From Patescibacteria group bacterium (GTDB lineage: Bacteria; Patescibacteriota; Patescibacteriia; Buchananbacterales; UBA6539): a DNA stretch of 64,000 nucleotides. Below, one piece after another: positions 1 to 64,000 of the stretch (position 1 is the stretch's first letter; every line of letters starts with the position of its first letter). The stretch is from assembly GCA_041649675.1 (NCBI GenBank), contig JBAZMQ010000001.1, positions 253 to 64,252 of the forward strand, written 5' to 3'. A program made the position numbers and the translations under genes. Under the pieces are notes generated by a model, which saw nothing but the letters and a program-made list of their open reading frames with translations, had not been told where the DNA came from and ran no database searches.

Positions 1-570
1 TTGTTCCAGCTCGGTGGTCACTTTTTCCTTGTCCGGCCAGGAAAGCTTATCCCAGGCCGAAGCGACATCTTTGATTACTGGCAAGTCATTCTGCCAGCAT
101 TGGAGCAGCTCGTACAAATGGCGTTTTCGCTTGTTGGCGGCAATGGCGCTGGTTAAAGCGTCATTGATATCAAGCCAGCGGGAATACAACATTCCCGTAA
201 CCCAATTTTTCACACCGGGCTTTTTCAGGAGCGCTTCCGCTTGCCGACAGGCGTCGGTTTTGATGTCGTCATCCTCTTCTGGGTCAACGACCATGAGCAC
301 AAGGTGCTGGCAGTTTTGGCCATCATGCAATAATTGCATTTGGGCCTTGATTTTTTCAATGGTTGCCTCCTGTGTTGTAATAGTTAGGCAACCTTGGAAA
401 ATCATTGCCATGTGCGGGCTAGTTTCTGGCACCAACCATTTTTTGCCCCGGTGCATCACCCAAAACGGCGATCCTGGTTTTTTGTCTTTTTCGGCGAGCA
501 CGGCAGTGTCAGCCGAGATGACGGCACTAAAGAGCATACCGTCTGGTGGTTGTTTTGGTGATTTTTTCAT
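1..570 (-). CDS. hypothetical protein, 3-prime partial (ORF runs off window start)
   Basis: Minus-strand ORF with ATG at 568-570 preceded by GGAGGA Shine-Dalgarno (revcomp of atcctcc at 571-577). Translation MKKSPKQPPDGMLFSAVISADTAVLAEKDKKPGSPFWVMHRGKKW... has plausible composition. The plus-strand ORF 14..583 in the track is its antisense. Confidence 0.55.
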   Translation of the reverse strand, partial: MKKSPKQPPDGMLFSAVISADTAVLAEKDKKPGSPFWVMHRGKKWLVPETSPHMAMIFQGCLTITTQEATIEKIKAQMQLLHDGQNCQHLVLMVVDPEEDDDIKTDACRQAEALLKKPGVKNWVTGMLYSRWLDINDALTSAIAANKRKRHLYELLQCWQNDLPVIKDVASAWDKLSWPDKEKVTTELEQ

Positions 571-683
571 ATCCTCCGATTGATCCTTTCTAGCCTGTTA
601 TCTGTGGTTTCATTTTTTTACATTGACGGTTTAACCTTAGACCCTATCACTTTTTTGGTTATTTGTCAATATATATTGAGTAA

Positions 684-705
684 AACAAAAAACCAGATGC
701 TGGTT
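684..705 (-). terminator. rho-independent terminator downstream of rpmA
   Basis: aaaccag-atg-ctggttt hairpin; on the minus strand it is followed by a T-run (plus-strand aaaaaa at 684-690). Confidence 0.5.
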
Positions 706-742
706 TAATTCAAAATTAATTGAATACCGATCTGGTGATTTG

Positions 743-1027
743 TTATTTTTTTGTCGGAGTAATATTGACGAATTTAACCCATTCCAGCGAGCCGTTAAAT
801 TTTTTCATTTTTTTGCGGCTAAATTTAACAATGCCCGAGACTAATGCGTATAAAGTATCGTCAGCGCCTTTTTTGACATTCAAACCTGGTCTGATTTTAC
901 TGCCCCTTTGGCGAACCAAGATATTGCCAGCTTTAGCAATTTCTCCGGCAAAAAGTTTGGTGCCTAACCGTTGAGCTTGGGAGTCACGGCCTAGACTAGT
1001 TGAACCGCCTGCTTTTTTATGAGCCAT
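743..1027 (-). CDS. rpmA: 50S ribosomal protein L27
   Basis: [22 protein letters not shown]...[15 protein letters not shown] matches the conserved L27 N-terminus; 94 aa. Confidence 0.93.
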
Positions 1028-1092
1028 ATTTTTTTAGGTAATTAGGTTTTAGGTAATTAGGTATGAAAATAGTATAAATGATTATGCTTGAA

Positions 1093-1121
1093 TTGTCAAG
1101 AAAGGTAGATTATTGTATAAT
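1093..1121 (+). promoter_or_regulatory. sigma70-like promoter (TTGTCA-17-TATAAT), probably leaderless mRNA
   Basis: -35 ttgtca at 1093-1098, 17-nt spacer, -10 tataat at 1116-1121; ATG at 1131 lies about 10 nt after the -10. Confidence 0.5.
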
Positions 1122-1130
1122 GGCAAGCAT

Positions 1131-1970
1131 ATGAACCATAAACATTTATTTTTAATTGTACTAGCTTTTGCTTTTTTAGCTGGCTGCCAAACCCAGAATC
1201 AGGCTTTGGTAAATCAGAATATGCCAGTTAATTCAGATAACCAAAATAATCAACCAGCGCCCGTTGAGACTTCAACTGTAAGTTTGGTAAATAATTCGGT
1301 CAATACCAACCAAGCTGTTACCTCAACTGTGCCAGTTAATAAACCCACCAGTACGCCAAGCCAGACAACAACGGCAAAATTTTTGGACTACCCGGTGGCC
1401 TTTGCCACTCAGGCGCCTTATTCTAATTGGGATGCTTTGCACGAAGAAGCTTGTGAGGAAGCGAGTATGACCATGGCGGAAAAATACGTCAAAAATGAAC
1501 CCTTGACGGCGCACATCATGGAACAGTCAATTTTGAATGTCATTAAGTGGGAAGGGGAGAATGGTTATAAAGTTGATTTGTCAGCCCAGGAAGCCGTTGA
1601 TATATTGGCAAAATATTTTAACGTCAAATCGCAATTAGATAATACCGTGACAACGGCGGAGATTAAAAAACAATTACAAGCGGGAAATATTATTATCATT
1701 CCGGCCGCGGGTAGGCATTTGGGTAATCCTAACTTTAAGGCGCCGGGTCCGCTTTACCACATGTTAGTCGTTCGGGGATATGATGATAATAGGGGTGAGT
1801 TTATCACCAACGATCCCGGAACCAGAAAGGGCGAAGGCTATCGTTATAAATATCAGGTTTTAATTGATGCTATCCATAATTGGGATCATTTATGGGACCA
1901 GAACGGAGCCACTGTAACTGATTCGCAAATGGTGCAAGGTAAGAAAGTGATGATAATTATTAATAAATAA
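1131..1970 (+). CDS. lipoprotein with C39-like cysteine peptidase domain (Peptidase_C39_2-like)
   Basis: Signal peptide with lipobox LAGC; Thr/Asn/Gln-rich linker; C-terminal domain with conserved Cys (EEACEEAS) and His (YHMLVVRGYDD) as in YvpB-like C39 peptidases. The track start 1113 is a TTG; ATG 1131 preferred. Confidence 0.6.
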   Translation: MNHKHLFLIVLAFAFLAGCQTQNQALVNQNMPVNSDNQNNQPAPVETSTVSLVNNSVNTNQAVTSTVPVNKPTSTPSQTTTAKFLDYPVAFATQAPYSNWDALHEEACEEASMTMAEKYVKNEPLTAHIMEQSILNVIKWEGENGYKVDLSAQEAVDILAKYFNVKSQLDNTVTTAEIKKQLQAGNIIIIPAAGRHLGNPNFKAPGPLYHMLVVRGYDDNRGEFITNDPGTRKGEGYRYKYQVLIDAIHNWDHLWDQNGATVTDSQMVQGKKVMIIINK

Positions 1971-2003
1971 ATTTAGGCTTCAATATTATATTTTAAGAGG
2001 GTC

Positions 2004-2031
2004 TTGACAAAGTTTTTTGGCGTGCTAAAAT
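2004..2031 (+). promoter_or_regulatory. sigma70-like promoter of the isc operon (TTGACA-16-TAAAAT)
   Basis: ttgaca 2004-2009, taaaat 2026-2031. Confidence 0.45.
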
Positions 2032-2113
2032 GTAAATACCAACTAAAATGGTTGGTATTAATTATTAACACCTAAGATATTATGACCGGACCAGGTTGCT
2101 GCTAATCGCAGCT

Positions 2114-2146
2114 GAGGTGGGCAGGCCTAGCGCCTGCCTATACCTC
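2114..2146 (+). promoter_or_regulatory. GC-rich compound hairpin in the iscR 5-prime leader
   Basis: gaggt-gggcaggc-ctagc-gcctgcc-t-atacctc nested perfect stems, directly upstream of iscR; an 8-bp hairpin ataccaac/gttggtat at 2036-2058 precedes it. Confidence 0.3.
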
Positions 2147-2159
2147 TTGAATATAGTTT

Positions 2160-2561
2160 ATGAAATTTTCTACCCGATCGTCTTATGGATTAAGAGCAAT
2201 AATCCATTTGGCTAAAAATTACCAAAAAACTCCGTATTCCTTGGCTAAAATTGCCCGGGAAGAAAAAATTTCCCTGGCTTACCTGGAGAGGTTGTTTTCT
2301 GGCTTAAAAAGCGCCGGTTTAGTGACTAGTTCTAAAGGAATGGCTGGTGGCTACCAATTGGCCAAAAGTCCGTCTAAAATCACCGTTTTTAGCGTTATAA
2401 AGGCTCTTGAAGGCCAGATGTCGGTTTTTCATTGCCTAAATGAAAAAGGGGAAATTTTTTGCGGTCAAAAATGTTGCCCTTCGGTCAAGGTTTACCAAAA
2501 GGTCCAAAAGGCGATTGCCGATAGTTTGCAATCAATGACACTTAAAGATTTAATAAAATAA
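2160..2561 (+). CDS. iscR: Rrf2 family transcriptional regulator (IscR-like)
   Basis: MKFSTRSSYGLRAIIHLA... Rrf2 wHTH; C-terminal Cys cluster HCLNEKGEIFCGQKCC; leads the iscU/iscS operon. Confidence 0.85.
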   Translation: MKFSTRSSYGLRAIIHLAKNYQKTPYSLAKIAREEKISLAYLERLFSGLKSAGLVTSSKGMAGGYQLAKSPSKITVFSVIKALEGQMSVFHCLNEKGEIFCGQKCCPSVKVYQKVQKAIADSLQSMTLKDLIK

Positions 2562-2562
2562 T

Positions 2563-3015
2563 ATGGCATATTCACAAAAAGTAATGGATCATTTTAAAAA
2601 TCCTCATAACCAGGGTCAGATTCAAGATGCGTCAACAATTGGTGAGGTGGGCAATCCTCTTTGTGGTGATATGATGAAAATTTATCTTAAAATTGATCAT
2701 CAGCCGTCAACCGTTGATTATTTAGACGATACAATTACTGATATTAAGTTTGAGACCCTGGGTTGCGCTGCCGCTATTGCTTGTTCGTCAGTTTCAACCG
2801 ACATGGTCAAAGGCAAGACTCTGCGCGAGGCTTTTGGTTTGGAAAAAAAGGATATTGTTAATGAACTAGGAGAATTGCCGCCGGTAAAATTGCATTGTTC
2901 GGTTTTAGCGTCCGATGGTTTGAAAGTAGCCATTAAGAATTATTTACAAAATCAAGGAGTTTTAGAAGATTATCCAGAGGTTAAATCGTTCAAAATTGAA
3001 GATAATTTGCACTAG
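2563..3015 (+). CDS. iscU: Fe-S cluster assembly scaffold IscU/NifU N-terminal domain
   Basis: MAYSQKVMDHFKNPHNQG...PLCGDMMK...LGCAAAIACSS...LHCSV: the three conserved Cys motifs of IscU. Confidence 0.9.
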   Translation: MAYSQKVMDHFKNPHNQGQIQDASTIGEVGNPLCGDMMKIYLKIDHQPSTVDYLDDTITDIKFETLGCAAAIACSSVSTDMVKGKTLREAFGLEKKDIVNELGELPPVKLHCSVLASDGLKVAIKNYLQNQGVLEDYPEVKSFKIEDNLH

Positions 3016-3073
3016 CTTTTAGCTGGTAGCTTGTAGCTTGTAGGATTCTACCAGTTACAAGCTAAAAGCTAAT
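3014..3073. repeat. intergenic palindromic repeat family A (TTAGCTGGTAGCTTGTAGC / AGCTAAAAGCT), copy 1
   Basis: agcttttagctggtagcttgtagcttgtag...ccagttacaagctaaaagcta; related copies lie immediately upstream of murB (22319-22350) and rplJ (39897-39955). Confidence 0.5.
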
Positions 3074-3082
3074 AGTAAAATT

Positions 3083-3307
3083 ATGAAAGATGAAGTTAAA
3101 AAAGTTTTAGATGAAATCAGACCTAATTTGCAGGCCGATGGCGGCGATGTTGAGTTAGTGGAAGTTGATGAAAAATCTGGCGTCGTTAAAGTCCGGTTGC
3201 AAGGTGCCTGCCAGGGTTGTCCAATGTCACAAATGACTTTAAAGGAAGGGATTGGTCGGGCTTTAAAGAATAAGGTTGCAGGTTTTAAGGATATCGAGTC
3301 AGTTTAG
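3083..3307 (+). CDS. NifU C-terminal (Nfu-like) Fe-S cluster domain protein
   Basis: 74 aa with CQGCPMS CxxC motif typical of the Nfu/NifU C-terminal domain; encoded separately from the IscU domain. Confidence 0.85.
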   Translation: MKDEVKKVLDEIRPNLQADGGDVELVEVDEKSGVVKVRLQGACQGCPMSQMTLKEGIGRALKNKVAGFKDIESV

Positions 3308-3328
3308 ATGAGTAAAGGCAAGTATAAA

Positions 3329-3412
3329 AAATTAAGAAATTAAGAAAATAAAAGATTAAAGCCAAGCTAGTTTTAATTTCTTAATTTATTAATTTTTTAT
3401 TTTCTTAAATTC
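3329..3412. repeat. AT-rich inverted repeat family B (AATTAAGAAAT / ATTTCTTAATT), copy 1
   Basis: aaattaagaaattaagaaaat...aatttcttaatttattaattttttattttcttaaattc between nfu and iscS; relatives at 16862-16892, 52051-52128 and 54930-55025. Confidence 0.45.
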
Positions 3413-3413
3413 T

Positions 3414-4583
3414 ATGTCTAGCCAAAAAATCTATTTTGATCATTCGGCAACAACGCCCGTTGATCGTGAAGTCTTAAAAGCGATGACACCATTTTTTACT
3501 GAAGTTTTTGGCAATGCTTCTTCGATTCACGCTTTTGGTCAGCAAGCAATTAAAGCGGTTGATGATTCAAGGGAAAAAATCGCGGATTTTTTGGGTTGTA
3601 AAACTAATGAAGTAATATTTACTTCTGGTGCCAGCGAGAGTGATAATATTGTAATTTTAGGTTTGGCTAAACCCAGGCAGCATATTATTACTTCAAAAAT
3701 TGAGCATCCGGCAATTTTAGAACCTTGTAGGGAAATGGAAAAACAGGGTGTTGAAGTAACTTATTTAGATGTTAACAAGAAAGGATTAGTTGAGCTAGAA
3801 TCGGTTAAAAAAGCGATTAAGGAAAACACAAAGCTAATTTCAATAATGTATGTTAATAACGAAATTGGTACGATTCAACCGATCAGTGAGATTGGGAAGT
3901 TGATAAAAAAAGAAAACCGAGAACGGAAATCAGAAAACAGAATTTATTTTCATACCGATGCGGTCCAGGCTACTAATTATTGCGAAATGAATGTTGATCA
4001 GCTTGGTGTTGATTTGGTTTCAATCTCTGGTCATAAGATTTATGCCCCCAAAGGGATTGGAGCACTGTATAAAAGAGCCGGTACGCCGATTAGACCAATT
4101 CAGTTTGGTGGTCACCAAGAATATGGTATTCGGCCCGGAACCTTGAATGTGCCTGGTATTGTTGGTCTAGGTAAAGCAGTTGAATTAATTTCCCAAAGCA
4201 AAAATGATAACGAAAAAATAAAAAAATTACGCGATAAATTAATTGCTGGAATTTTGGCTAAAATTCCTAACGCTATAGTTAATGGTGATTTAGAGAAACG
4301 AGTGCCAGCTAATGCTCATTTTAGTTTTAAAGGTGTAGAAGGGGAAAGTATGCTTTTATTGTTAGACCAGGAAGGCATTGCGGTTTCAACTGGCTCGGCT
4401 TGCTCTTCGGGTTCGTTAGAACCATCTGCCGTTTTAATGGCCTTAGGCATGGATCCACTTTTAGCCCATGGCAGTTTAAGAATAACTTTGGGGAAGTTTA
4501 ATACGGAAAAAGAAATTGATTGTCTGTTGGAAAAATTACCTCCAATTATTGAAAAATTAAGAAAAATTTCGCCAATAAAATAG
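3414..4583 (+). CDS. iscS: cysteine desulfurase (class V aminotransferase)
   Basis: SSIHAFGQQA, SGHKIYAPKGIGALY (PLP-Lys), C-terminal SGSACSS active-site Cys loop; 389 aa. Contains a short insertion KKENRERKSENR at 3912-3942. Confidence 0.93.
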   Translation: MSSQKIYFDHSATTPVDREVLKAMTPFFTEVFGNASSIHAFGQQAIKAVDDSREKIADFLGCKTNEVIFTSGASESDNIVILGLAKPRQHIITSKIEHPAILEPCREMEKQGVEVTYLDVNKKGLVELESVKKAIKENTKLISIMYVNNEIGTIQPISEIGKLIKKENRERKSENRIYFHTDAVQATNYCEMNVDQLGVDLVSISGHKIYAPKGIGALYKRAGTPIRPIQFGGHQEYGIRPGTLNVPGIVGLGKAVELISQSKNDNEKIKKLRDKLIAGILAKIPNAIVNGDLEKRVPANAHFSFKGVEGESMLLLLDQEGIAVSTGSACSSGSLEPSAVLMALGMDPLLAHGSLRITLGKFNTEKEIDCLLEKLPPIIEKLRKISPIK

Positions 4584-4592
4584 TTAGGGTAA

Positions 4593-4628
4593 TAAAAAAA
4601 AGACAGGTCAGCGCCTGTCTTTTTTTTA
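4593..4628. terminator. bidirectional rho-independent terminator
   Basis: A-run, agacagg-tcagcg-cctgtct hairpin (4601-4620), T-run; lies between convergent iscS and the pilus-operon end. Confidence 0.6.
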
Positions 4629-4635
4629 TTACTAA

Positions 4636-4968
4636 TCAATCAATGCCTTGAATCGTTTGTTTATTTGGTAAGTTGGCGGTGAATGGATTTTTAATCTCAG
4701 CCCAGTTGATTTTGTCGGGGGCGGAAAATTTTTTATCTAGCGCTGTCAGCGCTGTTCTGAATTTTTCAACGTTAATTGTGTAGGGTGATACCTCGGCTCG
4801 TAAAACAACAATTTCTTGTGATTGAGTGATAGTTTGGTAGAAATTTTTGTATAGAAATAAACTCAGAAATCCAATACTAATCAAAAATGTTATTAGAATA
4901 ACAATCGTAATAATTCTAGCTGAAGCCAGGAGTTTAATTATTCTTTGTATTAATTGCTTTATTTTCAT
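4636..4968 (-). CDS. hypothetical single-pass membrane protein (last gene of the pilus operon)
   Basis: 110 aa, N-terminal TM helix; operon context with pilO. Confidence 0.5.
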   Translation of the reverse strand: MKIKQLIQRIIKLLASARIITIVILITFLISIGFLSLFLYKNFYQTITQSQEIVVLRAEVSPYTINVEKFRTALTALDKKFSAPDKINWAEIKNPFTANLPNKQTIQGID

Positions 4969-4974
4969 ACCGGT

Positions 4975-5511
4975 TTATTTTTTTTCGGTATTAGATTGAG
5001 TAAAGGCATTGCTGTAAAGGGTGGCAGTGATTGAATCTTTCTCGGCATTAAACTGTAAGTTAGTAATATTTAAATAATAGTTAAGCTTTTCTAGTCCAGT
5101 TAAGTATTTCATTATCTGATAAAAATTGCCTTGAATTGTCATTTTGATTGGCAAGACTTGTAGATCGCCAGTTTTGGTGGTGCTTTGGGTATTTAATTCA
5201 AGATTTTGTTTGACACCGTTGGTGCTGGCAACATCTTCAAGGGTAGAAATAAATTTTAATTCATTTCCCTGGGGAATAAAAACTGTATTGAGTTTATCTT
5301 TTTGCGGTTTTATTTCTTCAAAATCGTTAACAGTTTTTTTTAATAGTTGCCCCCTTAAATATTTTTTTTCCAAATCGACTCTCTCAGCGTAAATAGCATT
5401 GCTGATTTTTTTTATATCATGGATAGTTGGGATTATAACCAAACCAGCAACTAAGCCAATAATGATAACGAAAAGTAGAATTGAAATAATTATCTTTATT
5501 TTAAAATTCAT
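4975..5511 (-). CDS. pilO: type IV pilus assembly protein PilO-like
   Basis: 178 aa, N-terminal TM helix then coiled-coil then C-terminal domain; position downstream of pilN. Confidence 0.55.
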   Translation of the reverse strand: MNFKIKIIISILLFVIIIGLVAGLVIIPTIHDIKKISNAIYAERVDLEKKYLRGQLLKKTVNDFEEIKPQKDKLNTVFIPQGNELKFISTLEDVASTNGVKQNLELNTQSTTKTGDLQVLPIKMTIQGNFYQIMKYLTGLEKLNYYLNITNLQFNAEKDSITATLYSNAFTQSNTEKK

Positions 5512-6074
5512 AAGTTTGCTAGTTGGTCAAGGTTGATTTTACCCTCAACTTGAAAATCTATATTTTCTTTTTTTAGAAGGTAATCCAGAGGTATGTCAAT
5601 ATCAGAAAGGAGGGAAAAGCTTTCCAGATTGCTTTTGAATTTTAATAAATTATCTCGGGTTTTGGCAAAACCATTAATTATAATTTGATTTTCCTCGCTG
5701 CTTTCTATATTTAAATTATAAAGACTGACATTATCCGGAATAATTAAAATAAATTTATTCATAAAACTAGTCCAGCTAAAGTAGCTCCCTTGGATTTTAT
5801 TTACGAGTGATAGCTGTTTATTAAAGTTTTCAATATCGGTATTTAATATTCTGCCATATTTTGTGGTCAAAGTGCTATTAGCGACCACTTCATTAAAATT
5901 ATTTTGTAAAGTTATTTTTGCTATCATTAAAACTACGGCAATAAAAATTGTGAAAAGTAAAAAAATTATAGTTAAATTTTTTATGACAATATAAAACTGA
6001 CGGAGGTTTAGTTCTTCTTTTTTTTGCGGTGGGATTAAATTCAAACTAATCATCGGTGTTTTTCCTTTTGCCAT
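5508..6074 (-). CDS. pilN: type IV pilus assembly protein PilN-like
   Basis: 188 aa, single TM, follows pilM with overlapping stop/start. Confidence 0.55.
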   Translation of the reverse strand: MAKGKTPMISLNLIPPQKKEELNLRQFYIVIKNLTIIFLLFTIFIAVVLMIAKITLQNNFNEVVANSTLTTKYGRILNTDIENFNKQLSLVNKIQGSYFSWTSFMNKFILIIPDNVSLYNLNIESSEENQIIINGFAKTRDNLLKFKSNLESFSLLSDIDIPLDYLLKKENIDFQVEGKINLDQLANL

Positions 6075-7117
6075 ACCCTTAAACCTAAGCCAATAGCAGT
6101 TGTATAGGATAGCAATTTATCCTGGGGGATTTTTATCTTTCTGTTTTTACCCAAATTAATTAAGGGATTAGCGATAGTTACTGGTAATTTTAGTTTTTCG
6201 GTCAGTACTTTGTCAATTTGACATAAATTAGCCCCGCCGCCACAAAGAATAATTTCAGTAACGGCATTGCTGTCCGGGGAGTTAGTCTTATAGAAGGTAA
6301 TGGCTTGATTTATATGATTGGCTAAATTATCAATCGCTAAGGCCATGATTTTTAAAACCGCCCCTTCGCATTTTTGCGGGTCCAGCCCACAAACTATTTT
6401 TGCCTTTTCAGCCTGGGCAAGCTCTAATTTTAAATTTGTAGCGATTGTTTCGGTTATTTTGTTACCAGAAATTGGTAGGCTGGAAGTAAATTGAACCGTT
6501 TGTTGATCATAGACGATTAAACCAGTCCTGGTAGCACCAAAGTCAATAATAATCTTAGCTTGTTTGGTATTTTTTTCTTTTTCGTCAATTACTGCGCGAG
6601 CAATAGCGATCGCTTCTATTTCAAAAATTAGTGGTATGAGCCCAGCTTTTTGGATGGCTGAAAAATAGGAATTAGATATTTCTTGGGGTACTACTCCGAC
6701 TAAAATTTTTGTTGTTTTATTGCTTTGTTCAACTATTTGCCAATCAAAGCAAGCCTCTTCTAAGTTTAAGGGAATGTGTTTTTTTATTTCTTCTTTAATT
6801 GATTCCGAGAGGTCTTTTTCTTTGCTAATATAAGGAATTTCAATAACTTTGATAAAAGTTTTTGGTTCAGGTAAAACGGTGACTACGTCTTTAGCAATTA
6901 TTTTTTTCTCTTGGCTAGTTTTAACTAATTTAGTAATTGAAGATACTAAATTATCCAATTTAGCAATTTCACCATTGATGATAATGCCTTGGTCGATCTT
7001 AATTTCATTAAAGGAAAAAATAATTAAATTTTTACCTCGTTTTTTGAGTTGAATTAATCGTAAAGCGCCTTCGCTAACATCTAGGCCAAAAGTATTTTTA
7101 GAAAAGTTGAATAACAT
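6050..7117 (-). CDS. pilM: type IV pilus assembly protein PilM (actin-like ATPase fold)
   Basis: 355 aa; MLFNFSKNTFGLDVSEGALRLIQLKK... PilM/FtsA-like N-terminus; GGG motif CGGGANL. Confidence 0.85.
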   Translation of the reverse strand: MLFNFSKNTFGLDVSEGALRLIQLKKRGKNLIIFSFNEIKIDQGIIINGEIAKLDNLVSSITKLVKTSQEKKIIAKDVVTVLPEPKTFIKVIEIPYISKEKDLSESIKEEIKKHIPLNLEEACFDWQIVEQSNKTTKILVGVVPQEISNSYFSAIQKAGLIPLIFEIEAIAIARAVIDEKEKNTKQAKIIIDFGATRTGLIVYDQQTVQFTSSLPISGNKITETIATNLKLELAQAEKAKIVCGLDPQKCEGAVLKIMALAIDNLANHINQAITFYKTNSPDSNAVTEIILCGGGANLCQIDKVLTEKLKLPVTIANPLINLGKNRKIKIPQDKLLSYTTAIGLGLRVWQKEKHR

Positions 7118-7126
7118 AGTTTTTTA

Positions 7127-8530
7127 TTATCGGTTCATTTCTTCCCAGGAAATGAATTCATACTTACCGCTGGTCGGAAAATATGGTGGCGGGGCGTAGA
7201 GAGTATTAGGATCGTAAACATAAGCACGATTTGCGTAGCCACTTGAGCCACTAGACATATAGGGCGTTAAATTACTGATTGTTGTGCCATATAGCGTAAA
7301 TTGGTTTCTTGATACAGTGGAACCGCATTCATAGCTTGAGCCATAATCAGGTCGATAGCGTTTGCCATTTTTAGCGATTAAAACAGCATCAATTTCTAAA
7401 TTATCAGCGCTGTATAATCCGATAACCACATTATTCTGAGCAATAAGGCCAATAACATCGTGTCCATCCTTGTTGGTGTATAACAAATTGTTATTTAGAA
7501 AAATATCGGCTGTGCCAGTATCAAGCGGTTCTTTGGCCGCAACAACTGTTGCTCGGCTATGGTCTATTGTCCCGTCAATCCAGACATTATCTTTGACAAA
7601 AATCATGCCATTTTCGGGAATCGTTGTGGTTTGCCAATCAGTTTTGTAATTGCCGATGCCGCCAGTTGGTTGATTGTTACAGTCTGACGTCTTAGTTTCT
7701 ACTGTGCGATAGCGGAAAGTATTATTAGTTTGAAATTGGAGGTGGTAACCTTGGTAGCCTGAAGCGGGTAGAAAAAATCCACTTGATGTAGCAGCCGCTT
7801 CCATCGTACTTAGATTTTGAGTAAAACCGGTAAAATCGACTGCTGGTACGGGAAATTCTTTGCCGGCCAAAAACACTTGACTTTCATGAGATTGACTAGT
7901 CCAAACTCCGTCGTGCCAAGAACCGCTATACCAATATTGTTGTAAGGCGCTGCTGATTATATTATGAGCGACACCATCAAATCTGACACCACCATTAGAA
8001 ATCACTGGACCATAAGTTTCAGAACCAGTTCCGTAATCAATATTGCTATTGACTACCGTAGTAAAACGGGCAAGGGAAGGGACGCCAAGTCGAACAGCCA
8101 CAATCTTTTTAGTGTTAGGGTAGTTTACTGTCCAGCCAGTTGATTTAATTTGAACTACAGTTGAGCCTGGGTAGTCTGGGTCGGGCGGAGTGATTGTTAA
8201 GCTGAAATAACCCAATAAATCACCACTTGGATCATGGTATTCATGAACATAAGGGCCGCAAGGATAGCAACTACTTTGGCCGGTGCCGTCGGTATAATCT
8301 TGCAAAGCATGAGCTAAATGCCAACGGTAGTAATTTGCGCCAGCTTCGGCAATTTGTTGAGCCAGACTCTGAGCTTCCCATTGGCGGCTTAGGCGCCTTT
8401 GTTGATTAACTAAACCAATCAGACCACTGGCAATTATTAAAAAGACACCCATAAAAACCAATGTTGTTATCAGTATATCACCTTTTTGCTGGTAAACCAA
8501 GATATTTTTTTTATAAATTTGGTGGTTCAT
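7127..8530 (-). CDS. PilX-like N-terminal TM protein (putative minor pilin or tip-associated protein)
   Basis: 467 aa; the N-terminal hydrophobic helix GDILITTLVFMGVFLIIASGLIGLV followed by QQRRLSRQWEAQ resembles the PilX_N domain. Confidence 0.45.
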   Translation of the reverse strand: MNHQIYKKNILVYQQKGDILITTLVFMGVFLIIASGLIGLVNQQRRLSRQWEAQSLAQQIAEAGANYYRWHLAHALQDYTDGTGQSSCYPCGPYVHEYHDPSGDLLGYFSLTITPPDPDYPGSTVVQIKSTGWTVNYPNTKKIVAVRLGVPSLARFTTVVNSNIDYGTGSETYGPVISNGGVRFDGVAHNIISSALQQYWYSGSWHDGVWTSQSHESQVFLAGKEFPVPAVDFTGFTQNLSTMEAAATSSGFFLPASGYQGYHLQFQTNNTFRYRTVETKTSDCNNQPTGGIGNYKTDWQTTTIPENGMIFVKDNVWIDGTIDHSRATVVAAKEPLDTGTADIFLNNNLLYTNKDGHDVIGLIAQNNVVIGLYSADNLEIDAVLIAKNGKRYRPDYGSSYECGSTVSRNQFTLYGTTISNLTPYMSSGSSGYANRAYVYDPNTLYAPPPYFPTSGKYEFISWEEMNR

Positions 8531-8558
8531 TTTTTATTTTAGTATTGAGATGTAATAT

Positions 8559-9191
8559 CTATAAATTATCTTTGAGGTTTCTGATCTGGGCATTTGAGAT
8601 TAAAATATAACTATCAGGAGCCTTGTCAATATCAATATTTATTTTTAAAAATAATCTTATTAGACGAATTTGGTTAACTGCCGCTGGCGTTGGTAGGGGA
8701 TTATTGGTGGTGTCGGTTGGGTAATTGCTGTTGTAGTAATAAAAAATTGGCGTGCTGGAATTTTGGACATATTTTGAAACTGTGGTGATGGTTTCGGTAG
8801 CAGTGTATTGCGCTGGGAAACCAGTTGGAACAATGACACCTTTTTTTAATTCAGTGTTGTCTAGAAAGTATCTTACTTTTTCAAACACTCCATCATTATT
8901 AATATCACTATAGAAAGCCAGGCTTTGGTTTTGGGCCGACTCTATTGGGTAGCTGCCATTTTCGGCCGGTGATGCTTTTCTGATTTCTTTTACCATAGTA
9001 TCAATATTTTTTCGGGCATAACTAATGGCATCACTTTGCTCCAAAGCAAAACGATTGGCCTCAAAACTTTGTTTCATGAAAGTTAAGACTAAAGAGCTAG
9101 CCATTAGGAATATACCAATTGCAATTAATGTTTCAGCTAAAGTGAAACCAAGCGGCTGAGTTATTTTTTGCGGCATTAATTTAACATTCAT
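8559..9191 (-). CDS. type IV pilin (prepilin-type N-terminal cleavage/methylation domain)
   Basis: Class III signal: ...TQPLG/FTLAETLIAIGIFL (G-FTLxE motif). Confidence 0.8.
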   Translation of the reverse strand: MNVKLMPQKITQPLGFTLAETLIAIGIFLMASSLVLTFMKQSFEANRFALEQSDAISYARKNIDTMVKEIRKASPAENGSYPIESAQNQSLAFYSDINNDGVFEKVRYFLDNTELKKGVIVPTGFPAQYTATETITTVSKYVQNSSTPIFYYYNSNYPTDTTNNPLPTPAAVNQIRLIRLFLKINIDIDKAPDSYILISNAQIRNLKDNL

Positions 9192-9192
9192 C

Positions 9193-12100
9193 TTATTCTA
9201 AATTTAGATTTATAGTTATGTTATCTCCTGGATTCAGTGAAACTGGTAACGGCGGTTCAGTACTAATAATTGTGTATCGTGAACCAGCTTGAAGCGAAAT
9301 TGAATAAGTGTCCCACTCCAAATTATTTAAAAGTAGTTGCCCACTAGCATTAGTAGAAAGATTTTGACTGTATTTAAAAATGTCAGGATTGGTGCCAACT
9401 TTTTTAGCCCCAGTTATAACTAAAGGTACATTGGCAGTATTGGTGTAAGCATTTGGATCAGCAGCATATTCAGCGGCAATAATATCATAATTGCCGCTTC
9501 GATTATCTTGCCAGGTAACAACCAAGTTTCCGGCTTGATTAATTATGATACCTGGATTTTTTTGATCGCCAGTAGTATTAGCATTAATTCTAATGTCGTT
9601 TGGCCATTGAGTAGTGCCAGCTGAATTTATTTTTTGGGTGTAGATATCAGTATCACCATTTCTAATGTCTTGCCAAACTACAAAGATGTTGCCAGAACTA
9701 TCCAAAGCGGCTCTGGGGTTTTCTTGGACACTACCAGAATGGGAGCTAATTGCCTGATCGCCATTTGGCCATAAGACATTGCCAGCAGAGTCATATTTTT
9801 GGCCATAAATATCATTATCGCCATTACGGTCATCTTCCCAAAAAATATAAATATTATTCTCATTATCAATTTTAACCACCGGATTATTTTGGTTGCCGCC
9901 GGCATTAGTGTTTATTCGAATATCATTTGGCCAAACAATATTACCGTTTGGATCAATTTTTTGGATAAATATATCATAATTATCAATCTGGTAATCTTCC
10001 CAAACAACATAAATATTTTCATCCTGATCAATTGCTAAATTAACTGATTGAGAATAACCGCCACCACTGGTGGTATGGGAATAGCCAATGTCAATTTGAT
10101 CCAAATTGATTTGTTGGCTGCCGTTACTCAGCAGGAAGGCTTTAAAGATAATTTTCCCTCGGGTGGTTGAAAAGGTTTTAATATGGTCATTAATGACACT
10201 GGCGGTATTGTAGTTTGGGCCACCCGCTTGGGCCCAATTAGTTCCGTTCCAGTATTTCCAAGTAACGCCATCGTCAGATAGTTGATAGTAAATTTCACCA
10301 CCATTTTTTGTCGCTGTTTCTGTGAAAGAATCCCAAGAAACTAAATTGCTGACAGTTAAAGAGCTAAGAGGTAAAACGCTTGGGCCGTTAGCTGGATAGC
10401 CTGCTCCTGATTCAGTCCATTGACAACCAGTTTGATTTTGGCAACTTAACTGAGTCAAGAAGTTAGAACAGCTGATCGTAGTGCCACTACATGGCCCTTG
10501 AATATCCCAATTACAACTGGTTTGGGTGCAGATTGGGCCAGTAGTTTGATTTTGGCATAAACAAGTGCCAGAACAAGTACCTTGTTGGGAACCCCAACTG
10601 CAGCTGGCCGCTTGGCAGGTAGACTGGCTAGAAATTTGGTTACAGTTACAGCCGGGGTTATCATAGCAAAACCAAAAAAACCAAGAGCAACCGCTGGTAG
10701 CCTTGCAAGTATTTTTACTGCCAATTGAGCCACAAGAACAATTGCCACTGCAACTTTGAGCGCCTGCTTGCCAACTGCAACTGGGCGCAGAAATACATTG
10801 GTTTTGGTCAGTAATTGTTGAGCACCCGCAGGTGTCACCGCTGCATGGTCCTTCTGCATCCCAATTGCAGGTACTTTGGTTGGTGCAGGATGTGGCACTG
10901 GAAAAAGTGGCACAATCACTGGCTGTGCCATTGCAAATTTTTATTGGCACTAATTGGGCAACGCCAGTAACAATTTTGACATTTGTCGTGCCGTCGCAAT
11001 TGCCACCGTCGCATTGGTAGTCAGCTAAGTTATTAAAGTCCCAATTGAAAGAATCTGTTGCTTTGTACATTGACGAAGAATTAGCATTGACTTTTAATTC
11101 ACTAGCCCAAATCATTTGACCATTAACATCAAATTTCTGTAAATAAATATCAGATTTGCCATTGCCAGCCCTTTCGTCTTTAAAAGCAATATATTCGGCC
11201 GTACTTGAAGCATTTAAAGCAATCTTAGGATAAATTTGATCAGCGGAAGTGCTGTCAGTATTAACTTTTATCGGCTGACTAAATAAACCATTGCCAGCGG
11301 TGTCGTATTTGTTAAAATAAATATCTTGGTTATTATTTTTATCATCATGCCAAGTGATGTAAATATTATTATTTTTATCAATTGCTAAATCCGCTCCGCC
11401 CTGATTATCAGAGCTAGTCATTGCTAAATCGTTGCTCCATTGTTTAGTTTGGGCGGTATATTTTTGGGTATAAATCCGACTGTTGTAATTACGGAAATCT
11501 TGCCAAGCAAAATAATAGTTTTGGTCAGCGCCCAAGGCAATAGCTGGGAAAAATTGGTCGGCGGTACCAACGTCAGTATTCACTGTCCATTCCGAGGGAA
11601 TGGTTTGAGAAAGGGTATGGATATCCAGGGTGGCAATTTTATCAATCGCAAAGCTAATTCTGGTTAGGCTACCTTCAATAACAGTTGCGTCAGGTTTGAT
11701 CGGGTTAGGATTACCAGCTGAATCACTGCAGCTAGTGCCATCAGGATCAATTGAACAAGTTGAATCAGTACTGTAGCCATCTTTGGTGACAATAATGTGG
11801 TAAGAGCTATTGGCTTGCGGTACGCTGGAATAATAGTAGCCTAAAGAGTTGGTTTGATGTGAAGAGTCATTAATTATTGGATTAGTTTGATTGTTAATAA
11901 TATGAATTGAAGCTTGGGAAACGGGTTGGCCATTAGCATCAATAGTATTAATCCACAAAACCCCAGCTCCTTGATTTGCTTCAATACCTTTTGGCGCGAT
12001 TGTGGTTACCGACACTACTTCTTTTGTGCCAAAGTGACCTAACCAAGAAACAGCGATTCTAACTTTCTTATAATCATTACCCAATTCGTCGGTTCCGGCT

Positions 12101-12453
12101 TCAACTGTGCCGTCGAACGGATCGTCTACGTAATCAACGCTAACGGCAATATTATAATTAATATTATTTAAAGTGGTGGAGTCGGATTGACTAATTGAGC
12201 CCGGGACTAAACCACCAACAGTGCCGACCTTGTCGTAAGGTAAATTATGAATCGTTTCTGATACTTCATTGGCAATAGTAATAGCACCAATTCTAGCTTT
12301 GCTTTCAGTAATGACCTTGGCGGAAAATTGAAACATTCCTAACACGCCTATACTGGTAATTGCCAAAATTAAAATTGCCACCAGAACTTCAACTAGGGTA
12401 AAACCAGTGCCAGCTGCCTTATCTCTGGCTGAGATTTTTAGTTTTTTGTGCAT
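9193..12453 (-). CDS. giant prepilin-type protein (1086 aa) with CarbopepD_reg-like domain, 7 beta-propeller-like repeats and 5 Cys-rich repeats
   Basis: N-terminus AAGTG/FTLVEVLVAILILAI prepilin signal. Seven ~47-aa repeats [IY]W.D.R.G..DIY.QK.D..G...WP. Five ~28-aa repeats C.C...C...C.W. Segment IHIINNQTNP...GYYY...YHIIVTKDGY is carboxypeptidase-regulatory-like. Confidence 0.8.
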   Translation of the reverse strand: MHKKLKISARDKAAGTGFTLVEVLVAILILAITSIGVLGMFQFSAKVITESKARIGAITIANEVSETIHNLPYDKVGTVGGLVPGSISQSDSTTLNNINYNIAVSVDYVDDPFDGTVEAGTDELGNDYKKVRIAVSWLGHFGTKEVVSVTTIAPKGIEANQGAGVLWINTIDANGQPVSQASIHIINNQTNPIINDSSHQTNSLGYYYSSVPQANSSYHIIVTKDGYSTDSTCSIDPDGTSCSDSAGNPNPIKPDATVIEGSLTRISFAIDKIATLDIHTLSQTIPSEWTVNTDVGTADQFFPAIALGADQNYYFAWQDFRNYNSRIYTQKYTAQTKQWSNDLAMTSSDNQGGADLAIDKNNNIYITWHDDKNNNQDIYFNKYDTAGNGLFSQPIKVNTDSTSADQIYPKIALNASSTAEYIAFKDERAGNGKSDIYLQKFDVNGQMIWASELKVNANSSSMYKATDSFNWDFNNLADYQCDGGNCDGTTNVKIVTGVAQLVPIKICNGTASDCATFSSATSCTNQSTCNWDAEGPCSGDTCGCSTITDQNQCISAPSCSWQAGAQSCSGNCSCGSIGSKNTCKATSGCSWFFWFCYDNPGCNCNQISSQSTCQAASCSWGSQQGTCSGTCLCQNQTTGPICTQTSCNWDIQGPCSGTTISCSNFLTQLSCQNQTGCQWTESGAGYPANGPSVLPLSSLTVSNLVSWDSFTETATKNGGEIYYQLSDDGVTWKYWNGTNWAQAGGPNYNTASVINDHIKTFSTTRGKIIFKAFLLSNGSQQINLDQIDIGYSHTTSGGGYSQSVNLAIDQDENIYVVWEDYQIDNYDIFIQKIDPNGNIVWPNDIRINTNAGGNQNNPVVKIDNENNIYIFWEDDRNGDNDIYGQKYDSAGNVLWPNGDQAISSHSGSVQENPRAALDSSGNIFVVWQDIRNGDTDIYTQKINSAGTTQWPNDIRINANTTGDQKNPGIIINQAGNLVVTWQDNRSGNYDIIAAEYAADPNAYTNTANVPLVITGAKKVGTNPDIFKYSQNLSTNASGQLLLNNLEWDTYSISLQAGSRYTIISTEPPLPVSLNPGDNITINLNLE

Positions 12454-13548
12454 TTATATTGCCTGACTTAAGGAGTACATTGGCGTAATAACGGCCACGG
12501 CCATTCCGGCCACGGCCACACCTAAAATAACCATTAAGACTGGTTCAAGGATAGAAGGCAAATTAGTCATGGTCTGATTAACTTCTTCTTCATAAAATAT
12601 CGCTGACTCTTCCAAAATATTGTCTAAAGCGCCGGTCTCTTCACCAACCGCAATCATTTGGAGAATTACGGGAGGAAAGAGTTTTGAGTGAGGTGCTAGA
12701 GAAACTTGAATATTGACCCCTTTTTTTATTTTTTCTTTTGCCTCTATTAAGGCGTCTTGATAAATAGTATTGCCTAAAACTCTGGAAGTAATTTCAAACG
12801 ATTGAACGATTGGGATGTCGGTCTTTAAAAGTGAACTTAAGGTTCGGCAGAATCGAGCGATGTTAATTTTTCTAATTATGGCGCCGATGATCGGTAAGAG
12901 TAAAAGGAATCTATGTAATTGACGTTTGCCTTTTGGTAAAGTAACGATTCGGCCAAAAATTGCAATGAAAATGCCAGCACCAATAGCTAAATAAATTCCG
13001 TATTTTACCGAAAATTCACTGGCGCCGATTAAAATTCTGGTGGCTAAGGGCAGGGGAACATTAATTTCTTTAAAGACGCTGGAAATGGTTGGAATAACGT
13101 AAACCAACATTAATATGCCAATGCCTAGCATCATCGTTATTACAATCGCCGGATAAATCATGGCACTTTTAACTTTGGCGATAATCTCATGATCCTTTTT
13201 CATCTGAATAAATAGTTGGTTTAAAACCTCTTCTAATTTACCGGAAGTTTCGCCAGCCCTGATCATGTTAATGAATAAATCACCAAAAATTCTTTGGTAG
13301 TTTTCCAAGCCCTTGGAAAGGAGGTTGCCTTTTTCAACATTCAGTTCAAGGTCAATTAAAATTGCTTTGAAACTTTTAGAAGATGATTGTTCGCTTAGAG
13401 TCTTTAAGGCAACCGACAAAGATATGCCGGCCTTAAGCATAATACCAAGCTGTTGGACAAAAAATATTTTTTGGGCCAAAGGGATCTTTTTTTGGATTTT
13501 TAGCCAACGAGAAATATTAAATTTTTCTGGCTTATTTTCGGTCGCCAT
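12454..13548 (-). CDS. pilC: type IV pilus platform protein PilC (GspF family)
   Basis: 364 aa, two GspF-like repeats, polytopic membrane protein. Confidence 0.9.
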   Translation of the reverse strand: MATENKPEKFNISRWLKIQKKIPLAQKIFFVQQLGIMLKAGISLSVALKTLSEQSSSKSFKAILIDLELNVEKGNLLSKGLENYQRIFGDLFINMIRAGETSGKLEEVLNQLFIQMKKDHEIIAKVKSAMIYPAIVITMMLGIGILMLVYVIPTISSVFKEINVPLPLATRILIGASEFSVKYGIYLAIGAGIFIAIFGRIVTLPKGKRQLHRFLLLLPIIGAIIRKINIARFCRTLSSLLKTDIPIVQSFEITSRVLGNTIYQDALIEAKEKIKKGVNIQVSLAPHSKLFPPVILQMIAVGEETGALDNILEESAIFYEEEVNQTMTNLPSILEPVLMVILGVAVAGMAVAVITPMYSLSQAI

Positions 13549-13572
13549 TTTTGTTTTTCGTTTTAAACTAAT

Positions 13573-15303
13573 TTAGTCTTTGGTCACTCGAAGCACTTCT
13601 TCAATGGTAGTGATGCCGCTTTTCGCTTTAACAAAACCATCTTCCATAATTGTAATCATGCCATCAGCTTTAGCGGCTTTTTGAATTTCGGCTGCCGTGG
13701 TACCCTTGAGGATTAATTCGGCAATTTTAGGGGTAATTTCTAAAACTTCATAAAGACCCATGCGGCCTTTGTAGCCGGTTTTGTCGCATTTTTTGCAGCC
13801 TTTACCGCGATAAAAAAGTAATGATTCTTTGCTTTGTTTTTTGGTAATCAAACTTTGTTTTTCCAAAGCCTCCAAAATTGATTGGAAATTAATTTCTTTT
13901 TCCAATTTATCCAACTCAGTTTTGGTCAAATTATAGCTTTCAATGCATTCCTGACAAATTTTTCTAACCAACCGTTGGGCGATAATTAAATTGCAGGTTG
14001 AAGAGATTAAAAACGCTGGTACACCCATTTCACTTAAACGTGGTAGGGTGGTTGGGGCGTCGTTGGTATGTAGGGTCGATAAAACCAGGTGACCAGTTAA
14101 GGCGGCATGAATCGCGATTTCGGCCGTTTCTTGGTCCCGAATTTCTCCAACCATAATAATGTTAGGATCTTGCCGTAAAAAAGCGCGCAGACCAGTGGCA
14201 AAAGTGTAACCAATTTTTGGATTAATTTGGCTTTGGTTTAATCCTGGAATTCGATATTCAATCGGGTCTTCAATGGTAGTAATATTCACTTCCGGCCGGT
14301 TTAAAATATTTAAGATAGAATAAAGAGTGGTGGTTTTACCCGAACCGGTCGGACCAGTAACCAATACCATGCCGTGTGGTTTTTTGATATTTCTTTTAAC
14401 CTTTTCTAAATTTTCTTTTTGAAAACCTAATTGTTCCAAGCTAATAATACCGGTTTGTTCGTTCAATGCCCGTAAAACGATTTTTTCGCCATCATAAGTC
14501 GGAATAATAGAAACACGGAAAGAAACATTATAATCGTTAGTGGCGACTTTAAAACGGCTGTCTTGAGGTAAGCGGTGTTCATCTAATTTGAGGTTTGATA
14601 AAATTTTGATCCTGGCGATAATGCCTGAATGGACGGTTTTGGGCAAAGTCATCACTGTTCTTAAAACCCCGTCAATCCGATAACGGACCATTACTTCTTT
14701 TTCGGTTGGTTCAATGTGAATATCAGAAGCATTTTCAAAAATGGCGTATTCCAGTAGGGTATCAACAATTCTGATAACTGGCAGATCGTGGGCCAGCTCC
14801 TTTAGTTTTGAACCGGTTTCGGTTTGGTCAGCAGTTTCTTTTTCTTTGGTTAATTCTTGAAATTCCGCTTTTAAACCCTTGTGATAATTTTTTAAAGCTT
14901 CATTAATGCTTTCGGGTGTAGTCAAATGAATTTTTATTTCTAAGCCAGTTTTTTTGCCTAAAAATTCAAAAATTTGTAGATCCTCTGGATTAAGAGAAGC
15001 AACTTTAAGTTCAGAATCGGTTTTATCAAAGGTGATGATTTTATGAGTAGTAGCGATTGTTTCGGGAATCAAAAAAAGAATATCTTTACGAATATTCTCA
15101 TTTTTTAAATTGATGAACGGGACGTTGAAAAACTGAGCGGCAATTTCATAAAGCCGCTCCTCGCCAATAATTTTTTGAGAGGTTAAGTATTGCTCCAGGC
15201 CCTGGTTTCTTTTTTTAGCTTCATCTAGATAAAGTTCCAGCTCTTTTTGGGCAATAGTATTGGTTTTTAGGAGAATGTCTTCTAGTTGGGCTTCATTAAA
15301 CAT
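13573..15303 (-). CDS. pilB: type IV pilus assembly ATPase PilB (GspE family)
   Basis: Walker A VLVTGPTGSGKTTTL, His box, tetracysteine CKKC...C motif; 576 aa. Confidence 0.93.
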   Translation of the reverse strand: MFNEAQLEDILLKTNTIAQKELELYLDEAKKRNQGLEQYLTSQKIIGEERLYEIAAQFFNVPFINLKNENIRKDILFLIPETIATTHKIITFDKTDSELKVASLNPEDLQIFEFLGKKTGLEIKIHLTTPESINEALKNYHKGLKAEFQELTKEKETADQTETGSKLKELAHDLPVIRIVDTLLEYAIFENASDIHIEPTEKEVMVRYRIDGVLRTVMTLPKTVHSGIIARIKILSNLKLDEHRLPQDSRFKVATNDYNVSFRVSIIPTYDGEKIVLRALNEQTGIISLEQLGFQKENLEKVKRNIKKPHGMVLVTGPTGSGKTTTLYSILNILNRPEVNITTIEDPIEYRIPGLNQSQINPKIGYTFATGLRAFLRQDPNIIMVGEIRDQETAEIAIHAALTGHLVLSTLHTNDAPTTLPRLSEMGVPAFLISSTCNLIIAQRLVRKICQECIESYNLTKTELDKLEKEINFQSILEALEKQSLITKKQSKESLLFYRGKGCKKCDKTGYKGRMGLYEVLEITPKIAELILKGTTAAEIQKAAKADGMITIMEDGFVKAKSGITTIEEVLRVTKD

Positions 15304-15444
15304 ATCTATGATTTTGGTTTTTGATTTAGGTAACTAGCGATGTTAATTATACCATAAAATTAATTTTTTAAAAAGAAAAGTGGACAAAACTGGGAATTAT
15401 TATTATTATTAAGATAGCTTTAACCGTTTAACTCTAGATTTCCT

Positions 15445-15816
15445 ATGTTTAATCAGCCCTATAATCCCATACTTTTTGATTCTTATTGGCGGGATAAAAA
15501 GATTAAAATTAATTTGATTTTTAGTTTACTCATTAATTTATCGCTCTGGGTGGGGTTGCTTTGGCAAGAGAGAGCTTTTTCTGATTCAATTCCGCTTCAT
15601 TATAATATCTATTATGGTATTGACCTTTTAGGGCCTTGGTATCAAATTCTTTTGTTGCCAGGATTAGGTCTCATTTTTTTAGTTTTGAATTTTGGTCTAG
15701 CTTCCATATTCTATCGTAAAGAAAAAATTGTTAGCTACTTTTTGGTTTTTAGTTGTAGTTTTGTTCAGTTAATTTTTATTCTCGCTTCAATGCTTATTGT
15801 TTTGATTAATTACTAA
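15445..15816 (+). CDS. hypothetical polytopic membrane protein
   Basis: 123 aa, 3-4 predicted TM helices, immediately upstream of mraY. Confidence 0.45.
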   Translation: MFNQPYNPILFDSYWRDKKIKINLIFSLLINLSLWVGLLWQERAFSDSIPLHYNIYYGIDLLGPWYQILLLPGLGLIFLVLNFGLASIFYRKEKIVSYFLVFSCSFVQLIFILASMLIVLINY

Positions 15817-15820
15817 ATTT

Positions 15821-16861
15821 GTGAAAAATTTTTTCATCAGTAAAATTTTTATTTTGGCGACTCTGTCATTTGTCTTGGCCTTAGCCTGGACACCGATACT
15901 GACTCGCTTTTTATACAAATACGGCATCGGCAAGGGGATAAGAGATTCTAAGGCGGCCCCAATTTTTGCCCGAATGCACAAGAAAAAGGCCGGTACGCCA
16001 ACTATGGGCGGTATTTTAGTTTGGGCAACTACTTTATTTTTATGTCTTTTATTTTTTTATTTAGCAAAATTTTTTGACGGCATTTTTGGTCAATTAAATT
16101 TTTTTTCCCGTCAGCAAACATTATTGCCGCTGGGGGCGCTGGTGGCTTCCGCTTTAGTCGGTTTAGTTGATGATTTGTTTGATAGTTACCGCATGGGTAA
16201 AAATGGTGGAGGTTTAAGAATGCGCCATCGATTTTTAATTTATAGTTTTATTGCCACCGTTGGCGCTTGGTGGTTTTATTATAAATTAGGTTGGACTACT
16301 CTTTATGTACCGTTTGCCGGTTACATTGATATCGGTTTGTGGTACATCCCATTTTTCATTTTTGTCATTGTTGCCACTGCTTTTTCGGTCAATGAGGTTG
16401 ATGGTTTAGACGGTTTGGCCGGTGGTACTTTATTGGTGGCTTTCGGGGCTTATGGCGCCATTGCTTTTGCTCAAGGCCGTTACGATCTAGCGGCATTTTG
16501 CGGGGTTATCGGCGGCGCTCTTTTGGCTTTTTTGTGGTTTAATATCAATCCGGCCAGGTTTTTTATGGGCGATACCGGGTCAATGTCTTTGGGTGTTACT
16601 TTAGGGATTATTGCGATGCTGACCAACGGTGCTTTGTTTTTGCCAATCATCGGTTTTATTTTTGTCGTTGAGACGGTTTCAGTTTTGATTCAAATGACTT
16701 CCAAGAAAGTATTTGGCAAGAAATTTTTTATCTCTTCGCCGCTGCATCATCATCTTGAAGCCAAAGGCTGGCCGGAACCAAAAATCGTAATGCGGTTTTG
16801 GGTAATTTCCGGAGTTTGCTCAATTGTTGGCTTAATCTTGTTTTTAGCGGATAAAATTTAA
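15821..16861 (+). CDS. mraY: phospho-N-acetylmuramoyl-pentapeptide transferase
   Basis: NEVDGLDGLAGG motif and 10 TM topology; 346 aa. Confidence 0.93.
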   Translation: MKNFFISKIFILATLSFVLALAWTPILTRFLYKYGIGKGIRDSKAAPIFARMHKKKAGTPTMGGILVWATTLFLCLLFFYLAKFFDGIFGQLNFFSRQQTLLPLGALVASALVGLVDDLFDSYRMGKNGGGLRMRHRFLIYSFIATVGAWWFYYKLGWTTLYVPFAGYIDIGLWYIPFFIFVIVATAFSVNEVDGLDGLAGGTLLVAFGAYGAIAFAQGRYDLAAFCGVIGGALLAFLWFNINPARFFMGDTGSMSLGVTLGIIAMLTNGALFLPIIGFIFVVETVSVLIQMTSKKVFGKKFFISSPLHHHLEAKGWPEPKIVMRFWVISGVCSIVGLILFLADKI

Positions 16862-17001
16862 AAGAATCAAGAATTATGAATTATGAATAAAGAAGAAAAC
16901 AATTTTGTCTATATTAAAAAAGAAAAAGCCCTCCGGACAGAGACGGAAACTCCTCAAGACTTTTTTTTAATGATAATATATTGTTATTAGTTTTTAATAA
17001 A

Positions 17002-18456
17002 ATGGCCAACTTAAAGGGTAAAAAAGTTACAGTAATGGGTTTGGGACTCCACGGCGGCGGAGTCGCTTCTGTTAATTGGTTGGTAAAACATGGCGCTAAA
17101 GTGACCGTGACTGATTTAAAAACGGCTAAGGAATTAAAATTATCACTTAAAAAACTTAATAACTTATCAAAATGTAAACTGGTATTGGGCCGACACCGAG
17201 AGATTGACTTTAGGAATGCTGACATAATCGTGCAAAATCCGGATGTGCCCAAAGAGTCAAAATATTTAAAAATTGCCAAGAAGGCCGGTATTTTGATTGA
17301 AAATGAAGCCAGTCTTTTTTTTAAAAATTGTGCGGCAAAGATTGTTGGGGTAACTGGCACTCGCGGGAAATCAACTACCAGTACTTTGATTTATGAAATA
17401 TTAAATAAATCAGAGATCAGAAATCAGAGATCAGAAATCAGAGATCAGAAATCAGAGATCAGAAATCAGAGATCAGAAATCAGAATCTGGCTGGCTGGTC
17501 AGCCCCAGCAGCCGATGATGGCGATTTTGGATAAGGTTAAAAAAAACGATTTGGTTGTTTTGGAACTTTCTTCCTGGCAGTTGGAAATATTGGGCCAGCA
17601 AAAATTAAGTCCACATGTTGCCATAGTTACCAATATCTATCCGGATCATTTGAATCGCTATTCTTCAATGGCCGGGTATATCACCGCTAAAAAAAATATT
17701 TTTAAATTTCAAAGTAAAAACGATTTTGTAATTTTAAATTTTGATAATACTCAAACCAAAAAGATGGGTCGCGAAGTTTTGAGCCAAAGATTTTGGTTTT
17801 CCAAAAAATATTTAGCTGATCAGAACAGTTGTTTTTTAAAAGGGGATTATATATATTTTCAACAAAATGGCAAAATAAGCAAACTGGTTAATCCAGAAAT
17901 TTCTAAATTAAAGGGTGAGCATAATTTGGAAAATATTTTAGCCGCCAGCGCAGTCGCTGGTATTTTTGGCGCTAAGCCAAAAGATATCCAAAATGGTCTG
18001 AAGAATTTTTTTGGCTTGCCCGGAAGAATTGAATTGATCAGAACAGTTAAAGGTATAAAATATATCAATGATACAACGGCAACTACGCCTGACGGAACAA
18101 TGGCAGCGCTTAAGGCTTTGCCGGCAAAAAAGATAGTTTTAATCGCCGGCGGCACTTCAAAAAATATTCCCGATTTTAAATATCGGGAATTAGCCAAAAT
18201 AATTAGTCAACGATGCAGGGCTGTAGTTTTATTACCTGGTGGCGGCAGTGATCAAATTCTAAAGGTCTTAAGCCGGGTTAACTTTAAACCAGTTGTTTAT
18301 CATACCGCTGACATGGTGCAGGCAGTTACTTTGGCCGCCAGCTTGGCCAAAAACAATGATATTGTTTTGTTGTCGCCAGCTTGTGCTTCTTTTAATATTT
18401 TTATCAATGAGTTTGACCGTGGTGATAAATTTAATCAGGTAGTAGCAAAATTATGA
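17002..18456 (+). CDS. murD: UDP-N-acetylmuramoylalanine--D-glutamate ligase
   Basis: KGKKVTVMGLGLHGGG Rossmann N-terminus, GTRGKSTTSTL P-loop, Mur ligase C-domain. Track start 16981; ATG 17002 (MANLKGKK) fits the MurD N-terminus better. Carries an in-frame heptanucleotide repeat insert. Confidence 0.9.
   Translation: MANLKGKKVTVMGLGLHGGGVASVNWLVKHGAKVTVTDLKTAKELKLSLKKLNNLSKCKLVLGRHREIDFRNADIIVQNPDVPKESKYLKIAKKAGILIENEASLFFKNCAAKIVGVTGTRGKSTTSTLIYEILNKSEIRNQRSEIRDQKSEIRNQRSEIRIWLAGQPQQPMMAILDKVKKNDLVVLELSSWQLEILGQQKLSPHVAIVTNIYPDHLNRYSSMAGYITAKKNIFKFQSKNDFVILNFDNTQTKKMGREVLSQRFWFSKKYLADQNSCFLKGDYIYFQQNGKISKLVNPEISKLKGEHNLENILAASAVAGIFGAKPKDIQNGLKNFFGLPGRIELIRTVKGIKYINDTTATTPDGTMAALKALPAKKIVLIAGGTSKNIPDFKYRELAKIISQRCRAVVLLPGGGSDQILKVLSRVNFKPVVYHTADMVQAVTLAASLAKNNDIVLLSPACASFNIFINEFDRGDKFNQVVAKL
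17411..17487 (+). repeat. tandem heptanucleotide repeat (CAGAGAT/CAGAAAT, about 11 units) inside murD
   Basis: cagagatcagaaat repeated; translates in frame as SEIRNQR SEIRDQK SEIRNQR SEIR, inserted after the P-loop. Confidence 0.9.
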
Positions 18457-19622
18457 GAATGGTTCGGGCTTCACAAAGAAATAATGCACCAAAATTTTTT
18501 CGAACAGCGAACAAATATTTAGGTTTGCCTGATTATTTTTTGTTATCAGTAATTTTTGGCATTGTTCTTTTTGGTTTAGTAATGCTTTCCTCCGCTTCTA
18601 GCGTTGAATCTTACCGACGGTTTAATGACACTTATTATCTATTCAAACATCAGGCGCTTTTTGGTTTGCTGCCGGGCTTGATTTTATTTTTTTTCTTTTA
18701 TAAATTTGATTACCATAAATTAGAAAAACACACAGTTAAATTTTTTGCCGCTTCAATTATACTTTTGATTTTAGTTTTTATTCCCGGCATTGGTTTGAGT
18801 CATGGGCAAGCAAAAAGTTGGCTTAACTTGGGGTTTACTTCGGTTCAGCCAACTGAAGTGGTTAAATTATTATTAATTTTGTCTTTGGCCGGCTGGTTTT
18901 CCTATCGCGGTAAAGAAATGAATAAAGATTTTTGGAATGGCTTAGTGCCTTTCACGGTAATGCTGGGTTTGGTTTCATTATTGATAATTTTAGAGCCTGA
19001 CTTTGGTACGTTGTTAGTAATTGCCACAATTGCGTTGGCAGTTTATTTTTCAGCCGGTGCCAGCTTAATGCATATTTTTAGCCTGGGTTTGGCGGGACTA
19101 GCCGGCATTGGCCTATTATTTACCATGGCGCCTTATCGGCTGGCCAGATTAACAATTTTTTTAAATCCCGGACTTGATCCGCAGGGAACCGGTTACCATA
19201 TTAGCCAAGCTTTGCTGGCTATTGGTTCTGGTGGCTGGTTGGGATTAGGTTTTGGTCAATCGCAGCAGAAATTTGCTTATTTGCCCGAAGTAATTGGCGA
19301 TTCAATTTTTGCAGTCATTAGCGAGGAGTTAGGATTTTTATTTGCTGCCGCTTTGGTCATTGCCTTTTTAGTTTTAGCTTGGCGAGGCTTTAAATTAGCT
19401 CAATCAGCTCCTGATGATTACGCCCGTTATATTGTCGTTGGTATTATCTCTTGGTTTGTTTTTCAAGCCTTTATTAATATTGCTGCCATTGTCGGTTTAA
19501 TGCCGCTAACCGGTGTGCCTTTGCCTTTCATCAGCTACGGTGGTACCGCCTTGGCAGCGGCTTTAGGGGCAGCGGGAATTTTAGCCAATATTTCGCGGCA
19601 AACAAAAAGCTTAAACAGTTAA
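18453..19622 (+). CDS. ftsW: SEDS family peptidoglycan glycosyltransferase FtsW/RodA
   Basis: 389 aa, 10 TM, conserved FtsW/RodA C-terminal motifs (PLPFISYGGT). Confidence 0.9.
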   Translation: MRMVRASQRNNAPKFFRTANKYLGLPDYFLLSVIFGIVLFGLVMLSSASSVESYRRFNDTYYLFKHQALFGLLPGLILFFFFYKFDYHKLEKHTVKFFAASIILLILVFIPGIGLSHGQAKSWLNLGFTSVQPTEVVKLLLILSLAGWFSYRGKEMNKDFWNGLVPFTVMLGLVSLLIILEPDFGTLLVIATIALAVYFSAGASLMHIFSLGLAGLAGIGLLFTMAPYRLARLTIFLNPGLDPQGTGYHISQALLAIGSGGWLGLGFGQSQQKFAYLPEVIGDSIFAVISEELGFLFAAALVIAFLVLAWRGFKLAQSAPDDYARYIVVGIISWFVFQAFINIAAIVGLMPLTGVPLPFISYGGTALAAALGAAGILANISRQTKSLNS

Positions 19623-19640
19623 AATAGATATAAAAATAAA

Positions 19641-19668
19641 CTGTGACCATATGGTTACAGTTTTATTA
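19641..19668 (+). terminator. rho-independent terminator of ftsW
   Basis: ctgtgacca-ta-tggttacag 9-bp stem (one GU) followed by ttttatt. Confidence 0.6.
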
Positions 19669-19686
19669 TATAAAAAGTATTTTATG

Positions 19687-19823
19687 AGTGGCGTGATTTT
19701 TCGCCGAAGGCGAGTTATCCCGACGTAAAGTCGGGATCCCCTGGGGTGGCGATCCGCTATCACGTTGATTGAATTCAGTTCGGACTAAAAATGGCGCTAA
19801 GCGCCACCCCCGAGCCCCCACGC
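19687..19823 (+). ncRNA. candidate structured RNA (GC-rich island, unidentified class)
   Basis: About 140 nt at roughly 60% GC in a genome under 40% GC. Nested stems: cgcc-gaa-ggcg, cccgac-gtaaa-gtcggg, ggcgc-taa-gcgcc, long-range ggggtggcg/cgccacccc. No ORF. No confident match to SRP, tmRNA or RNase P motifs could be made by eye. Confidence 0.25.
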
Positions 19824-19880
19824 TTAATTTAATTTTTATTTATCATTGATTTTTTCTTAAAAATCTGCTATTTTTTTAAC

Positions 19881-20927
19881 ATGAGAATTATATTTTCCGG
19901 GGGTGGAACAATGGGTTCAGTTAGCCCTCTGATTGCTATTTTTGAGCAAATAAAAAAACAAGAGCCGCAGTCGGAATTTTTGTGGGTTGCCACGAAAGAT
20001 GGGCCGGAAACTACTTTAATTTCCAGTTACCAAATTCCAATCAAAAAAATTTCTGCCGGTAAACTTCGTCGTTATTTTAGCATCAAAAATTTATTTGATC
20101 CGTTTTTGGTCATGGCGGGTTTTCTTCAATCGCTTTTTATTATTAGCCGATTTAAACCCCAAGTGGTAATTTCGGCCGGTGGTTTTGTTTGCGTGCCTTT
20201 AATTTGGGCCGCTTGGCTATTGCGCCGCCCGACTTTGATTCACCAGCAAGATATTGAACCAGGTTTAGCCAATAAACTAATGGCGCCGGTGGCCAATATT
20301 ATTACGGTTACTTTTGAAAAATCGTTGGCTGATTTTGGGCCCAAAAAAACAGTTTGGGTTGGTAATCCTTTTCGGCCAGATATTTTAGAAGGAAATAAAG
20401 AAGAAGGCTATAAATTTTTTAATTTTGATCCGGCCATACCGACAATTTTGATAACCGGCGGCGGCACGGGGGCGGCTGGTTTAAATGATTTAGTTTTAGC
20501 CAGTGTTTCTGGGTTAGTTCAGTTTTGCCAAGTAATTCATCTAACCGGTGGTCGGACCAAAGAACAGGCAACCCACTCGCGCTATCGCAGCTATGATTTT
20601 TTAACCGACCAGCTAAAAAACGCTTATGCCATTTCTGATTTAGTTATCAGCCGAGCAGGCTTGGCTACTTTAACCGAGTTGGTGGCCCTAAAGAAGCCGG
20701 CTATTATTATTCCGATGGCCAGAAGTCATCAAGAAAAAAATGCTTTGGAGTTTTTCCGTAATAACGCTGTTGCTATGCTATCGCAAGAAGGTTTAACCCC
20801 TGAAAGTTTTGTTTTAGCAATTAAGCAATTATTGTTTGATTCGGCTGAACTAAATAATTTGAGCCGAAATATTGCCAAGATGATGCCACTTGATGCCACA
20901 GAAAAAATTATTAAAATGATTTCTTAG
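19881..20927 (+). CDS. murG: undecaprenyldiphospho-muramoylpentapeptide beta-N-acetylglucosaminyltransferase
   Basis: MRIIFSGGGTMGSVSPLIAI and ITGGGTGAAGLN motifs; 348 aa. Confidence 0.92.
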   Translation: MRIIFSGGGTMGSVSPLIAIFEQIKKQEPQSEFLWVATKDGPETTLISSYQIPIKKISAGKLRRYFSIKNLFDPFLVMAGFLQSLFIISRFKPQVVISAGGFVCVPLIWAAWLLRRPTLIHQQDIEPGLANKLMAPVANIITVTFEKSLADFGPKKTVWVGNPFRPDILEGNKEEGYKFFNFDPAIPTILITGGGTGAAGLNDLVLASVSGLVQFCQVIHLTGGRTKEQATHSRYRSYDFLTDQLKNAYAISDLVISRAGLATLTELVALKKPAIIIPMARSHQEKNALEFFRNNAVAMLSQEGLTPESFVLAIKQLLFDSAELNNLSRNIAKMMPLDATEKIIKMIS

Positions 20928-20930
20928 TTT

Positions 20931-22322
20931 ATGACAGTTGATTTAAGTAAAATTAAAACAGTATATTTTATTGGCATTAAGGGTGTAGCCATGTCAGGGT
21001 TAGCCGTGATTTGTAAGCAGCGGGGTATGGCAGTTTTTGGTTCGGATGTTTCAGAAAAATTCATCACTGATAAAATATTAGCGGACTCTAACATTGAAGT
21101 TTATGAGGAATTCTTGGCTCAAAATTTGGATTGCAATCCGGATTTAGTAGTGATTGGCACTTCCTGGGGTGATGACAACGTTGAAGTAGAAGAAACAAAA
21201 AAAAGAAAGATTCCTTTTATTACTGATTCGCAAATGCGCGGCTTATTGAGCCAGGAAAAAAGAACCATTGCCGTTACCGGAGTGCACGGTAAAACCACTA
21301 CGACCGGAATTTTAGCTTATCTTTTTTTTAAAGCTGGTTTACAACCAAGTTTTTTAATTGGCACTGGCATTGTGCCGGATTTAAAAAGCAATGCCGCCTG
21401 GAGTAAGGGTAAACATTTTATTGTTGAAGGTGATGAATACGTGCGGAGTCGGGAAGATAAAATCCCGAAATTTTTAGATTTAGAACCGGCTATTTCTTTA
21501 ATTACGAGTTTGGAATGGGAACATGTTGATGTCTATCCGAGCCTAGAATCAATGGAAAAAGTTTTTGCCGAGTTGATTTTAAAAACCAAAGATTTGACCG
21601 TGGTTTGTGGCGACTGGCCCAGTCTTAAAAAAATAATTTTGGGAATTGATAAAAAAATTATTACTTACGGGTTTGACGAAAATAATTTATGGCAAGCTTA
21701 TGATGTCAGGCAAGATTTTGATCAGACTTACTTTAAAGTTCGGCAAAAAGACAAAGAGTTTGGCGAATTTAGTTTAAAGCTTTTTGGTGACCACAATGTT
21801 TTAAATGCTTTAGCCGCAATTGTAATTGGTTTAAATGAAGGGATAGATTTAGAAAAAATTCGGATAATTTTAAAAGATTTTTTAGGCACGGAGCGGCGAT
21901 TTGATGTTTCCCAAAGAGATGATATTACTTTTATTGATGATTATGCTCACCACCCAACTGCCATAAAAACTACCTTAAAAGCAATTCGCCATCGTTATCC
22001 CAGCCAGTCGGTTTGGTGCGTGTTTCAGCCGCACATGGCTTCGCGGACCAAGGCTTTACTTGATGAATTTGCTCAAAGTTTTTCGGACGTGGATTTGGTT
22101 TTATTGGCCGATATTTTTGCTTCGGCCCGCGAGCAAGCCACTGATATTACCTCAAAAGATTTAGCTGAAGCGACCAAAAAGTATCAACCAAACACAATCT
22201 ACTCAGGCGACTTAAATCAAACCATTGATTATTTGAAAGATAAAATTAAACCGGGAATGGTTTTAGTCACTATGGGAGCAGGGGATGTGTATCGGGTGAG
22301 AGATAAGTTATTAGGCTATTAG
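20931..22322 (+). CDS. murC: UDP-N-acetylmuramate--L-alanine ligase
   Basis: IGIKGVAMSGLA Rossmann N-terminus, IAVTGVHGKTTTTGIL P-loop; 463 aa. Confidence 0.93.
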   Translation: MTVDLSKIKTVYFIGIKGVAMSGLAVICKQRGMAVFGSDVSEKFITDKILADSNIEVYEEFLAQNLDCNPDLVVIGTSWGDDNVEVEETKKRKIPFITDSQMRGLLSQEKRTIAVTGVHGKTTTTGILAYLFFKAGLQPSFLIGTGIVPDLKSNAAWSKGKHFIVEGDEYVRSREDKIPKFLDLEPAISLITSLEWEHVDVYPSLESMEKVFAELILKTKDLTVVCGDWPSLKKIILGIDKKIITYGFDENNLWQAYDVRQDFDQTYFKVRQKDKEFGEFSLKLFGDHNVLNALAAIVIGLNEGIDLEKIRIILKDFLGTERRFDVSQRDDITFIDDYAHHPTAIKTTLKAIRHRYPSQSVWCVFQPHMASRTKALLDEFAQSFSDVDLVLLADIFASAREQATDITSKDLAEATKKYQPNTIYSGDLNQTIDYLKDKIKPGMVLVTMGAGDVYRVRDKLLGY

Positions 22323-22350
22323 CTTGTAGCTTTTAGCTGTTAGAAATTAT
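22319..22350. repeat. intergenic repeat family A, copy 2
   Basis: ttagcttgtagcttttagctgttag directly upstream of murB start; shares agcttgtag and agcttttagctg with copies at 3014 and 39897. Confidence 0.4.
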
Positions 22351-22356
22351 CTAAAA

Positions 22357-23328
22357 GTGATTATGCTTAATAAATTGCAACAAAAACTTGGAGATGTCAA
22401 AACTGATGAGCCGATGGCTCAGCATACGACTTTTAAAATTGGCGGACCGGCCAAGTATTTTTATACGGCTAAAAACAGTGCGGAATTGTTAAACGCAGTT
22501 AAAATTGCCGAGAAGCTTAAATTGTCATATTTTATTTTAGGTTGGGGGAGCAACTTGCTGGTTTCTGACAATGGTTACGATGGTTTGATTATTAAAAACT
22601 TAAGTGACAAACTTGAAGTTCAAGGTGATGAAATTTTTGTGGAATCCGGAGTTAACCTTAGCCGTTTAGTCGGCTTGGCGGCTCAAGCCGGGTTAAGCGG
22701 CTTAGAAACTTTAGCGGGGATTCCCGGAACGGTTGGGGGAGCGGCTTTTGGCAATGCGGGTGCGTACGGGATTAGCATCGGCAAGCTAGTTAAAGAAGTT
22801 GAAATTTATCAAAACGGTAAGGTAAAAAAATTGAGTCAAACGGAAATGCAGTATGATTACCGAAATAGCATTTTAAAAAGTCAGCCGGGCATAGTTTTGT
22901 CAGTAACAGTCAAACTGCAGCCAGGTGACAAAAAAGAGATTCATAATAAAGTTATTGAATTAATTTCTGAACGCAATCAAAAATTACCAGCCGAACCCAG
23001 TGCCGGTTGTATTTTTAAAAATATCAAACTAGGCAAAGTTGATATTGATAAACAAAGATTTATGAAAGAGCTTGAAATTACCGAAGCGGAATGGCAAAAA
23101 GCCACCATGCACGGCAAGCTGTCAATTGCTTTTATTTTGGACCGTTTAGGCCTAAAAGGAAAAACTATTGGCGGTTGTCAAATCTCGGAAAAACAAGCAA
23201 ATTTTTTTGTTAACATTGGCAATGCCAAGGCGGAACACGTGATTATGCTAATTTCCGAAGTTAAAATGCGGGTGCGTAATCAGCTGGTAGTTCAACTTGA
23301 AGAAGAAATTCGTTATTTGGGTTTTTAA
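22357..23328 (+). CDS. murB: UDP-N-acetylenolpyruvoylglucosamine reductase
   Basis: TTFKIGGPAKYF, ILGWGSNLLVSDNGYDGLII FAD-binding motifs; 323 aa. Confidence 0.92.
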   Translation: MIMLNKLQQKLGDVKTDEPMAQHTTFKIGGPAKYFYTAKNSAELLNAVKIAEKLKLSYFILGWGSNLLVSDNGYDGLIIKNLSDKLEVQGDEIFVESGVNLSRLVGLAAQAGLSGLETLAGIPGTVGGAAFGNAGAYGISIGKLVKEVEIYQNGKVKKLSQTEMQYDYRNSILKSQPGIVLSVTVKLQPGDKKEIHNKVIELISERNQKLPAEPSAGCIFKNIKLGKVDIDKQRFMKELEITEAEWQKATMHGKLSIAFILDRLGLKGKTIGGCQISEKQANFFVNIGNAKAEHVIMLISEVKMRVRNQLVVQLEEEIRYLGF

Positions 23329-23332
23329 AAAA

Positions 23333-23361
23333 AGAGAGCGATTCACTTTTTGGAATCGCCC
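23333..23361. terminator. bidirectional terminator between murB and the converging response regulator gene
   Basis: agcgattc-actttttg-gaatcgcc hairpin flanked by A/T runs. Confidence 0.45.
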
Positions 23362-23367
23362 TGGTTG

Positions 23368-23757
23368 TCAGGTTATTTCGGCCGCAAGGACCTGTTTGAT
23401 GAGCACAATTATATTTTTCAGGCTTGTTGCTGGTGGCTTATTAAAGTAGCCATCCAGTCCCAAGGCGGCCGGGTCTTCAAACCGTCTGGTGACGTCTGGG
23501 TCGCCAGACATCAGGATGAACTTTACACCGTATTTGAGCTCTTGGATTTGATGCAACAACTCCAAGCCGGCGTCCAGAGCCGGGGCATTTTTGTCGCAAA
23601 CAACTAAGTCAAGTTGTAGCCCAGTGCTTATTGCTTCCAAGGCTTCGTTTGTGTCGTTCACACTCAGAACATTAAACCCAGCCGTTCGCAGAGATTCGGA
23701 TAGAATTTCCAGCAATTCTGGGTCATCATCAACAACTAATATTTTCTGTTTTTCCAT
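23368..23757 (-). CDS. single-domain response regulator (REC/CheY-like)
   Basis: MEKQKILVVDDDPELLEIL..., acidic pocket DD, phospho-acceptor region LVVCD, conserved T/K positions; strong RBS AGGAGGGAG. GC about 46%, higher than flanking genes. Confidence 0.75.
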   Translation of the reverse strand: MEKQKILVVDDDPELLEILSESLRTAGFNVLSVNDTNEALEAISTGLQLDLVVCDKNAPALDAGLELLHQIQELKYGVKFILMSGDPDVTRRFEDPAALGLDGYFNKPPATSLKNIIVLIKQVLAAEIT

Positions 23758-23836
23758 GCATCTCCCTCCTTTCAGGGTAATTGCAAATATTGTAGTTTGT
23801 ACGCCCGACTCATTATGGTACTAAGATTTGTTACCC

Positions 23837-23865
23837 TTGTCAAGATTGCAAAAATATAGTAAAAT
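23837..23865 (+). promoter_or_regulatory. sigma70-like promoter upstream of secA (TTGTCA-17-TAAAAT)
   Basis: ttgtca 23837-23842, taaaat 23860-23865. Confidence 0.45.
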
Positions 23866-23909
23866 ATTAGGACAATATTTAAAGAATTTATATTTTAATT
23901 TAATTTCCA

Positions 23910-26639
23910 ATGGCTATACTCAGTAAAATTTTTGGTGACCCCAATGCTAAATTTATTAAAACTTTGCAGCCTTTGGTTGATCAAATTAATCAGCTTGAAG
24001 AAAAAATTAAGGCTTTATCTGACCAGCAGCTTAAAGAACAAACCCAAAAATTCAAAAATGAGTTAAAGAATGGCAAAACCTTGGATGATATTTTACCTGA
24101 GGCTTTTGCCAGTGTTAGGGAAGCTGCCCGGCGAACCTTAGGTTTGCGTCATTACGATGTTCAGCTTTTGGCGGGTATGGTTTTGCATCGGGGACAAATT
24201 TCAGAACAAAAAACTGGGGAAGGAAAAACTTTATCAGCGACTTTAGCGTTATATTTAAATTCGCTTACGGGCAAAGGTTGTCATTTGGTAACAGTCAATG
24301 ATTATTTGTCCCGTCGCGACTGCGGTTGGATGAGTCCGATTTACAATTTATTGGGAGTAAGCTCCGGCGTCATTATTCATGAGGCGGCTTTTTTGTATGA
24401 CCCTGAATATACTGATCAAAATTCTACCGATGAAAACCTGATTCATTTGCGGCCCTCGCCGCGGCGGGAAGTTTACCAAGCTGATATTACTTACGGTACC
24501 AACAATGAATTCGGTTTTGACTATTTGCGCGACAACATGGTTGCGGAGTCCGAACAGATGTCGCAGCGGGAATTAAATTATGCCATTGTTGATGAGGTGG
24601 ATAGTATTTTAATTGACGAAGCCAGAACGCCTTTAATTATTTCTGCGCCGGACATGGAGTCAACTGATAAATATCAAAAGTTTGCGCGGCTAGTTACTCA
24701 GCTTAAAGAAAACGAAGATTACAATATTGATGAAAAAATGCGGGCAGCGACTTTGACCGAAGAGGGAATTAGCAAAATGGAAAAATTGTTGGGCGTGGAA
24801 AACATTTATACCGAAGGCGGCATTACCGAAGTTCATCATGTTGAGCAGGCTTTGCGGGCTTATGCTCTTTTTAAACTTGACCGCGATTATGTCGTTAAAG
24901 ACGGTGAAATAATTATTGTTGATGAATTTACCGGCCGGATGATGTATGGCCGTCGTTACAGCGAAGGTTTGCACCAAGCAATTGAAGCCAAGGAAGGTGT
25001 TGAAGTTCAAAGAGAAAGCCGGACGTTAGCGACTGTGACTTTCCAAAATTATTTTCGGTTGTATGACAAATTGGCCGGCATGACCGGAACCGCTGCGACC
25101 GAAGCTGAAGAGTTTTCTAAAATTTATAATTTAGACGTAACCGTAATACCGACTAACAAGCAAATGATTCGGCTTGATCTGGCCGACCGGATTTATAAAA
25201 ATGAAGAAGCCAAATTTAAAGCGGTCGTCCAAGAAGTTAAAGAACGAAACGCCAAAGGTCAGCCGGTTTTAATTGGTACAATTTCCATTGAAAAAAATGA
25301 GCTGTTGGGCGAAATGCTTAAGCGCGATGGCATTGAGCCGCAGATTTTAAATGCCAAATTTCACGAAAAAGAAGCCCAAATTATTTCCCAAGCTGGACGT
25401 TTGGGCGCCGTGACAGTCGCTACTAACATGGCTGGCCGCGGTGTTGATATTAAATTGGGCGGCGACCCAACCGACTCCGAAGAAGAAAAAAAAGTTAAAG
25501 AGTTAGGTGGTCTTTTAATTATTGGCACGGAGCGGCATGAATCGCGGCGCATTGATAACCAGTTGCGCGGTCGCGGCGGTCGGCAAGGTGATCCCGGCAG
25601 CTCGCAGTTTTATATTTCCATGGATGATGATTTGATGCGCATTTTTGGTTCCAACCGGATTAAAAATATGATGGAAACTTTAAAAATTCCCGATGATATG
25701 CCAATTGAGCACGGCATGATTTCTAAATCAATTGAAGCGGCTCAAAAGAAAGTTGAAGGCTATCATTTTGATACCAGAAAACATTTGGTTGAATATGATG
25801 ATGTTTTAAATAAACACCGCGAAACGATTTATAAAAAACGCCGCGACATTTTGGCCAAGGCGGAATTAAAAACTCAAGTTTTAAATTTGATTCAAGAAGA
25901 ATTGATGGAGGTGGTTAATTTTCATACTGCCGCCGGCGATGAGAGTAGCTGGGATATTGAGGAAATTTATGAAGTAATTAATACAATTTTTTCGGTGCCA
26001 AACCCGGTTCGGTTAAAATTAAAAGACATTCAGCTGCAGGCGGGCAATGAAATTCAAGATAAAACTGCCAGGGGCAAATTGATCGGTTATTTATATAAAT
26101 TGGCCGTTGAAAATTACAATGCTTTGGAAGAACAAATTGGCAAAACCGTTGGCCGAGATGATGCCATGCGCGACGTGGAAAAAGGAATTTTACTCAGAAG
26201 CATTGATACTTTGTGGATTGAGCACTTGGAAGCCATTGATCATTTGCGCACCGGTATTGGCCTGCGTGGTTATGGCCAACGCGATCCTTTGGTAGAATAC
26301 AAAAAGGAAGCTTTTCGGCTGTTTAAAGATTTGTTAGTGATAATTAGAAAGCAAGTGGTTTATAGTATTTATAAAATTGGTGTGGCCTCGCAAATCGCGC
26401 CTTCAGTTATGCAGCAAGCCGGCAGTTTGAATTTTAATGCGCCGGCCAAGGAAATGACCAAAGGTTATTCCGCTATCAAACAAGCGGCGGCTGATACGCC
26501 ACAGCAAAAAGAAGCGGCTAGCCACAATCAACCGTTGCCCAATGATGACAATACTCATTTTGACGGCCAAAAAGTCGGCCGCAATGATCCTTGTCCTTGC
26601 GGATCCGGCAAGAAGTTTAAAAAGTGTTGCGGAAAATAA
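23910..26639 (+). CDS. secA: preprotein translocase ATPase SecA
   Basis: 909 aa; DEAD-like motor domains, C-terminal zinc-binding CPCGSGKKFKKCCG. Confidence 0.95.
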   Translation: MAILSKIFGDPNAKFIKTLQPLVDQINQLEEKIKALSDQQLKEQTQKFKNELKNGKTLDDILPEAFASVREAARRTLGLRHYDVQLLAGMVLHRGQISEQKTGEGKTLSATLALYLNSLTGKGCHLVTVNDYLSRRDCGWMSPIYNLLGVSSGVIIHEAAFLYDPEYTDQNSTDENLIHLRPSPRREVYQADITYGTNNEFGFDYLRDNMVAESEQMSQRELNYAIVDEVDSILIDEARTPLIISAPDMESTDKYQKFARLVTQLKENEDYNIDEKMRAATLTEEGISKMEKLLGVENIYTEGGITEVHHVEQALRAYALFKLDRDYVVKDGEIIIVDEFTGRMMYGRRYSEGLHQAIEAKEGVEVQRESRTLATVTFQNYFRLYDKLAGMTGTAATEAEEFSKIYNLDVTVIPTNKQMIRLDLADRIYKNEEAKFKAVVQEVKERNAKGQPVLIGTISIEKNELLGEMLKRDGIEPQILNAKFHEKEAQIISQAGRLGAVTVATNMAGRGVDIKLGGDPTDSEEEKKVKELGGLLIIGTERHESRRIDNQLRGRGGRQGDPGSSQFYISMDDDLMRIFGSNRIKNMMETLKIPDDMPIEHGMISKSIEAAQKKVEGYHFDTRKHLVEYDDVLNKHRETIYKKRRDILAKAELKTQVLNLIQEELMEVVNFHTAAGDESSWDIEEIYEVINTIFSVPNPVRLKLKDIQLQAGNEIQDKTARGKLIGYLYKLAVENYNALEEQIGKTVGRDDAMRDVEKGILLRSIDTLWIEHLEAIDHLRTGIGLRGYGQRDPLVEYKKEAFRLFKDLLVIIRKQVVYSIYKIGVASQIAPSVMQQAGSLNFNAPAKEMTKGYSAIKQAAADTPQQKEAASHNQPLPNDDNTHFDGQKVGRNDPCPCGSGKKFKKCCGK

Positions 26640-26667
26640 AAATATTATAATAAATTTATAAAATAAT

Positions 26668-27135
26668 ATGAATAATTTTAATAGAATATTTGGTTCGGGG
26701 CCGATAGGATTACTTATAAGCTTGGTATTATTATTTTTTGCATTTTATCTAAAAGATTTATTTGACACTCCAAAAATATTTATTGCCCAAGATTTTACAC
26801 GTCTGCTAATTTTTACAACTTTAACTATTGTTAGTGTTGTAATTATTGTTTGGAGTATCGTTTCACTAAACCCAAAATTAAGAGGAAAAACCCTCATAAC
26901 AACAGGAGCTTTAAAATATTTTCGTCATCCCTTATATGCCGCGTTTCTAACTTTTTTTAATTTCGGATTGGCGATTTTATTAAACAATTGGATATTTATT
27001 ATCTGGGCAATCCTTCTCCACCCTATATGGCATTTACTTGTTGCCAAAGAAGAAAAGATGTTAAAAATAACCTTCCCTAATGATTACGAAGATTATTGCA
27101 ATAAGACAGGAAGATTTTTCCCTAAATTATTTTAA
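26668..27135 (+). CDS. isoprenylcysteine carboxyl methyltransferase (ICMT/PEMT) family membrane protein
   Basis: TTGALKYFRHPLYAAFL matches the ICMT family G.Y...RHP.Y motif; 155 aa, 4 TM. Confidence 0.6.
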   Translation: MNNFNRIFGSGPIGLLISLVLLFFAFYLKDLFDTPKIFIAQDFTRLLIFTTLTIVSVVIIVWSIVSLNPKLRGKTLITTGALKYFRHPLYAAFLTFFNFGLAILLNNWIFIIWAILLHPIWHLLVAKEEKMLKITFPNDYEDYCNKTGRFFPKLF

Positions 27136-27329
27136 AATTTAATATATTATTAAAACGTTGCTCGTCTGCCGAGTTTACGAAAGACAAAGTCGCAGATTCA
27201 GCAGACGAGCAGGCGAGAAAAATCGATTGGGCAAAAGCTCCCCAGTCTCCTACTAACCCCTGCGGTTAACCATAGAAATATAAATAGTGTAATAGAGACA
27301 AAATTTAGGAGAAACTAATTAATATAGTT

Positions 27330-27436
27330 CCTCTCTCCGTTCTCGGAGAGAGGACAGGAGTGAGGCAACAAACTCCGTAACCTCACCCGGTCTCTTGGCT
27401 TCGCTTAAGGACCACCCTCTCCGTCTTCGGAGAGGG
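27330..27436. repeat. GC-rich hairpin repeat cluster (copies H1 and H2 plus gtaacctcaccc box)
   Basis: cctctctccg-ttct-cggagagagg (27330-27353); gtgagg...cctcac; gtaacctcaccc (27378-27389); ccctctccg-tctt-cggagaggg (27415-27436). Related copies at 29603-29626 and 30007-30043. Confidence 0.5.
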
Positions 27437-27477
27437 AAGATAATAAAGGTATAAGCAGTGCCATGGAAAGTAGAACT

Positions 27478-27966
27478 ATGAAAATAACTTTTATCCAAAT
27501 TGGCGGAACTATTGATAAAGAATATCCCAGATTAACTAAAGGATATGCCTTTGAAATAGGTGAGCCAGCGGTCAAAAGGATTTTAGAGAAGGTAAATCCT
27601 GGATTTGAGTATGAAATTATTTCTTTACTGCAAAAAGACAGCCTGGATCTCACTGAGGCAGACCGACAAAAAATTCTTGAGACTGGCAAAAGTATTTCTA
27701 ACGATAAGATTATTATGACTCATGGTACTGATACAATGATTGAGACTGCAAACAAGCTAAGTGAAATAAAGGATAAAACTATTGTAATCACGGGCGCCAT
27801 GAGACCGGAGAAATTTTCTGATTCCGATGCTATGTTTAATGTCGGTGCGGCGGTTATTGCTTTGCAAACATTGCCTCACGGCGTCTATATCGTTATGAAC
27901 GGAAAAGTTTATAGTTATAATAAGGTTAAAAGAGATACGGAAACCGGCCAATTTGTTGAAATTTAA
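27478..27966 (+). CDS. L-asparaginase N-terminal domain protein (short, 163 aa)
   Basis: MKITFIQIGGTI (TGGTIA-like) and HGTDTM motifs of the asparaginase/GatD N-domain; no C-terminal domain. Track start 27463; ATG 27478 fits the family N-terminus. Confidence 0.7.
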   Translation: MKITFIQIGGTIDKEYPRLTKGYAFEIGEPAVKRILEKVNPGFEYEIISLLQKDSLDLTEADRQKILETGKSISNDKIIMTHGTDTMIETANKLSEIKDKTIVITGAMRPEKFSDSDAMFNVGAAVIALQTLPHGVYIVMNGKVYSYNKVKRDTETGQFVEI

Positions 27967-28041
27967 TTTTTTAGTGGTGAAGGGGTAGTATATTCGTCTG
28001 AATATGTTAAAATTTAAATAGTTTGAATTAACAATAAATTT

Positions 28042-28908
28042 ATGTTTGAAAGACATCAAAAACAATTTAGAGCCGAGCCGCAGGGAGCCGAAACTGACAG
28101 TCTTAAGGATATTGAGGAAATTGAAGAAGGTGAAACTTCTGAAACTGAAGATATTAGCGTGCCAAAATCAGAAGCTCAAGAACCGCGCCAAGAATCAGTT
28201 GAAACCGTAGCTGAGCTTTTGGTTTCTTGGGCTAAAGATTACGAAGAGGTTCAGGATGAAGGAGCTAAAAGAGAGTTGGCTTACAAAATTTTAAAAATGG
28301 AAATGGCTTTAGGCACTGCCAAACTTAGTGCTGATAAAGTAAAAATTAGGAAAGCTGAGAATGGAACATTGGGACTTTTTGATCCCGAAAGTGGGGAAAT
28401 TGCCATTACTGAAGAAGGTCTTGAATTGCCGCCCCAGCATTTTGCCGATGTTTTTGTTCATGAGTCAGCCCATGCCGGCAAGCTAACCGGACATTCAATT
28501 ATGGATGAAGGGATGGCTGAGTGGTTTACCATTCATCGTTTGCCAAATGCCATGCAAGGAATTTATGTTCAAGAGCGTCAAAGGGCTATAAATACTTTTG
28601 GCGCCGACGCCATGGCTAAGGCAGCTGAAAAATATGATTACCACAGACCCACCAGGTTAGCTGAATTGTATTTGGAAACTGAGTTGGAGGATAGATGGAA
28701 CTTGGGTTTAAAAAGGAAAGTAAGCGCCAAATCAGGCAAAGAAGATAAAACTTTGGCCAAAGCCGCGGCTGGTGAATTAAAATTGGTTGATAATCTTTTT
28801 AAAAAAGGAGTGCCGGACTTATGGCATTCTCTTAAAGAAGTTGATTCTGATTTTTTTCAGGCCGTTGGTTTAAAAATATTAAAGCGTTTAAATAAGCAGG
28901 AAGCTTAA
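28042..28908 (+). CDS. hypothetical acidic protein with HExxH motif (possible metallopeptidase-like)
   Basis: 288 aa; acidic N-terminal region; VHESAHAG HExxH motif; no other recognisable domain. Confidence 0.45.
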   Translation: MFERHQKQFRAEPQGAETDSLKDIEEIEEGETSETEDISVPKSEAQEPRQESVETVAELLVSWAKDYEEVQDEGAKRELAYKILKMEMALGTAKLSADKVKIRKAENGTLGLFDPESGEIAITEEGLELPPQHFADVFVHESAHAGKLTGHSIMDEGMAEWFTIHRLPNAMQGIYVQERQRAINTFGADAMAKAAEKYDYHRPTRLAELYLETELEDRWNLGLKRKVSAKSGKEDKTLAKAAAGELKLVDNLFKKGVPDLWHSLKEVDSDFFQAVGLKILKRLNKQEA

Positions 28909-28923
28909 TATACATCTTCAAGT

Positions 28924-29595
28924 ATGGAGACAAAAGACAAAATCCGTACTTTGGCAAAAAAAATTTGGGATTACCATTTATTAAATCAGAAATTGGAAAA
29001 AGCTGATTGTCTTTTGGTTTTAGGCAGCAATGATTTGAGGGTGGCTCAGAGGGCAGCCCAATTATTTTTAGACGGTTTTGCGCCTTACATTGTTTTTTCC
29101 GGCACCGGTTTTGGCCATAAAGATGATTTACTTTCAACCAGCTGGTCTGAATGGGGCAAAGCCGAAGCCGAAGTTTTTGCTGATGCGGCCATAGAGTTAG
29201 GCGTACCCAAGGATAAAATTATTATTGAGAAAGAATCGCAAAACACCGGTCAAAACATTTTGTTTACCAAAAAATTGTTAAATAGTCTTGACCTAAATCC
29301 AAAAAAAATAATTTTGGTCCAAAAATCATATATGGAACGCCGGGCTTTTGCCACGATTAAAAAGTTTTGGCCAGAGATTGAAGTAATTGTTACTTCACCG
29401 CCAATTTCTTTTGACAATTACCCAAATGATCAAATTTCTGAAGAAAAATTAATTAATCTTTTAGTTGGGGATTTACAGCGGATTAAATTGTATCCGCAAA
29501 AAGGTTTTCAAATTCCGCAAGAAATTCCCGCTGATGTTTGGCAGGCCTATGAGGATTTGGTAGCGGCTGGTTATAATCAACATTTAGTAAATTAA
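28924..29595 (+). CDS. YdcF/ElyC/SanA (DUF218) family protein
   Basis: CLLVLGSNDLRVAQRAAQLF...IVFSGTG and QNTGQNI motifs typical of DUF218. Confidence 0.7.
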   Translation: METKDKIRTLAKKIWDYHLLNQKLEKADCLLVLGSNDLRVAQRAAQLFLDGFAPYIVFSGTGFGHKDDLLSTSWSEWGKAEAEVFADAAIELGVPKDKIIIEKESQNTGQNILFTKKLLNSLDLNPKKIILVQKSYMERRAFATIKKFWPEIEVIVTSPPISFDNYPNDQISEEKLINLLVGDLQRIKLYPQKGFQIPQEIPADVWQAYEDLVAAGYNQHLVN

Positions 29596-29602
29596 AGAAG
29601 TT

Positions 29603-29626
29603 CCCTTCTCCCATTTGGGAGAAGGG
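29603..29626. repeat. GC-rich hairpin repeat copy H3
   Basis: cccttctccc-attt-gggagaaggg perfect 10-bp stem, followed by ggaaggggatgagg; directly upstream of the DUF559 gene. Confidence 0.4.
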
Positions 29627-29647
29627 GAAGGGGATGAGGTAGCGGAC

Positions 29648-29986
29648 ATGAATACCAACATTTCTAGAATATTACGTAAAAACCAAACTCCTCACGAAAG
29701 AAAACTTTGGGGTTGTCTTAGAAATCGTGAATTGCAGAATTTAAAATTCAGGCGTCAATATAAAATTGGCAAATATGTTGTTGATTTTTACTGTCCAACC
29801 AAAAAATTAGTAATTGAGCTTGATGGCGGTTGGCACAACGAAGAAAAGAATATAATTAAGGACGAGGAAAGAAGCAGATACCTCGAGAGTCAAGGTCATA
29901 GAGTCTTGAGGCTTTGGAATAATGATATTGATAATAATTTAGAAGGTGTGATTGAAGAAATTATAAAATTTTGTGGTTTAAATTAG
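29648..29986 (+). CDS. DUF559 endonuclease-domain protein (Vsr-like restriction-endonuclease fold)
   Basis: RKNQTPHERKLW...VVDFYCPTKKLVIELDGGWH...HRVLRLWNNDI, the DUF559 signature. Track start 29615 lies inside hairpin H3; ATG 29648 preferred. Confidence 0.75.
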   Translation: MNTNISRILRKNQTPHERKLWGCLRNRELQNLKFRRQYKIGKYVVDFYCPTKKLVIELDGGWHNEEKNIIKDEERSRYLESQGHRVLRLWNNDIDNNLEGVIEEIIKFCGLN

Positions 29987-30006
29987 TTTAAGTAATTATT
30001 GAGTTT

Positions 30007-30043
30007 GTAACCTCACCCCAACCCTCTCCGTGATCGGAGAGGG
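30007..30043. repeat. GC-rich hairpin repeat copy H4 with gtaacctcaccc box
   Basis: gtaacctcacccc-aa-ccctctccg-tgat-cggagaggg; same box plus stem as 27378-27436 but lacking the 26-nt internal segment. Confidence 0.5.
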
Positions 30044-30075
30044 AGGGCTATGGAAAAATTAAATATAAAAAAATT

Positions 30076-30348
30076 ATGGAAAATTTAGAACAAAGAATTC
30101 AAAAAATTGAAGCAAGAAATTTAAGCGTTCAAAAAGATAAGGCTTGGGAAACCAGCTGGACCAGGCGAATATTACTGGCAATATTTTCTTATTTGGCAAT
30201 CGGGGTTTATCTTTGGGCTATTAAAATTCCGCATGCCTGGTTAAATGCCATTGTGCCGGCCGTGGCCTTTATGATTCAAACTTTGACTTTGCCGTTTTTT
30301 AAAAAACTTTGGTTAAATTTTAAGGGTAATGGACAACAAAAATTTTGA
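30076..30348 (+). CDS. hypothetical small membrane protein
   Basis: 90 aa, two predicted TM helices. Confidence 0.5.
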   Translation: MENLEQRIQKIEARNLSVQKDKAWETSWTRRILLAIFSYLAIGVYLWAIKIPHAWLNAIVPAVAFMIQTLTLPFFKKLWLNFKGNGQQKF

Positions 30349-30553
30349 TTGTATGGAACCGATTCTATTTAAAAAATTTGATTCAATTTCGGAAGCGGAG
30401 TTGGCAAAAAATATTTTAATCAAAAAAGGGATAAAGAGTTTTATTGAGAAAGGCGGTTTACAGTTTCCCGGCGACTCGGGCGATATGTACGGAGCGGATT
30501 TATATGTTTTAACCAAAGATTTAAAACAAGCCGAGGAAATTTTAAATTTATAA
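30329..30553 (+). CDS. hypothetical small protein (DUF2007-like putative signal-transducing domain)
   Basis: 74 aa; composition and length resemble DUF2007; an alternative ATG lies at 30353. Confidence 0.4.
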   Translation: MDNKNFDCMEPILFKKFDSISEAELAKNILIKKGIKSFIEKGGLQFPGDSGDMYGADLYVLTKDLKQAEEILNL

Positions 30554-30557
30554 AAAA

Positions 30558-30582
30558 AGACTCCTTTTGATTTTAGGAGTCT
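30558..30582. terminator. bidirectional terminator between convergent genes
   Basis: agactcct-tttgatttt-aggagtct 8-bp stem with flanking A/T runs. Confidence 0.5.
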
Positions 30583-31052
30583 GGTGTTTGTGGAGAAAAG
30601 AGAGCGTCAATTGCTGTTCCTACGGGGCTGTTGCTGGTCAGTTGCTTGTACCAGGTACCAAGCTCTTCTGTGGCTTCAGCGAATTGGTCAATAATGCCGA
30701 GCGGGAAATCCTCACTTAATTTAATCAGGCCGTTAAGACTGAATTTGATAAGTTGGAGATAGATAAGCATCTCCTCAGGGTTGCCTTTCTGAACCCAGAG
30801 TTTATCTGGATCAATGTCTTTAATCGGTATTATACCTTGATGAAAGATATTGACTATTTGCCTGATTCCTTCGGTGACCTGATCGTATTCCGGAAGACGG
30901 CTGGCAAATTTTTCCAGGTTAGCAAGGCCTGCTTCCATTTTTTGAATGACCGAACTGGGAATACCCAGGTTTTGCAGCCTTATAATCATCCAAAAGATTG
31001 TTTGGGCCGCCATTACTACTGATGAGGTTGATGTCTTTTTTGAATCAATCAT
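30573..31052 (-). CDS. hypothetical protein
   Basis: 159 aa ORF, GC about 45%, no recognisable motif. Confidence 0.45.
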   Translation of the reverse strand: MIDSKKTSTSSVVMAAQTIFWMIIRLQNLGIPSSVIQKMEAGLANLEKFASRLPEYDQVTEGIRQIVNIFHQGIIPIKDIDPDKLWVQKGNPEEMLIYLQLIKFSLNGLIKLSEDFPLGIIDQFAEATEELGTWYKQLTSNSPVGTAIDALFSPQTPDS

Positions 31053-31149
31053 TTCTATACTCCTTGTAACGAGTTTTTGTGTCCACTGAAGTGAAATAGG
31101 GTGCTACTTACTATAGGGAAATTACTATTTAAAAATAATTTTGTCAAAT

Positions 31150-32061
31150 ATGCCTGAGCTACCTGAAGTTGAAACTTTACGCCGAGAGTTAAATTCAATA
31201 ATCAAAGGTAAGGTAATCAAATCTGCGGTTTGCAATTGGCCAAAGATGGTTAAGCCATTGACGGTTTTGGAATTTCAAAATCAAATTAAGAATAAAAAAA
31301 TTACAGACATAAAAAGAAAAGCTAAAGTTTTAATTTTAGATCTTGCCGGTCCGTTGTCGCTTTTGATCCATCTTAAGCTAACTGGACAGTTGATTTACAG
31401 AGATAAGAAAACAGAGAACAGAAATCAGAGGCTTGTTGTTGGGGGGCATCCGCTGCCGCTTCGTTCCAGCGAGACAAATCCTCAAAAAGGTGGTAGCAAT
31501 GGTTTACCGAATAAATTTACTCATTTGACTTTGAATTTTAGCGATGGTTCAAAACTATTTTTTAATGATTTGCGGAAATTCGGTTGGGCAAAGCTAGTTG
31601 ATGATTCAGGTTTGGCTGAAGTGATTGAAAAACATGGACCCGAACCTTTAACTAAGGAGTTTACTTTCAAATATTTTTTAGCGATATTAAAAAAGTATCC
31701 GAACCGAAAAATTAAACAGATTCTATTGGATCAAAATTTAATTTCCGGTTTGGGCAATATTTATGCTGATGAAAGTTGTTTTTGGGCTAAAGTCAGGCCA
31801 ACCAGAGTTAATAAGACTTTAAAACCCGAAGAGATCAAAAAATTATTTTATTGTATTCCAAAGATTTTAAAGTTTGCCATTGGCAAAAAGGGGACATCGG
31901 CTAATACTTATGTTCGTTTGTCTGGCCAGCCTGGCGGCATGGAGCCGTATTTAAAAGTTTACGGCAGAAAAGGGGAGAAATGCCAGCGTTGCGGCGGGGT
32001 AGTGGAAAAAATAAAATTAAACGGCCGCGGGACGCATTTTTGTCCAAAGTGTCAGAAATAA
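31150..32061 (+). CDS. mutM: formamidopyrimidine-DNA glycosylase (Fpg/MutM)
   Basis: MPELPEVETLRREL catalytic N-terminus, H2TH, C-terminal zinc finger CQRCGG...CPKC. Track start 31141 is a TTG. Contains an insertion relative to canonical Fpg around 31407-31431 (KKTENRNQR...). Confidence 0.92.
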   Translation: MPELPEVETLRRELNSIIKGKVIKSAVCNWPKMVKPLTVLEFQNQIKNKKITDIKRKAKVLILDLAGPLSLLIHLKLTGQLIYRDKKTENRNQRLVVGGHPLPLRSSETNPQKGGSNGLPNKFTHLTLNFSDGSKLFFNDLRKFGWAKLVDDSGLAEVIEKHGPEPLTKEFTFKYFLAILKKYPNRKIKQILLDQNLISGLGNIYADESCFWAKVRPTRVNKTLKPEEIKKLFYCIPKILKFAIGKKGTSANTYVRLSGQPGGMEPYLKVYGRKGEKCQRCGGVVEKIKLNGRGTHFCPKCQK

Positions 32062-32104
32062 AAAAATAACCCTGTGATTCCGTAAGGGAAAAACAGAGTT
32101 AGGA

Positions 32105-32971
32105 TTAATGAGCGGTTTGGATTTTGGCAACGAGCGCCATCAGCCTCCGGCCGTATTCAACATAGCTTTTGTAGAGCTCTTCTTCGCTATCGGCTTTTTG
32201 TCCGGTGTGGACTACGGCCGCCAGGTGCGGCTCAATGGAAAAACCGCCATCATAGCCTTTAGTCAGCAAGTCTTGGATGATTTCCTCGACATAGCCATCA
32301 CCATCACCAGGGTAGGTGTAAATTTCTGGTTTATCAGGGTCCAATATTTTGGCGTCTTTGATATGGACGTAGCCAATATCTTTTCTGACGGCCTGATACC
32401 ACTTCCAGGAGTTTTTGCCGTGGGCGGGTGCATTACCGGTGTCAAAAAGAACCTTAAATGCGGAATAGGCGGCCATGGCTTCAAGCAGGGCGACATTGTT
32501 TTCTACCGATATACCGCCATAGCCGCTGCAGTTTTCGTGAGCAAGCGTTATCCTAAGATCTCCAGCGATATTGGCTAATTCGCGCATGCGGCGAATGGCT
32601 TCACGGCGCCAGTCGGCTTCAGAAACGGGATTTTTGGGATCGTTGGGCCAGCTCATGACCCGAATTCGTCGCTCTGGCATTTCCAGGATATCCATGCAAG
32701 CCGCTGCGGCATACAGATCAATGATATCCAGGGAAAAATCTCCCGTAATCGGCCGCGACCAGTCGCCGATTTTGCTGGCCAGATTGGAAACAGTTATACC
32801 GGCTTGTTTGAGTTGCCTGGCAATTTTTATCACCTTTGATAACGGCAGGTCAAGGATTGGTATGCCATCAACCAATCTTAATTCCAAATACTCCCAGCCC
32901 AATTCTTCATGGGCTTTGATTTGGTCGTCAATAGCCTGCCCGGCTTCATCAGATATTCCTGAGAAAAACAC
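32105..32971 (-). CDS. sugar phosphate isomerase/epimerase (xylose isomerase-like TIM barrel)
   Basis: 288 aa with TIM-barrel AP_endonuc_2-like motifs (HENCSGYGG, FDTGN, IEPH); GC about 50%, well above the genome background. Confidence 0.75.
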   Translation of the reverse strand: MFFSGISDEAGQAIDDQIKAHEELGWEYLELRLVDGIPILDLPLSKVIKIARQLKQAGITVSNLASKIGDWSRPITGDFSLDIIDLYAAAACMDILEMPERRIRVMSWPNDPKNPVSEADWRREAIRRMRELANIAGDLRITLAHENCSGYGGISVENNVALLEAMAAYSAFKVLFDTGNAPAHGKNSWKWYQAVRKDIGYVHIKDAKILDPDKPEIYTYPGDGDGYVEEIIQDLLTKGYDGGFSIEPHLAAVVHTGQKADSEEELYKSYVEYGRRLMALVAKIQTAH

Positions 32972-33197
32972 AGTTTATTCCTCCTTCTTTTACCCTGAGT
33001 CCCAGGGTTGTTTTTGGCTGACGGAAATTAGCATAGCAAGACAATGCAATGCTTTATGTTTTTTAGCTTTTTTGGGATTAATTGTCAAGCCTTAAATTTA
33101 TAAATTAAGCAGATTTAATAATAGGTTAATGTTTATCAAACACGATACGACCCCAGAGTGAGATTTAACTCCGGGGTCGTTAATTGCAATGAACTTT

Positions 33198-33683
33198 TTA
33201 CAGATCCTGCAGTTGGATTTCTAGGTCGTTGACCTTTAACAGAGTCACATACTTTGCAACCATTTTGCCGATGTCCGGCTGGCGTTTCAGATATTTTTTA
33301 ATCTGACTTGTTACCAGCCGGTCGTTGCTCCACAAGGCCGCAGCTACCGCAATGGCGGCATTAGGCTGCCGCTCAGGTGGTAAACTGTTTATCCAGGTAC
33401 CGAGACTGGTTAAAACATCACCTTGACTGGCGCTGGTCGGAAAGTAAATCCGGTAGTTGGTTTTTAGCCTGGCGTATTCTACTTCAGTGGTTTCTAAAAT
33501 TACGCCGAGCTGATAGAGGTAACCTATTACCTCTTTGGCGGTGCCATGTTTATTCAACCGCCGTAGCTGATGGCTTAAGTGTATTGGCCAGATCAATACA
33601 ATACAGGCAAATACTCCGCAGCCTAATACTACCAAAAACACATCCAACTTACTCATACTGTTTCCTTTTTTCTTGCCGCTCAT
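33198..33683 (-). CDS. hypothetical membrane-anchored protein
   Basis: 161 aa, N-terminal TM helix; GC-rich like its neighbour 32105-32971. Confidence 0.45.
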   Translation of the reverse strand: MSGKKKGNSMSKLDVFLVVLGCGVFACIVLIWPIHLSHQLRRLNKHGTAKEVIGYLYQLGVILETTEVEYARLKTNYRIYFPTSASQGDVLTSLGTWINSLPPERQPNAAIAVAAALWSNDRLVTSQIKKYLKRQPDIGKMVAKYVTLLKVNDLEIQLQDL

Positions 33684-33911
33684 ATTTGAGCGTGCAGTTG
33701 TGCTTAAACACTTTTTTAGACTAGACGGACCAGTCCCGGGAAGACGGACCTCCCGATGGTTAAGCTTCGTTGTAATATATCATATAATTTGTTATTTGTC
33801 AATGTTATTTAATTTTTTTATTTAAATTGAGCTATTTTTGAGTACAAAAAATCTCGTTTTTCACGAGAAAATTAAAATAAACTAAAGATGACGTTTCTTA
33901 AACAAAAAAAA

Positions 33912-34340
33912 CTATAATAAGCTCAAAAACCAGGTCAAAACTATTCCCCAGAGAGCGCCGGCCGAAACTTCTAAAACACTGTGGCCCATTTGTTCACGAA
34001 AAAGCGGCAAGTCTTTTTTTTCCGTTTCGGGTAATCGTTTAATAAACTTATTGAAGGTTTTGGCTTGCTGGCCTAAGATATTTCTGAAGCCAGCTGCATC
34101 GCGCATGGTTAATAGAGTAAAAACCAAAGCTAAGGCAAAAATTGGTGAATCCAAACCTTGCCTGATTGCGATTAAGGTTGTGATTGAAACAGCAAAAGCA
34201 GTATGGGAAGAGGGCATGCCGCCATAACTAATAAACATGCTCTTGAGATCAAAATTGCCTTTAATGCCATCGGTTAGCAGTTTTAAAGTTTGGCTGGTAA
34301 TTAATGCAATAATTGGTATAATAATATAAGACAGATCCAT
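33912..34340 (-). CDS. divergent PAP2 family protein (DUF212)
   Basis: YGGMPSSHTA and RDAAGFRN motifs; 142 aa, 4 TM. Confidence 0.75.
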   Translation of the reverse strand: MDLSYIIIPIIALITSQTLKLLTDGIKGNFDLKSMFISYGGMPSSHTAFAVSITTLIAIRQGLDSPIFALALVFTLLTMRDAAGFRNILGQQAKTFNKFIKRLPETEKKDLPLFREQMGHSVLEVSAGALWGIVLTWFLSLL

Positions 34341-34358
34341 GGTTTTGGAATTATGAAT

Positions 34359-34392
34359 CCCGCCTACGCTCGCTTCAGCGAGCTTCGGCGGG
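34359..34392. other. GC-rich nested hairpin in divergent intergenic region
   Basis: cccgcc-tacg-ctcgc-ttca-gcgag-cttc-ggcggg between divergently transcribed PAP2 and uppP. Confidence 0.3.
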
Positions 34393-34425
34393 CAAGTATG
34401 AATTAGAATATATAATTTTAATTTT

Positions 34426-35250
34426 TTGTTTATGGATATACTTTATTCAACTATTGCTGGTATAATCCAAGGTTTAACGGAATTTTTACCGGTTTCCAGC
34501 TCCGGTCATTTGGTTTTTTTTCACTATTTTTTTGGTTTTGATTTTATCAATGATTTGTCGTTTGATGCGGTTTTGCATTTGGGTACTCTGGCGGCACTAG
34601 GGTTATTTTTTTTCTCCGATATTTTCAAATACCTGGCTGCGTTTTTTCAAAGTTTTATCCGTTGGAATATTAAATCGGATGTTAATCAGCGTTTAGCTTG
34701 GTATCTTTTTTTGGCTACCATTCCGGCGTTATTGGTTGGTTATTTTTTTGAAAGTCAGATTGAAACAGTTTTTCGCAGCCCGGCTTTAGTGGCTTGGGTT
34801 TTTATAATTTTTGGTGTGATTCTTTATTTGGCGGATAAGTATTTGCTGACTAACCGGTCAATGAATCAATTAACTTTAAGTAATTCGTTAATCATTGGTC
34901 TGGCCCAAGCCCTGGCTTTGATTCCGGGCGTTTCGCGGTCCGGTATTACCATTGTAGCAGGTTTGACCCAAAATTTAAAACGGGAACAGGCCGCCCGTTT
35001 TTCTTTTTTGCTGGCCATACCGGCAGTTTTTGCCGCCGGCGCCAAAAAAATGCTTGATTTATATCAGCTGCAGGCTTTTTCTTATTCTAATTCTTTAATT
35101 TTGTTGGTTGGATTTTTAGCTTCAGCTGTAGTCGGTTATTTGTGTATTAAATATTTTCTTAAATTTTTAGAAAATCATTCTTTGAAGGTTTTTGCTTATT
35201 ATCGCATTGTCGTGGGAGTTATAGTCTTAGTAGTTTTATTTTTTAGTTAA
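34426..35250 (+). CDS. uppP: undecaprenyl-diphosphatase
   Basis: GLTEFLPVSSSGHL and PGVSRSG motifs; 274 aa. Confidence 0.92.
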   Translation: MFMDILYSTIAGIIQGLTEFLPVSSSGHLVFFHYFFGFDFINDLSFDAVLHLGTLAALGLFFFSDIFKYLAAFFQSFIRWNIKSDVNQRLAWYLFLATIPALLVGYFFESQIETVFRSPALVAWVFIIFGVILYLADKYLLTNRSMNQLTLSNSLIIGLAQALALIPGVSRSGITIVAGLTQNLKREQAARFSFLLAIPAVFAAGAKKMLDLYQLQAFSYSNSLILLVGFLASAVVGYLCIKYFLKFLENHSLKVFAYYRIVVGVIVLVVLFFS

Positions 35251-35253
35251 AAT

Positions 35254-35865
35254 ATGCAAGAATTAATCACTGAATTAATTAAGCAAAGCTATCTTAAGAC
35301 GCCGTATATCATTGACGCTTTTTACAAAATAAAACGGCGGGATTTTTTGCCAGCGGATTTAGTTAGCCAAGAATCGTTAAATGCGCCCTTGCCAATTGGT
35401 CATGGCCAAACAATATCGCAGCCGTTGACCGTGGCTTTTATGTTTGAATTGCTTAAACCCGAACTTGGCCAAAAAATTGTTGATATCGGATCGGGCTCTG
35501 GCTGGACCACGGCGCTGCTAGCCGAAATTGTTGGTCCTGGCGGTACGGTTTATGCGGTTGAGCGGGTGCCGGAGTTAGAAAAATTTGGCCAGAAAAATGT
35601 TTCTAAATATAATTTTTCTAATGTTGAATTTTTTTGTCAGGACGGCGCCAAAGGGTTGCCAGAAAAAGCACCTTTTGATAGGATTATTGTTGCGGCGGCG
35701 GCCTATGAAGTGCCAAAAGCCCTAAAGGATCAGCTAAAAATTGGCGGGCGGCTGGTAATACCGGTTGCCGACCAAAGTTTAAGGCTAATTGAAAAAACCG
35801 GCAAAAATGAATACCAGGAAAGAACTTATCCGGGGTTTACTTTTGTGCCGTTAATTGAAGATTAA
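35254..35865 (+). CDS. pcm: protein-L-isoaspartate O-methyltransferase
   Basis: DIGSGSGWTTALLAEIVG SAM motif I and PIMT family length (203 aa). Confidence 0.88.
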   Translation: MQELITELIKQSYLKTPYIIDAFYKIKRRDFLPADLVSQESLNAPLPIGHGQTISQPLTVAFMFELLKPELGQKIVDIGSGSGWTTALLAEIVGPGGTVYAVERVPELEKFGQKNVSKYNFSNVEFFCQDGAKGLPEKAPFDRIIVAAAAYEVPKALKDQLKIGGRLVIPVADQSLRLIEKTGKNEYQERTYPGFTFVPLIED

Positions 35866-35868
35866 TTT

Positions 35869-36624
35869 ATGAGTGATCATCTAGCTGCTGAAATTGCCGA
35901 AACATCTAACGGAGTTGAAATAAGTCCTTATCTTTGGCGTATTGTTACGTCAGGACAAGTTTACGAAAAATTAAATAAACTTTTGGATAATGGCGAAACA
36001 GCGGCCGCCAATGGAGAATTTGAGACCTCTTACAAACATTCTATTGATGTTGCTAAGTTGGCTGAAAGTTATGCTGACAGTACAGAATTACTTGAGCCAG
36101 AAAAAGAAATTTTTATCACGGCTGCTTTGTTGCATGATATTGGTAAAGATGAAGTGCCGTTAGAAATTTTAACTAAAGACAAACCCTTGTCGCCAGAGGA
36201 GAGGCAACAAATTCAGACTCACGCGGTTTCAAGCTGGCAAGACTGCAAAGAGATTGCTGACTCTTTTGCTGACGATGACGAAAAAAGAAAAATGTTTTTA
36301 ATGATTTCTGAGATTGTTTTAAGACATCACCGGCCAGGTAGTGGAGAATCTTATCCTGATGATGAATTTTTAAAGCATCATTTGGACAATGATCCCAAAG
36401 CAGCGGTTTTTCTAGAAGCTGGTAATCGGCCGGCCACAATTGAAGAAATGTCAAATCAACTTTCGGTAATTGATATCTTTGAGTCTTTAAGATCGCATCG
36501 GGCGTATCGTGAGCCAGCCGAGGCAGGAGAGGTAGGCAAAATATTGCAGGCCAAATTTCCACTAGTTAATTATCCTAAGGAGCAAAAGTTAATTAATTTT
36601 TTAATTTCTAAATTACCAAAATAA
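35869..36624 (+). CDS. HD domain phosphohydrolase
   Basis: AALLHDIGK HD motif; 251 aa. Confidence 0.7.
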   Translation: MSDHLAAEIAETSNGVEISPYLWRIVTSGQVYEKLNKLLDNGETAAANGEFETSYKHSIDVAKLAESYADSTELLEPEKEIFITAALLHDIGKDEVPLEILTKDKPLSPEERQQIQTHAVSSWQDCKEIADSFADDDEKRKMFLMISEIVLRHHRPGSGESYPDDEFLKHHLDNDPKAAVFLEAGNRPATIEEMSNQLSVIDIFESLRSHRAYREPAEAGEVGKILQAKFPLVNYPKEQKLINFLISKLPK

Positions 36625-36626
36625 AA

Positions 36627-37346
36627 ATGCAAGCAATAATTTTAGCTGGCGGCGAAGGTACTCGTCTTCGGCCGTTAACCTATGAAATTCCTAAAGCGTT
36701 GATTCCACTTCAGGGCAGGACTCTAACCGAGCAGGTTTTTGATATTTACAAAGAAGTTGGCGTAAAAGATATTATTCTTTCGGTTAGCTATTTGGCTGAC
36801 AAAATGATTGCTTATTTTGGTAATGGCAGCAAATTTGGGTTTGCAATCCAATATTTGCGCGAAGATAAGCCGCGCGGTACAGCCGGACCTTTATTGATGT
36901 TAAAAGAACAAAGTAAGCCGCTAGACCAAGATTTTTTTATGTGTAATGGTGATAATTTGTTCTCTTTGGATTTGAATAAAATGGTTGAATTTCATAGAAA
37001 TAATAAGGCAGTGGCAACCATTGCTTTAGTTAAGGCGCCGGACCCGACTCAGGTTGGAGTAGTTAAAATGCAAGGGGATTTAATTTTGGATTTCGTAGAA
37101 AAGCCCAGTCGGCAGCAGGCGCCATCAGATTATGCTAATTCCGGTTATTACGTTTTTTCACCAAAAATTTTTGATTATTTGCCTCAAAAAGATTTTGTGA
37201 TGTTGGAAAAAGATGTTTTTCCGGTTTTAGCCAAAGCCGGAAAACTGTTTGGTTTTAAAGCTGAGGGCCAGTGGTTTGATACGGGCACACCCCAGCGTTA
37301 TGATCAGGTTCAAAAAGAATGGCGAGGAGTGAACAAAACCATTTAA
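36627..37346 (+). CDS. sugar-phosphate nucleotidyltransferase
   Basis: MQAIILAGGEGTRLRPLT G-x-G-T-R-L motif of the NTP_transferase family. Confidence 0.8.
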   Translation: MQAIILAGGEGTRLRPLTYEIPKALIPLQGRTLTEQVFDIYKEVGVKDIILSVSYLADKMIAYFGNGSKFGFAIQYLREDKPRGTAGPLLMLKEQSKPLDQDFFMCNGDNLFSLDLNKMVEFHRNNKAVATIALVKAPDPTQVGVVKMQGDLILDFVEKPSRQQAPSDYANSGYYVFSPKIFDYLPQKDFVMLEKDVFPVLAKAGKLFGFKAEGQWFDTGTPQRYDQVQKEWRGVNKTI

Positions 37347-37356
37347 TAATTAACTT

Positions 37357-38379
37357 TTGAAAATGATTAAAAAAGTAATTAAATTGATTCTATCGATTAT
37401 TATTATAACCGTCGTTGGTGGGGTGGCTTATTATTTTTATGATATTGGTGTGCCTAATTCTAAAGATAGTCAAACTAGAATTTTTATCGTGCCTCAGGGT
37501 TTAGGCAGTACCAAAATTAGCCAAGAGTTAAAAAAGAATGGCTTCATTAATAATGATATTATTTTTGAACTTTATGTTTGGATTAATGGTATTAGTAGTA
37601 AATTGCAGCCAGGAACTTATGATTTGGCCGGTAATTTAAACATTAAAGAAATTGCCAATATCTTAAGCCATGGTAAAGGTGTAACTCGGGAAATCAGTTT
37701 AACCTTTATTGAAGGTTGGAATAATAAAAAGGTGGCCGAAGAATTGGTTAAGGATAATATTACTACGGCTAAAGATTTTTTTGACGTTGTTCAGAAAAAA
37801 GCTGATTGGTGGGATAAGTATGATTTTTTGGATAGTAAACCAAGAAATTTAGATCTTGAGGGTTATCTTTTTCCGGACACCTATTCAATTTTTCGTGATG
37901 CGAAAGTCCAAGATATCGTCGAAAAAATGTTAGATAATTTTGGTAAAAAGTTGACACCTGAATTGAGACAAGAAATCGAAAAACAAGGCAAAACCGTTCA
38001 TCAGATTATAACCATGGCTTCGATTATCGAAAAAGAAGTCTCGGTAGATAGTGATCGTAAGATGGTAGCAGACATTTTTTATAAACGATTGGCAATTAAT
38101 ATGCCTTTACAGTCTGACGCGACGGTTAATTATATTACCGGTGGTTCTAGTGTTCGGCCAACTTACAGTGACATCAATATTGATAATCTTTACAATACTT
38201 ATAAATACAAAGGTTTGCCGCCTGGGCCGATTTGTAATCCCGGCTTGTCAGCAATTTTAGCCGCTATTTATCCAACGCCTAATCAATATTATTATTTTCT
38301 AACTACGCCTGACGGCCAGGTGATTTACAGTAAAACGAACGAAGAACATGCTAAGGCCAAAGCAAAATATTTAAAATAG
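37357..38379 (+). CDS. mltG: endolytic murein transglycosylase MltG (YceG family)
   Basis: N-terminal TM; YceG-like domain with conserved catalytic region (EKEVSVDSDR...). 340 aa. Confidence 0.85.
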   Translation: MKMIKKVIKLILSIIIITVVGGVAYYFYDIGVPNSKDSQTRIFIVPQGLGSTKISQELKKNGFINNDIIFELYVWINGISSKLQPGTYDLAGNLNIKEIANILSHGKGVTREISLTFIEGWNNKKVAEELVKDNITTAKDFFDVVQKKADWWDKYDFLDSKPRNLDLEGYLFPDTYSIFRDAKVQDIVEKMLDNFGKKLTPELRQEIEKQGKTVHQIITMASIIEKEVSVDSDRKMVADIFYKRLAINMPLQSDATVNYITGGSSVRPTYSDINIDNLYNTYKYKGLPPGPICNPGLSAILAAIYPTPNQYYYFLTTPDGQVIYSKTNEEHAKAKAKYLK

Positions 38380-38382
38380 GGT

Positions 38383-39018
38383 ATGACAGTTTGGGACAAG
38401 ATTTACAGAGATTATCAAAAGAATGGCCAGGGTTGGGCAACATTGGGTAAGGATATCCACCCCTTTTTTAAAAAATTTTTCCGGCAATCAAAATTTAAAA
38501 ATAAAATGGTTTTGGACTTAGGCTGCGGCGAAGGTAAATATTTAAGATTACTTGATCAGTTTGGTTTTACTGTTTTAGGCATTGATTCCAGTAAAACAGC
38601 AGTTAAGATGGCTAACCAAGTTTTGGCTGGTAAGTCCAGGGCAAAATTATCTGATATTTACCGTTACCAAATCCCTAAAAATAAATTTGGTTTGGTTATA
38701 TCAATTCGGGCCTTGCATCATGCTGACAAGCAGAAAGTAAAAAAATTGATTGACAGTATTTATTTTTCATTAGTGCCTGGCGGAAAAATTTTTATTACTT
38801 TACCCGACATTTCCGGAGTAGATAAATGGCGGACATTTCAGAAGGGAAGAGTTAATGTGGCCAAAGGAGTTTTTATTCCCACAGTCGGGCCGGAGAAAGG
38901 ATTGGTGCACAGTTTTTATTCTCAGGCAGAAATTTTAAAATTATTTTCTAAATTTAAAAAACTCAAATTGGTTATTAAGGACAAAACCGCGCAATGGTTT
39001 ATTACGGCCGTTAAATAG
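38383..39018 (+). CDS. class I SAM-dependent methyltransferase
   Basis: VLDLGCGEGKY motif I. Confidence 0.7.
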   Translation: MTVWDKIYRDYQKNGQGWATLGKDIHPFFKKFFRQSKFKNKMVLDLGCGEGKYLRLLDQFGFTVLGIDSSKTAVKMANQVLAGKSRAKLSDIYRYQIPKNKFGLVISIRALHHADKQKVKKLIDSIYFSLVPGGKIFITLPDISGVDKWRTFQKGRVNVAKGVFIPTVGPEKGLVHSFYSQAEILKLFSKFKKLKLVIKDKTAQWFITAVK

Positions 39019-39033
39019 CTAACTATAAAATTT

Positions 39034-39717
39034 ATGGCAAAAACTTTAGTTATGTCGCTGGGTGGTTCGTTAATTGCGCCCGACGGAGTGGATGTTAATT
39101 TTTTAAAAAAATTTCGTTTATTGATTTTAAATTACATTAAAAAAGGTAACCGGGTGATTTTAATTTGTGGCGGCGGTAATACCTGCCGTAATTACAATAA
39201 AGCCGCTAAAGCAGTTAATCCAAAAGTGAGCAACCGGGATTTGGATTGGATTGGCATTGCCTCAACCAAGCTTAACGCCGAATTAGTCAGTGCCATTTTT
39301 GGTGATGCGGCTGATGAGAGTATCTTAGTTGTACCAAATAAAAAAGTCAGGACAAATAGACGAATTACAGTTGGCGCTGGTTATAAGCCTGGATCTTCCT
39401 CGGACAAAGATGCAGTTTTAGCGGCCAAGGCTTTTGGCGCAAAAACCGTAATTAACCTTTCAAATATTACTTATGTTTACGATAAAGATCCAAAAAAGTT
39501 TGCCAATGCTAAGCCGCAAAAGCAGATGAGCTGGAAGGAATTTTTAGTTATTGTTGGTAATAAACACATTCCGGGAATGCATGTACCGTTTGATCCGGTG
39601 GCCAGTCGTTTGGCGGCAAAATGGGGTATGAAGCTGGTGGTGATGAAAGGCAGCGATTTAAATAATCTGAATAATTTTTTGTTAAACAAAAGCTACCGAG
39701 GAACAACCGTTAGTTAG
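39034..39717 (+). CDS. pyrH: UMP kinase (amino acid kinase family, archaeal/CPR type)
   Basis: SLGGSLI... ICGGGN motifs of the uridylate kinase family; 227 aa. Confidence 0.7.
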   Translation: MAKTLVMSLGGSLIAPDGVDVNFLKKFRLLILNYIKKGNRVILICGGGNTCRNYNKAAKAVNPKVSNRDLDWIGIASTKLNAELVSAIFGDAADESILVVPNKKVRTNRRITVGAGYKPGSSSDKDAVLAAKAFGAKTVINLSNITYVYDKDPKKFANAKPQKQMSWKEFLVIVGNKHIPGMHVPFDPVASRLAAKWGMKLVVMKGSDLNNLNNFLLNKSYRGTTVS

Positions 39718-39729
39718 CCGTTGTGTTTA

Positions 39730-39757
39730 TTGACATTTTTTGATTATTTGTTATACT
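39730..39757 (+). promoter_or_regulatory. sigma70-like promoter of rplJ-rplL (TTGACA-16-TATACT)
   Basis: ttgaca 39730-39735, tatact 39752-39757. Confidence 0.45.
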
Positions 39758-39759
39758 AA

Positions 39760-39960
39760 CTAAGTACAATTTAGAGAGACCACAGACCGTAGGGGCAAAA
39801 TTGCTCAAATTAGACAAATTCTAGCCCTGCGCAGGCCAAATAGCTAAATCTTTTAGCTTTTTATTGCAAGTCTGTGGCCAAACCACAGCTTTTTGTTTAG
39901 CTGGTAACTTATAGCTTGTAGTCCATTGCTAAAAGCTAAAAGCTAAAAGCTAATTACTAA
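39760..39960 (+). promoter_or_regulatory. ribosomal protein L10 leader with intrinsic attenuator hairpin
   Basis: About 200-nt structured leader before rplJ: ccacagac...gtctgtgg long-range pairing, palindrome cctgcgcagg, and ctgtgg-ccaaa-ccacag + ctttttgttt terminator-like hairpin at 39872-39898. Also carries repeat family A copy 3 (39897-39955). Confidence 0.45.
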
Positions 39961-39965
39961 ATATT

Positions 39966-40490
39966 ATGGCTAAAACAAGACAGCAAAAAGAAACAACCGT
40001 AAAAGATTTAGTCTCTCGGCTAAAAAGCAGCAAATCAATTGTATTTGCCAACTTTGATAAACTCAAAGTTAAAGAGATAGAAAAATTAAGAAAGAATTGC
40101 CATCGGGAAAATGTTGATTACGTGGTGGCCAAAAAGACTTTAATGAAAGTTGCTTTTAAGGAAGCGGGGATTACTGACGTTGACCCAAAGACCCTAGATC
40201 AGGGTATAGCTTTGGTTTTGGGTATTAATGATGAAGTAGCGCCAGCTAGAATTATTCAAGACTTTGCTAAAGACCATGAGGCTTTAAAAGCCATTGGCGG
40301 CGTTTTGGAAGGCAAATTCATTCCTCGGGAAAAAATTATTGAACTGGCTAAGTTACCAAGCAGAGAAGTTTTATTGGCCAAAGTTCTTGGCTCAATCAAG
40401 GCTCCAGTCTCTGGGTTTGTTAATGTTTTAGCCGGAAATTTGCGGAATTTTGTTTACGTTTTAAATGCGATTAAAGAAACTAAAAATTAA
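39966..40490 (+). CDS. rplJ: 50S ribosomal protein L10
   Basis: 174 aa, L10 family N-terminus [15 protein letters not shown]... Confidence 0.93.
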
Positions 40491-40525
40491 TAATTAAGAT
40501 AATAAATTTTAAGGAGAATAAAATT

Positions 40526-40939
40526 ATGTCAGAAGAAAAAAAAGTATCCGCCTCTGGCGGAGAAGTACCAGCTAAATTCAAATCATTGGTTGAAGAAATT
40601 GAAAAAATGTCAGTCATTGATTTGGCCGATTTAGTCAAAGTGTTAGAAGAAAAATTTGGTGTCTCGGCGGCCGCGCCAGTTGCTGCCGTAGCTGTTGCCG
40701 GTGCTGGTGCCGCCGCAGCTGAAGAAAAAACGGAATTTACCGTTGAATTAACTTCAGCTGGTGACAATAAAATTAATGTCATTAAGGCAGTTAGAACCGT
40801 TACCGAGCTAGGCTTAAAAGAAGCCAAAGATTTAGTTGACGGTGCGCCAAAGGTTGTCAAAGAAGGTGTCAAGAAAGAAGAAGCTGACAAAATCAAAAAG
40901 ACCTTGGAAGAAGCCGGTGCCAAAGTTACTTTGAAATAA
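40526..40939 (+). CDS. rplL: 50S ribosomal protein L7/L12
   Basis: Ala-rich hinge and conserved C-terminal domain ([28 protein letters not shown]). Confidence 0.95.
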
Positions 40940-40966
40940 TTTATTTCAAAATAGGTAGAAAGAATT

Positions 40967-40996
40967 CCCCAATTTTATGTTGGGGTTTTCTTTTTG
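40967..40996 (+). terminator. rho-independent terminator of rplL
   Basis: ccccaa-ttttatgt-ttgggg then ttttctttttg. Confidence 0.5.
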
Positions 40997-41076
40997 TAAA
41001 AAAAATAAGAGGCTTCGCAAATTTTTGCGTTGCCTCGGTGTTATTCCTCCATTTTTTTGGCGTCTGCATCTTGAGT

Positions 41077-41952
41077 TTAGCCCCACAACGTTTTGATGCA
41101 GCTAATACTGGTGCGCGCTGTTTCTTCGGGGTCAAGCTCGTTGAAATTAAAGCCTTCAACTGAGAGCCAGTGCGGATAGCCGGATTCCTTAAGGGCAGCG
41201 GCAACGGGTTGGAAGTCATACTCGCCGCAGCCAGGCCCGCTTAAGTTGCCGGGGTCGTTGAGATGACAGTGCCTGGCTATCGGGGTATACTTTTTAATCA
41301 ACGAAACCACGGTTTCGGGGCTGGAGCCATAACCCCGGGCCATAGCCTTAATATCCAGGTGTCCTTGGAATTGGTGATGGTCAACTACTTGCACCATATG
41401 AGCAAGGTCTGCCATGGTGTTGCAAAAGTTAGTTTCCTCCCAAGCCAGTTGTTCAAAGCAAGCGATGACATCATTGTCTGGCTGGAGTTGGTCAAATACC
41501 CGAAGGTAAACTTCGGTGGCGGCAAGTAAGGCTTCGTGTTGGCTGACTTCTGGCAGCAAAGTGCGCTGTTTAGGCGAGCCGTGGACGACTACTTCGCAGT
41601 CAAGATCATAAGCCAAATCCATTAGCTCGGCAATTACTTTGGCGGTTTTTACCTTGACCCCTGGATCAAGGCTGGTTAAATGAACGCCTTGTTGCCCGGC
41701 TAATAACCAATGGATGGCATAAATTTGCAGCTTGACTGCCTCGGCGGCTTGGCGATAGGCATCGCGCTTGGCCAAAGACATGCTAAGCGGGTTTGGGTTC
41801 AGTGTTGGCGCTACAATCTCAACACCGTCATAGCCCAGACTGGCTATAATTTCAAGCACGCGCTTGAAGGTATCCAGGTCTGGTGTACCTTTGGCGTTGG
41901 GATTAAACAACGTGTAAAATCCTTCAACGCAAAATGCTACCTTGTTAATCAT
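41077..41952 (-). CDS. sugar phosphate isomerase/epimerase (xylose isomerase-like TIM barrel)
   Basis: 291 aa, AP_endonuc_2-like TIM barrel motifs; GC about 50%, atypical for this genome; second such gene in the window. Confidence 0.75.
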   Translation of the reverse strand: MINKVAFCVEGFYTLFNPNAKGTPDLDTFKRVLEIIASLGYDGVEIVAPTLNPNPLSMSLAKRDAYRQAAEAVKLQIYAIHWLLAGQQGVHLTSLDPGVKVKTAKVIAELMDLAYDLDCEVVVHGSPKQRTLLPEVSQHEALLAATEVYLRVFDQLQPDNDVIACFEQLAWEETNFCNTMADLAHMVQVVDHHQFQGHLDIKAMARGYGSSPETVVSLIKKYTPIARHCHLNDPGNLSGPGCGEYDFQPVAAALKESGYPHWLSVEGFNFNELDPEETARTSISCIKTLWG

Positions 41953-42034
41953 ACTGTGTTCCTTTCTTCCGATGCTTTACATTACTGAAATTAAGGTGTT
42001 ATAGGAATATTAGTAACATTATTTAACTTTGTCA

Positions 42035-42066
42035 ATAAAAAAATCTCCAGTGTTTAAGCGGGGATT
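42035..42066 (-). terminator. terminator downstream of the 768-aa gene
   Basis: aaatctcc-agtgtttaagc-ggggattt with flanking A/T runs. Confidence 0.4.
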
Positions 42067-42093
42067 TTTTTAAGTTGGCCAAGCTGCCTTTAT

Positions 42094-44400
42094 TTATTTT
42101 AGGTGTTGAGCTGGTACGCCAAGGATTGAAGTGCCATTTAATAAATACATTTTCTTTTCCCTTTCAACCACGATAAAGTCTTTAAGGTCAGTAAAAGCCT
42201 CAGAATGGTATTGGTTGATTAAATTGCCATTTTTATCAAAAACTATCAGGCGCTTGGTTGGGGGATCAAGCACATAAAGATATTTTGAAAATTCATCAGT
42301 TTTGATTTTGGTTGGATTTTGAATTTTTGGATCAACCACATTGGTTTTAAAATCAACTGGCTTGCCATTTTGCAGCTTAATAATTGAACCGTCAGTTTTA
42401 ACAATGTAAATTGAACCATCAACCGTAAAGGCTTTGGCGTCATTCAAAACGATATTATCTTTTAACCAGCCGTTAACTTTGCTGTAATCATTATTAACTT
42501 TTGAATAGCGATAGATTTGGCTATTTTTGCTGTCTAGAGTGTAGAGCTGACCCTTGAAGGAAGTAAAATCAGCAATGTTGATATTTTTATTAAAATTTAT
42601 ATTCAATTTTGGAAAAGAATCAGTGCCGGGTGTGAGCAAGAATGGAGTGTTTGAAGCGTTTAAAAAAATCAACTCTTTATCACTTACAGCTGTGCCAAAA
42701 ATTAAGCTTGCAGTGTTTGAATCCGGCGATAGAGCTGCTGTCAATACTCTTGTATCTAAATTTGCTTTATAAATTGATTGATTATTTTGATTTTGAGTGT
42801 AAACATTTCTACCAGAAAGCAGAATAACATTGGCAATTTTGGCCTGAGAATCAAGATTGCCAAAATTAACAATTTGAATTGGCTCGGTAATTTCAATTAA
42901 ATGGCGGAGTTTTTGTAGTTGCTCCTCAATACCTTGTTGGAGCAAAATAATTTGTTGTTTTTGAAATTTTGTAATCGGTTTTAGGTTGGCAATCATGTTT
43001 TTTGAATCAACCAAAAATTGCCTGGCCTGATTTTCATCGCGGTAAATTAAACTGGCTTCCGCCTCATTTTTTTTATTTTCCGCTTGGGCAAATACCAAGT
43101 TAAAAGCATCTTTTTTCTGATCTTGCCAATTTTTTATTCCTAGCCAAAATAAGCTAAGGGAGAATAACACGGCTAAAATGATTGTTGTTATTAATAAAAC
43201 TTGGCTTGATTTTGGCAACTGTTTATACTTACCAATCGGATTAGCCAAAGCCTTATTAATCAAAGTAACTGCTTTGGCCCAAAACGGCTGGTTGGTAATC
43301 TTGGAACCAATGGTTTTGCTAACAGTTAAAATTGGTTGGGTTATTTTTTTAGTATCAAAGTGAAGATTAGCCAGGGGATTAGTTATTTTTATTTTTGGAG
43401 TTATTTTATTTAGATTGAATCTTGGTTGGAAATTAAATTTTGGGATGATTGTTTTCTTTTGTTTTTCATAAAGACGGTTGGTTTTCTTTTTAGCTTGGCC
43501 AAGATAGTTTTGCAATTGATTCTTCAAGGCAATAGTATATTTTTTAACTTCCGGCATAATTGACGGGGTTAAAAATTTTTCGGTTTCTCTTTCAGTATTA
43601 ATCAACTCTTTGATTGAATCTTGCGAGGCGGCTTGACGGTAATCAAACTCTTGCGGACTGACTGGTTTTTTTTCTAAAGCGGTTATCTTTTCTAATTCAG
43701 CAGTCATTATGCCAAAGTTTTCCTTACTGCCGGTAGTGGCTAATAATTTTTTTAATTCCAATAGTCCTTCAGACGGTAAATTGGTAGCAATTATATTTTT
43801 TATTCTTTCTAAAGAGAAATAGTCAAGAATATTGGCCGTGCTGACAAATAAAATATCCCTTGATTTAATTTTTCCGCTGATGATTTGGGAAAATAATCGG
43901 AAAGGGTCGGGCAGGCTTAATGGGGCCTGGGTTGATTCCAGGATATTGATTATTCGGTAGGAGCTAAGGTTGGTATTATAAAAAAGAATTGCTCCAATGT
44001 TGCCAATAACAGCAAAATGCAAATCTTGGTTACAAATAACAGCAACCATAATGTTTATTTTTTCTAGATTCAGAGATATTTGTTCACTTTCTAGGAAAGA
44101 AGCAATTGATAGATTAGTTTTTTTTAAAGCCGCTTCAAACTTTTCGGACAGCAGCAACGGCTTTTCTTCTAGTGTTGATTTTTTTTGGTAGTAATAGTTA
44201 TTTTTAATTTCATCAACAATTAGGTCAATTAAATCAGAATTTTTTTCATCATCAGCTTGGATTTCAATTAAGCCAAATACTTTTCCAAGCTTACCAGCCA
44301 AGTCCTTGGTTGGCTTGGTGGCAAATGTTCTTACATAGGTTTTTGGCTGACCAGGTCGCTGGACAACTAGCTGATTAATTTTTGTTTCTAAATAATCCAT
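42094..44400 (-). CDS. large hypothetical membrane protein (768 aa)
   Basis: Central TM segments (VLLITTIILAVLFSLSLFWLGI), long soluble N- and C-terminal regions, no confidently recognisable domain. Confidence 0.55.
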   Translation of the reverse strand: MDYLETKINQLVVQRPGQPKTYVRTFATKPTKDLAGKLGKVFGLIEIQADDEKNSDLIDLIVDEIKNNYYYQKKSTLEEKPLLLSEKFEAALKKTNLSIASFLESEQISLNLEKINIMVAVICNQDLHFAVIGNIGAILFYNTNLSSYRIINILESTQAPLSLPDPFRLFSQIISGKIKSRDILFVSTANILDYFSLERIKNIIATNLPSEGLLELKKLLATTGSKENFGIMTAELEKITALEKKPVSPQEFDYRQAASQDSIKELINTERETEKFLTPSIMPEVKKYTIALKNQLQNYLGQAKKKTNRLYEKQKKTIIPKFNFQPRFNLNKITPKIKITNPLANLHFDTKKITQPILTVSKTIGSKITNQPFWAKAVTLINKALANPIGKYKQLPKSSQVLLITTIILAVLFSLSLFWLGIKNWQDQKKDAFNLVFAQAENKKNEAEASLIYRDENQARQFLVDSKNMIANLKPITKFQKQQIILLQQGIEEQLQKLRHLIEITEPIQIVNFGNLDSQAKIANVILLSGRNVYTQNQNNQSIYKANLDTRVLTAALSPDSNTASLIFGTAVSDKELIFLNASNTPFLLTPGTDSFPKLNINFNKNINIADFTSFKGQLYTLDSKNSQIYRYSKVNNDYSKVNGWLKDNIVLNDAKAFTVDGSIYIVKTDGSIIKLQNGKPVDFKTNVVDPKIQNPTKIKTDEFSKYLYVLDPPTKRLIVFDKNGNLINQYHSEAFTDLKDFIVVEREKKMYLLNGTSILGVPAQHLK

Positions 44401-44613
44401 TTAATCCGGTTTATTTGTCAGTATTTAGTATTTATATTATACTATAAATAGTCATCGGTGACCAGTCTTTTAAAAAATCCCAAGCTCCAATTTCCAAATC
44501 CTAAATAAATACCAAATTTCAAATTACAAATTCAAGATTCGTTTGAAAAATTGTAATTGATGATTTGAAATTTGTTTGGAATTGGTGATTTTGGATTTTG
44601 AATTTTACTAATT

Positions 44614-45219
44614 ATGCTTGAACAATTATTTAGTTCAAAGACCAGAGTGAAGCTTTTGCGGTTATTTTTGAATAATCCGTCTCAACCTTATTATCTCCGT
44701 GAATTGGCCAGAAAATTAGGTACTCAGCTAAATTCAATCCGACGGGAGATTGAAAATTTGGAAAAGATCGGCATTATTAAATCGGTTCATCTAGAAGAGT
44801 CGGTTGGTAAAAATCAAGCGGCTGATGAAAAACCGGGGGCGAAAAAATATTTTTTGGCCGATACCGAGTTTATTTTATATCCAGAGCTAAAGGCTTTGCT
44901 TTTGAAGGCACAGTTACTTTTGGAGCGTAATTTTGTCAGTAAGATTGAAAAATTGGCCCAGATCAAACTTTTTATTCTAACCGGAATTTTTGTCGGTGTT
45001 GATAACTATCCAACGGATTTGTTATTAATCGGCACTGTTAACCGTAAAGCCTTGGCCAAGATTGTCCATGATTTTGAAAGGGAATTGGGCCGAGTGGTCA
45101 ATTATACGGTAATGAGTTTTGCCGAATACAAATATCGCCAAGACATTACCGATAAGTTTTTGTATGATATTTTGGAGGGCAGAAAAATAGTGGTAATTGA
45201 TAAAATTCATAAACTCTAA
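44614..45219 (+). CDS. winged-helix DNA-binding protein (ArsR-like N-terminal wHTH)
   Basis: N-terminus SKTRVKLLRLFLNNPSQPYYLRELARKLGTQLNSIRREIENLEKIGII is wHTH-like; 201 aa. Confidence 0.5.
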   Translation: MLEQLFSSKTRVKLLRLFLNNPSQPYYLRELARKLGTQLNSIRREIENLEKIGIIKSVHLEESVGKNQAADEKPGAKKYFLADTEFILYPELKALLLKAQLLLERNFVSKIEKLAQIKLFILTGIFVGVDNYPTDLLLIGTVNRKALAKIVHDFERELGRVVNYTVMSFAEYKYRQDITDKFLYDILEGRKIVVIDKIHKL

Positions 45220-46010
45220 TGAGAAAAAATATTAGTTTTAAAAATCGTCAGGGCCAAAAGATTGTTGGCGTTTTTAATATCCCTAAAACCAAGCCGCCAT
45301 ATCCGGCAGTAATTATTTGTCATGGCTTTAAAGGGTATAAGGAGCAGGCTCATTTGAAAAGTTTAGCGGCTAAATTGGCGGCTAGTGGCATTTTGGTTTT
45401 CCGGTTTGACTTTGGTAATGGCGTTGGCCAAAGCTATGGCCAGCTTGAAGATATTACCTTTAGTCAATATTTGTTTGATTTGAAAACAGCCATTGATTAT
45501 ATTTATAAAAATAAACTCGTTGATAAAAACCGGATTGGTTTGGCCGGCCATAGTTTTGGCGGTCAAATAATTTTACATTATGCGTCTAGTGATAAGAGAA
45601 TAAAAGTTATAGCTGATTTGGCCGGTGTGGTTTTTCGAGGTGGCGGTCAAACTAATCTTGAAAGGCATATCATTTTACAGTTAACTGAAGCCAAAAAAAC
45701 CGGTTACTTTGTGGTAACCAGCAAAAGCACCGGGAAAAAATATAAAATAAAAATTGGCTATTATTTTGATATTTTAAAACATGATACACCGGCTCAAGTT
45801 AAAAAGATTAAAATTCCAACTTTGATCGTCCATGGTTCTAAAGACGAGAGTGTCCCTATCAAGCATGCCAGATTGGCTTATAAATTGGTAAAAGGGCAAA
45901 AGAAATTAGTGATTATGCCTGGCGTGCCACACACTTGGCGGCAGCCAAAATATTATAAGAAAATTAATCCAATTATAGTTGGATGGTTTAAAAAATATTT
46001 ATCCCGTTAG
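45219..46010 (+). CDS. alpha/beta hydrolase (dienelactone hydrolase/peptidase S9-like)
   Basis: GLAGHSFGG nucleophile elbow and C-terminal D/H catalytic residues; 263 aa. Confidence 0.75.
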   Translation: MRKNISFKNRQGQKIVGVFNIPKTKPPYPAVIICHGFKGYKEQAHLKSLAAKLAASGILVFRFDFGNGVGQSYGQLEDITFSQYLFDLKTAIDYIYKNKLVDKNRIGLAGHSFGGQIILHYASSDKRIKVIADLAGVVFRGGGQTNLERHIILQLTEAKKTGYFVVTSKSTGKKYKIKIGYYFDILKHDTPAQVKKIKIPTLIVHGSKDESVPIKHARLAYKLVKGQKKLVIMPGVPHTWRQPKYYKKINPIIVGWFKKYLSR

Positions 46011-46016
46011 AAATTT

Positions 46017-47180
46017 TTGTTTTTGTTAACCAATATGATTTTATTAATTAATACATCAGATGCTAGCGAAGTGATAATTGGTTTAACTAAGGCCGGCAAG
46101 ATGGTGGCCAAAAAGCAATTTAAAGCGCCTTACCGTCAGGCCGAAATTTTATTAGCAAAAATTGATGATTTGTTAGTGTTGGCTAAATGCGAGCTTAGAC
46201 AATTAAAGGGAATTGCCGTTGTCAGTGGTCCCGGACCATTTACCGCTTTAAGGATAGGAATTGCGACGGCCAATACCTTGGCTTGGGCTTTGAAAATCCC
46301 AATTGTTGGGATAAAGCTTAAGGAATTTAAAGACTTGAACGAGCTGGTAGAGGTTATTACTAAAAAAATGAAAAAGGCTAAGCTTGATAGTATTGTGCCG
46401 CCTTTTTATGGCAAAGAACCTAATATTACGATGAAAAAAATTGCCATGCTCGTTGGAATTTTCATTTTATTTTTGCCTGCCTTGGCTTTTGCCGCTGATA
46501 ATGCCAATATTGATTCTGACTCTGACGGTTTAACTGACTTTAAAGAAATAAATATTTATCATACTGACCCTAATAATGCCGATACTGATGGTGATGGGTT
46601 TGCCGATAATCAGGAATTAATCAATGGTTATTCACCGCTTTACAAAGACAAAAGATTGGTTGACACTGATTCTGACGGTGATGGTTTGAATGACGGCTAT
46701 GAATTAGCTTTGCATACTGATTTAAAAAATTCTGACAGTAATAGTAATAGTGTTTCTGACGGTGAAGAATTCAAACAAGGTTTAGACCCAAGCAAACCAG
46801 ATAAAGTGAAATTAGAAAAATGGCTTGATGTTAATTTAACTGCCCAGCGCCTAAATTATTATTTAGGCCCAGTTAGACTTAATGTATTTACCGTTTCAAC
46901 TGGCAAGGCTTTAACTCCAACTCCGGTTGGCACTTTCAAAATAACTGCTAAGCGGCCAAAAGCTTGGTCAAGGCTGGCTGGCCTTTGGATGCCTTACTGG
47001 ATGCAGTTTGACGGGGCTAATGCTCTTCATGAATTGCCCGAATGGCCAAATGGTACCAAAGAAGGAACAAACCATTTAGGTACCCCAGTTTCTCATGGCT
47101 GTATTCGGTTAGGTATTGGGCCAGCAAAATTCATTTACGATTGGGCACCAGTTGGAACTAAATTGGTAATTCATAAATAG
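46017..47180 (+). CDS. continuous ORF: TsaB(YeaZ)-like N-terminal domain read in frame into a signal-peptide L,D-transpeptidase (YkuD) protein
   Basis: N-terminal 135 aa (MILLINTSDASEVIIGL...GPGPFTALRIGIATA) matches the TsaB N-domain. Then MKKIAMLVGIFILFLPALAFA signal peptide, DxDxDG calcium-binding repeats and a C-terminal YkuD domain (HGCIRL). No stop codon between the two parts. Confidence 0.45.
   Translation: MFLLTNMILLINTSDASEVIIGLTKAGKMVAKKQFKAPYRQAEILLAKIDDLLVLAKCELRQLKGIAVVSGPGPFTALRIGIATANTLAWALKIPIVGIKLKEFKDLNELVEVITKKMKKAKLDSIVPPFYGKEPNITMKKIAMLVGIFILFLPALAFAADNANIDSDSDGLTDFKEINIYHTDPNNADTDGDGFADNQELINGYSPLYKDKRLVDTDSDGDGLNDGYELALHTDLKNSDSNSNSVSDGEEFKQGLDPSKPDKVKLEKWLDVNLTAQRLNYYLGPVRLNVFTVSTGKALTPTPVGTFKITAKRPKAWSRLAGLWMPYWMQFDGANALHELPEWPNGTKEGTNHLGTPVSHGCIRLGIGPAKFIYDWAPVGTKLVIHK
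46431..47180 (+). CDS. secreted L,D-transpeptidase (YkuD domain) with thrombospondin-type-3-like Ca-binding repeats (alternative internal start)
   Basis: ATG at 46431 begins a canonical signal peptide; catalytic SHGCIRL motif near the C-terminus. Confidence 0.5.
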   Translation: MKKIAMLVGIFILFLPALAFAADNANIDSDSDGLTDFKEINIYHTDPNNADTDGDGFADNQELINGYSPLYKDKRLVDTDSDGDGLNDGYELALHTDLKNSDSNSNSVSDGEEFKQGLDPSKPDKVKLEKWLDVNLTAQRLNYYLGPVRLNVFTVSTGKALTPTPVGTFKITAKRPKAWSRLAGLWMPYWMQFDGANALHELPEWPNGTKEGTNHLGTPVSHGCIRLGIGPAKFIYDWAPVGTKLVIHK

Positions 47181-47184
47181 TAGC

Positions 47185-47655
47185 ATGCCACTTCAATTTA
47201 AGTTAATTACGACGTTGTGTTATATTGTTAATGACCAAGCAGAAGTTTTATTGATTAAAAAGAAGAGGGGATTTGGAGTTGGCAAATGGAATGGGCCGGG
47301 CGGTAAGGTGAAAATTGATGAAAAGCCGCTTGAGTCAATGATTCGCGAGATCAAAGAGGAAACTGGATTAACTGTTAAAAACTCCAAAGAGCTGGGATTT
47401 ATTGAATATATTTGGCCAGTCAGTTTAAAAAGTTGGAGTACTCGTTGTTATGTTTATTTTTGCCAAGAGTTTGAGGGCGAACCTAAAGAATCAGAGGAGG
47501 GTGTACCAAAATGGTTTAAATTCTCTGAAATTCCTTATGCACAGATGTGGGATGATGACCAGTATTGGTATCCTCAGGTACTTTTAGGCCAGCCAATCAA
47601 AAAAAGATTTTATTTTAATGAAAAAGAAAAAGTAATTAAGCAGGAAGATATCTAA
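47185..47655 (+). CDS. NUDIX hydrolase
   Basis: Nudix box GGKVKIDEKPLESMIREIKEETGL. Confidence 0.85.
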   Translation: MPLQFKLITTLCYIVNDQAEVLLIKKKRGFGVGKWNGPGGKVKIDEKPLESMIREIKEETGLTVKNSKELGFIEYIWPVSLKSWSTRCYVYFCQEFEGEPKESEEGVPKWFKFSEIPYAQMWDDDQYWYPQVLLGQPIKKRFYFNEKEKVIKQEDI

Positions 47656-47659
47656 TTTT

Positions 47660-48034
47660 ATGATTGATAAAAAAATATTACTGGTTGAAGATGATCGTGA
47701 CCTTTTGTTTTTGATGAATAAAAAATTAGCCGACGAAGGTTTTAAGGTTATTAAAGCGGAAACCGGCCAAGAAGCTTTAGATATTTTAGAAAAAGAAAAA
47801 CCAGATTTGGTTTTACTTGATATTTTATTGCCAGACATTGATGGGTTAACAATTTTAAATGAAATCGCTAGTCATGCGGAAACTAAAGATATTCCGGTTA
47901 TTATCTTAAGCAATTTGGCTGATCAAGGTTCTTTTGAACAGGCAGCGGCCGTAGGCAACTATGAATACTTAGTCAAAGCAAAAACCGATTTAAGCGAAGT
48001 AGTGTTAAGAGTAAAAAAGAAATTGGGGATTTAA
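47660..48034 (+). CDS. single-domain response regulator (REC/CheY-like)
   Basis: ILLVEDDRDL, DLVLLDILLPDIDG, ILSNL, K near the C-terminus; 124 aa. Confidence 0.8.
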   Translation: MIDKKILLVEDDRDLLFLMNKKLADEGFKVIKAETGQEALDILEKEKPDLVLLDILLPDIDGLTILNEIASHAETKDIPVIILSNLADQGSFEQAAAVGNYEYLVKAKTDLSEVVLRVKKKLGI

Positions 48035-48103
48035 GGGGTAATTTTTGATTTATCCACAGACTTTAATTGAATATTGACAAAACTAGCAAATTTTATTCAA
48101 AAA

Positions 48104-48128
48104 GTGGCCGAAAAGGCCATTTTTTTAT
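48104..48128 (+). terminator. rho-independent terminator
   Basis: tggcc-gaaaa-ggcca followed by tttttttatt. Confidence 0.5.
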
Positions 48129-48241
48129 TGGGCTGTGAAGTGGTTGACCCGCCCACCTTTTAAATTTTTGCAATATAATTACATTAAAATTTACAAATAT
48201 TTTGTTATTTTAGCGATTTTAATCGTTAGAAGGTGGGTGGG

Positions 48242-48270
48242 TTGACAGTGGTGGTCTTGTGGTGTAAAAT
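48242..48270 (+). promoter_or_regulatory. consensus sigma70-like promoter of the mraZ (dcw) operon, TTGACA-17-TAAAAT
   Basis: ttgaca 48242-48247, 17-nt spacer, taaaat 48265-48270. Confidence 0.55.
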
Positions 48271-48276
48271 GGAATT

Positions 48277-48325
48277 ATAGTGGTGGAAAGTGGATGAAAG
48301 TGGGGATAACTAGGAATTAGGGTGG
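48277..48325 (+). promoter_or_regulatory. putative MraZ operator: direct repeats of (A/T)AGTGG at 10-nt spacing
   Basis: atagtgg / aaagtgg / aaagtgg at about 48277, 48287, 48297, then ggtgg at 48321, immediately downstream of the -10. Further GTGG-rich repeats lie upstream (48231-48262). Confidence 0.45.
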
Positions 48326-48440
48326 ATAAGCCTGATTAAGAGCCAAAAGCCAAAAAATCAAAACTAAAAACCAAAAACAAAGAAAAAACTAATAAATTTA
48401 ACTAATCTTATTAAAATCAGTCAGAGCTAGTTTAAGATTT

Positions 48441-48872
48441 ATGTTTATTGGAGAATACCAACACAACATTGACCAAAAGGGCCGCTTAGCCGTACCCGCC
48501 AAGTTTCGTCAGCAGTTGTCCAAAGGGGCAGTAGTGACTAAAGGTTTAGACGACTGTCTTTTTTTGTACCCAAAAAACGAATGGCAAAAACTAGCCGGTA
48601 AATTGGCGGCTTTGCCGATTTCCAAAGCCAATACCCGGGCATTCTCCCGTTTAATGTTGGCTGGCGCCATGGACGTAGAAATTGATAAACAAGGCCGAAT
48701 GTTAATTCCCGACTACCTTAGGCAGTATGCAGCGATGTCTAAAGAAGTGGTTATCACCGGTTTATATAATCGTTTGGAAATTTGGGATAAGCAGAAATGG
48801 GATAAATATAAGCAAGGAACGGAATCCAAGAGTGGTGATATCGCCGAAGCTTTGGGTGAATTAGGAGTTTAA
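48441..48872 (+). CDS. mraZ: transcriptional regulator MraZ
   Basis: MFIGEYQHNIDQKGRLAVPAKFR; two MraZ/SpoVT-AbrB repeats; 143 aa. Confidence 0.93.
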   Translation: MFIGEYQHNIDQKGRLAVPAKFRQQLSKGAVVTKGLDDCLFLYPKNEWQKLAGKLAALPISKANTRAFSRLMLAGAMDVEIDKQGRMLIPDYLRQYAAMSKEVVITGLYNRLEIWDKQKWDKYKQGTESKSGDIAEALGELGV

Positions 48873-48881
48873 TTTTACAAT

Positions 48882-49820
48882 ATGAAAAATTTTCACCAGC
48901 CGGTGATGCTTGAACAAGTCATTCATTATTTGCAGCCAAAAGCTGGTAACAATTTTATTGATTGCACCTTAGGGGGTGGCGGCCACGCTGAAGAAATTTT
49001 AAAAAGGACAGCGCCAAGTGGTAAAGTTCTGGGTATTGATTTAGACCCGTTGGCAATTCAAAATGCCCAAACCGTGGCTAAAAATTATAAAAATAGATTA
49101 ATCATTGTTCAAAATAATTTTAAAAAACTAAAACAAATAGCAAATGATTTCCAGTTTAATAAAGTTAACGGCATCTTACTTGACCTTGGCTTATCCAGTG
49201 GTCAGCTCCAAGATCACAGTCGGGGATTTTCTTTTTTGGCGCAAGGTTCGCTAGATATGCGTTTTGGCAATCAGTTAGAGCTAACAGCCAAAGAAATTTT
49301 AAACACTTATAATCAAAAGCAGCTAATTGAAATATTCAAAAATTTTGGTGAGGAAAAATTAGCCAAACCGATTACTGACAAAATTATTGCTTTTAGGAAA
49401 GAAAAACCAATTACTAAGCCAAGCGAACTAGTTGAAATCGTTGCTGATATTTACAAAAGATTTTATCGGCTTAAGTCAAAGATTAATCCGGCCACTAAAA
49501 TTTTTCAAGCTTTAAGGATTGAAGTGAATCAAGAATTACAAAATTTGACTGAAGTTTTACCTCAAGCCATAAGTTTATTGGCCAAGGGCGGCCGACTGGT
49601 TGTTATTAGTTATCATTCTTTGGAAGATCGGATTGTTAAGGGACTATTTCAGCAAGAAAGCCGTGACTGTATTTGCCCAGTGACAATGCCCCTTTGTCAA
49701 TGTGATCACAAAAAAACCTTAAAAATTATTACCAAAAAACCTGTTGTAACGACTGAATCAGAAGTATTAGAAAATCCCAGAGCCCGAAGCGCCAAAATAA
49801 GAGTCGCTGAAAAAATTTAA
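48882..49820 (+). CDS. rsmH: 16S rRNA (cytosine1402-N4)-methyltransferase RsmH
   Basis: FIDCTLGGGGHAEEIL and RsmH C-terminal motifs; 312 aa. Confidence 0.93.
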   Translation: MKNFHQPVMLEQVIHYLQPKAGNNFIDCTLGGGGHAEEILKRTAPSGKVLGIDLDPLAIQNAQTVAKNYKNRLIIVQNNFKKLKQIANDFQFNKVNGILLDLGLSSGQLQDHSRGFSFLAQGSLDMRFGNQLELTAKEILNTYNQKQLIEIFKNFGEEKLAKPITDKIIAFRKEKPITKPSELVEIVADIYKRFYRLKSKINPATKIFQALRIEVNQELQNLTEVLPQAISLLAKGGRLVVISYHSLEDRIVKGLFQQESRDCICPVTMPLCQCDHKKTLKIITKKPVVTTESEVLENPRARSAKIRVAEKI

Positions 49821-49872
49821 AATAAAAATAAAAATTTAAAATTCTCGACAGTTTCGAGAGCAAAACAAAAAT

Positions 49873-50226
49873 ATGACTAAATTTTCCCATCTGGCCAAAC
49901 CAACGATGAAAAATTATTCAGCCCAAAAAAAATTATCAGGGTTTAAATTAAGTTTTCCTTTGATTAATGGTATAGTGGCAGTTTGTTGCATTGTCTTTTT
50001 TGTCACTTATTTAATTCAAGTTAACAGTTTGGCAACAAAAGGTTACCAAATAAAAGAGCTAGAAAAAAAGATTAGTGATTTAGAACAGCAGAAAGCTGAT
50101 CTAGATTTGCAGACTTTGAGTTTACAGTCAGTTGGCGCATTAAAGGATAAAGTGGGTTCTTTAGGGATGGTGGCAGTCGGTAAAACTGATTATTTAGCCG
50201 ATAAACCAGTGGCTTTGGCCCAATAA
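49873..50226 (+). CDS. ftsL: FtsL-like cell division protein (single TM plus coiled coil)
   Basis: 117 aa, N-terminal TM then coiled-coil; position between rsmH and ftsI. Confidence 0.55.
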   Translation: MTKFSHLAKPTMKNYSAQKKLSGFKLSFPLINGIVAVCCIVFFVTYLIQVNSLATKGYQIKELEKKISDLEQQKADLDLQTLSLQSVGALKDKVGSLGMVAVGKTDYLADKPVALAQ

Positions 50227-50310
50227 TTTATTTTGAAATCTCTTTTAATATCAATCAATTAACCCCGTTTAGTCCTCACGGGGTTTAATTGAAAAAGAAA
50301 CTTTTTAATC

Positions 50311-52050
50311 ATGGCATTCTACTCACCAAAAAAAATAGAGCCGGCAAAAAGTAATTTGAATATTAGAATGATATTTTTGCTGCTGGTTATTTTTTTTGTT
50401 GGTGTAGTAATTATTTTTCGGTTATTTAGCTTGCAAATATTGCAGCATTCTTTTTATAATACCTTAGCTTCGCAAGAGCATGAAACTTACAAAGATTTGC
50501 TGGCGGAAAGAGGCTCAATTTATACTAAAGAAAAAGATCAGTTATATCCTTTGGTCACTAACCGCGGCTATTATTTAATTTATGCTGAACCAATCAGAAT
50601 TGAAAAACCTAATGAGGTAACTAATGCCATTGCATCAATATTAAATTTTACTGATTCTGAAAAGCAGGAGTTACTTGCTCGGCTAAGTAAAACTAATGAT
50701 GTCTATGAACCGATTAAACATAAAATTACTTTGGCCCAAGTTGATCAAATTAAGAATTTAAAATTAGCGGGCATTGGTTTTGCACCAGAAAGTTATCGTT
50801 TTTATCCGGAAAAGGGCATTGGTGGACATGTTTTTGGGTTTATTGGTTTTAAAGATGACAAAAAAGTTGGCGAGTATGGTTTGGAAGGCTATTTTGATCA
50901 GGAGTTATCCGGTCAGCCGGGTTTGATTAAAGCGGCTAAAGACGCTTTGGGCTCAATTATCACTGTTGGTCAGCGATCAGTCAAAAAAGCCGAAAATGGC
51001 TCGGACTTAGTTTTAACCATTGACCGGCAAATTCAATTCGTGGCTTGCCAGAAGCTAAAAGAATTTGCCGATAAATTCAAAGCCGATGGCGGTAGCGTTG
51101 TGATTATGGCGCCAACTGGTGAAATATTAGCTATGTGTGGTTTGCCGGATTTTGATCCTGACAATTATCAAGACACTGAAGATATTAACGCTTTTAACAA
51201 CCCAGTAATTTTTTCAGCTTACGAGCCGGGCTCAGTTTTTAAAGGTATTACCATGGCAGCCGGTTTAGATTCGGGTGCGGTTGATATCAATACCACCTAT
51301 GAAGATACCGGTGAAGTTAAAATTGGCGGATTTACAATTAAAAATTCTGACTTGAAAGCGCACGGTAAAACGACGATGGTTGGGATTTTGGAAAAATCTT
51401 TAAATACAGGCGCAATTTTTGTTGAGCAGAAAGTTGGTAAAACAACTTTTGAAAATTATGTCAGGAATTTTGGCTTCGGAAAGCTGACTGGTATAACTTT
51501 AGAAAAGGAAGTGCCGGGTGATCTTTCTGCCTTAAGCAAGCCAGGTGAAATTTACGGCATGACCGCTTCGTATGGCCAAGGAATCATGGTAACGCCAATC
51601 CAATTAGTAGCCGCTTATGGTGCAATTGCCAATCAGGGCAAATTATATAAACCATACATTGTTTCAGAAATTATAAATCCTAATGGCCAAAAACAAACAT
51701 TTGGCCCTCAATCGGTCAGGCAAGTAATTTCACCCAAGGCCGCTTCATTGCTGACAGGAATGCTAACTTCGGTGGTTGAACATGGTTATGGCCAGTTAGC
51801 TGGTAATAAAGGCTACTATTTTGCCGGTAAGACCGGAACGGCTCAAGTGGCTTCGCCTGGCGGTGGTTATGGCAGTAAAACCAACCATACTTTTGTCGGG
51901 TTTGGCCCAATTTCTAAGCCAGCTTTCATTATGGTCACTGTCCTTAATAATCCCAAAGGCGTTAAGTTTGCCGAAAGTAGCGCTACGCCACTTTTTGGTC
52001 AGATTGCCCAATTTTTGTTAAACTATTATCAGATTAAGCCAGATTATTAA
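50311..52050 (+). CDS. ftsI: penicillin-binding protein 2 / FtsI (class B PBP transpeptidase)
   Basis: N-terminal TM, PBP dimerisation domain, SVFK (SxxK), SLN (SxN) and KTGTAQ (KTG) motifs; 579 aa. Confidence 0.9.
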   Translation: MAFYSPKKIEPAKSNLNIRMIFLLLVIFFVGVVIIFRLFSLQILQHSFYNTLASQEHETYKDLLAERGSIYTKEKDQLYPLVTNRGYYLIYAEPIRIEKPNEVTNAIASILNFTDSEKQELLARLSKTNDVYEPIKHKITLAQVDQIKNLKLAGIGFAPESYRFYPEKGIGGHVFGFIGFKDDKKVGEYGLEGYFDQELSGQPGLIKAAKDALGSIITVGQRSVKKAENGSDLVLTIDRQIQFVACQKLKEFADKFKADGGSVVIMAPTGEILAMCGLPDFDPDNYQDTEDINAFNNPVIFSAYEPGSVFKGITMAAGLDSGAVDINTTYEDTGEVKIGGFTIKNSDLKAHGKTTMVGILEKSLNTGAIFVEQKVGKTTFENYVRNFGFGKLTGITLEKEVPGDLSALSKPGEIYGMTASYGQGIMVTPIQLVAAYGAIANQGKLYKPYIVSEIINPNGQKQTFGPQSVRQVISPKAASLLTGMLTSVVEHGYGQLAGNKGYYFAGKTGTAQVASPGGGYGSKTNHTFVGFGPISKPAFIMVTVLNNPKGVKFAESSATPLFGQIAQFLLNYYQIKPDY

Positions 52051-52128
52051 GAATTAAGAATTTAGAATTACGAATTATGTTTGACTCTTAATTCTAAATT
52101 CATAATTCTTAATTCATAATCTCAATTC
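52051..52128. repeat. AT-rich inverted repeat family B, copy 3
   Basis: gaattaagaatttagaattacgaatt...aattcataattcttaattcataat. Confidence 0.45.
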
Positions 52129-53433
52129 ATGAAAAATCAGCTAAAAAAAATATTAGAAAAAACTCTCCGGGTTTTTGCAATTAAGATTTTAAAAAAATAT
52201 CAGCCAGAAATCGTAGCCATTACTGGTAGTGTTGGCAAAACTTCAACCAAAGAGGCAATCTTTACCGTTTTGTCCTCATCTTTTAATGTTAGACAAAATA
52301 TAAAAAATTATAATAACGAGATTGGCATTCCCTTAACAATTATCAACAGTCAGGCAGCGGGTAAATCAATCATTGGCTGGCTGGCAGTTTTTTTAAAAGC
52401 AATAAAATTGATAATTAGTACTGACAAAAATTATCCAAAAATATTAATTTTAGAAATGGGCGCTGACCATGCAGGTGATATTAAATATTTAACTAAATTC
52501 ATTCCCGTTAAAGTTGGCGTGATTACGGCTGTGGCGCCGGTCCATTTAGAATATTTTAAAACCCTTGAAGAAGTGGCCAAAGAGAAAAGCAATTTAATTA
52601 AATCATTATCAAAATCTGGTTGGGCGGTTTTGAATTACGATGACAAGTTAGTCAATGAAATGAAAAAGAATACGGCGGCTTTGGTTGTTTCTTTTGGTTT
52701 AATTCCGCAAGCTGACATCTTTGCCAGTGAAATTGCCATTAGCCATGATGTTGATTATAAAGACGTAACAACGATTCAGGGGATTAGTTTTAAATTGAAT
52801 TATAAAGGCAATGTCGTGCCAATACTTTTACCCCAGGTTTTGGGGCAGCACTTAGTTTATTCAGCCTTGGCGGCAATTGCCGTTGGCATTATTTATAAAA
52901 TCAATTTGCACAAGATTATTGAAAGCCTAAAGACTTACCAGCCGCCAAAAGGTCGGATGCATATTATACCTGGTATTAAACACACTTTGATTATTGATGA
53001 TAGTTATAATTCATCACCTTTAGCTGCCCAAAAAGCGCTGCATCAGCTTGGACAAATTAATTTAGATAAACATCATAAGAAATATGCTGTCCTGGGTGAT
53101 ATGCTGGAACTGGGCAGTTATACGGAGCAAGCACATCAAGAAGTGGGTCAGGCAGTTTATAATTACGGGGTTGACTACTTAGTCACGGTTGGCGAAGTTT
53201 CGCGCGATATGGTTCGCGGTGCGATTGCCGCTGGCATGAACAAAGATCACTGTTTTAATTTCAAAAATAGCGCTGAAGCTGGATTATTTTTGCAGCAGCG
53301 CATTGAACAAGGAGATTTGATTTTAGTTAAAGGTTCTCAAGGAACCAGGATGGAAAAAGTGGTTAAGGAATTAATGGCTGAACCACAAAAAGCTGAAGAG
53401 TTACTGGTCAGACAGGGCAAAGAGTGGCAGTAA
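52129..53433 (+). CDS. murF: UDP-N-acetylmuramoyl-tripeptide--D-alanyl-D-alanine ligase
   Basis: ITGSVGKTSTKE P-loop and NYNNEIGIPLT motif characteristic of MurF; 434 aa. MurE cannot be fully excluded. Confidence 0.8.
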   Translation: MKNQLKKILEKTLRVFAIKILKKYQPEIVAITGSVGKTSTKEAIFTVLSSSFNVRQNIKNYNNEIGIPLTIINSQAAGKSIIGWLAVFLKAIKLIISTDKNYPKILILEMGADHAGDIKYLTKFIPVKVGVITAVAPVHLEYFKTLEEVAKEKSNLIKSLSKSGWAVLNYDDKLVNEMKKNTAALVVSFGLIPQADIFASEIAISHDVDYKDVTTIQGISFKLNYKGNVVPILLPQVLGQHLVYSALAAIAVGIIYKINLHKIIESLKTYQPPKGRMHIIPGIKHTLIIDDSYNSSPLAAQKALHQLGQINLDKHHKKYAVLGDMLELGSYTEQAHQEVGQAVYNYGVDYLVTVGEVSRDMVRGAIAAGMNKDHCFNFKNSAEAGLFLQQRIEQGDLILVKGSQGTRMEKVVKELMAEPQKAEELLVRQGKEWQ

Positions 53434-53507
53434 ATAAGCAAGATAAGCAAGACAAGAAGAAGGTGGTAAGCCTTCTCTTTTTGGTATTTTTTTGCTAAAA
53501 TTAACCT

Positions 53508-54929
53508 ATGGAAAAACTTTTTTTGTATAATACTCTAGCGCGGAAAAAAGAGGAATTTAAGCCACTTAAAGATAAAGTGGTGACTTTTTATCAGTGCGGG
53601 CCAACGGTTTACTGGACCCAGCATATCGGTAATTTGCGGGCCATGGTGATGGCCGATTTGATTGAAAGGTCATTGGAATATTTAGGCTACAAAGTTAAAT
53701 TTGTTAGGAATTATACTGATGTTGGCCATTTAACTTCGGACGAGGACGAAGGTGAAGATAAAATTGAAAAAGGCGCTAAGCGTGAAGGACTTAAGCCTTT
53801 TGAGATTGCCAAAAAATATATTAAAATTTTTGAACAAGACGTTAAAGCTTTAGCTGTTTTGGAACCTTGGAAAAAACCAAAGGCAACTGAGTATATCTCA
53901 GAAATGCAAAAAATGGTCAAAGAGTTATTAGTCAAAGGTTATGCTTACGCAACTGACTTGGCGATTTATTTTGACGTGACTAAAGCCAAGGATTATACAA
54001 AACTTTCCGGTCAGGATTTAGAAAAAAACATCACTGACGCGGGTAAAGGTGAAATTAGTGATATAAATAAAAAACATCCAGCTGATTTCGCTTTGTGGTT
54101 TTTCAAAGCTGGGGTTCACCAAAATGCTTTGCAAACCTGGCCCAGTCCTTTTGAGTCAAAGTTGGTCGCTAAGGGTCAGGGTTTTCCGGGTTGGCATATT
54201 GAATGTTCGGCCATGGCCAAAAAATTATTAGGCGATACGCTTGATCTTCACATGGGCGGAGTTGAACATATTCCGGTGCACCATACCAATGAAATTGCCC
54301 AGTCCGAAGCGGCCAATGGGGTCAAATTCGTCAATTATTGGCTCCATAACGAGCATTTAACCGTTGATGGGGGCAAGATGGCCAAATCAGCCGGCACCAG
54401 CTATTCTTTGCAAGATATTAAAGACAAAGGTTTTGACCCAATGGCTTTGCGTTATTTATTTTTGCAGGCACATTATCGCTCCAAGCAAAATTTTACTTGG
54501 AAATCTTTAGCTGCCGCCCAAATCTCATTAAATGGTATACGAGATAGAATTTTAGATTATAAAAAAAGAAATGAGCAGGGAAAAATTAATGATGAATTTA
54601 GGGATAAATTTACGGAAGCATTAAAAGATGATTTTAATGTTCCTAAAGCATTAGCCATTACTTGGGATCTTTTAAAATCTGGTTTGGGTAATAATGATAA
54701 GCTTGCTACCTTTTTAGATTTTAATGAAGTTCTGGGTTTAAAAGTAGATTTAGGTAAAAATAAGGAGATAAAGATTCCTGAAAAAGTAATTGATTTGGCG
54801 GAAAAAAGATTGCAAGCCAGGGTGGCCAAAGATTGGCAGAAATCCGATGAAATTAGAAAGGAGATTGAAGCCCAAGGTTATTTAGTTGAGGATACTAAAG
54901 ACGGATATATTGTTAAGGATAAGAAATAA
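53508..54929 (+). CDS. cysS: cysteine--tRNA ligase
   Basis: LYNTLARKKEEFKP...YQCGPTVY..HIGN (HIGH) and KMAKSAGT (KMSKS); 473 aa. Confidence 0.93.
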   Translation: MEKLFLYNTLARKKEEFKPLKDKVVTFYQCGPTVYWTQHIGNLRAMVMADLIERSLEYLGYKVKFVRNYTDVGHLTSDEDEGEDKIEKGAKREGLKPFEIAKKYIKIFEQDVKALAVLEPWKKPKATEYISEMQKMVKELLVKGYAYATDLAIYFDVTKAKDYTKLSGQDLEKNITDAGKGEISDINKKHPADFALWFFKAGVHQNALQTWPSPFESKLVAKGQGFPGWHIECSAMAKKLLGDTLDLHMGGVEHIPVHHTNEIAQSEAANGVKFVNYWLHNEHLTVDGGKMAKSAGTSYSLQDIKDKGFDPMALRYLFLQAHYRSKQNFTWKSLAAAQISLNGIRDRILDYKKRNEQGKINDEFRDKFTEALKDDFNVPKALAITWDLLKSGLGNNDKLATFLDFNEVLGLKVDLGKNKEIKIPEKVIDLAEKRLQARVAKDWQKSDEIRKEIEAQGYLVEDTKDGYIVKDKK

Positions 54930-55025
54930 TTGAATTAGAAATTATGAATTAGGGATAAATAAAATTCTTAATTCCTAATTCTTAATTCCTAATTCTTAGT
55001 TCATAATTCTTAATTCCTAAGATAA
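54930..55025. repeat. AT-rich repeat family B, copy 4 (tandem ATTCTTAATTCCTA units)
   Basis: aattcttaattcctaattcttaattcctaattcttagttcataattcttaattcctaag. Confidence 0.45.
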
Positions 55026-56150
55026 ATGCCAAAAAAAGTTTTAATTGTTTATGCCACCGGCGGTATGGGACATGTTTCGGCTGCCCGGGCCATTGAGCAA
55101 GCCTTTAAGGAAAAATATCCGGAGGTTGAAATCAAAAATGTTGATGTGATTGATTTTGCCATGAAGGTTTATAAAAAAGTCTTTGTTGACGGTTATAATT
55201 ATGTTAGCGCCAAAACCCCCGAACTTTGGGGCTGGCTTTACCGTACTTACAACAATAAATCAAAACAAAAGTTGCCGCAGTTATTGTCCCAGCTGGCAAT
55301 TGAGGGTAAATTTATCCCTTTTATTGAAGAGTTTAAACCAGATTTCATAATTTCCACCCATCCGCTGCCGATGCTTTTAGTATCTCATTCCAAAAAGAAG
55401 CAGATTATAAATATTTTATCGTCCATGGTCTTAACCGATTTTGGCTGCCATAGCTTTTGGATTGCGCCGGAGGTCAATTACTATTTTGTGGCGACTGACA
55501 ATGTCAAACAATGTTTGTTTGATTATAAAGTTAAACCCGAGCAAGTGGCGGTAACTGGCATTCCAATTGAAACTAAATTTTCTAAAACGCCAGCCAAGGC
55601 CGAATTAATAAAAAAATTTGGCCTGGAAGCTGGTTTATTTACGGTTTTAATTGTTGGCGGGCAATTCACTTACTCGGCTTTGCAGGCGATTATTAGCGGC
55701 ATTACCAAAAAGCATGACGGTAAAGTCCAGTTTTTAGTGGTGGCCGGCCGCGACCAGGATTTAAAAGAAGCGCTGGATAAATCAGATTTGAATAAAAATT
55801 CAAAAATAAAAACTTTTGGTTTTGTGAATTATATGCAGGAGCTAATGGCGGTATCGGATTTAATTTTTTCCAAAGCCGGCGGCTTAACCGTTTCGGAATG
55901 CATGGCAATGGGTTTACCGATGGTGATAAATAAAGTAATTCCTGGTCAGGAAGAAGATAATGTTAATTATTTGGTTGATGCCGGTGCAGCGGTTAAAGTC
56001 CAAAATTTTGATGAAGTGGTAAATGCGGTTAATGATTTGGTTTCTGACCCGCAAAAGATTGCAAAGATGAAAGCGGCTTGTCAAAAAATTGGCCACCCGA
56101 ATTCAGCCGTGGCTTTAGCGGACTTTGTCTATACTAAAATTAGCAGTTAA
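55026..56150 (+). CDS. glycosyltransferase, MGDG-synthase-like (UgtP/YpfP diacylglycerol glycosyltransferase family)
   Basis: N-terminus MPKKVLIVYATGGMGHVSAARAIEQAF typical of MGDG_synth; GT-B C-terminal domain; 374 aa. Confidence 0.7.
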   Translation: MPKKVLIVYATGGMGHVSAARAIEQAFKEKYPEVEIKNVDVIDFAMKVYKKVFVDGYNYVSAKTPELWGWLYRTYNNKSKQKLPQLLSQLAIEGKFIPFIEEFKPDFIISTHPLPMLLVSHSKKKQIINILSSMVLTDFGCHSFWIAPEVNYYFVATDNVKQCLFDYKVKPEQVAVTGIPIETKFSKTPAKAELIKKFGLEAGLFTVLIVGGQFTYSALQAIISGITKKHDGKVQFLVVAGRDQDLKEALDKSDLNKNSKIKTFGFVNYMQELMAVSDLIFSKAGGLTVSECMAMGLPMVINKVIPGQEEDNVNYLVDAGAAVKVQNFDEVVNAVNDLVSDPQKIAKMKAACQKIGHPNSAVALADFVYTKISS

Positions 56151-56199
56151 AAAATAGCGACTAATTTTTTATTATGCGTTATTGTAAAATTTTAGCAAC

Positions 56200-57135
56200 A
56201 TGAAAAACTTTTGGCAAAAATTAGATAAACCCATTCTCGCGCTGGCTCCGATGGCCGGCGTTTCGGATTCAGCTTTTCGCCAGCTCTGCAAGTCTTTTGG
56301 CGCTGACGTGGTATATACGGAAATGGTTTCAGCCGACGGCTTGCATTATGATGCCAAAAAAACTTTAGAGCTTTTAAAATTTGCCAAAACCGAAAAGCCA
56401 ATTGTTTGCCAACTGTTTGGCAAGCGGCCGGAAATGTTTGCCAAAGCCGCCAAAATTGCCCAAAAAGCTGGGTTTGACGGCATTGATTTGAATTTTGGTT
56501 GTCCGGCCAAAAAAGTCGTGGCTCACGGCGGCGGGGTAACTATGATGAAAGATTTAAAGCATTGCCATAAGCTGATTGAAACAGTTTTACAAAATACTGA
56601 TTTGCCGGTTTCAGTAAAAATTCGTAGTGGCATTGAAAAAGTAACGGCTTTGGACTTTGTAAAAGCCATCAGTGATTTGCCGGTTTCGGCTTTGATGATT
56701 CACGGCCGGCCGTTTAAAAATCCTTATTCAGCACCGATTGATTACGAAATGATTAAGCAGGTTAAAGAAAATTTTTCGGGTGTGGTTTTGGGTAATGGTG
56801 GAATATTTACGCCTCAAGATGCCAAATTGATGATTGAAAAGACTGGTGTGGATGGAGTTGGTTTGGCCCGAGGTCTTTATGGCAAACCTTGGTTGTTCAA
56901 ACAAATTAAAGATTATTTAAAAAAAGGAAAATATCAGGAATTTGATTTTAAAGACATTAAAAAAGTAGCAATCAGGCATGCTTTGTTAGCCCAGAAAGCT
57001 AAAGGCAAATGGGGGATAGTAGAGACCCGAAAGCACTTGGCTTGGTATGTCAAAGGTTTTGCCGGGGCGGCGGATTTGCGTAAACAACTAGTTCAAGCAG
57101 AAACTATTGATCAGATCAAAAAAATTTTGAAATAA
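56200..57135 (+). CDS. dusB: tRNA-dihydrouridine synthase
   Basis: LAPMAGVSDSAFRQL and TIM-barrel Dus motifs, catalytic Cys in DLNFGCP; 311 aa. Confidence 0.9.
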   Translation: MKNFWQKLDKPILALAPMAGVSDSAFRQLCKSFGADVVYTEMVSADGLHYDAKKTLELLKFAKTEKPIVCQLFGKRPEMFAKAAKIAQKAGFDGIDLNFGCPAKKVVAHGGGVTMMKDLKHCHKLIETVLQNTDLPVSVKIRSGIEKVTALDFVKAISDLPVSALMIHGRPFKNPYSAPIDYEMIKQVKENFSGVVLGNGGIFTPQDAKLMIEKTGVDGVGLARGLYGKPWLFKQIKDYLKKGKYQEFDFKDIKKVAIRHALLAQKAKGKWGIVETRKHLAWYVKGFAGAADLRKQLVQAETIDQIKKILK

Positions 57136-57195
57136 ATAGCAAAACCCCGGACAAACTGCGCATCACTGCAATCGGTCCGGGGTGTTAAAATTGTC

Positions 57196-57315
57196 TTAAA
57201 TTATTATGATGGCGCCGACAACCAGCGCTAAGCCGATGACAAAGCCCAGGACAATCGCCCAGCCAGTATTGCTCTTGGCTGAGGTTTTTTTAGTCCTTGT
57301 TTTATTACTCCTCAT
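57196..57315 (-). CDS. small membrane peptide (39 aa)
   Basis: ATG preceded by GGAGGA (6-nt spacing); MRSNKTRTKKTSAKSNTGWAIVLGFVIGLALVVGAIIII has a basic N-terminus plus one TM helix. Own TTGACA-17-TATACT promoter and a terminator. Not in the ORF track (too short). Confidence 0.45.
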   Translation of the reverse strand: MRSNKTRTKKTSAKSNTGWAIVLGFVIGLALVVGAIIII

Positions 57316-57356
57316 TGGTCCTCCTTTTGCTACCTGGTTGTATAAGGTAACTAATA

Positions 57357-57385
57357 AGTATAACATATTTATTTGATTATGTCAA
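57357..57385 (-). promoter_or_regulatory. sigma70-like promoter (TTGACA-17-TATACT) for the 39-aa peptide gene
   Basis: Minus-strand ttgaca (57380-57385) and tatact (57357-57362). Confidence 0.4.
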
Positions 57386-57402
57386 TACTTATAAATAATT
57401 TA

Positions 57403-57453
57403 ACTAAAAAGAAAAAGACCCGGATATAGCTAGGGCTAATCATCTGGGTCTTT
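57403..57453 (-). terminator. terminator downstream of MPIP-A
   Basis: aaagaccc...gggtcttt 9-bp stem; minus-strand T-run follows. Confidence 0.4.
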
Positions 57454-57482
57454 GGTCTAAAGGGCATTGGGTCGTTCTTTTG

Positions 57483-57725
57483 TTAGTAAACCGCTGTCAG
57501 TGATTGTCGCAATTTAGCCTTGGTTTTTTGGGTTTGATGGGCTAAACACTTAGTGTCTGTCCGTTTACGCAATGTTTTGGACCCAATTCTTTTAGGGCAA
57601 TCTACCGCATGGATGTTGCTTACTAGCAGCTTACAGCCGCATGGATAAATTGCTAACCTGGTACCGCCACGGCACTTGGGACAATCAGTCCATTCGGTCC
57701 TTGGGAGATCTTTTGGAATAGGCAT
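57483..57725 (-). CDS. small Cys-rich protein MPIP-A (putative zinc-ribbon)
   Basis: MPIPKDLPRTEWTDCPKCRGGTRLAIYPCGC...; paralogous to 58875-59090 (same MPIP start and CPxCxGG motif). RBS AAGGAGG upstream. Confidence 0.6.
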   Translation of the reverse strand: MPIPKDLPRTEWTDCPKCRGGTRLAIYPCGCKLLVSNIHAVDCPKRIGSKTLRKRTDTKCLAHQTQKTKAKLRQSLTAVY

Positions 57726-57729
57726 TTTT

Positions 57730-57909
57730 TTGCCTCCTTAATCTATAGTTATTATTACTTTGAAATTTCAGTTTTTTCTTCCCTTATTTACTCTAAGGAA
57801 AGCTATCAAAAAACCATTAGGTTTTTAGTTTTTTGGCAACTTTCCTTAGTCTCAAATTTAAAAGAGCAAGTAAACATCTAATTAAAGCACGTTTAGAAAA
57901 AAATATCAA
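57730..57909 (-). promoter_or_regulatory. conserved upstream element copy A (promoter TTGATA-17-TTTAAT plus 19-nt inverted repeat)
   Basis: About 80% identical to 59095-59265. IR aaggaaagctatcaaaaaa (57795-57813) / ttttttggcaactttcctt (57829-57847). Minus-strand -10 at 57881-57886 and -35 at 57904-57909. Confidence 0.5.
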
Positions 57910-57927
57910 GTCAATTTAGCAATTTGG

Positions 57928-57980
57928 AAAAAATAAAGCCCAGACGATTAGCAAGGTGCCAAAAGTCTGAGCTTGGGTTT
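57928..57980 (-). terminator. terminator downstream of paralog B2
   Basis: aaagcccagac...gtctgagcttgggttt stem followed on the minus strand by a T-run. Confidence 0.4.
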
Positions 57981-58013
57981 AAAGAGCGGGAGAAAGGGAA
58001 GTGGGGGATGGGA

Positions 58014-58427
58014 TCAACCGCCGTGTGTGCTGATGGCACTCAGAACATCTTCTGCCGACGTATTCGGACCAACTTCCATTGCCATCGGATCCGGAACGAC
58101 CATTACCATCCCGGCGGCGGCTGAAGGTTGTTGGGTCTGAAGGTGGGCTTCAAGGGCGTCTTTTTCACCATCGAATACGCTGACGGTGAAAGGCAGCGGG
58201 GTTGATTCGCCCAGATTTAAGGCGGTACGGACCTGTTCCAGATTGAATTCACCAACCGCTACGAGGAACCGTGGCGGATAGCCAAGTATTCCTTTGACTT
58301 CTTGCCCAGAACCTTTGTAAAGCAGCGCATTAAGCATCGCTGCCGCTTCCATGGTCCAACCAACGATACCATTAGCACAAGCCAGTTCAAAGATGGTCCA
58401 TTTTGTTATCGGTGCACCAATATTCAT
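58014..58427 (-). CDS. hypothetical protein, paralog B2 (137 aa)
   Basis: Aligns with 58450-58824: YPPRFLVAVGEFNLEQVRTALNLG...EAHLQT vs YPTRFLAIAGAFSEEQVRAALAGV...EAHLQT. GC about 50%. Confidence 0.6.
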   Translation of the reverse strand: MNIGAPITKWTIFELACANGIVGWTMEAAAMLNALLYKGSGQEVKGILGYPPRFLVAVGEFNLEQVRTALNLGESTPLPFTVSVFDGEKDALEAHLQTQQPSAAAGMVMVVPDPMAMEVGPNTSAEDVLSAISTHGG

Positions 58428-58449
58428 AAGCGAGACTCCAATCTACCCT

Positions 58450-58824
58450 TTATGGGTTTTGTATGGCCGTTTGGCCAGTTTTTCCATTGTCATGGCGTAT
58501 AGTTTGAAGGTGGGCTTCAAGGGTTTGTTCTCTACCCCTGAAGGGAAAAACGGTAAATGACGGGATTTCTTTTACTCCCGCCAGGGCAGCCCGAACTTGT
58601 TCTTCCGAGAATGCCCCGGCGATGGCCAGAAACCGGGTGGGATAAATGATTACCCCACAAAATTCCTGAGCCGGGTTAACGGCGTAGATTCTTTTATTGA
58701 TCACTTCTCCTGCTTTTTTTGGCCAGGAGAAAAAACCATTTCCTGAATCTAATACTGTCCAGTCATCCACGACTGTCCAGTCGTCAACTGGTAATGTGGC
58801 ATTACTACCCGTAGCTGGTTCCAT
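58450..58824 (-). CDS. hypothetical protein, paralog B1 (about 124 aa from ATG 58824; the track extends to a GTG at 58890)
   Basis: ATG at 58822-58824 preceded by AAGGAG; contains tandem DDWTV-DDWTV pentapeptide; paralogous to B2. Confidence 0.6.
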   Translation of the reverse strand: MEPATGSNATLPVDDWTVVDDWTVLDSGNGFFSWPKKAGEVINKRIYAVNPAQEFCGVIIYPTRFLAIAGAFSEEQVRAALAGVKEIPSFTVFPFRGREQTLEAHLQTIRHDNGKTGQTAIQNP

Positions 58825-58874
58825 GCAAGCTCCTTTCTTATCCTTTACGGGTTTGTATGGCCTTGGGCCAGAAG

Positions 58875-59090
58875 TTATATGGCTCCACACAACGCCAGGG
58901 AAAGGTATATCGTCCTTAGGTGTGGCTGCTGTGTTATGCGGTTAGCGCCGCAATTTTTGTCGTGGCGGTTGCCACTGGTTTCGCAATGGCCAGGCCCCCA
59001 AATTATTTCGCGATGGCCGCCGCTGCAACCAGGGCAATTAACCCAGCGTGAACTTTCTGGCGTTTTTCCATCTAAACTTGGTATCGGCAT
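58875..59090 (-). CDS. small Cys-rich protein MPIP-B (putative zinc-ribbon)
   Basis: MPIPSLDGKTPESSRWVNCPGCSGGH...HCETSGNRHDKNCG; paralog of MPIP-A. Confidence 0.6.
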   Translation of the reverse strand: MPIPSLDGKTPESSRWVNCPGCSGGHREIIWGPGHCETSGNRHDKNCGANRITQQPHLRTIYLSLALCGAI

Positions 59091-59094
59091 CCGA

Positions 59095-59265
59095 CGTTCT
59101 CCTTATTATCAGATTTTGCTTTTTATTTTTTCTTCCCTTAATCACTCTTTAAGGAAAGCTGCCAAAAAACTATCAAATTTGTAATCTTTTGGCAACCTTC
59201 CTTAAAGTTATATTTTAAAGAACACTTAAACATTTAATTAAAGCACATTTATAAAAATTTGTCAA
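59095..59265 (-). promoter_or_regulatory. conserved upstream element copy B (promoter TTGACA-17-TTTAAT plus 18-19-nt inverted repeat)
   Basis: IR aaggaaagctgccaaaaaa (59151-59169) / cttttggcaaccttcctt (59186-59203). Minus-strand -35 at 59260-59265 and -10 at 59237-59242. Confidence 0.5.
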
Positions 59266-59267
59266 AT

Positions 59268-59288
59268 AAACCCCTGAATTAGGGGTTT
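59268..59288 (-). terminator. terminator downstream of corA
   Basis: aaacccct-gaat-aggggttt. Confidence 0.45.
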
Positions 59289-59322
59289 ATGCTTATTTTG
59301 CTTGTTACTGATAATTTGTATC

Positions 59323-60255
59323 TTACAACCAGTTATTTTTTTTAAAGATTGCCAACATGATTAACCAAATGGTTGCCATTAGAGCAATAATATACCAAAA
59401 ACCAAATTGACTGCTAACTAAAGGCATGCTGACAACCGTATTCATACCAAAGATAGCGGCAATCAAAGTCAGCGGAAAAGTAAAAACCGAAATAATGGTT
59501 AGGATTCGCATGGTGTCAGACAGTTTAAAAGAGATTTGAGATTCATTGGTTTCCTGAAGGGCTTCAATGGTTTCTTTCAAATTTTCTAAAGTGTCCCAAA
59601 TTTCTTTGGCCGAATCCAATAAGCTTTCAAAATAAGCATCGGTTTTTTTCATGACAAACAAAGGATTTTCTTTAAAACTATAAATCATTTTTTTCAAAAC
59701 AGTTTTGTGGACTTGCATAATTTTGCGAAAGTCGGTGATATTGCGGCGAATAATCAAAATTTCCGAAACCATTTGTCTTTCTTTGCCCGAAAAAATTGCT
59801 TTTTCAATATTGTTGCAGTCAATGCTTAAATGATCAATCATCGGAAAACAGTACAGAAATAATTTGTTCAGAATTTCGTAAAGGAGCTTTTCCGGTGATT
59901 TTTCGTTATATTTTTGGCGTAAATCAGTACTCAAACGCAGAAGTTCAAAGAAATCGGTAAAACTTTGTAAATCATCATGATGAATGGTAATAAGAAAATT
60001 TTTGCTGATAAAAATATTGATTTCGGCCGGTAGAATTTCTCGGGTTTCACGATTATAAATTGGCACCCGAAAAACAATAAAAGTATAGCGAGGGTAAACA
60101 TCAATTTTAGTCCTTTGGCTGGTTGATAAACAGTCGGCCAAATCAAGCGGATGAAATTTATACTTTTCACCCAGTTCTCTTAAATTTTGTTCGTCTGGAT
60201 TAGAAATGTTAAGCCAGGAAAAATTTTCAAACTCAATTTTTTGGGTACTCGACAT
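59323..60255 (-). CDS. corA: CorA family magnesium/cobalt transporter
   Basis: 310 aa, two C-terminal TM helices with the GMN motif (AAIFGMNTV). Confidence 0.85.
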   Translation of the reverse strand: MSSTQKIEFENFSWLNISNPDEQNLRELGEKYKFHPLDLADCLSTSQRTKIDVYPRYTFIVFRVPIYNRETREILPAEINIFISKNFLITIHHDDLQSFTDFFELLRLSTDLRQKYNEKSPEKLLYEILNKLFLYCFPMIDHLSIDCNNIEKAIFSGKERQMVSEILIIRRNITDFRKIMQVHKTVLKKMIYSFKENPLFVMKKTDAYFESLLDSAKEIWDTLENLKETIEALQETNESQISFKLSDTMRILTIISVFTFPLTLIAAIFGMNTVVSMPLVSSQFGFWYIIALMATIWLIMLAIFKKNNWL

Positions 60256-60357
60256 AAGTAAAAGTTATTTTATTTTACTTAACTATAGCATAATTTTAGT
60301 CGGTGGGAAAGATTTTTGTATTTTGCCTTGAATTATAGTATAATATAAACAAAATAT

Positions 60358-60882
60358 ATGCCTACCAATCCTTTCCAAAATTTAGCCGAAACCGGCAAAA
60401 ATCAATTAGAAAAAAAAGACAGTTTTGGAATTGGCAAAACTGATTCAGTTGAGTTCAAACCAACACCAGAAATACCCAGCCCGATTTCGGAATCTGAGCA
60501 AGAAAGAATGAAACAGGAGGTTTTAAAAGAGATTCAGGAAACCGAGCAACCCCTTAAAAAATTCGGGACTTTGCCTCCAGGCCAGCCAATCACACCGCCA
60601 AGCGCGCCGAAAAGTCCAGCTTTGATAAAAATTGAAGGAATTTTGGAGCAAGACTTGCAGGCTGCCTATTTAAAAATGGAACCAAAAATCCAGCAGAAAT
60701 TTAAAGCCGAAGGGGAAAAAACCGCTGCTAAAATTGAAAGAATTTTAATGCAGACTAAAATTAAGGCCAAGGATATTTTTAAATTAATCTTTTCCTGGCT
60801 CAAAATTATTCCTGGTGTAAATAAGTTTTTTATCAAGCAGGAAGCAAAAATAAAAACCGATAAAATCATAAAACTAAAGTAA
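60358..60882 (+). CDS. hypothetical Pro/Glu/Lys-rich protein
   Basis: 174 aa, low-complexity N-terminal half, amphipathic C-terminal half; immediately upstream of the VirD4-like ATPase. Confidence 0.45.
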   Translation: MPTNPFQNLAETGKNQLEKKDSFGIGKTDSVEFKPTPEIPSPISESEQERMKQEVLKEIQETEQPLKKFGTLPPGQPITPPSAPKSPALIKIEGILEQDLQAAYLKMEPKIQQKFKAEGEKTAAKIERILMQTKIKAKDIFKLIFSWLKIIPGVNKFFIKQEAKIKTDKIIKLK

Positions 60883-60885
60883 TTT

Positions 60886-63456
60886 ATGAATCAATTTGGA
60901 GTCCCGGATAATACTTACTCCATCAATTTTGATCCAGCAGCAATTATTAACCAGGCTTATTTTTTTGTTGTTTTTGATGTTTTGGCTATATTGTTTCTTT
61001 TTTTGCTTCTGGTGGTTTTAATTGCCGCTTTGCTTAGGGCTAGAAATTATTTGCCCACCGCCTTTCAAAAGGTGGTTTTTTTAGTCACGGTTCCCAAGGA
61101 ATCAGCTGACTCGGCTGATCAGAAAGAAACTATTGAAATAATTCGTAGTCAAATTGCCTTGGCTGAAAGTTGGTTTTCGACTTTAGGCGGACTGAAAGCG
61201 CACAGAGGACCAAGAGCTTGGCTTTGGGGCCGGACTGACCACTTTTCTTTTGAAATAATTTTTAAAGACGGCTTAATTTCTTTTTACGTGGCTGCCCCTT
61301 ATTACATGAGAGATTACATGGAGCAGCAGATTTTGGCCCAATATCCAGAAGCCAGTATCAGCGAGGTCCAAGATTATAATATTTTTTCCCCTCAGGGTAC
61401 AATTTTAGCCGGCTATTTAAAATTCACCCGGAGTTATATTTTTCCGATCAAAACTTACCAAGCCTTAAATTCCGATCCTTTAAATGCTTTGGCCAGTTCT
61501 TTTACCAAAATTGCCAAAGGTGACGGAGCCGCAATTCAAATAATTGCCCGCTCCGCCAAAAAGAGCTGGCATAAAAAAGGTTCAAAGGTGGCCATTCAAA
61601 TGCAGAAAGGCAAAACGATTCAGGAAGCCATGTATGAGGTCAGTATTTTTAGTTTTTTTAAGTATTTTAATATCTTTAATACCAAAACGCCTGAACAGCT
61701 GGCAGTGGAAAAAACCAAGCCTAACCGGTTACTTTCGCCAATGGAACAGGAGTTAGTCAAAGGTTTGGAACAAAAATCTTCACGGGCGGGACTTGATTGT
61801 AATATCCGAATTATTGTTTCGGCTCAAAATAAACTAACGGCTCAAACTTATTTAAGCAATATTGTTGATTCATTTTCCCAGTTTAATTATTACCAATACG
61901 GCAATAGTCTAAAAATCATGAAGGTTTCGGCCAATAAATTGGTCAATGATTTTATCTACCGGCATTTTCGGCGTAAACAAAAATTGTTATTAAATACCGA
62001 AGAACTGGCCAGTATTTATCATTTCCCAACGCCATTTTTAGAAACGCCAATTATTCGTTGGCTGCTGGCTAAAAAATTGCCGCCGGCACCGAATTTGCCG
62101 CCGGAAGGTTTACTTTTGGGCGAAAATATTTACCGGGGCGTAAAAAACTTTGTCTATTTAAAAACTGATGACCGCCGGCGACATGTTTATATGAACGGAA
62201 TGACTGGTACTGGTAAATCGGTTCTGATGGGTAATTTGGCAATTCAAGATATCCGAAATGGTAAGGGTGTTTGCGTAATTGATCCGCACGGCAGCTTGGT
62301 TGAAAGTATTTTGCCTTGCATTCCTAAAGAAAGAATGGAAGACGTAATTTATTTTAATCCTTCGGATGTTGATCGGCCAATTGGTTTAAATATGCTGGAA
62401 GCCGAAACGCCCGAACAGCAGGATTTTGTAATTCAGGAAATGATTTCAATTTTTTATAAATTAGTGACTGATCCGTCAATGATTGGCCCGATGTTTGAAC
62501 ATAACATGAGAAATGCGATGCTGACTTTGATGGCTGACCGGCAATCTCTGGGCACCATGGCGGAAATTCCTAGAATTTTTACGGACAAGGAATTCCAAAA
62601 ATATAAATTAACCAAGGTCACTGATCCAATGGTTCGTTCGTTTTGGGAACAAGAAATGGCCAAAACTTCTGATTTTCATAAATCAGAAATGCTGGGCTAT
62701 TTAATTTCCAAAGTCGGCCGGTTTGTGGAAAATGCCATGATTAGAAATATTATTGGCCAGCCAAAATCTGGTTTTAATTTCCGCAGCGTTATGGATCAAC
62801 AGAAAATTTTATTGGTTAATCTGGCCAAAGGTACAACCGGGGAAGTAAATAGTAATTTGTTAGGTTTAATTATAGTCGCTAAATTGCAAATGGCGGCTTT
62901 GGGCCGTACCGATATGGCTGAAGCGGCCCGGAAAGATTTTTATCTTTACATTGATGAGTTTCAAAATTTTATTACCGATAGTGTAGCTACGATTATGGCT
63001 GAAGCGCGTAAGTACAAACTTAATTTAACCTTGGGCCATCAATATATCGGTCAGCTAACCGAAGGCAGTGGCCCGGAAGGCAAAAGCTTTGGCAATAAAA
63101 TTAAAGATGCTATTTTTGGCAATGTCGGAACGTTAGTTTCTTTTCGGATTGGCGTTGAGGATGCCGAAATAATTGCCAAACAAATGGCGCCAGTAGTCAG
63201 TGAATATGATTTAATCAATATTGAACGATATAATGCTTATCTGCGGCTTTTGGTTGATAATCAGCCTTTAAAAGCTTTTAATATCCATACTTTCCCGCCG
63301 ATTGCCGGCGATGAAAAAATGATTGGTGATATTAAAGAATTTTCACGCTGGAAATATGGCTCTGATCGGCGTAAAGTCGAGGCCGATATTTTGGAAAGAA
63401 GCCGTTTAGGCTTAGCTAAGTCGGATATCACTCCGCCAATAGAAAGGACTTTGTAA
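60886..63456 (+). CDS. TraD/TraG/VirD4-like type IV coupling protein (FtsK/HerA-superfamily ATPase with N-terminal TM)
   Basis: N-terminal TM helices; Walker A YMNGMTGTGKSVLMGN; Walker B LYIDEFQNF; 856 aa. Confidence 0.7.
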   Translation: MNQFGVPDNTYSINFDPAAIINQAYFFVVFDVLAILFLFLLLVVLIAALLRARNYLPTAFQKVVFLVTVPKESADSADQKETIEIIRSQIALAESWFSTLGGLKAHRGPRAWLWGRTDHFSFEIIFKDGLISFYVAAPYYMRDYMEQQILAQYPEASISEVQDYNIFSPQGTILAGYLKFTRSYIFPIKTYQALNSDPLNALASSFTKIAKGDGAAIQIIARSAKKSWHKKGSKVAIQMQKGKTIQEAMYEVSIFSFFKYFNIFNTKTPEQLAVEKTKPNRLLSPMEQELVKGLEQKSSRAGLDCNIRIIVSAQNKLTAQTYLSNIVDSFSQFNYYQYGNSLKIMKVSANKLVNDFIYRHFRRKQKLLLNTEELASIYHFPTPFLETPIIRWLLAKKLPPAPNLPPEGLLLGENIYRGVKNFVYLKTDDRRRHVYMNGMTGTGKSVLMGNLAIQDIRNGKGVCVIDPHGSLVESILPCIPKERMEDVIYFNPSDVDRPIGLNMLEAETPEQQDFVIQEMISIFYKLVTDPSMIGPMFEHNMRNAMLTLMADRQSLGTMAEIPRIFTDKEFQKYKLTKVTDPMVRSFWEQEMAKTSDFHKSEMLGYLISKVGRFVENAMIRNIIGQPKSGFNFRSVMDQQKILLVNLAKGTTGEVNSNLLGLIIVAKLQMAALGRTDMAEAARKDFYLYIDEFQNFITDSVATIMAEARKYKLNLTLGHQYIGQLTEGSGPEGKSFGNKIKDAIFGNVGTLVSFRIGVEDAEIIAKQMAPVVSEYDLINIERYNAYLRLLVDNQPLKAFNIHTFPPIAGDEKMIGDIKEFSRWKYGSDRRKVEADILERSRLGLAKSDITPPIERTL

Positions 63457-63471
63457 AAAATATGTCTGATT

Positions 63472-64000
63472 TGGTTTTTGCCCTCAGTTTTTTATTCTTC
63501 CTTTTGGTTTTTGCAGTTTTAGGTAGCCTGGCTTTAGCCGGCTTATCCGCTGCGCCCTGGGTGCCTTTGTGGAAAAAAGATATTAGGCGAATGTTAAAAG
63601 TTGCCGACGTTAAACCGGGTGAAATTGTTTACGATTTAGGCGCTGGCGATGGCCGAATTATAATTATTGCCGCCGCTGAGTTTGGTGCCTTAGCCACTGG
63701 TTTTGAGTTCGCCTTCTTGCCATATTTTTTGGCTTGGGCTAAAATAAAGCTACTGGGTCTTAGTAAAAAGGCTAAATTAAAATATGGCAATTTTTTCCGG
63801 ACTGATTTTAGCCAAGCCGATGTAATTTGCACTTTTCTCACGCCCCAGGCAATGGCAAAATTAAAACCAAAATTTGAAACAAATACTAAATCTGGCTGCC
63901 GGATAGTATCATATGCTTTCAGTATTCCTGGTTGGCAGCCAAAAATTATTGACAAACCAAACCAAAAAACAACCGTGGTCTATCTGTACCAAAAAGAAAA
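63472..64000 (+). CDS. membrane-anchored class I SAM-dependent methyltransferase, 3-prime partial (runs off window end)
   Basis: N-terminal TM helix then VYDLGAGDGRIIIIAA motif I; no stop before position 64000. The track's minus ORF 63629-63955 is antisense to it. Confidence 0.55.

Follow-up and report, generated by a model that had tools for sequence, protein, structure and literature searches.

BoxC/PIT/TM repeats flank DUF559 nuclease genes across bacterial phyla, pointing to a protein partner for the repeat

The window analyzed here, a 64-kb stretch of DNA from a Patescibacteria/CPR genome of 38% GC, contains exactly four GC-rich pyrimidine/purine hairpins, all of which fall inside 2.7 kb. 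These are H1 (CCTCTCTCCG-TTCT-CGGAGAGAGG, 27330-27353), H2 (CCCTCTCCG-TCTT-CGGAGAGGG, 27415-27436), H3 (CCCTTCTCCC-ATTT-GGGAGAAGGG, 29603-29626), and H4 (CCCTCTCCG-TGAT-CGGAGAGGG, 30022-30043). All four had been listed in a preliminary description of this DNA, and each was recovered as given there. The same holds for a shared 12-nt box placed before H2 and H4 (GTAACCTCACCC), which has its only two occurrences in the window at 27377-27388 and 30007-30018 (0.13 chance matches expected), and for an extra internal segment of 26 nt, which we located at 27389-27414. The pattern CCCTCTCCGNNNNCGGAGAGGG, with up to two mismatches allowed, matches three times in the window and not once in 100 shuffles, and a scan of the full 64 kb for hairpins with perfect stems (8 bp or longer, 60% GC or higher) returns only H1-H4 and one unrelated hairpin at 19717. 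The accompanying genes had been read as encoding an asparaginase N-domain-only protein, an HExxH protein, a DUF218 protein, and a DUF559 protein, and Pfam agrees.

The DUF559 gene (29648..29986, + strand), a single copy in the window with the DUF218 gene and a gene for a 90-aa membrane protein as neighbors, encodes a YcjD-like Vsr-fold PD-(D/E)xK nuclease of 112 aa (Pfam PF04480, 6e-38; NCBIfam PRK09767 (YcjD), 104 bits). The product matches PDB 3HRL, a solved DUF559 structure, at 1e-20, and the homing endonuclease I-Bth0305I (3R3P) at E 2e-6 over residues 37-108 (PADLOC HEase, 7e-9). Judged by an alignment of 38 homologs, in which D46, E57, D59, H63, and D72 are invariant, the catalytic motif is intact. 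Fold and catalytic residues are shared with Vsr, the very short patch repair nuclease; identity with Vsr itself was rejected, with a TIGR00632 score of 19 bits against a cut-off of 97.85 and no adjacent cytosine methyltransferase gene. Homologs start at ATG 29648, so the N-terminal extension of the TTG-initiated ORF at 29615-29986, whose overlap with H3 had been seen before, represents read-through of the G-rich repeat.

Each hairpin belongs to an oriented unit, in which the hairpin is followed by a short spacer and then by a box of purines in mirror symmetry to the purine arm (GGGTGAGG type). Complementary boxes lie 3' of H1 (GGAGTGAGG, 27357-27365) and 3' of H3 (GGGATGAGG, 29631-29639), and all four are thus the same asymmetric unit in the orientations + - + -. 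A strict unit detector finds exactly these four (U1-U4) in the 64 kb and none in shuffled sequence. U1 (27330..27369, + strand) consists of the arm CCTCTCTCCG (27330-27339), the loop TTCT, the arm CGGAGAGAGG (27344-27353), the spacer ACA, its box, and the extension CAAC; read from the sequence under the rules G·G, A·A, and T·A, the box agrees with the reversed purine arm at 9/9 positions. U2 (27377..27436, - strand) runs from GTAA and the box CCTCACCC (27381-27388) through the 26-nt segment to the H2 hairpin. This segment is a bulged stem-loop of its own that replaces the 3-nt spacer, and stem-loop inserts are found at the equivalent position in a related genome (L082; 21 nt), in L084, and in Bradyrhizobium-type and other loci. 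U3 (29603..29643, + strand) comprises the H3 hairpin, the spacer GAAG, its box, and the extension TAGC, with 9/9 mirror matches that include an extra A peculiar to the U3 stem, and U4 (30007..30043, - strand) comprises GTAA, the box CCTCACCC (30011-30018), the spacer CAA, and the H4 hairpin. Across U1-U4 the stems are perfect pyrimidine/purine helices of 9-10 bp with loops of 4 nt, and the box, which matches the reversed purine arm at 8/8 to 9/9 positions, varies in step with the three stem variants.

The four units form two inverted pairs with their boxes inward: U1/U2, which is gene-less, and U3/U4, which lies around the DUF559 gene. At the center of U1/U2, the spot equivalent to that of the gene in U3/U4, there are 7 nt (AAACTCC, 27370..27376). 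In ViennaRNA folds, which model the hairpin without Hoogsteen pairing, U1 DNA reaches -12.7 kcal/mol (z -4.5) and the U1/U2 pair (27326-27440) adopts a four-stem fold of -31.9 kcal/mol (z -5.3). Because U3 and U4 have diverged in both stem and loop, and because the base composition of the DUF559 cassette is that of the genome itself, the cassette is old in this genome.

On their block architecture and core, the four window hairpins are copies of a known repeat, BoxC / PIT (potential intrastrand triplex) / TM-TMECO, recorded from over 260 genomes in addition to E. coli (Bergler 1992; Hoyne et al. 2000; Holder et al. 2015, PMC4666352). The preliminary description was right that they are a dispersed, REP-like palindromic family and not CRISPR, but missed both the BoxC identity and the mirror-symmetric third block. 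The units agree with the consensus given in PMC4666352 Table 1, CCCTCTCCC-loop-GGGAGAGGG-TTA/CCG-GGGTGAGGG, with the exact core CCCTCTCC / GGAGAGGG / GGGTGAGG in U2 and U4 and one-step variants in U1 and U3. The three-block architecture is identical and the core near-identical to those of BoxC/PIT/TM; like BoxC, the units are intergenic, occur in both orientations and frequently as inverted pairs with inward boxes, and have conserved stems and variable loops. U1/U2 has the geometry of the four pairs of convergent BoxC copies in E. coli K-12 (PMC4666352 Table 1) and is a classical BoxC doublet. Unlike the published copies, these reside in a 38%-GC CPR genome with just four in 64 kb, can have the loop between purine arm and box replaced by a stem-loop of 21-26 nt, carry a 4-nt extension of the box (GGTGAGG-YWRC), and in one pair enclose DUF559.

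The unit can be read as pyrimidine arm, loop, purine arm, spacer of 3-4 nt (or inserted stem-loop), and mirroring purine box, and its DNA, when single-stranded, is predicted here to fold into a hairpin plus third strand, a purine-motif intrastrand triplex. When hairpins were picked across loci regardless of box, 106 had a 3' block closer to the mirror of the purine arm than to a direct copy of it, and 28 showed the reverse. A stable triplex of single-stranded DNA has been demonstrated by CD/NMR for the E. coli units only (Holder et al., PMC4666352), and the purine-motif triplex does not form in RNA (PMC4666352). Holder et al. (PMC4666352) tie BoxC sites to local rearrangement and find no functional class among neighboring genes in E. 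coli; the published studies, the main survey explicitly among them, report no associated gene class or mobile element.

On the coding (+) strand no T-run follows any of H1-H4, as had been said before in setting terminators aside; the sole pass in an intrinsic-terminator scan is H3 on the non-coding strand. Across the whole window Rfam 15 gives no match that reaches the gathering score, and within 27000-30200 it gives none at E<=1. With units in both orientations to transcription and no Rfam family matching, the earlier suggestion of RNA-processing sites is unlikely. A related idea is that the units act within the DUF559 transcript, where a 5' hairpin and G-rich box over the ribosome-binding site would pair with a 3' C-rich box and hairpin and so control translation or stability of the mRNA for a potentially toxic nuclease. 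The GAGG of the U3 box (29636-29639), 8 nt upstream of the ATG, could indeed serve as a ribosome-binding site, and upstream and downstream boxes are complementary in most of the DUF559 loci described below. We nonetheless regard a role in the transcript as very improbable, since most units are solo or in gene-less pairs, the composites beside some genes are direct rather than inverted, and the box, being mirror-symmetric, fits a purine-motif triplex of DNA; the orientations and the Rfam result speak against it as well.

The preliminary description had proposed looking for an association with DUF559 copies elsewhere, and the outcome was strongly positive. Among 80 DUF559 loci, collected with protein similarity as the sole criterion and covering many phyla, 31-73% GC, and 447 kb, there are 218 strict units, as against none in shuffled sequence. 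Distances to the gene are short, with 145 units within 150 nt and 34 beyond 500 nt, which corresponds to a density of ~6 per kb near the gene and ~0.1 per kb in the remaining flanks (~60-fold). A unit lies no more than 200 nt from DUF559 in 62 of the 74 loci for which both flanks were available (84%) and on both sides in 42; the arrangement with a + unit upstream and a - unit downstream is seen in 38 loci in all. The stem sequence is conserved across hosts of 31-73% GC, and unit type tracks the clade of the protein and not host GC (the observed value is reached in 10 of 2000 Mantel permutations), the nearest protein neighbor having a matching unit type in 19 of 51 cases where 7.2 +/- 2.9 were expected. 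In the comparison of two independent loci, L024 and L040, homology stops at the outer edges of the units. Taken from sequence comparison, these data show an association between DUF559 and the unit across phyla, with oriented flanking geometry, and point to the DUF559 nuclease as the missing protein partner of the BoxC repeat. Our literature search found no paper reporting this link. The flanks are of mixed geometry (39 loci are clearly better described by inverted flanks and 16 by long direct repeats, with 26 undecided), so that no one simple end structure fits all, and the unit is absent from 12 of the 74 loci and from most distant viral DUF559 relatives.

Starting from the units gives the converse picture: DUF559 is nearby in just three of 47 evaluable units, and units far outnumber genes. 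Among 109 unit-adjacent ORFs in the unit-first loci, DUF559 is the sole family seen repeatedly in different loci; transposases and recombinases do not recur. E. coli K-12 has 23 BoxC copies, one of which lies ~170 nt from ycjD, its only DUF559 gene. Of 5426 E. coli genomes, 3378 have ycjD as a single-copy gene whose site is fixed, and the sequence of the BoxC pair is present in 4461 genomes; units thus persist without the gene.

Inverted flanking units together with gene-less doublets resemble a transposon and its MITEs, and the units might be MITE-like ends moved by an unrelated transposase or recombinase, with DUF559 as passenger cargo such as a defense or addiction nuclease. A hydrolytic nuclease of 112 aa alone could not do the moving, as PD-(D/E)xK nucleases, by their established enzymology, do not cut and rejoin DNA unaided. 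In Legionella, moreover, DUF559 travels beside a transposase (PMC12308824). Passenger status is nevertheless quite improbable in our estimation: beside units no transposase or recombinase recurs, and in the window none lies near them; target-site duplication is absent (border direct repeats 1.63 vs. 1.80 +/- 0.25 in re-paired controls); and a random passenger would not belong to one and the same gene family in Melainabacteria, CPR, Proteobacteria, Chloroflexota, and Planctomycetota. Nor is a RAYT-like transposase, a link that had been suggested for checking, involved. A classical TIR transposon or MITE was rejected on the same two grounds, the missing target-site duplication and transposase. 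Near-identical copies at different sites of one genome were not found in the loci compared, and there is thus no sign of recent mobility.

Related genomes, compared at the level of species and not of strains, show presence/absence polymorphism of DUF559 and its units. L082 retains the order HExxH-DUF218-spacer-MENLEQRI of the window but has a solo U4-like unit only and no DUF559, and U4 is orthologous to this solo unit, at the same site, in the DUF559-less relative (L082/L083). Occupied and empty sites are seen both in the window versus L082/L083 and in L235-L238 versus L240 and L241, and L084 has DUF559 at a different site from the window. In a Moranbacteria-like lineage the gene sits between atpG and atpD in the ATP synthase operon, flanked by two unit pairs of ~105 nt, whereas the atpG-atpD spacer of relatives measures 41 nt, or 1054 nt without units or gene. 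Two parts of the window locus vary, each separately: DUF559 together with U3, and the genes that lie between SecA and the HExxH gene. The region downstream from SecA differs among all three related genomes. Between the two pairs, the genes for the HExxH and DUF218 proteins keep their synteny in L082, which does away with the earlier reading of the whole 2.7 kb as one accessory segment.

These patterns bear on two further accounts. The DUF559 protein could be a host maintenance nuclease that resolves or removes hairpin or triplex structures formed by units in replication, protective rather than selfish, with regulation or history accounting for the position of its gene in unit clusters. In favor of this, the protein shares fold and motif with the repair nuclease Vsr, Caulobacter has a Vsr-like DUF559-domain protein that functions in repair (PMC12907096), PMC4666352 cites work in which units blocked polymerases in vitro, and the inheritance of ycjD in E. 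coli is stable and vertical. Such a function, which we consider distinctly unlikely, would leave unexplained the bracketing of the gene by oriented units, its presence or absence between close relatives, the interruption of the atp operon, and the many genomes that keep units without the gene. Alternatively, the units could be structural DNA or RNA elements of the host (replication or transcription pause sites, mRNA-stabilizing hairpins, nucleoid or recombination hot spots), and DUF559 would merely land or survive at unstable, permissive intergenic spots without any recognition of repeat by protein. This is in keeping with the link of BoxC to local rearrangement and to no functional class of neighbor in E. 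coli (PMC4666352), with the excess of units over genes and their persistence in ycjD-less E. coli genomes, and with the variability downstream from SecA. Permissive sites, however, predict many kinds of small or mobile gene, and DUF559 alone recurs; units are found at 84% of DUF559 loci in many phyla, mostly on both sides and in a defined orientation; unit type goes with protein clade and not with host GC; and in the atp operon units exist only where the gene is present. We think it unlikely that the units are host elements of this kind.

On balance we lean toward a selfish cassette made up of the DUF559 gene and its BoxC units, comparable to REP/RAYT systems or to a homing endonuclease that resides in its own repeated target, with a mechanism that we infer as follows. 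The DUF559 nuclease would recognize and nick or cut its own kind of unit, probably when extruded or single-stranded. Repair of the break could then use a filled copy as template and the repeated units as homology arms, giving homing-like spread; excision and integration via recombination between units would also be compatible. Gene-less pairs and solo units would be empty targets or decay products, exceeding genes as REPs exceed RAYTs.

REP and REPIN repeats are reportedly paired with RAYT transposases (Nunvar 2010; Bertels & Rainey 2011), and the resemblance to them is one of working rather than of family membership: in both, a short palindromic repeat that is rich in GC and often arranged as inverted doublets is in large excess over its partner, a single gene itself flanked by the repeat in inverted orientation, and target-site duplication is absent. 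Where REP/RAYT has a Y1 HUH (IS200/IS605-like) transposase, the partner here is a hydrolytic PD-(D/E)xK nuclease of Vsr fold and so cannot rejoin DNA unaided; the BoxC-type units have no GTAG/CGTC tag and possess a third, mirror-symmetric block; and their copy number in this genome is low. I-Bth0305I (PDB 3R3P; Taylor et al. 2011) is reported to be an EDxHD/Vsr-like homing endonuclease. The window protein has a homologous catalytic domain and its gene is likewise small, selfish-looking, and present or absent at a fixed site, but it is free-standing in a cellular chromosome with no intron, intein, or phage, it has no separate DNA-binding domain, and its presumed target is a dispersed repeat instead of a unique conserved gene.

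A more specific and more tentative proposal, to which we give somewhat less than even credence, is that Vsr-fold nucleases of the DUF559/YcjD type are cognate, structure-specific partners of BoxC/PIT repeats, recognizing the folded hairpin plus third strand and spreading by break-induced copying between repeats. With the repeats they would then constitute a second selfish system of REP/RAYT-like kind but different mechanism, found in CPR, Melainabacteria, Chloroflexota, Planctomycetota, and Proteobacteria including E. coli. BoxC/PIT/TM has been known since 1992 from hundreds of genomes, with unusually stable triplexes in vitro and unstable loci, yet without an assigned function, origin, or partner, and DUF559 is a large family of "unknown function" with a solved structure and an E. 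coli K-12 member, ycjD. If the proposal is true, each would gain an explanation, and there would be a second repeat-protein symbiosis of the REP/RAYT type that uses a different enzyme, possibly a natural protein that reads non-B DNA. The link is directly testable in E. coli by standard biochemistry and genetics. For annotation, it accounts for the frequent annotation of DUF559 genes with spurious GEG/PLP-rich extensions at the N and C termini.

The intergenic region of U1/U2 also holds a single-copy inverted repeat (27159..27211) that is not of BoxC type, with no T-run and no Rfam match. It had been described as a 10-bp repeat, which is present, with the end coordinate one base off (27210, not 27209). 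The arms, GCTCGTCTGC (27160-27169) and GCAGACGAGC (27201-27210), are lengthened by a flanking T/A to 11 bp around a 31-nt loop, and the fold has a z of -4.3.

All four hairpins (H1–H4) are present in the window, where G+C is 38%, exactly as the preliminary description wrote them, and its 12-nt box, 26-nt insert and open reading frame extension across H3 were likewise found; the inverted repeat that it placed near 27160 is also present, with a different end coordinate (the true arms are 27160–27169 and 27201–27210). The consensus hairpin, allowing at most two mismatches, matches three times in the window and never in 100 shuffles, and a scan of all 64 kb for perfect GC-rich hairpins with stems of at least 8 bp returned only H1–H4 and one unrelated hairpin at 19717. 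Overlooked in the preliminary description was a box on the 3' side of H1 and H3, and with it an asymmetric unit shared by all four. H1 is followed by ACA-GGAGTGAGG-CAAC and H3 by GAAG-GGGATGAGG-TAGC, each carrying, in complementary form, the box found ahead of H2 and H4, and thus the four hairpins represent one type of unit (U1–U4, numbered as their hairpins), ordered pyrimidine arm, loop, purine arm, short spacer, and purine box, with orientations +, −, + and −. The box of every window unit mirrors the purine arm when G:G, A:A and T:A are the permitted matches (9/9 matches in U1 and U3, 8/8 in U2 and U4), and across three distinct stems, GGAGAGAGG, GGGAGAAGGG and GGAGAGGG, the box changes in step with the stem. 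A strict detector requiring both a perfect pyrimidine/purine hairpin and a mirror box recovers exactly U1–U4 from the window and nothing from shuffled sequence. Classical terminators are ruled out by the lack of T-runs on the coding strand, and a CRISPR array by the four copies, irregular spacing and inverted orientations, in agreement with the preliminary description, which had set both readings aside.

The units form two inverted pairs with boxes facing inward. In the gene-less U1/U2 pair, 7 nt separate the extended boxes, and the U3/U4 pair encloses the DUF559 gene (29648–29986, + strand), which lies 8 nt past the extension of U3 and 20 nt ahead of that of U4. Pfam matches agree with the gene content described earlier: ICMT-like, asparaginase N-domain, DUF218 and DUF559 (6e-38) genes, and an HExxH gene with a weak metallopeptidase-like match.

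A full-text search with two core words of the unit led to Holder et al. (2015; PMC4666352), and we regard the identity of the unit with the E. coli BoxC element as close to certain; all sequence-level defining features of that element occur in the window repeats. BoxC was found again and described as the “potential intrastrand triplex” (PIT) element, and its later name is TM or TMECO; E. coli K-12 has 23 copies (e.g., CCCTCTCCCTTGAGGGAGAGGGTTAGGGTGAGGGT), five of them in inverted pairs, and the motif is present in >260 genomes (PMC4666352). According to the same study, single strands fold in vitro into a purine-motif triplex of very high stability, rearrangement between strains is unusually common at the loci, and the neighboring genes revealed no functional class and no mobile-element link (PMC4666352). 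In 246 asymmetric pyrimidine/purine hairpins, whose selection took no account of the box, the 3' block was a better fit to the mirrored arm in 106 cases and to a direct copy in 28, which supports a predicted triplex geometry. A G-quadruplex as the conserved feature is ruled out for the window: U1 has GG tracts only and U2 and U4 two GGG tracts, such that three-tetrad potential is not conserved, and the mirror relation holds in all four. Rfam, searched at gathering scores and at E≤1, gave no match.

The 112-aa protein enclosed by U3 and U4 is a Vsr-fold nuclease in which D46, E57, D59, H63 and D72 are invariant. Its homologs of solved structure include the DUF559 protein 3HRL (E 1e-20) and, over the catalytic domain, the homing endonuclease I-Bth0305I (E 2e-6). 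Among profile models, it hits PRK09767, for YcjD (104 bits), and one from PADLOC for homing endonucleases (7e-9); 633 homologs were found at E<1e-5. GEG- or PLP-rich N- or C-terminal “extensions” in several of these are read-through of the units. Public DUF559 gene calls often begin upstream or finish downstream inside repeat units, with artificial GEG-, PLP- or SPL-rich extensions in the homologs P0021, P0062, P0071, P0073 and P0118 and at 29615–29647 in the window, where the public call (P0001) is 123 aa rather than 112. Many units elsewhere carry one recurrent stem mismatch, CCCTCGCC opposite GGAGAGGG, which gives either a G.A pair or its T.C reciprocal. The position is the same across unrelated lineages; the mismatched stem is the commonest E. 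coli form (“type A mm”), and is seen in K-12 units (Table 1, PMC4666352) and in the DUF559 flanks of loci L003, L045, L056, L069 and L078; all four window stems are perfect. Such a mismatch beside a Vsr-like, mismatch-reading nuclease may be meaningful.

To survey DUF559 loci, we scanned one genome per GTDB species with nine close sequences as the query (a diverse alignment of 38 proteins was rejected as too variable), obtaining 80 loci selected by protein similarity only (45%–57% identity). Their hosts belong to Melainabacteria, Saccharibacteria and other Patescibacteria, Alpha-, Beta- and Gammaproteobacteria, Chloroflexota, Planctomycetota, Omnitrophota, Nitrospirota and Cloacimonadota, and range from 31% to 73% in GC content. 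In about 60 of the 80, hairpins belonging to this stem family (CCCTCTCC or CCCTCCCC) flank the gene, and the loops on its two sides are often reverse complements of each other; the upstream flank aligns to the reverse complement of the downstream flank over 33–100 nt, and the flank consensus is CCCTCTCC-loop-GGAGAGGG-N3-GGGTGAGGG. Some lineages have a GC-rich stem-loop in place of the 3-nt spacer, which accounts for the 26-nt insert of U2. Another family of GC-rich hairpins in CPR genomes, CCTGCCTGCCG-nTAn-GCAGG(CAGG), occurs at ∼3995–4020 in L082 and 7343–7365 in L084 (both from relatives) and ∼37 nt downstream from the DUF559 gene of L021; the L084 copy is a stem-loop inserted within a BoxC-type unit.

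Applied to 447 kb of DUF559 loci, the strict detector found 218 units (none in shuffles), 145 of them no more than 150 nt from the gene and 34 more than 500 nt away, or about 6 versus 0.1 per kb. Where both flanks were available, a unit lies within 200 nt in 62 of 74 loci, bearing out the association with DUF559 copies raised in the preliminary description, and on both sides in 42; the box points toward the gene in 38 of all loci. Flank geometry is mixed: 39 loci are clearly better described by inverted flanks and 16 by long direct composites, and 26 are undecided. Starting instead from units, 99 exact copies were found in metagenome contigs, and DUF559 lies within 300 nt of three of the 47 with sufficient flank. 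Among 109 ORFs beside units, no family other than DUF559 recurs across loci. That the units and DUF559 share locations by chance fits poorly with this recurrence and with the unit density and flanking at DUF559 loci, and we consider the association very probably specific. The RAYT-like transposase also suggested earlier did not emerge, as no transposase recurs among these 109 ORFs; movement of the units by an unrelated transposase fits poorly with this result and with the lack of target-site duplications above chance. Viral contigs yielded 21 distant DUF559 relatives only (33%–46% identity), mostly without units, and thus no sign of a phage route.

Unit type tracks protein similarity, not host GC: its correlation with protein similarity (Mantel r 0.12) was matched in 10 of 2000 permutations, in 19 of 51 cases the nearest protein neighbor has the same unit type (7.2 ± 2.9 expected), and unit similarity and GC similarity correlate at −0.05. 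Two independent DUF559 loci, L024 (2865–3405) and L040 (2881–3405), are 70.6% identical, with homology ending at the outer unit edges and unrelated flanks. The closest syntenic relative of the window is a Candidatus Buchananbacteria MAG. In L082/L083 (DUF218 protein 78% identical), the order HExxH, DUF218, a 102-nt spacer, and the MENLEQRI gene is kept, and the synteny of the first two in L082 speaks against the earlier proposal that the hairpins delimit a 2.7-kb accessory segment. This spacer holds a solo reverse unit orthologous to U4 (CAACCTCACCC, a 21-nt perfect hairpin insert, and CCCTCTCCG-AAAC-CGGAGAGGG), and neither a U3 counterpart nor DUF559. In L084/L085 (73%), DUF559 sits elsewhere, after a pyrophosphatase gene, with a forward unit containing an insert hairpin upstream and a second unit further upstream. 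In a Moranbacteria-like lineage, the space between atpG and atpD is occupied by DUF559 with a ∼105-nt unit pair on each side, the two pairs being near-identical and in direct orientation; the atpG–atpD spacer is 41 nt in a relative with 96%-identical AtpG, and 1054 nt with neither units nor gene in one with 92%-identical AtpG. Thus, the gene and its units are gained and lost jointly, a conserved operon being no exception.

Other content also varies at these places. From SecA to the HExxH/DUF218 genes, gene content is wholly different among the window (26640–27462; ICMT-like and asparaginase N-domain), L082 (3362–5112; SEC-C, Maf and a 152-aa ORF) and L084 (3906–5994; methyltransferase and NUDIX), and this interval is a variable spot that in the window also carries the gene-less U1/U2 pair. 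The 1-kb atpG–atpD spacer of L241, from a Moranbacteria relative, contains a long AT-rich palindrome, GTAGAGGTTTAATTTATTAAACC...GGTTTGATAAATCAAACCTCTAC (4540–4640), and a 93-aa reverse ORF partly common to L235, and is another insertion in the same operon spacer.

Direct traces of movement were sought within single genomes, and no near-identical copies at different sites of one genome were found. Two within-genome pairs of loci (L016/L080 and L026/L064) were rejected as recent copies, being old or unrelated, as was the exact protein P0057 as a recent mover (11 contigs, always the same context). In the window, U3 and U4 have diverged from each other, and the base composition of the cassette is the genome's own. 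Of the 23 units of E. coli K-12, one is ∼170 nt downstream from ycjD, the only DUF559 gene there. Across the species, 3378 of 5426 genomes carry ycjD as a single copy at one site, and it is static in the pangenome; BoxC-pair sequence occurs in more of the genomes (4461; median seven places per genome).

We lean slightly toward a selfish cassette whose nuclease acts on the units, and hold homing-type spread in particular with less confidence. A Vsr-fold nuclease of this type cuts DNA and cannot rejoin it, which makes a homing-like process the most economical model. The nuclease would cut at its own type of unit, and a filled locus would then serve as template for repair, the repeated units providing the homology. 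Cutting between the two boxes of an empty pair would produce inverted flanks, and cutting within a composite would produce direct repeats; solo units such as that of L082 would result when flanking units recombine with each other. The likeness to homing endonuclease genes lies in this way of working, with cleavage predicted here; the cassette differs in having no intron, intein or phage context and is not a member. REP/RAYT-like action in trans on the units is possible: the two systems are alike in way of working and in a weak converse relation, most units having no partner gene nearby, but the Y1 transposase is absent here and the cassette is not a member of that class either. A protective role, with the protein resolving structures, is also possible.

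The repeat family itself is already known. No report of its link to DUF559 was found in the searchable literature, outside which most subscription journals fall; the text of Holder et al. (2015; PMC4666352) contains neither “DUF559” nor “endonuclease”, and a preprint on the BoxC/TM motif lacks the latter word. If true, a single explanation, open to direct testing, would cover both a repeat that has been an orphan for 30 years and a large DUF family.

The window contains further repeats. Two AT-rich arrays with a 14-nt period, AGAATTAAGAATTT-like (52036–52134 and 54923–55021; families D1, I2, I10 and I14), lie in inverted orientation 2.8 kb apart and look like long inverted repeats bracketing a segment. 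A perfect tandem array of the 14-nt AAATCAGAGATCAG (∼6 copies, 17393–17498; family D3) has related copies at 31394–31443 within an fpg-like gene region. Repeats with a period of ∼162–165 nt and 60%–72% identity at 9466–10033 and 11274–11515 (families D2, D4 and D7) are probably a repetitive domain array of a large coding region.

What the first reader, a model, noticed from the sequence alone, without database searches (positions are those of the whole stretch)
57136..59322. GC-rich island with a duplicated module: conserved regulatory element, small Cys-rich MPIP protein, and paralogous ~130-aa proteins
A roughly 2.2 kb minus-strand segment between dus and corA is about 48-50% GC against a background of 37-40%, and holds two copies of an unusual module. 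Each copy has (i) a ~170-nt upstream element that is about 80% identical between copies. It carries a sigma70-like promoter with conserved -10 and spacer, and an 18-19-nt imperfect inverted repeat AAGGAAAGCTGCCAAAAAA / TTTTTTGGCAACTTTCCTT that could be an operator or a 5-prime UTR stem. (ii) Next comes a small Cys-rich protein starting MPIP with CPxCxGG...C...C spacing (71 and 80 aa). Copy B continues into two mutually paralogous proteins (B1 and B2; shared core YP.RFL...G.F..EQVR.AL...EAHLQT; B1 has a tandem DDWTV-DDWTV) that I cannot assign to any known family. Copy A is followed by a terminator and a separately promoted 39-aa membrane peptide. The duplication, foreign GC content, small Zn-ribbon-like proteins and a conserved palindromic operator together suggest a recently acquired, autoregulated accessory system of unknown function (for example a small regulatory or defence/addiction-like module). 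Nothing in it matches a family I recognise.
Basis: partly seen in the sequence, partly recalled or inferred. Interest (0 to 1): 0.8.

Follow-up and report, generated by a model that had tools for sequence, protein, structure and literature searches.

The report
Fast-evolving small-protein operon in Patescibacteria
Between the corA and dus genes of a few related ultra-small (Patescibacteria) bacteria lies a dispensable, unusually GC-rich and very fast-evolving operon that encodes a small zinc-ribbon protein and a ferredoxin-like protein from two previously undescribed families; its function is still unknown.

Summary
There are two roughly 170-nt leaders (77-80% identical) with a 22-23-bp hairpin, two Cys-rich "MPIP" proteins, two paralogous proteins B1 and B2 (39% identical), and raised GC.

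"Recently acquired island" is not supported. The same module sits in the corA|dus gap of at least five other related Patescibacteria assemblies. It is missing in one sister genome, where the gap is 89 nt.

- **Basic unit:** leader, then a zinc-ribbon protein Z (motif CxC-GG...CGC...NxH...C...CGxPGxPxxH), then a ferredoxin-like protein B with a Pro-rich linker and a conserved C-terminal helix ending in HGG.
- **State in the window:** the unit is tandemly duplicated and partly decayed. MPIP-B has lost a Cys knuckle and has an early stop. B1 has lost its tail. Relics of the Z C-terminus lie upstream of B1 and B2.
- **Evolution:** island proteins are 23-49% identical where the flanking proteins are 65-86%. 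GC3 is 0.42-0.68 against 0.35-0.43 in the flanks, in every genome.

Best reading, at low confidence: a lineage-specific, conflict-type (toxin-antitoxin-like) two-protein accessory module with a structured 5' leader. The function is not shown.

The parts
59237..59265 (-). Promoter-like element of leader B: TTGACA (59265-59260), 17-nt spacer, TTTAAT (59242-59237). It lies directly after the corA terminator (59266-59290).
   Evidence: Read. The block GTGCTTTAATTARATGTTTA is identical in upA, upB and L002. Not called by the consensus scan because the -10 lacks A at position 2.
59147..59207 (-). Leader B hairpin P1 (about 23 bp including G.U pairs, about 9-nt loop). Its 3' arm holds the pyrimidine tract CUUUCCUUA (59158-59150).
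   Evidence: (I2).
59099..59140 (-). Leader B purine boxes: UAAGGGAAG (59140-59132), which can pair with the P1 3' arm (alternative helix P2), and the Shine-Dalgarno UAAGGAG (59105-59099).
   Evidence: Sequence. P2 fold is -9.9 kcal/mol in all three leader copies.
58875..59090 (-). MPIP-B (Z family, 71 aa). A degenerate copy: the CGC knuckle is replaced by GPGHC, and a TAA stop lies 9 codons before a relic of the family C-terminus (..AQGHTNP*).
   Evidence: Z-family HMM E = 4e-23.
58450..58824 (-). B1 (B family, 124 aa). Has the ferredoxin-like core only and lacks the linker and C-terminal helix. Contains an 18-nt tandem repeat (58747-58782). Its 3' end overlies an out-of-frame Z-tail relic (NGHTKPIKG).
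58014..58427 (-). B2 (B family, 137 aa; NCBI MFA5021513.1). Ferredoxin-like core, Pro/Ala-rich linker, and the C-terminal helix MEVGPNTSAEDVLSAISTHGG.
57927..57972 (-). Intrinsic-terminator-like hairpin after B2 (GCUCAGAC...GUCUGGGC followed by a U-run). An orthologous element follows the B gene in L002.
   Evidence: Read. Not called by the scan (loop longer than 8 nt).
57881..57909 (-). Promoter-like element of leader A: TTGATA (57909-57904), 17-nt spacer, TTTAAT (57886-57881).
57793..57849 (-). Leader A hairpin P1 (22-nt arms, 13-nt loop).
   Evidence: (I5).
57483..57725 (-). MPIP-A (Z family, 80 aa). An intact zinc-ribbon protein carrying C15, C18, C31, C33, H39, C43, C60, H63 and a basic C-terminal helix.
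57405..57453 (-). Terminator-like hairpin after MPIP-A (AAAGACCC...GGGUCUUU followed by a U-run).
   Evidence: Read.
57141..57385 (-). Separate small gene. Strong promoter (57385-57357; 11 of 12 matches plus TG), Shine-Dalgarno, a 39-aa peptide with a basic N-terminus and one transmembrane helix (57196-57315), and a bidirectional terminator (57141-57186). Found only in this genome.
   Evidence: (I7). NCBI calls a 56-aa version.

Best explanation
SHOWN. The region is a real accessory operon locus restricted to one lineage. It fills the gap between the convergent genes corA and dus in a small clade of Patescibacteria (one relative is named Candidatus Buchananbacteria).

Its basic unit has three parts:
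- a promoter-like element plus a structured 5' leader;
- a 118-137-aa ferredoxin-like alpha/beta protein, B, carrying a Pro-rich linker and a conserved acidic C-terminal helix that ends in HGG.

The genes are tightly spaced or overlapping, so they are presumably co-transcribed. In this window the unit was tandemly duplicated and has partly decayed:
- copy 1: leader, a degenerate Z, and a tail-less B1;
- copy 3: leader and an intact Z alone.

The locus is dispensable. Its proteins have diverged far more than their neighbours (23-49% against 65-86% identity). Its synonymous-site GC is raised in every genome that carries it.

INFERRED, low confidence. Z and B act together as a two-protein, conflict-type cassette, most like a toxin-antitoxin or addiction-type module. 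In this model Z, with its basic C-terminal helix, is the nucleic-acid-binding partner, and the tethered C-terminal helix of B is a docking peptide. Expression would be set post-transcriptionally by the leader. Its long hairpin P1 hides a pyrimidine tract (CUUUCCUUA) that could otherwise pair with a downstream purine box or with the true Shine-Dalgarno sequence.
For: - Module and synteny: L002, L022, L072, L073, L074 and L075.
- Absence in a sister genome: L004 has no island.
- Other occupants in more distant relatives: the gap holds other genes or nothing.
- Z family: the motif is conserved in 6 proteins. An HMM built without the L073 protein finds it at E = 1.5e-19. AlphaFold2 gives a three-stranded sheet with Cys knuckles (core pLDDT about 80) followed by a helix.
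- B family: 5 relatives among 1.84 billion representatives. The C-terminal tail is conserved. AlphaFold2 pLDDT is 75, with topology beta-alpha-beta-beta-alpha-beta-alpha. The shorter, tail-less B-like ORFs of L022 and L073 are related by hhalign at 93% probability.
- Coding signal.
- Decay of the window copies.
- Divergence against flanks.
- GC3.
- Leader: conservation and hairpin; alternative helix P2.
- Population heterogeneity hint: an independent assembly of the same population breaks inside B1.
Against: - No component matches any toxin, antitoxin or defence family (PADLOC, Pfam, NCBIfam).
- The module sits at one chromosomal site only. I found no mobility genes next to it and no copies in phages, plasmids or viral contigs.
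- The leader is known from only three copies in two genomes. Other genomes use different leaders.
- Covariation support is thin: 2 pairs with double changes, and 50 of 500 shuffles do as well.
Confidence: 0.35

Rival explanations
1. Secreted or translocated effectors. B proteins would be fast-evolving substrates whose conserved C-terminal acidic helix (ME[VI]..[DN]T...[DE]V..AI..HGG) acts as a C-terminal export or docking signal. A candidate receptor is the VirD4/TraG-like coupling ATPase encoded about 1 kb away (60886-63456). Z would be a co-factor or chaperone. Fast evolution would reflect an arms race with the host of these episymbionts.
For: - The tail sits behind a flexible Pro-rich linker and is conserved in B2, P0003, P0004 and P0005, and partly in P0007.
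- The neighbouring 856-858-aa protein carries T4SS-DNA_transf, TrwB_AAD_bind and TraG-D_C Pfam hits.
- The block big856 - p174 - corA - island is syntenic in all relatives.
- Divergence is high and the paralogue content varies between genomes.
Against: - The ATPase block is equally present in L004, which has no island.
- No signal of this type is documented for such ATPases in Patescibacteria.
- The tail motif occurs in no other ORF of about 700 kb of related DNA.
- B1 and the L022 and L073 B-like proteins lack the tail.
- The link rests on adjacency alone.
Confidence: 0.15
2. Metal-homeostasis accessory genes of the CorA transporter. Z would be a Cys/His-rich metal-binding protein and B a CutA/HMA/SCO4226-like ferredoxin-fold metal-responsive protein, both expressed from a metal-sensing leader downstream of corA.
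For: - The island always lies immediately downstream of, and co-directional with, corA.
- Z has up to 8 conserved Cys/His positions.
Against: - corA has its own terminator and the island has its own promoter-like element.
- corA works without the island in L004 and in many relatives.
- B has no conserved Cys, His or Asp ligand set; its invariant residues are T, W, R, L, G, F, F, G.
- No metal riboswitch family matches the leader.
- The very fast divergence is atypical for homeostasis genes.
Confidence: 0.1
3. One reading: a recently and horizontally acquired foreign island carrying a purposely duplicated, autoregulated module with a palindromic DNA operator.
For: - GC and GC3 are atypical.
- The island is absent from L004.
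- The second copy is specific to this genome.
Against: - The module occupies the same position in at least 5 other related assemblies whose flanking proteins are only 65-86% identical. Presence therefore predates their split, or the site is repeatedly refilled.
- The leader itself has native AT-rich composition (GC 0.26-0.37).
- The palindrome has about 22-bp arms, lies inside the leader, and tolerates G.U but not A.C on the sense strand.
- The copies in the window are decaying, not maintained.
Confidence: 0.08
4. B is a precursor or tag processed at its C-terminus. It would be either a ubiquitin/Pup-like modifier ending in Gly-Gly, or a RiPP precursor with a large leader domain and a C-terminal core peptide.
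For: The conserved extreme C-terminus is HGG (B2, P0004, P0005), HGR (P0003) or HG (P0007), behind a flexible linker.
Against: - The predicted fold is ferredoxin-like, not beta-grasp.
- No E1-like, PafA-like, peptidase, cyclodehydratase, radical-SAM or ABC-export gene lies in any of the islands; they hold only Z, B and a few other short ORFs with no family match.
- The "core" is conserved rather than hypervariable.
- P0003 ends in GR.
Confidence: 0.05
5. The GC-rich stretch is not protein-coding. The ORFs would be by-products of low stop-codon density, and the region would be a structured RNA or an assembly artefact.
For: - GC-rich DNA in these loci carries long ORFs in several frames.
- B1 and MPIP-B are absent from the protein collection.
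- One assembly breaks inside B1.
Against: - B and Z profiles recover each other across 6 independent assemblies with frame-preserving indels.
- There is an excess of third-position and synonymous differences.
- The Cys/His pattern is conserved.
- Shine-Dalgarno sequences precede each ORF.
- No Rfam family reaches its gathering score, and the best E-value is 0.51.
Confidence: 0.03

Closest known systems
Type II toxin-antitoxin modules with a zinc-ribbon partner (for example MqsR/MqsA), recalled from general knowledge
   Same: - Two small, adjacent, co-directional, tightly spaced genes; one product is a zinc-binding small protein and the other a roughly 100-130-aa alpha/beta protein.
- The module is accessory and variably present.
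- Paralogues and orphan copies occur.
- An inverted repeat lies near the promoter.
   Different: - No sequence or fold match to any toxin or antitoxin.
- No HTH or RHH domain.
- The inverted repeat is a long hairpin within the transcribed leader, not a short operator over the promoter.
- The module stays at a single fixed chromosomal site.
Ferredoxin-like (beta-alpha-beta-beta-alpha-beta) small domains: RNase P Pop5, ACT, RRM, MzrA, SCO4226, CutA1
   Different: - Sequence identity is only 6-13%.
- None of these proteins has the Pro-rich linker plus the HGG-terminated helix.
Variable genomic islets or integration hotspots between conserved core genes (general concept)
   Same: - The position between two conserved genes is fixed.
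- The islet is present in some relatives and absent in others.
- The content varies, and distant relatives carry other genes at the same site.
- Composition is atypical.
   Different: - No integrase, tRNA or direct-repeat boundaries were seen.
- The same two protein families recur in the gap rather than unrelated cargo.
- The high GC3 persists across species.
5'-UTR sequestering hairpins and RNase III-type leader stems (general concept)
   Same: - A long (22-23 bp), near-perfect stem lies in the 5' leader.
- A pyrimidine tract can pair with alternative purine-rich, Shine-Dalgarno-like boxes.
   Different: - No Rfam family matches.
- Only three copies are known.
- No ligand or protein partner has been identified.
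- The true Shine-Dalgarno sequence is not part of the main hairpin.

Membership tests
Type II toxin-antitoxin system | Two small adjacent co-directional genes in one operon | tested here: met
   Gaps between Z and B genes run from a 13-nt overlap to 50 nt in the window, L002, L022 and L073.
Type II toxin-antitoxin system | Toxin belongs to a recognised toxin fold or family (RelE/ParE, MazF, PIN, Fic/Doc, HipA, GNAT, Zeta and others) | tested here: not met
Type II toxin-antitoxin system | Antitoxin has a known DNA-binding domain (HTH, RHH, AbrB, Phd/YefM) and binds a palindromic operator that overlaps the promoter | tested here: not met
   No such domain was found in Z or B. The palindrome lies downstream of the promoter-like element inside the leader. 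Binding itself cannot be tested with these tools.
Type II toxin-antitoxin system | Growth arrest by one partner, neutralised by the other | not testable with these tools
   Needs expression experiments.
Known anti-phage defence systems (PADLOC-DB 2.0) | Component proteins match a defence-system HMM | tested here: not met
   0 families for 10 island proteins at E <= 1.
Any Rfam RNA family (riboswitch, leader, sRNA) | Score at or above the family gathering threshold | tested here: not met
   Best hits score 14-27 bits against thresholds of 36-93, with E >= 0.5.
Zinc ribbon (structural class) | Two Cys knuckles at beta-hairpin turns of a three-stranded sheet that coordinate zinc | tested here: inconclusive
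Ubiquitin-like or Pup-like protein modifiers | Beta-grasp fold (or a disordered Pup) with a C-terminal GG/GGQ, plus a cognate activating or ligating enzyme nearby | tested here: not met
   The fold is ferredoxin-like. No E1-like or PafA-like gene lies in any island. Only the terminal GG resembles these modifiers, and it is GR in P0003.
Integron gene cassette / attC | An imperfect palindrome with RYYYAAC...GTTRRRY core sites at the 3' end of promoterless cassettes, plus an IntI integrase | tested here: not met
   The hairpin arms (UAAGGAARGUUGCCAAAA...) have no GTTRRRY/RYYYAAC cores. They lie 5' of the ORF behind a promoter-like element. I did not search the rest of the genome for an integrase.
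Recently acquired genomic island | Absent from close relatives at the same site, with foreign composition | tested here: not met
   The island is present at the same site in L002, L022, L072, L073, L074 and L075 and absent only in L004. The composition is atypical.

The most novel reading that the evidence does not exclude
Z and B form a previously unknown two-protein conflict system specific to episymbiotic Patescibacteria. It could be an addiction or defence module, or an effector pair whose HGG-terminated C-terminal helix is a docking or export signal. In this reading the system is held at one recombination hotspot, where recurrent exchange or GC-biased gene conversion keeps it hypervariable and GC3-rich. 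Expression would be controlled by a new structured leader RNA that toggles an anti-Shine-Dalgarno-like tract between decoy and true ribosome-binding sites.
Probability: 0.2. Interest if true: 0.65.

Novelty: new variant of a known kind. Interest (0 to 1): 0.4.

Why it matters
Patescibacteria have tiny genomes, so a dispensable locus that is kept in place, diversifies several times faster than its neighbours, and holds an anomalous synonymous-site composition across species is probably under conflict-type selection. It may bear on how these episymbionts deal with hosts, phages or competitors.

The work defines two new small-protein families, a two-zinc-site zinc ribbon and a ferredoxin-like protein with a tethered HGG-terminated helix. 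It also defines a candidate regulatory leader. All three can now be tested.

The persistent GC3 excess at a positionally conserved locus is a compact test case for two explanations: recombination-driven GC bias, or repeated import. If the locus turns out to be only a lineage-specific pair of hypothetical proteins, it is of limited wider interest.

Tried and rejected
**Searches that returned nothing useful**
- Word-indexed searches of 5.8 billion proteins with B2, B1+B2 and MPIP-A+B returned only the query itself.
- Pfam, PADLOC, PHROGs and NCBIfam on up to 10 island proteins gave nothing.
- PDB sequence profiles gave nothing significant.
- Rfam at E <= 10 gave only chance-level hits.
- Viral contigs held no B relative. 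The two exact hits of the 20-mer leader block lie in phage coding sequence without the hairpin and are chance matches.
- Phage and plasmid tblastn found nothing.
- Covariance model R1 and nhmmer, run on 318-700 kb of related loci, found no further leader copies.
- Two literature searches found nothing on such a locus.

**Readings considered and rejected**
- Upstream ORF in the leader (MFKCSLKY...). Its ATG lies only 3 nt after the putative -10 hexamer, so it is probably upstream of the transcription start.
- attC or integron cassette (no core sites).
- DGR, retron, or omega-RNA-guided (IscB/TnpB-type) element (no reverse transcriptase or large ORF).
- RiPP or ubiquitin-like tag (no enzymes, wrong fold).
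- High expression as the cause of high GC3 (L7/L12 has GC3 = 0.33).
- B0 (the P0004 N-terminal half and the L074 133-aa ORF) as a B paralogue. hhalign gives only 1% probability, so it is not demonstrably related.

**Tool failure**
The 2-sequence model is of low confidence.


Full report
**1. What is in the window**

dus (56200-57135, +) and corA (59323-60255, -) converge on a 2187-nt gap. Everything in the gap is read on the minus strand. Downstream of the corA terminator (59266-59290) the order is:

- leader B, with promoter-like TTGACA-17-TTTAAT at 59265-59237 and hairpin arms 59207-59182 and 59172-59147;
- MPIP-B (58875-59090, 71 aa);
- B1 (58450-58824, 124 aa);
- B2 (58014-58427, 137 aa);
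- a terminator-like hairpin (57972-57927);
- leader A, with TTGATA-17-TTTAAT at 57909-57881 and hairpin arms 57849-57828 and 57814-57793;
- MPIP-A (57483-57725, 80 aa);
- a terminator-like hairpin (57453-57405);
- a separately promoted 39-aa membrane peptide (promoter 57385-57357, 11 of 12 matches plus TG; CDS 57196-57315);
- a bidirectional terminator (57141-57186).

**2. Check of the observation**

- The leaders align at 80% mean column identity, and a 124-nt ungapped repeat is 77% identical.
- As minus-strand RNA the leaders fold far better than shuffles (z = -8.2 and -4.2).
- B1 and B2 are 39% identical (E = 2e-20). Codon-position differences of 54/46/71, and 19 of 42 conserved residues encoded by different codons, indicate selection on the protein.
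- MPIP-A and MPIP-B share 36% identity over 47 residues.
- GC is 50.7% in 58001-59000 against 38.2% for the window. The whole gap is only 43.6% GC, because copy A and the leaders are AT-rich.
- GC3 of the window's island genes is 0.42-0.50 (0.55 for the 39-aa peptide gene). The background is 0.358 +/- 0.066 over 50 long ORFs, and L7/L12 has 0.33.

The description is confirmed.

**3. Relatives**

Word-indexed searches found only the query itself. The genome is a Patescibacteria MAG; B2 is MFA5021513.1.

An exhaustive HMMER search of 1.84 billion cluster representatives with a B1+B2 profile found five more proteins, P0003 to P0007, with E-values from 1e-12 to 5e-5. One is from a Candidatus Buchananbacteria MAG.

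I fetched their contigs, and separately 66 loci around Dus homologues. These show a conserved block: T4CP-like ATPase - a 170-aa protein - corA - [gap] - dus - MGDG synthase.

| Locus | Gap between corA and dus |
|---|---|
| L072 | B0~B fusion |
| L074 | B0 - B |
| L075 | a partial ORF - B |
| L004 (Dus 82% identical) | only 89 nt |
| More distant relatives | other genes or nothing |

B' denotes the shorter, tail-less B-like ORFs of L022 and L073. B0 denotes the unrelated-looking ORF that precedes B in L072 and L074.

The module is therefore clade-wide, fixed in position and dispensable. It is not a recent acquisition.

**4. The two protein families**

Z (6 sequences):
- The motif is C-x(1-4)-C-x-GG-x5-[YWF]-x-C-[GT]-C-x5-N-x-H-x3-C ... 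C-G-x-P-G-x-P-x-x-H. This gives up to eight Cys/His positions, enough for two zinc sites.
- An HMM trained without the L073 protein finds it at E = 1.5e-19.
- AlphaFold2 gives three strands with the Cys knuckles at the turns, followed by a basic helix. Mean pLDDT is 65, with the core near 80.

B:
- Invariant residues are T, W, R, L, G, F, F, G.
- The core motifs are [YF]P.RFL..VG.F and P.FT.
- The core is followed by a Pro-rich linker and the tail ME[VI]..[DN]T...[DE][VA]..A[IV]..HG[GR].
- AlphaFold2 (pLDDT 75) gives beta-alpha-beta-beta-alpha-beta-alpha plus a terminal helix.
- The L022 and L073 B' proteins are related by hhalign at 93% probability. B0 is not demonstrably related.

Neither family matches anything in Pfam, NCBIfam, PADLOC, PHROGs, PDB sequences, BFVD, phages or plasmids.

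**5. History of the window's copies**

- MPIP-B has GPGHC in place of the CGC knuckle. It also has a TAA stop nine codons before an in-frame relic "AQGHTNP*" of the family C-terminus.
- A second relic, "NGHTKPIKG", lies out of frame at the 3' end of B1, just upstream of B2.
- B1 stops right after the core and lacks both the linker and the tail.
- The terminator after B2 is orthologous to the one after the L002 B gene.

The simplest reading is tandem [leader-Z-B] units that have partly decayed. Leader A, MPIP-A and the 39-aa peptide gene are extra material relative to L002.

**6. Evolutionary behaviour**

- GC3 of the relatives' island genes is 0.43-0.68, against 0.35-0.43 for their flanks.
- A second assembly of the same population matches the window at 6560 of 6561 positions but ends at 58574, inside B1. 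This hints at heterogeneity within the population.
- I cannot tell whether the persistent GC3 excess comes from repeated import or from GC-biased gene conversion at a recombination hotspot.

**7. The leader**

- The window's two copies and the L002 copy share the promoter-like block, the P1 hairpin and a purine box.
- On the three sequences, 95.5% of P1 cells pair. Two pairs show changes on both sides. Sliding the 3' partners drops pairing to 42-66%. However, 50 of 500 shuffles reach the observed values, so the covariation is suggestive only.
- Non-Watson-Crick positions are 6 G.U against 1 C.A on the sense strand, which favours an RNA role.
- The 3' arm (CUUUCCUUA) can also pair with the downstream box UAAGGGAAG (P2, -9.9 kcal/mol in all three copies). 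By inspection it can also pair with the Shine-Dalgarno UAAGGAG. I infer, but have not shown, a sequestration switch or an RNase III-type stem.
- L022, L072, L073 and L074 use different leaders. No other copy was found in 318 kb, and Rfam has no match.

**8. Interpretation**

Shown: a positionally conserved, dispensable, fast-diverging operon with raised GC3 that encodes two new small-protein families, duplicated and decaying in this genome.

Inferred: a conflict-type two-protein cassette, TA-like, with post-transcriptional control by the leader. My confidence in this whole statement is about 0.35.

Rivals:
- effectors with a C-terminal docking signal for the neighbouring T4CP-like ATPase (0.15);
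- CorA-linked metal function (0.10);
- recent foreign island (0.08);
- C-terminal GG tag or RiPP precursor (0.05);
- non-coding region (0.03).

Membership in TA systems, defence systems, Rfam families, ubiquitin-like modifiers and integron cassettes was tested. Defining features were not met, so the locus is not filed under any of them.

**9. Verdict**

Interest is moderate (0.4). Patescibacteria genomes are full of hypothetical proteins. What stands out here is the combination of positional conservation, hypervariability, persistent GC3 excess and a conserved structured leader.

Noticed in passing
window 57141-57385 (-): A stand-alone small gene with a near-consensus promoter (TTGACA-17-TATACT with TG), a strong Shine-Dalgarno sequence, a 39-aa peptide (basic N-terminus plus one transmembrane helix: MRSNKTRTKKTSAKSNTGWAIVLGFVIGLALVVGAIIII) and a terminator. 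It resembles type I toxins or small membrane proteins. It has no homologue in any fetched locus. NCBI annotates a 56-aa version (MFA5021512.1).
   Followed up: partly
window 32105-32971 (-), 33198-33683 (-), 41077-41952 (-), 14-583 (+): Other GC3-rich ORFs (GC3 0.52-0.56 against a background of 0.36). By eye, the two ORFs of about 290 aa look like sugar-phosphate isomerase/epimerase (xylose-isomerase-like TIM barrel) proteins. They may be further horizontally acquired genes. I ran no family search on them.
   Followed up: no
window 58574 (L001 position 1): An independent ENA assembly of the same population (k141_3103547, 82 kb; 1 mismatch in 6561 nt) ends inside B1. This suggests strain-level heterogeneity or a coverage change within the island.
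   Followed up: partly
window 60358-63456 (+): A 174-aa protein and an 856-aa VirD4/TraG/TrwB-like coupling-ATPase homologue lie next to corA. The orthologue in L072 has Pfam hits DUF8128, T4SS-DNA_transf and TrwB_AAD_bind. The block is syntenic in all close relatives, including the island-less L004.
   Followed up: partly
window 58450-59090: B1 (with either start) and MPIP-B are not in the 15-billion-protein collection, nor are the opposite-strand ORFs. NCBI accession numbering (MFA5021513 = B2, MFA5021515 = CorA) implies one annotated protein in between (MFA5021514.1), which I could not identify.
   Followed up: partly
L072 4456-5211 versus L074 299-700 and 753-1124: P0004 (251 aa) is an in-frame fusion of an N-terminal domain (B0) and a B domain. 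An internal Shine-Dalgarno sequence and ATG sit at the junction. In L074 the same two parts are separate genes. This is either a gene fusion or fission, or internal initiation.
   Followed up: partly
L005 7094-7909 (+): In a more distant relative (Dus 65% identical) the dus-corA gap holds an unrelated 271-aa ORF on the dus strand, at 46.5% GC against 39.8% for the locus. The gap therefore appears to be a general insertion hotspot.
   Followed up: no
L073 and L001 (both from ENA sample ERZ27247363): Two different species of this clade co-occur in one sample, each with its own version of the island (B'-Z-B in L073; the duplicated module in the window). This would allow exchange between them.
   Followed up: no
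window 58747-58782 (-): An 18-nt tandem duplication inside B1 (83% identical) gives DDWTV-VDDWTV. This insertion is absent from all other B proteins.
   Followed up: yes
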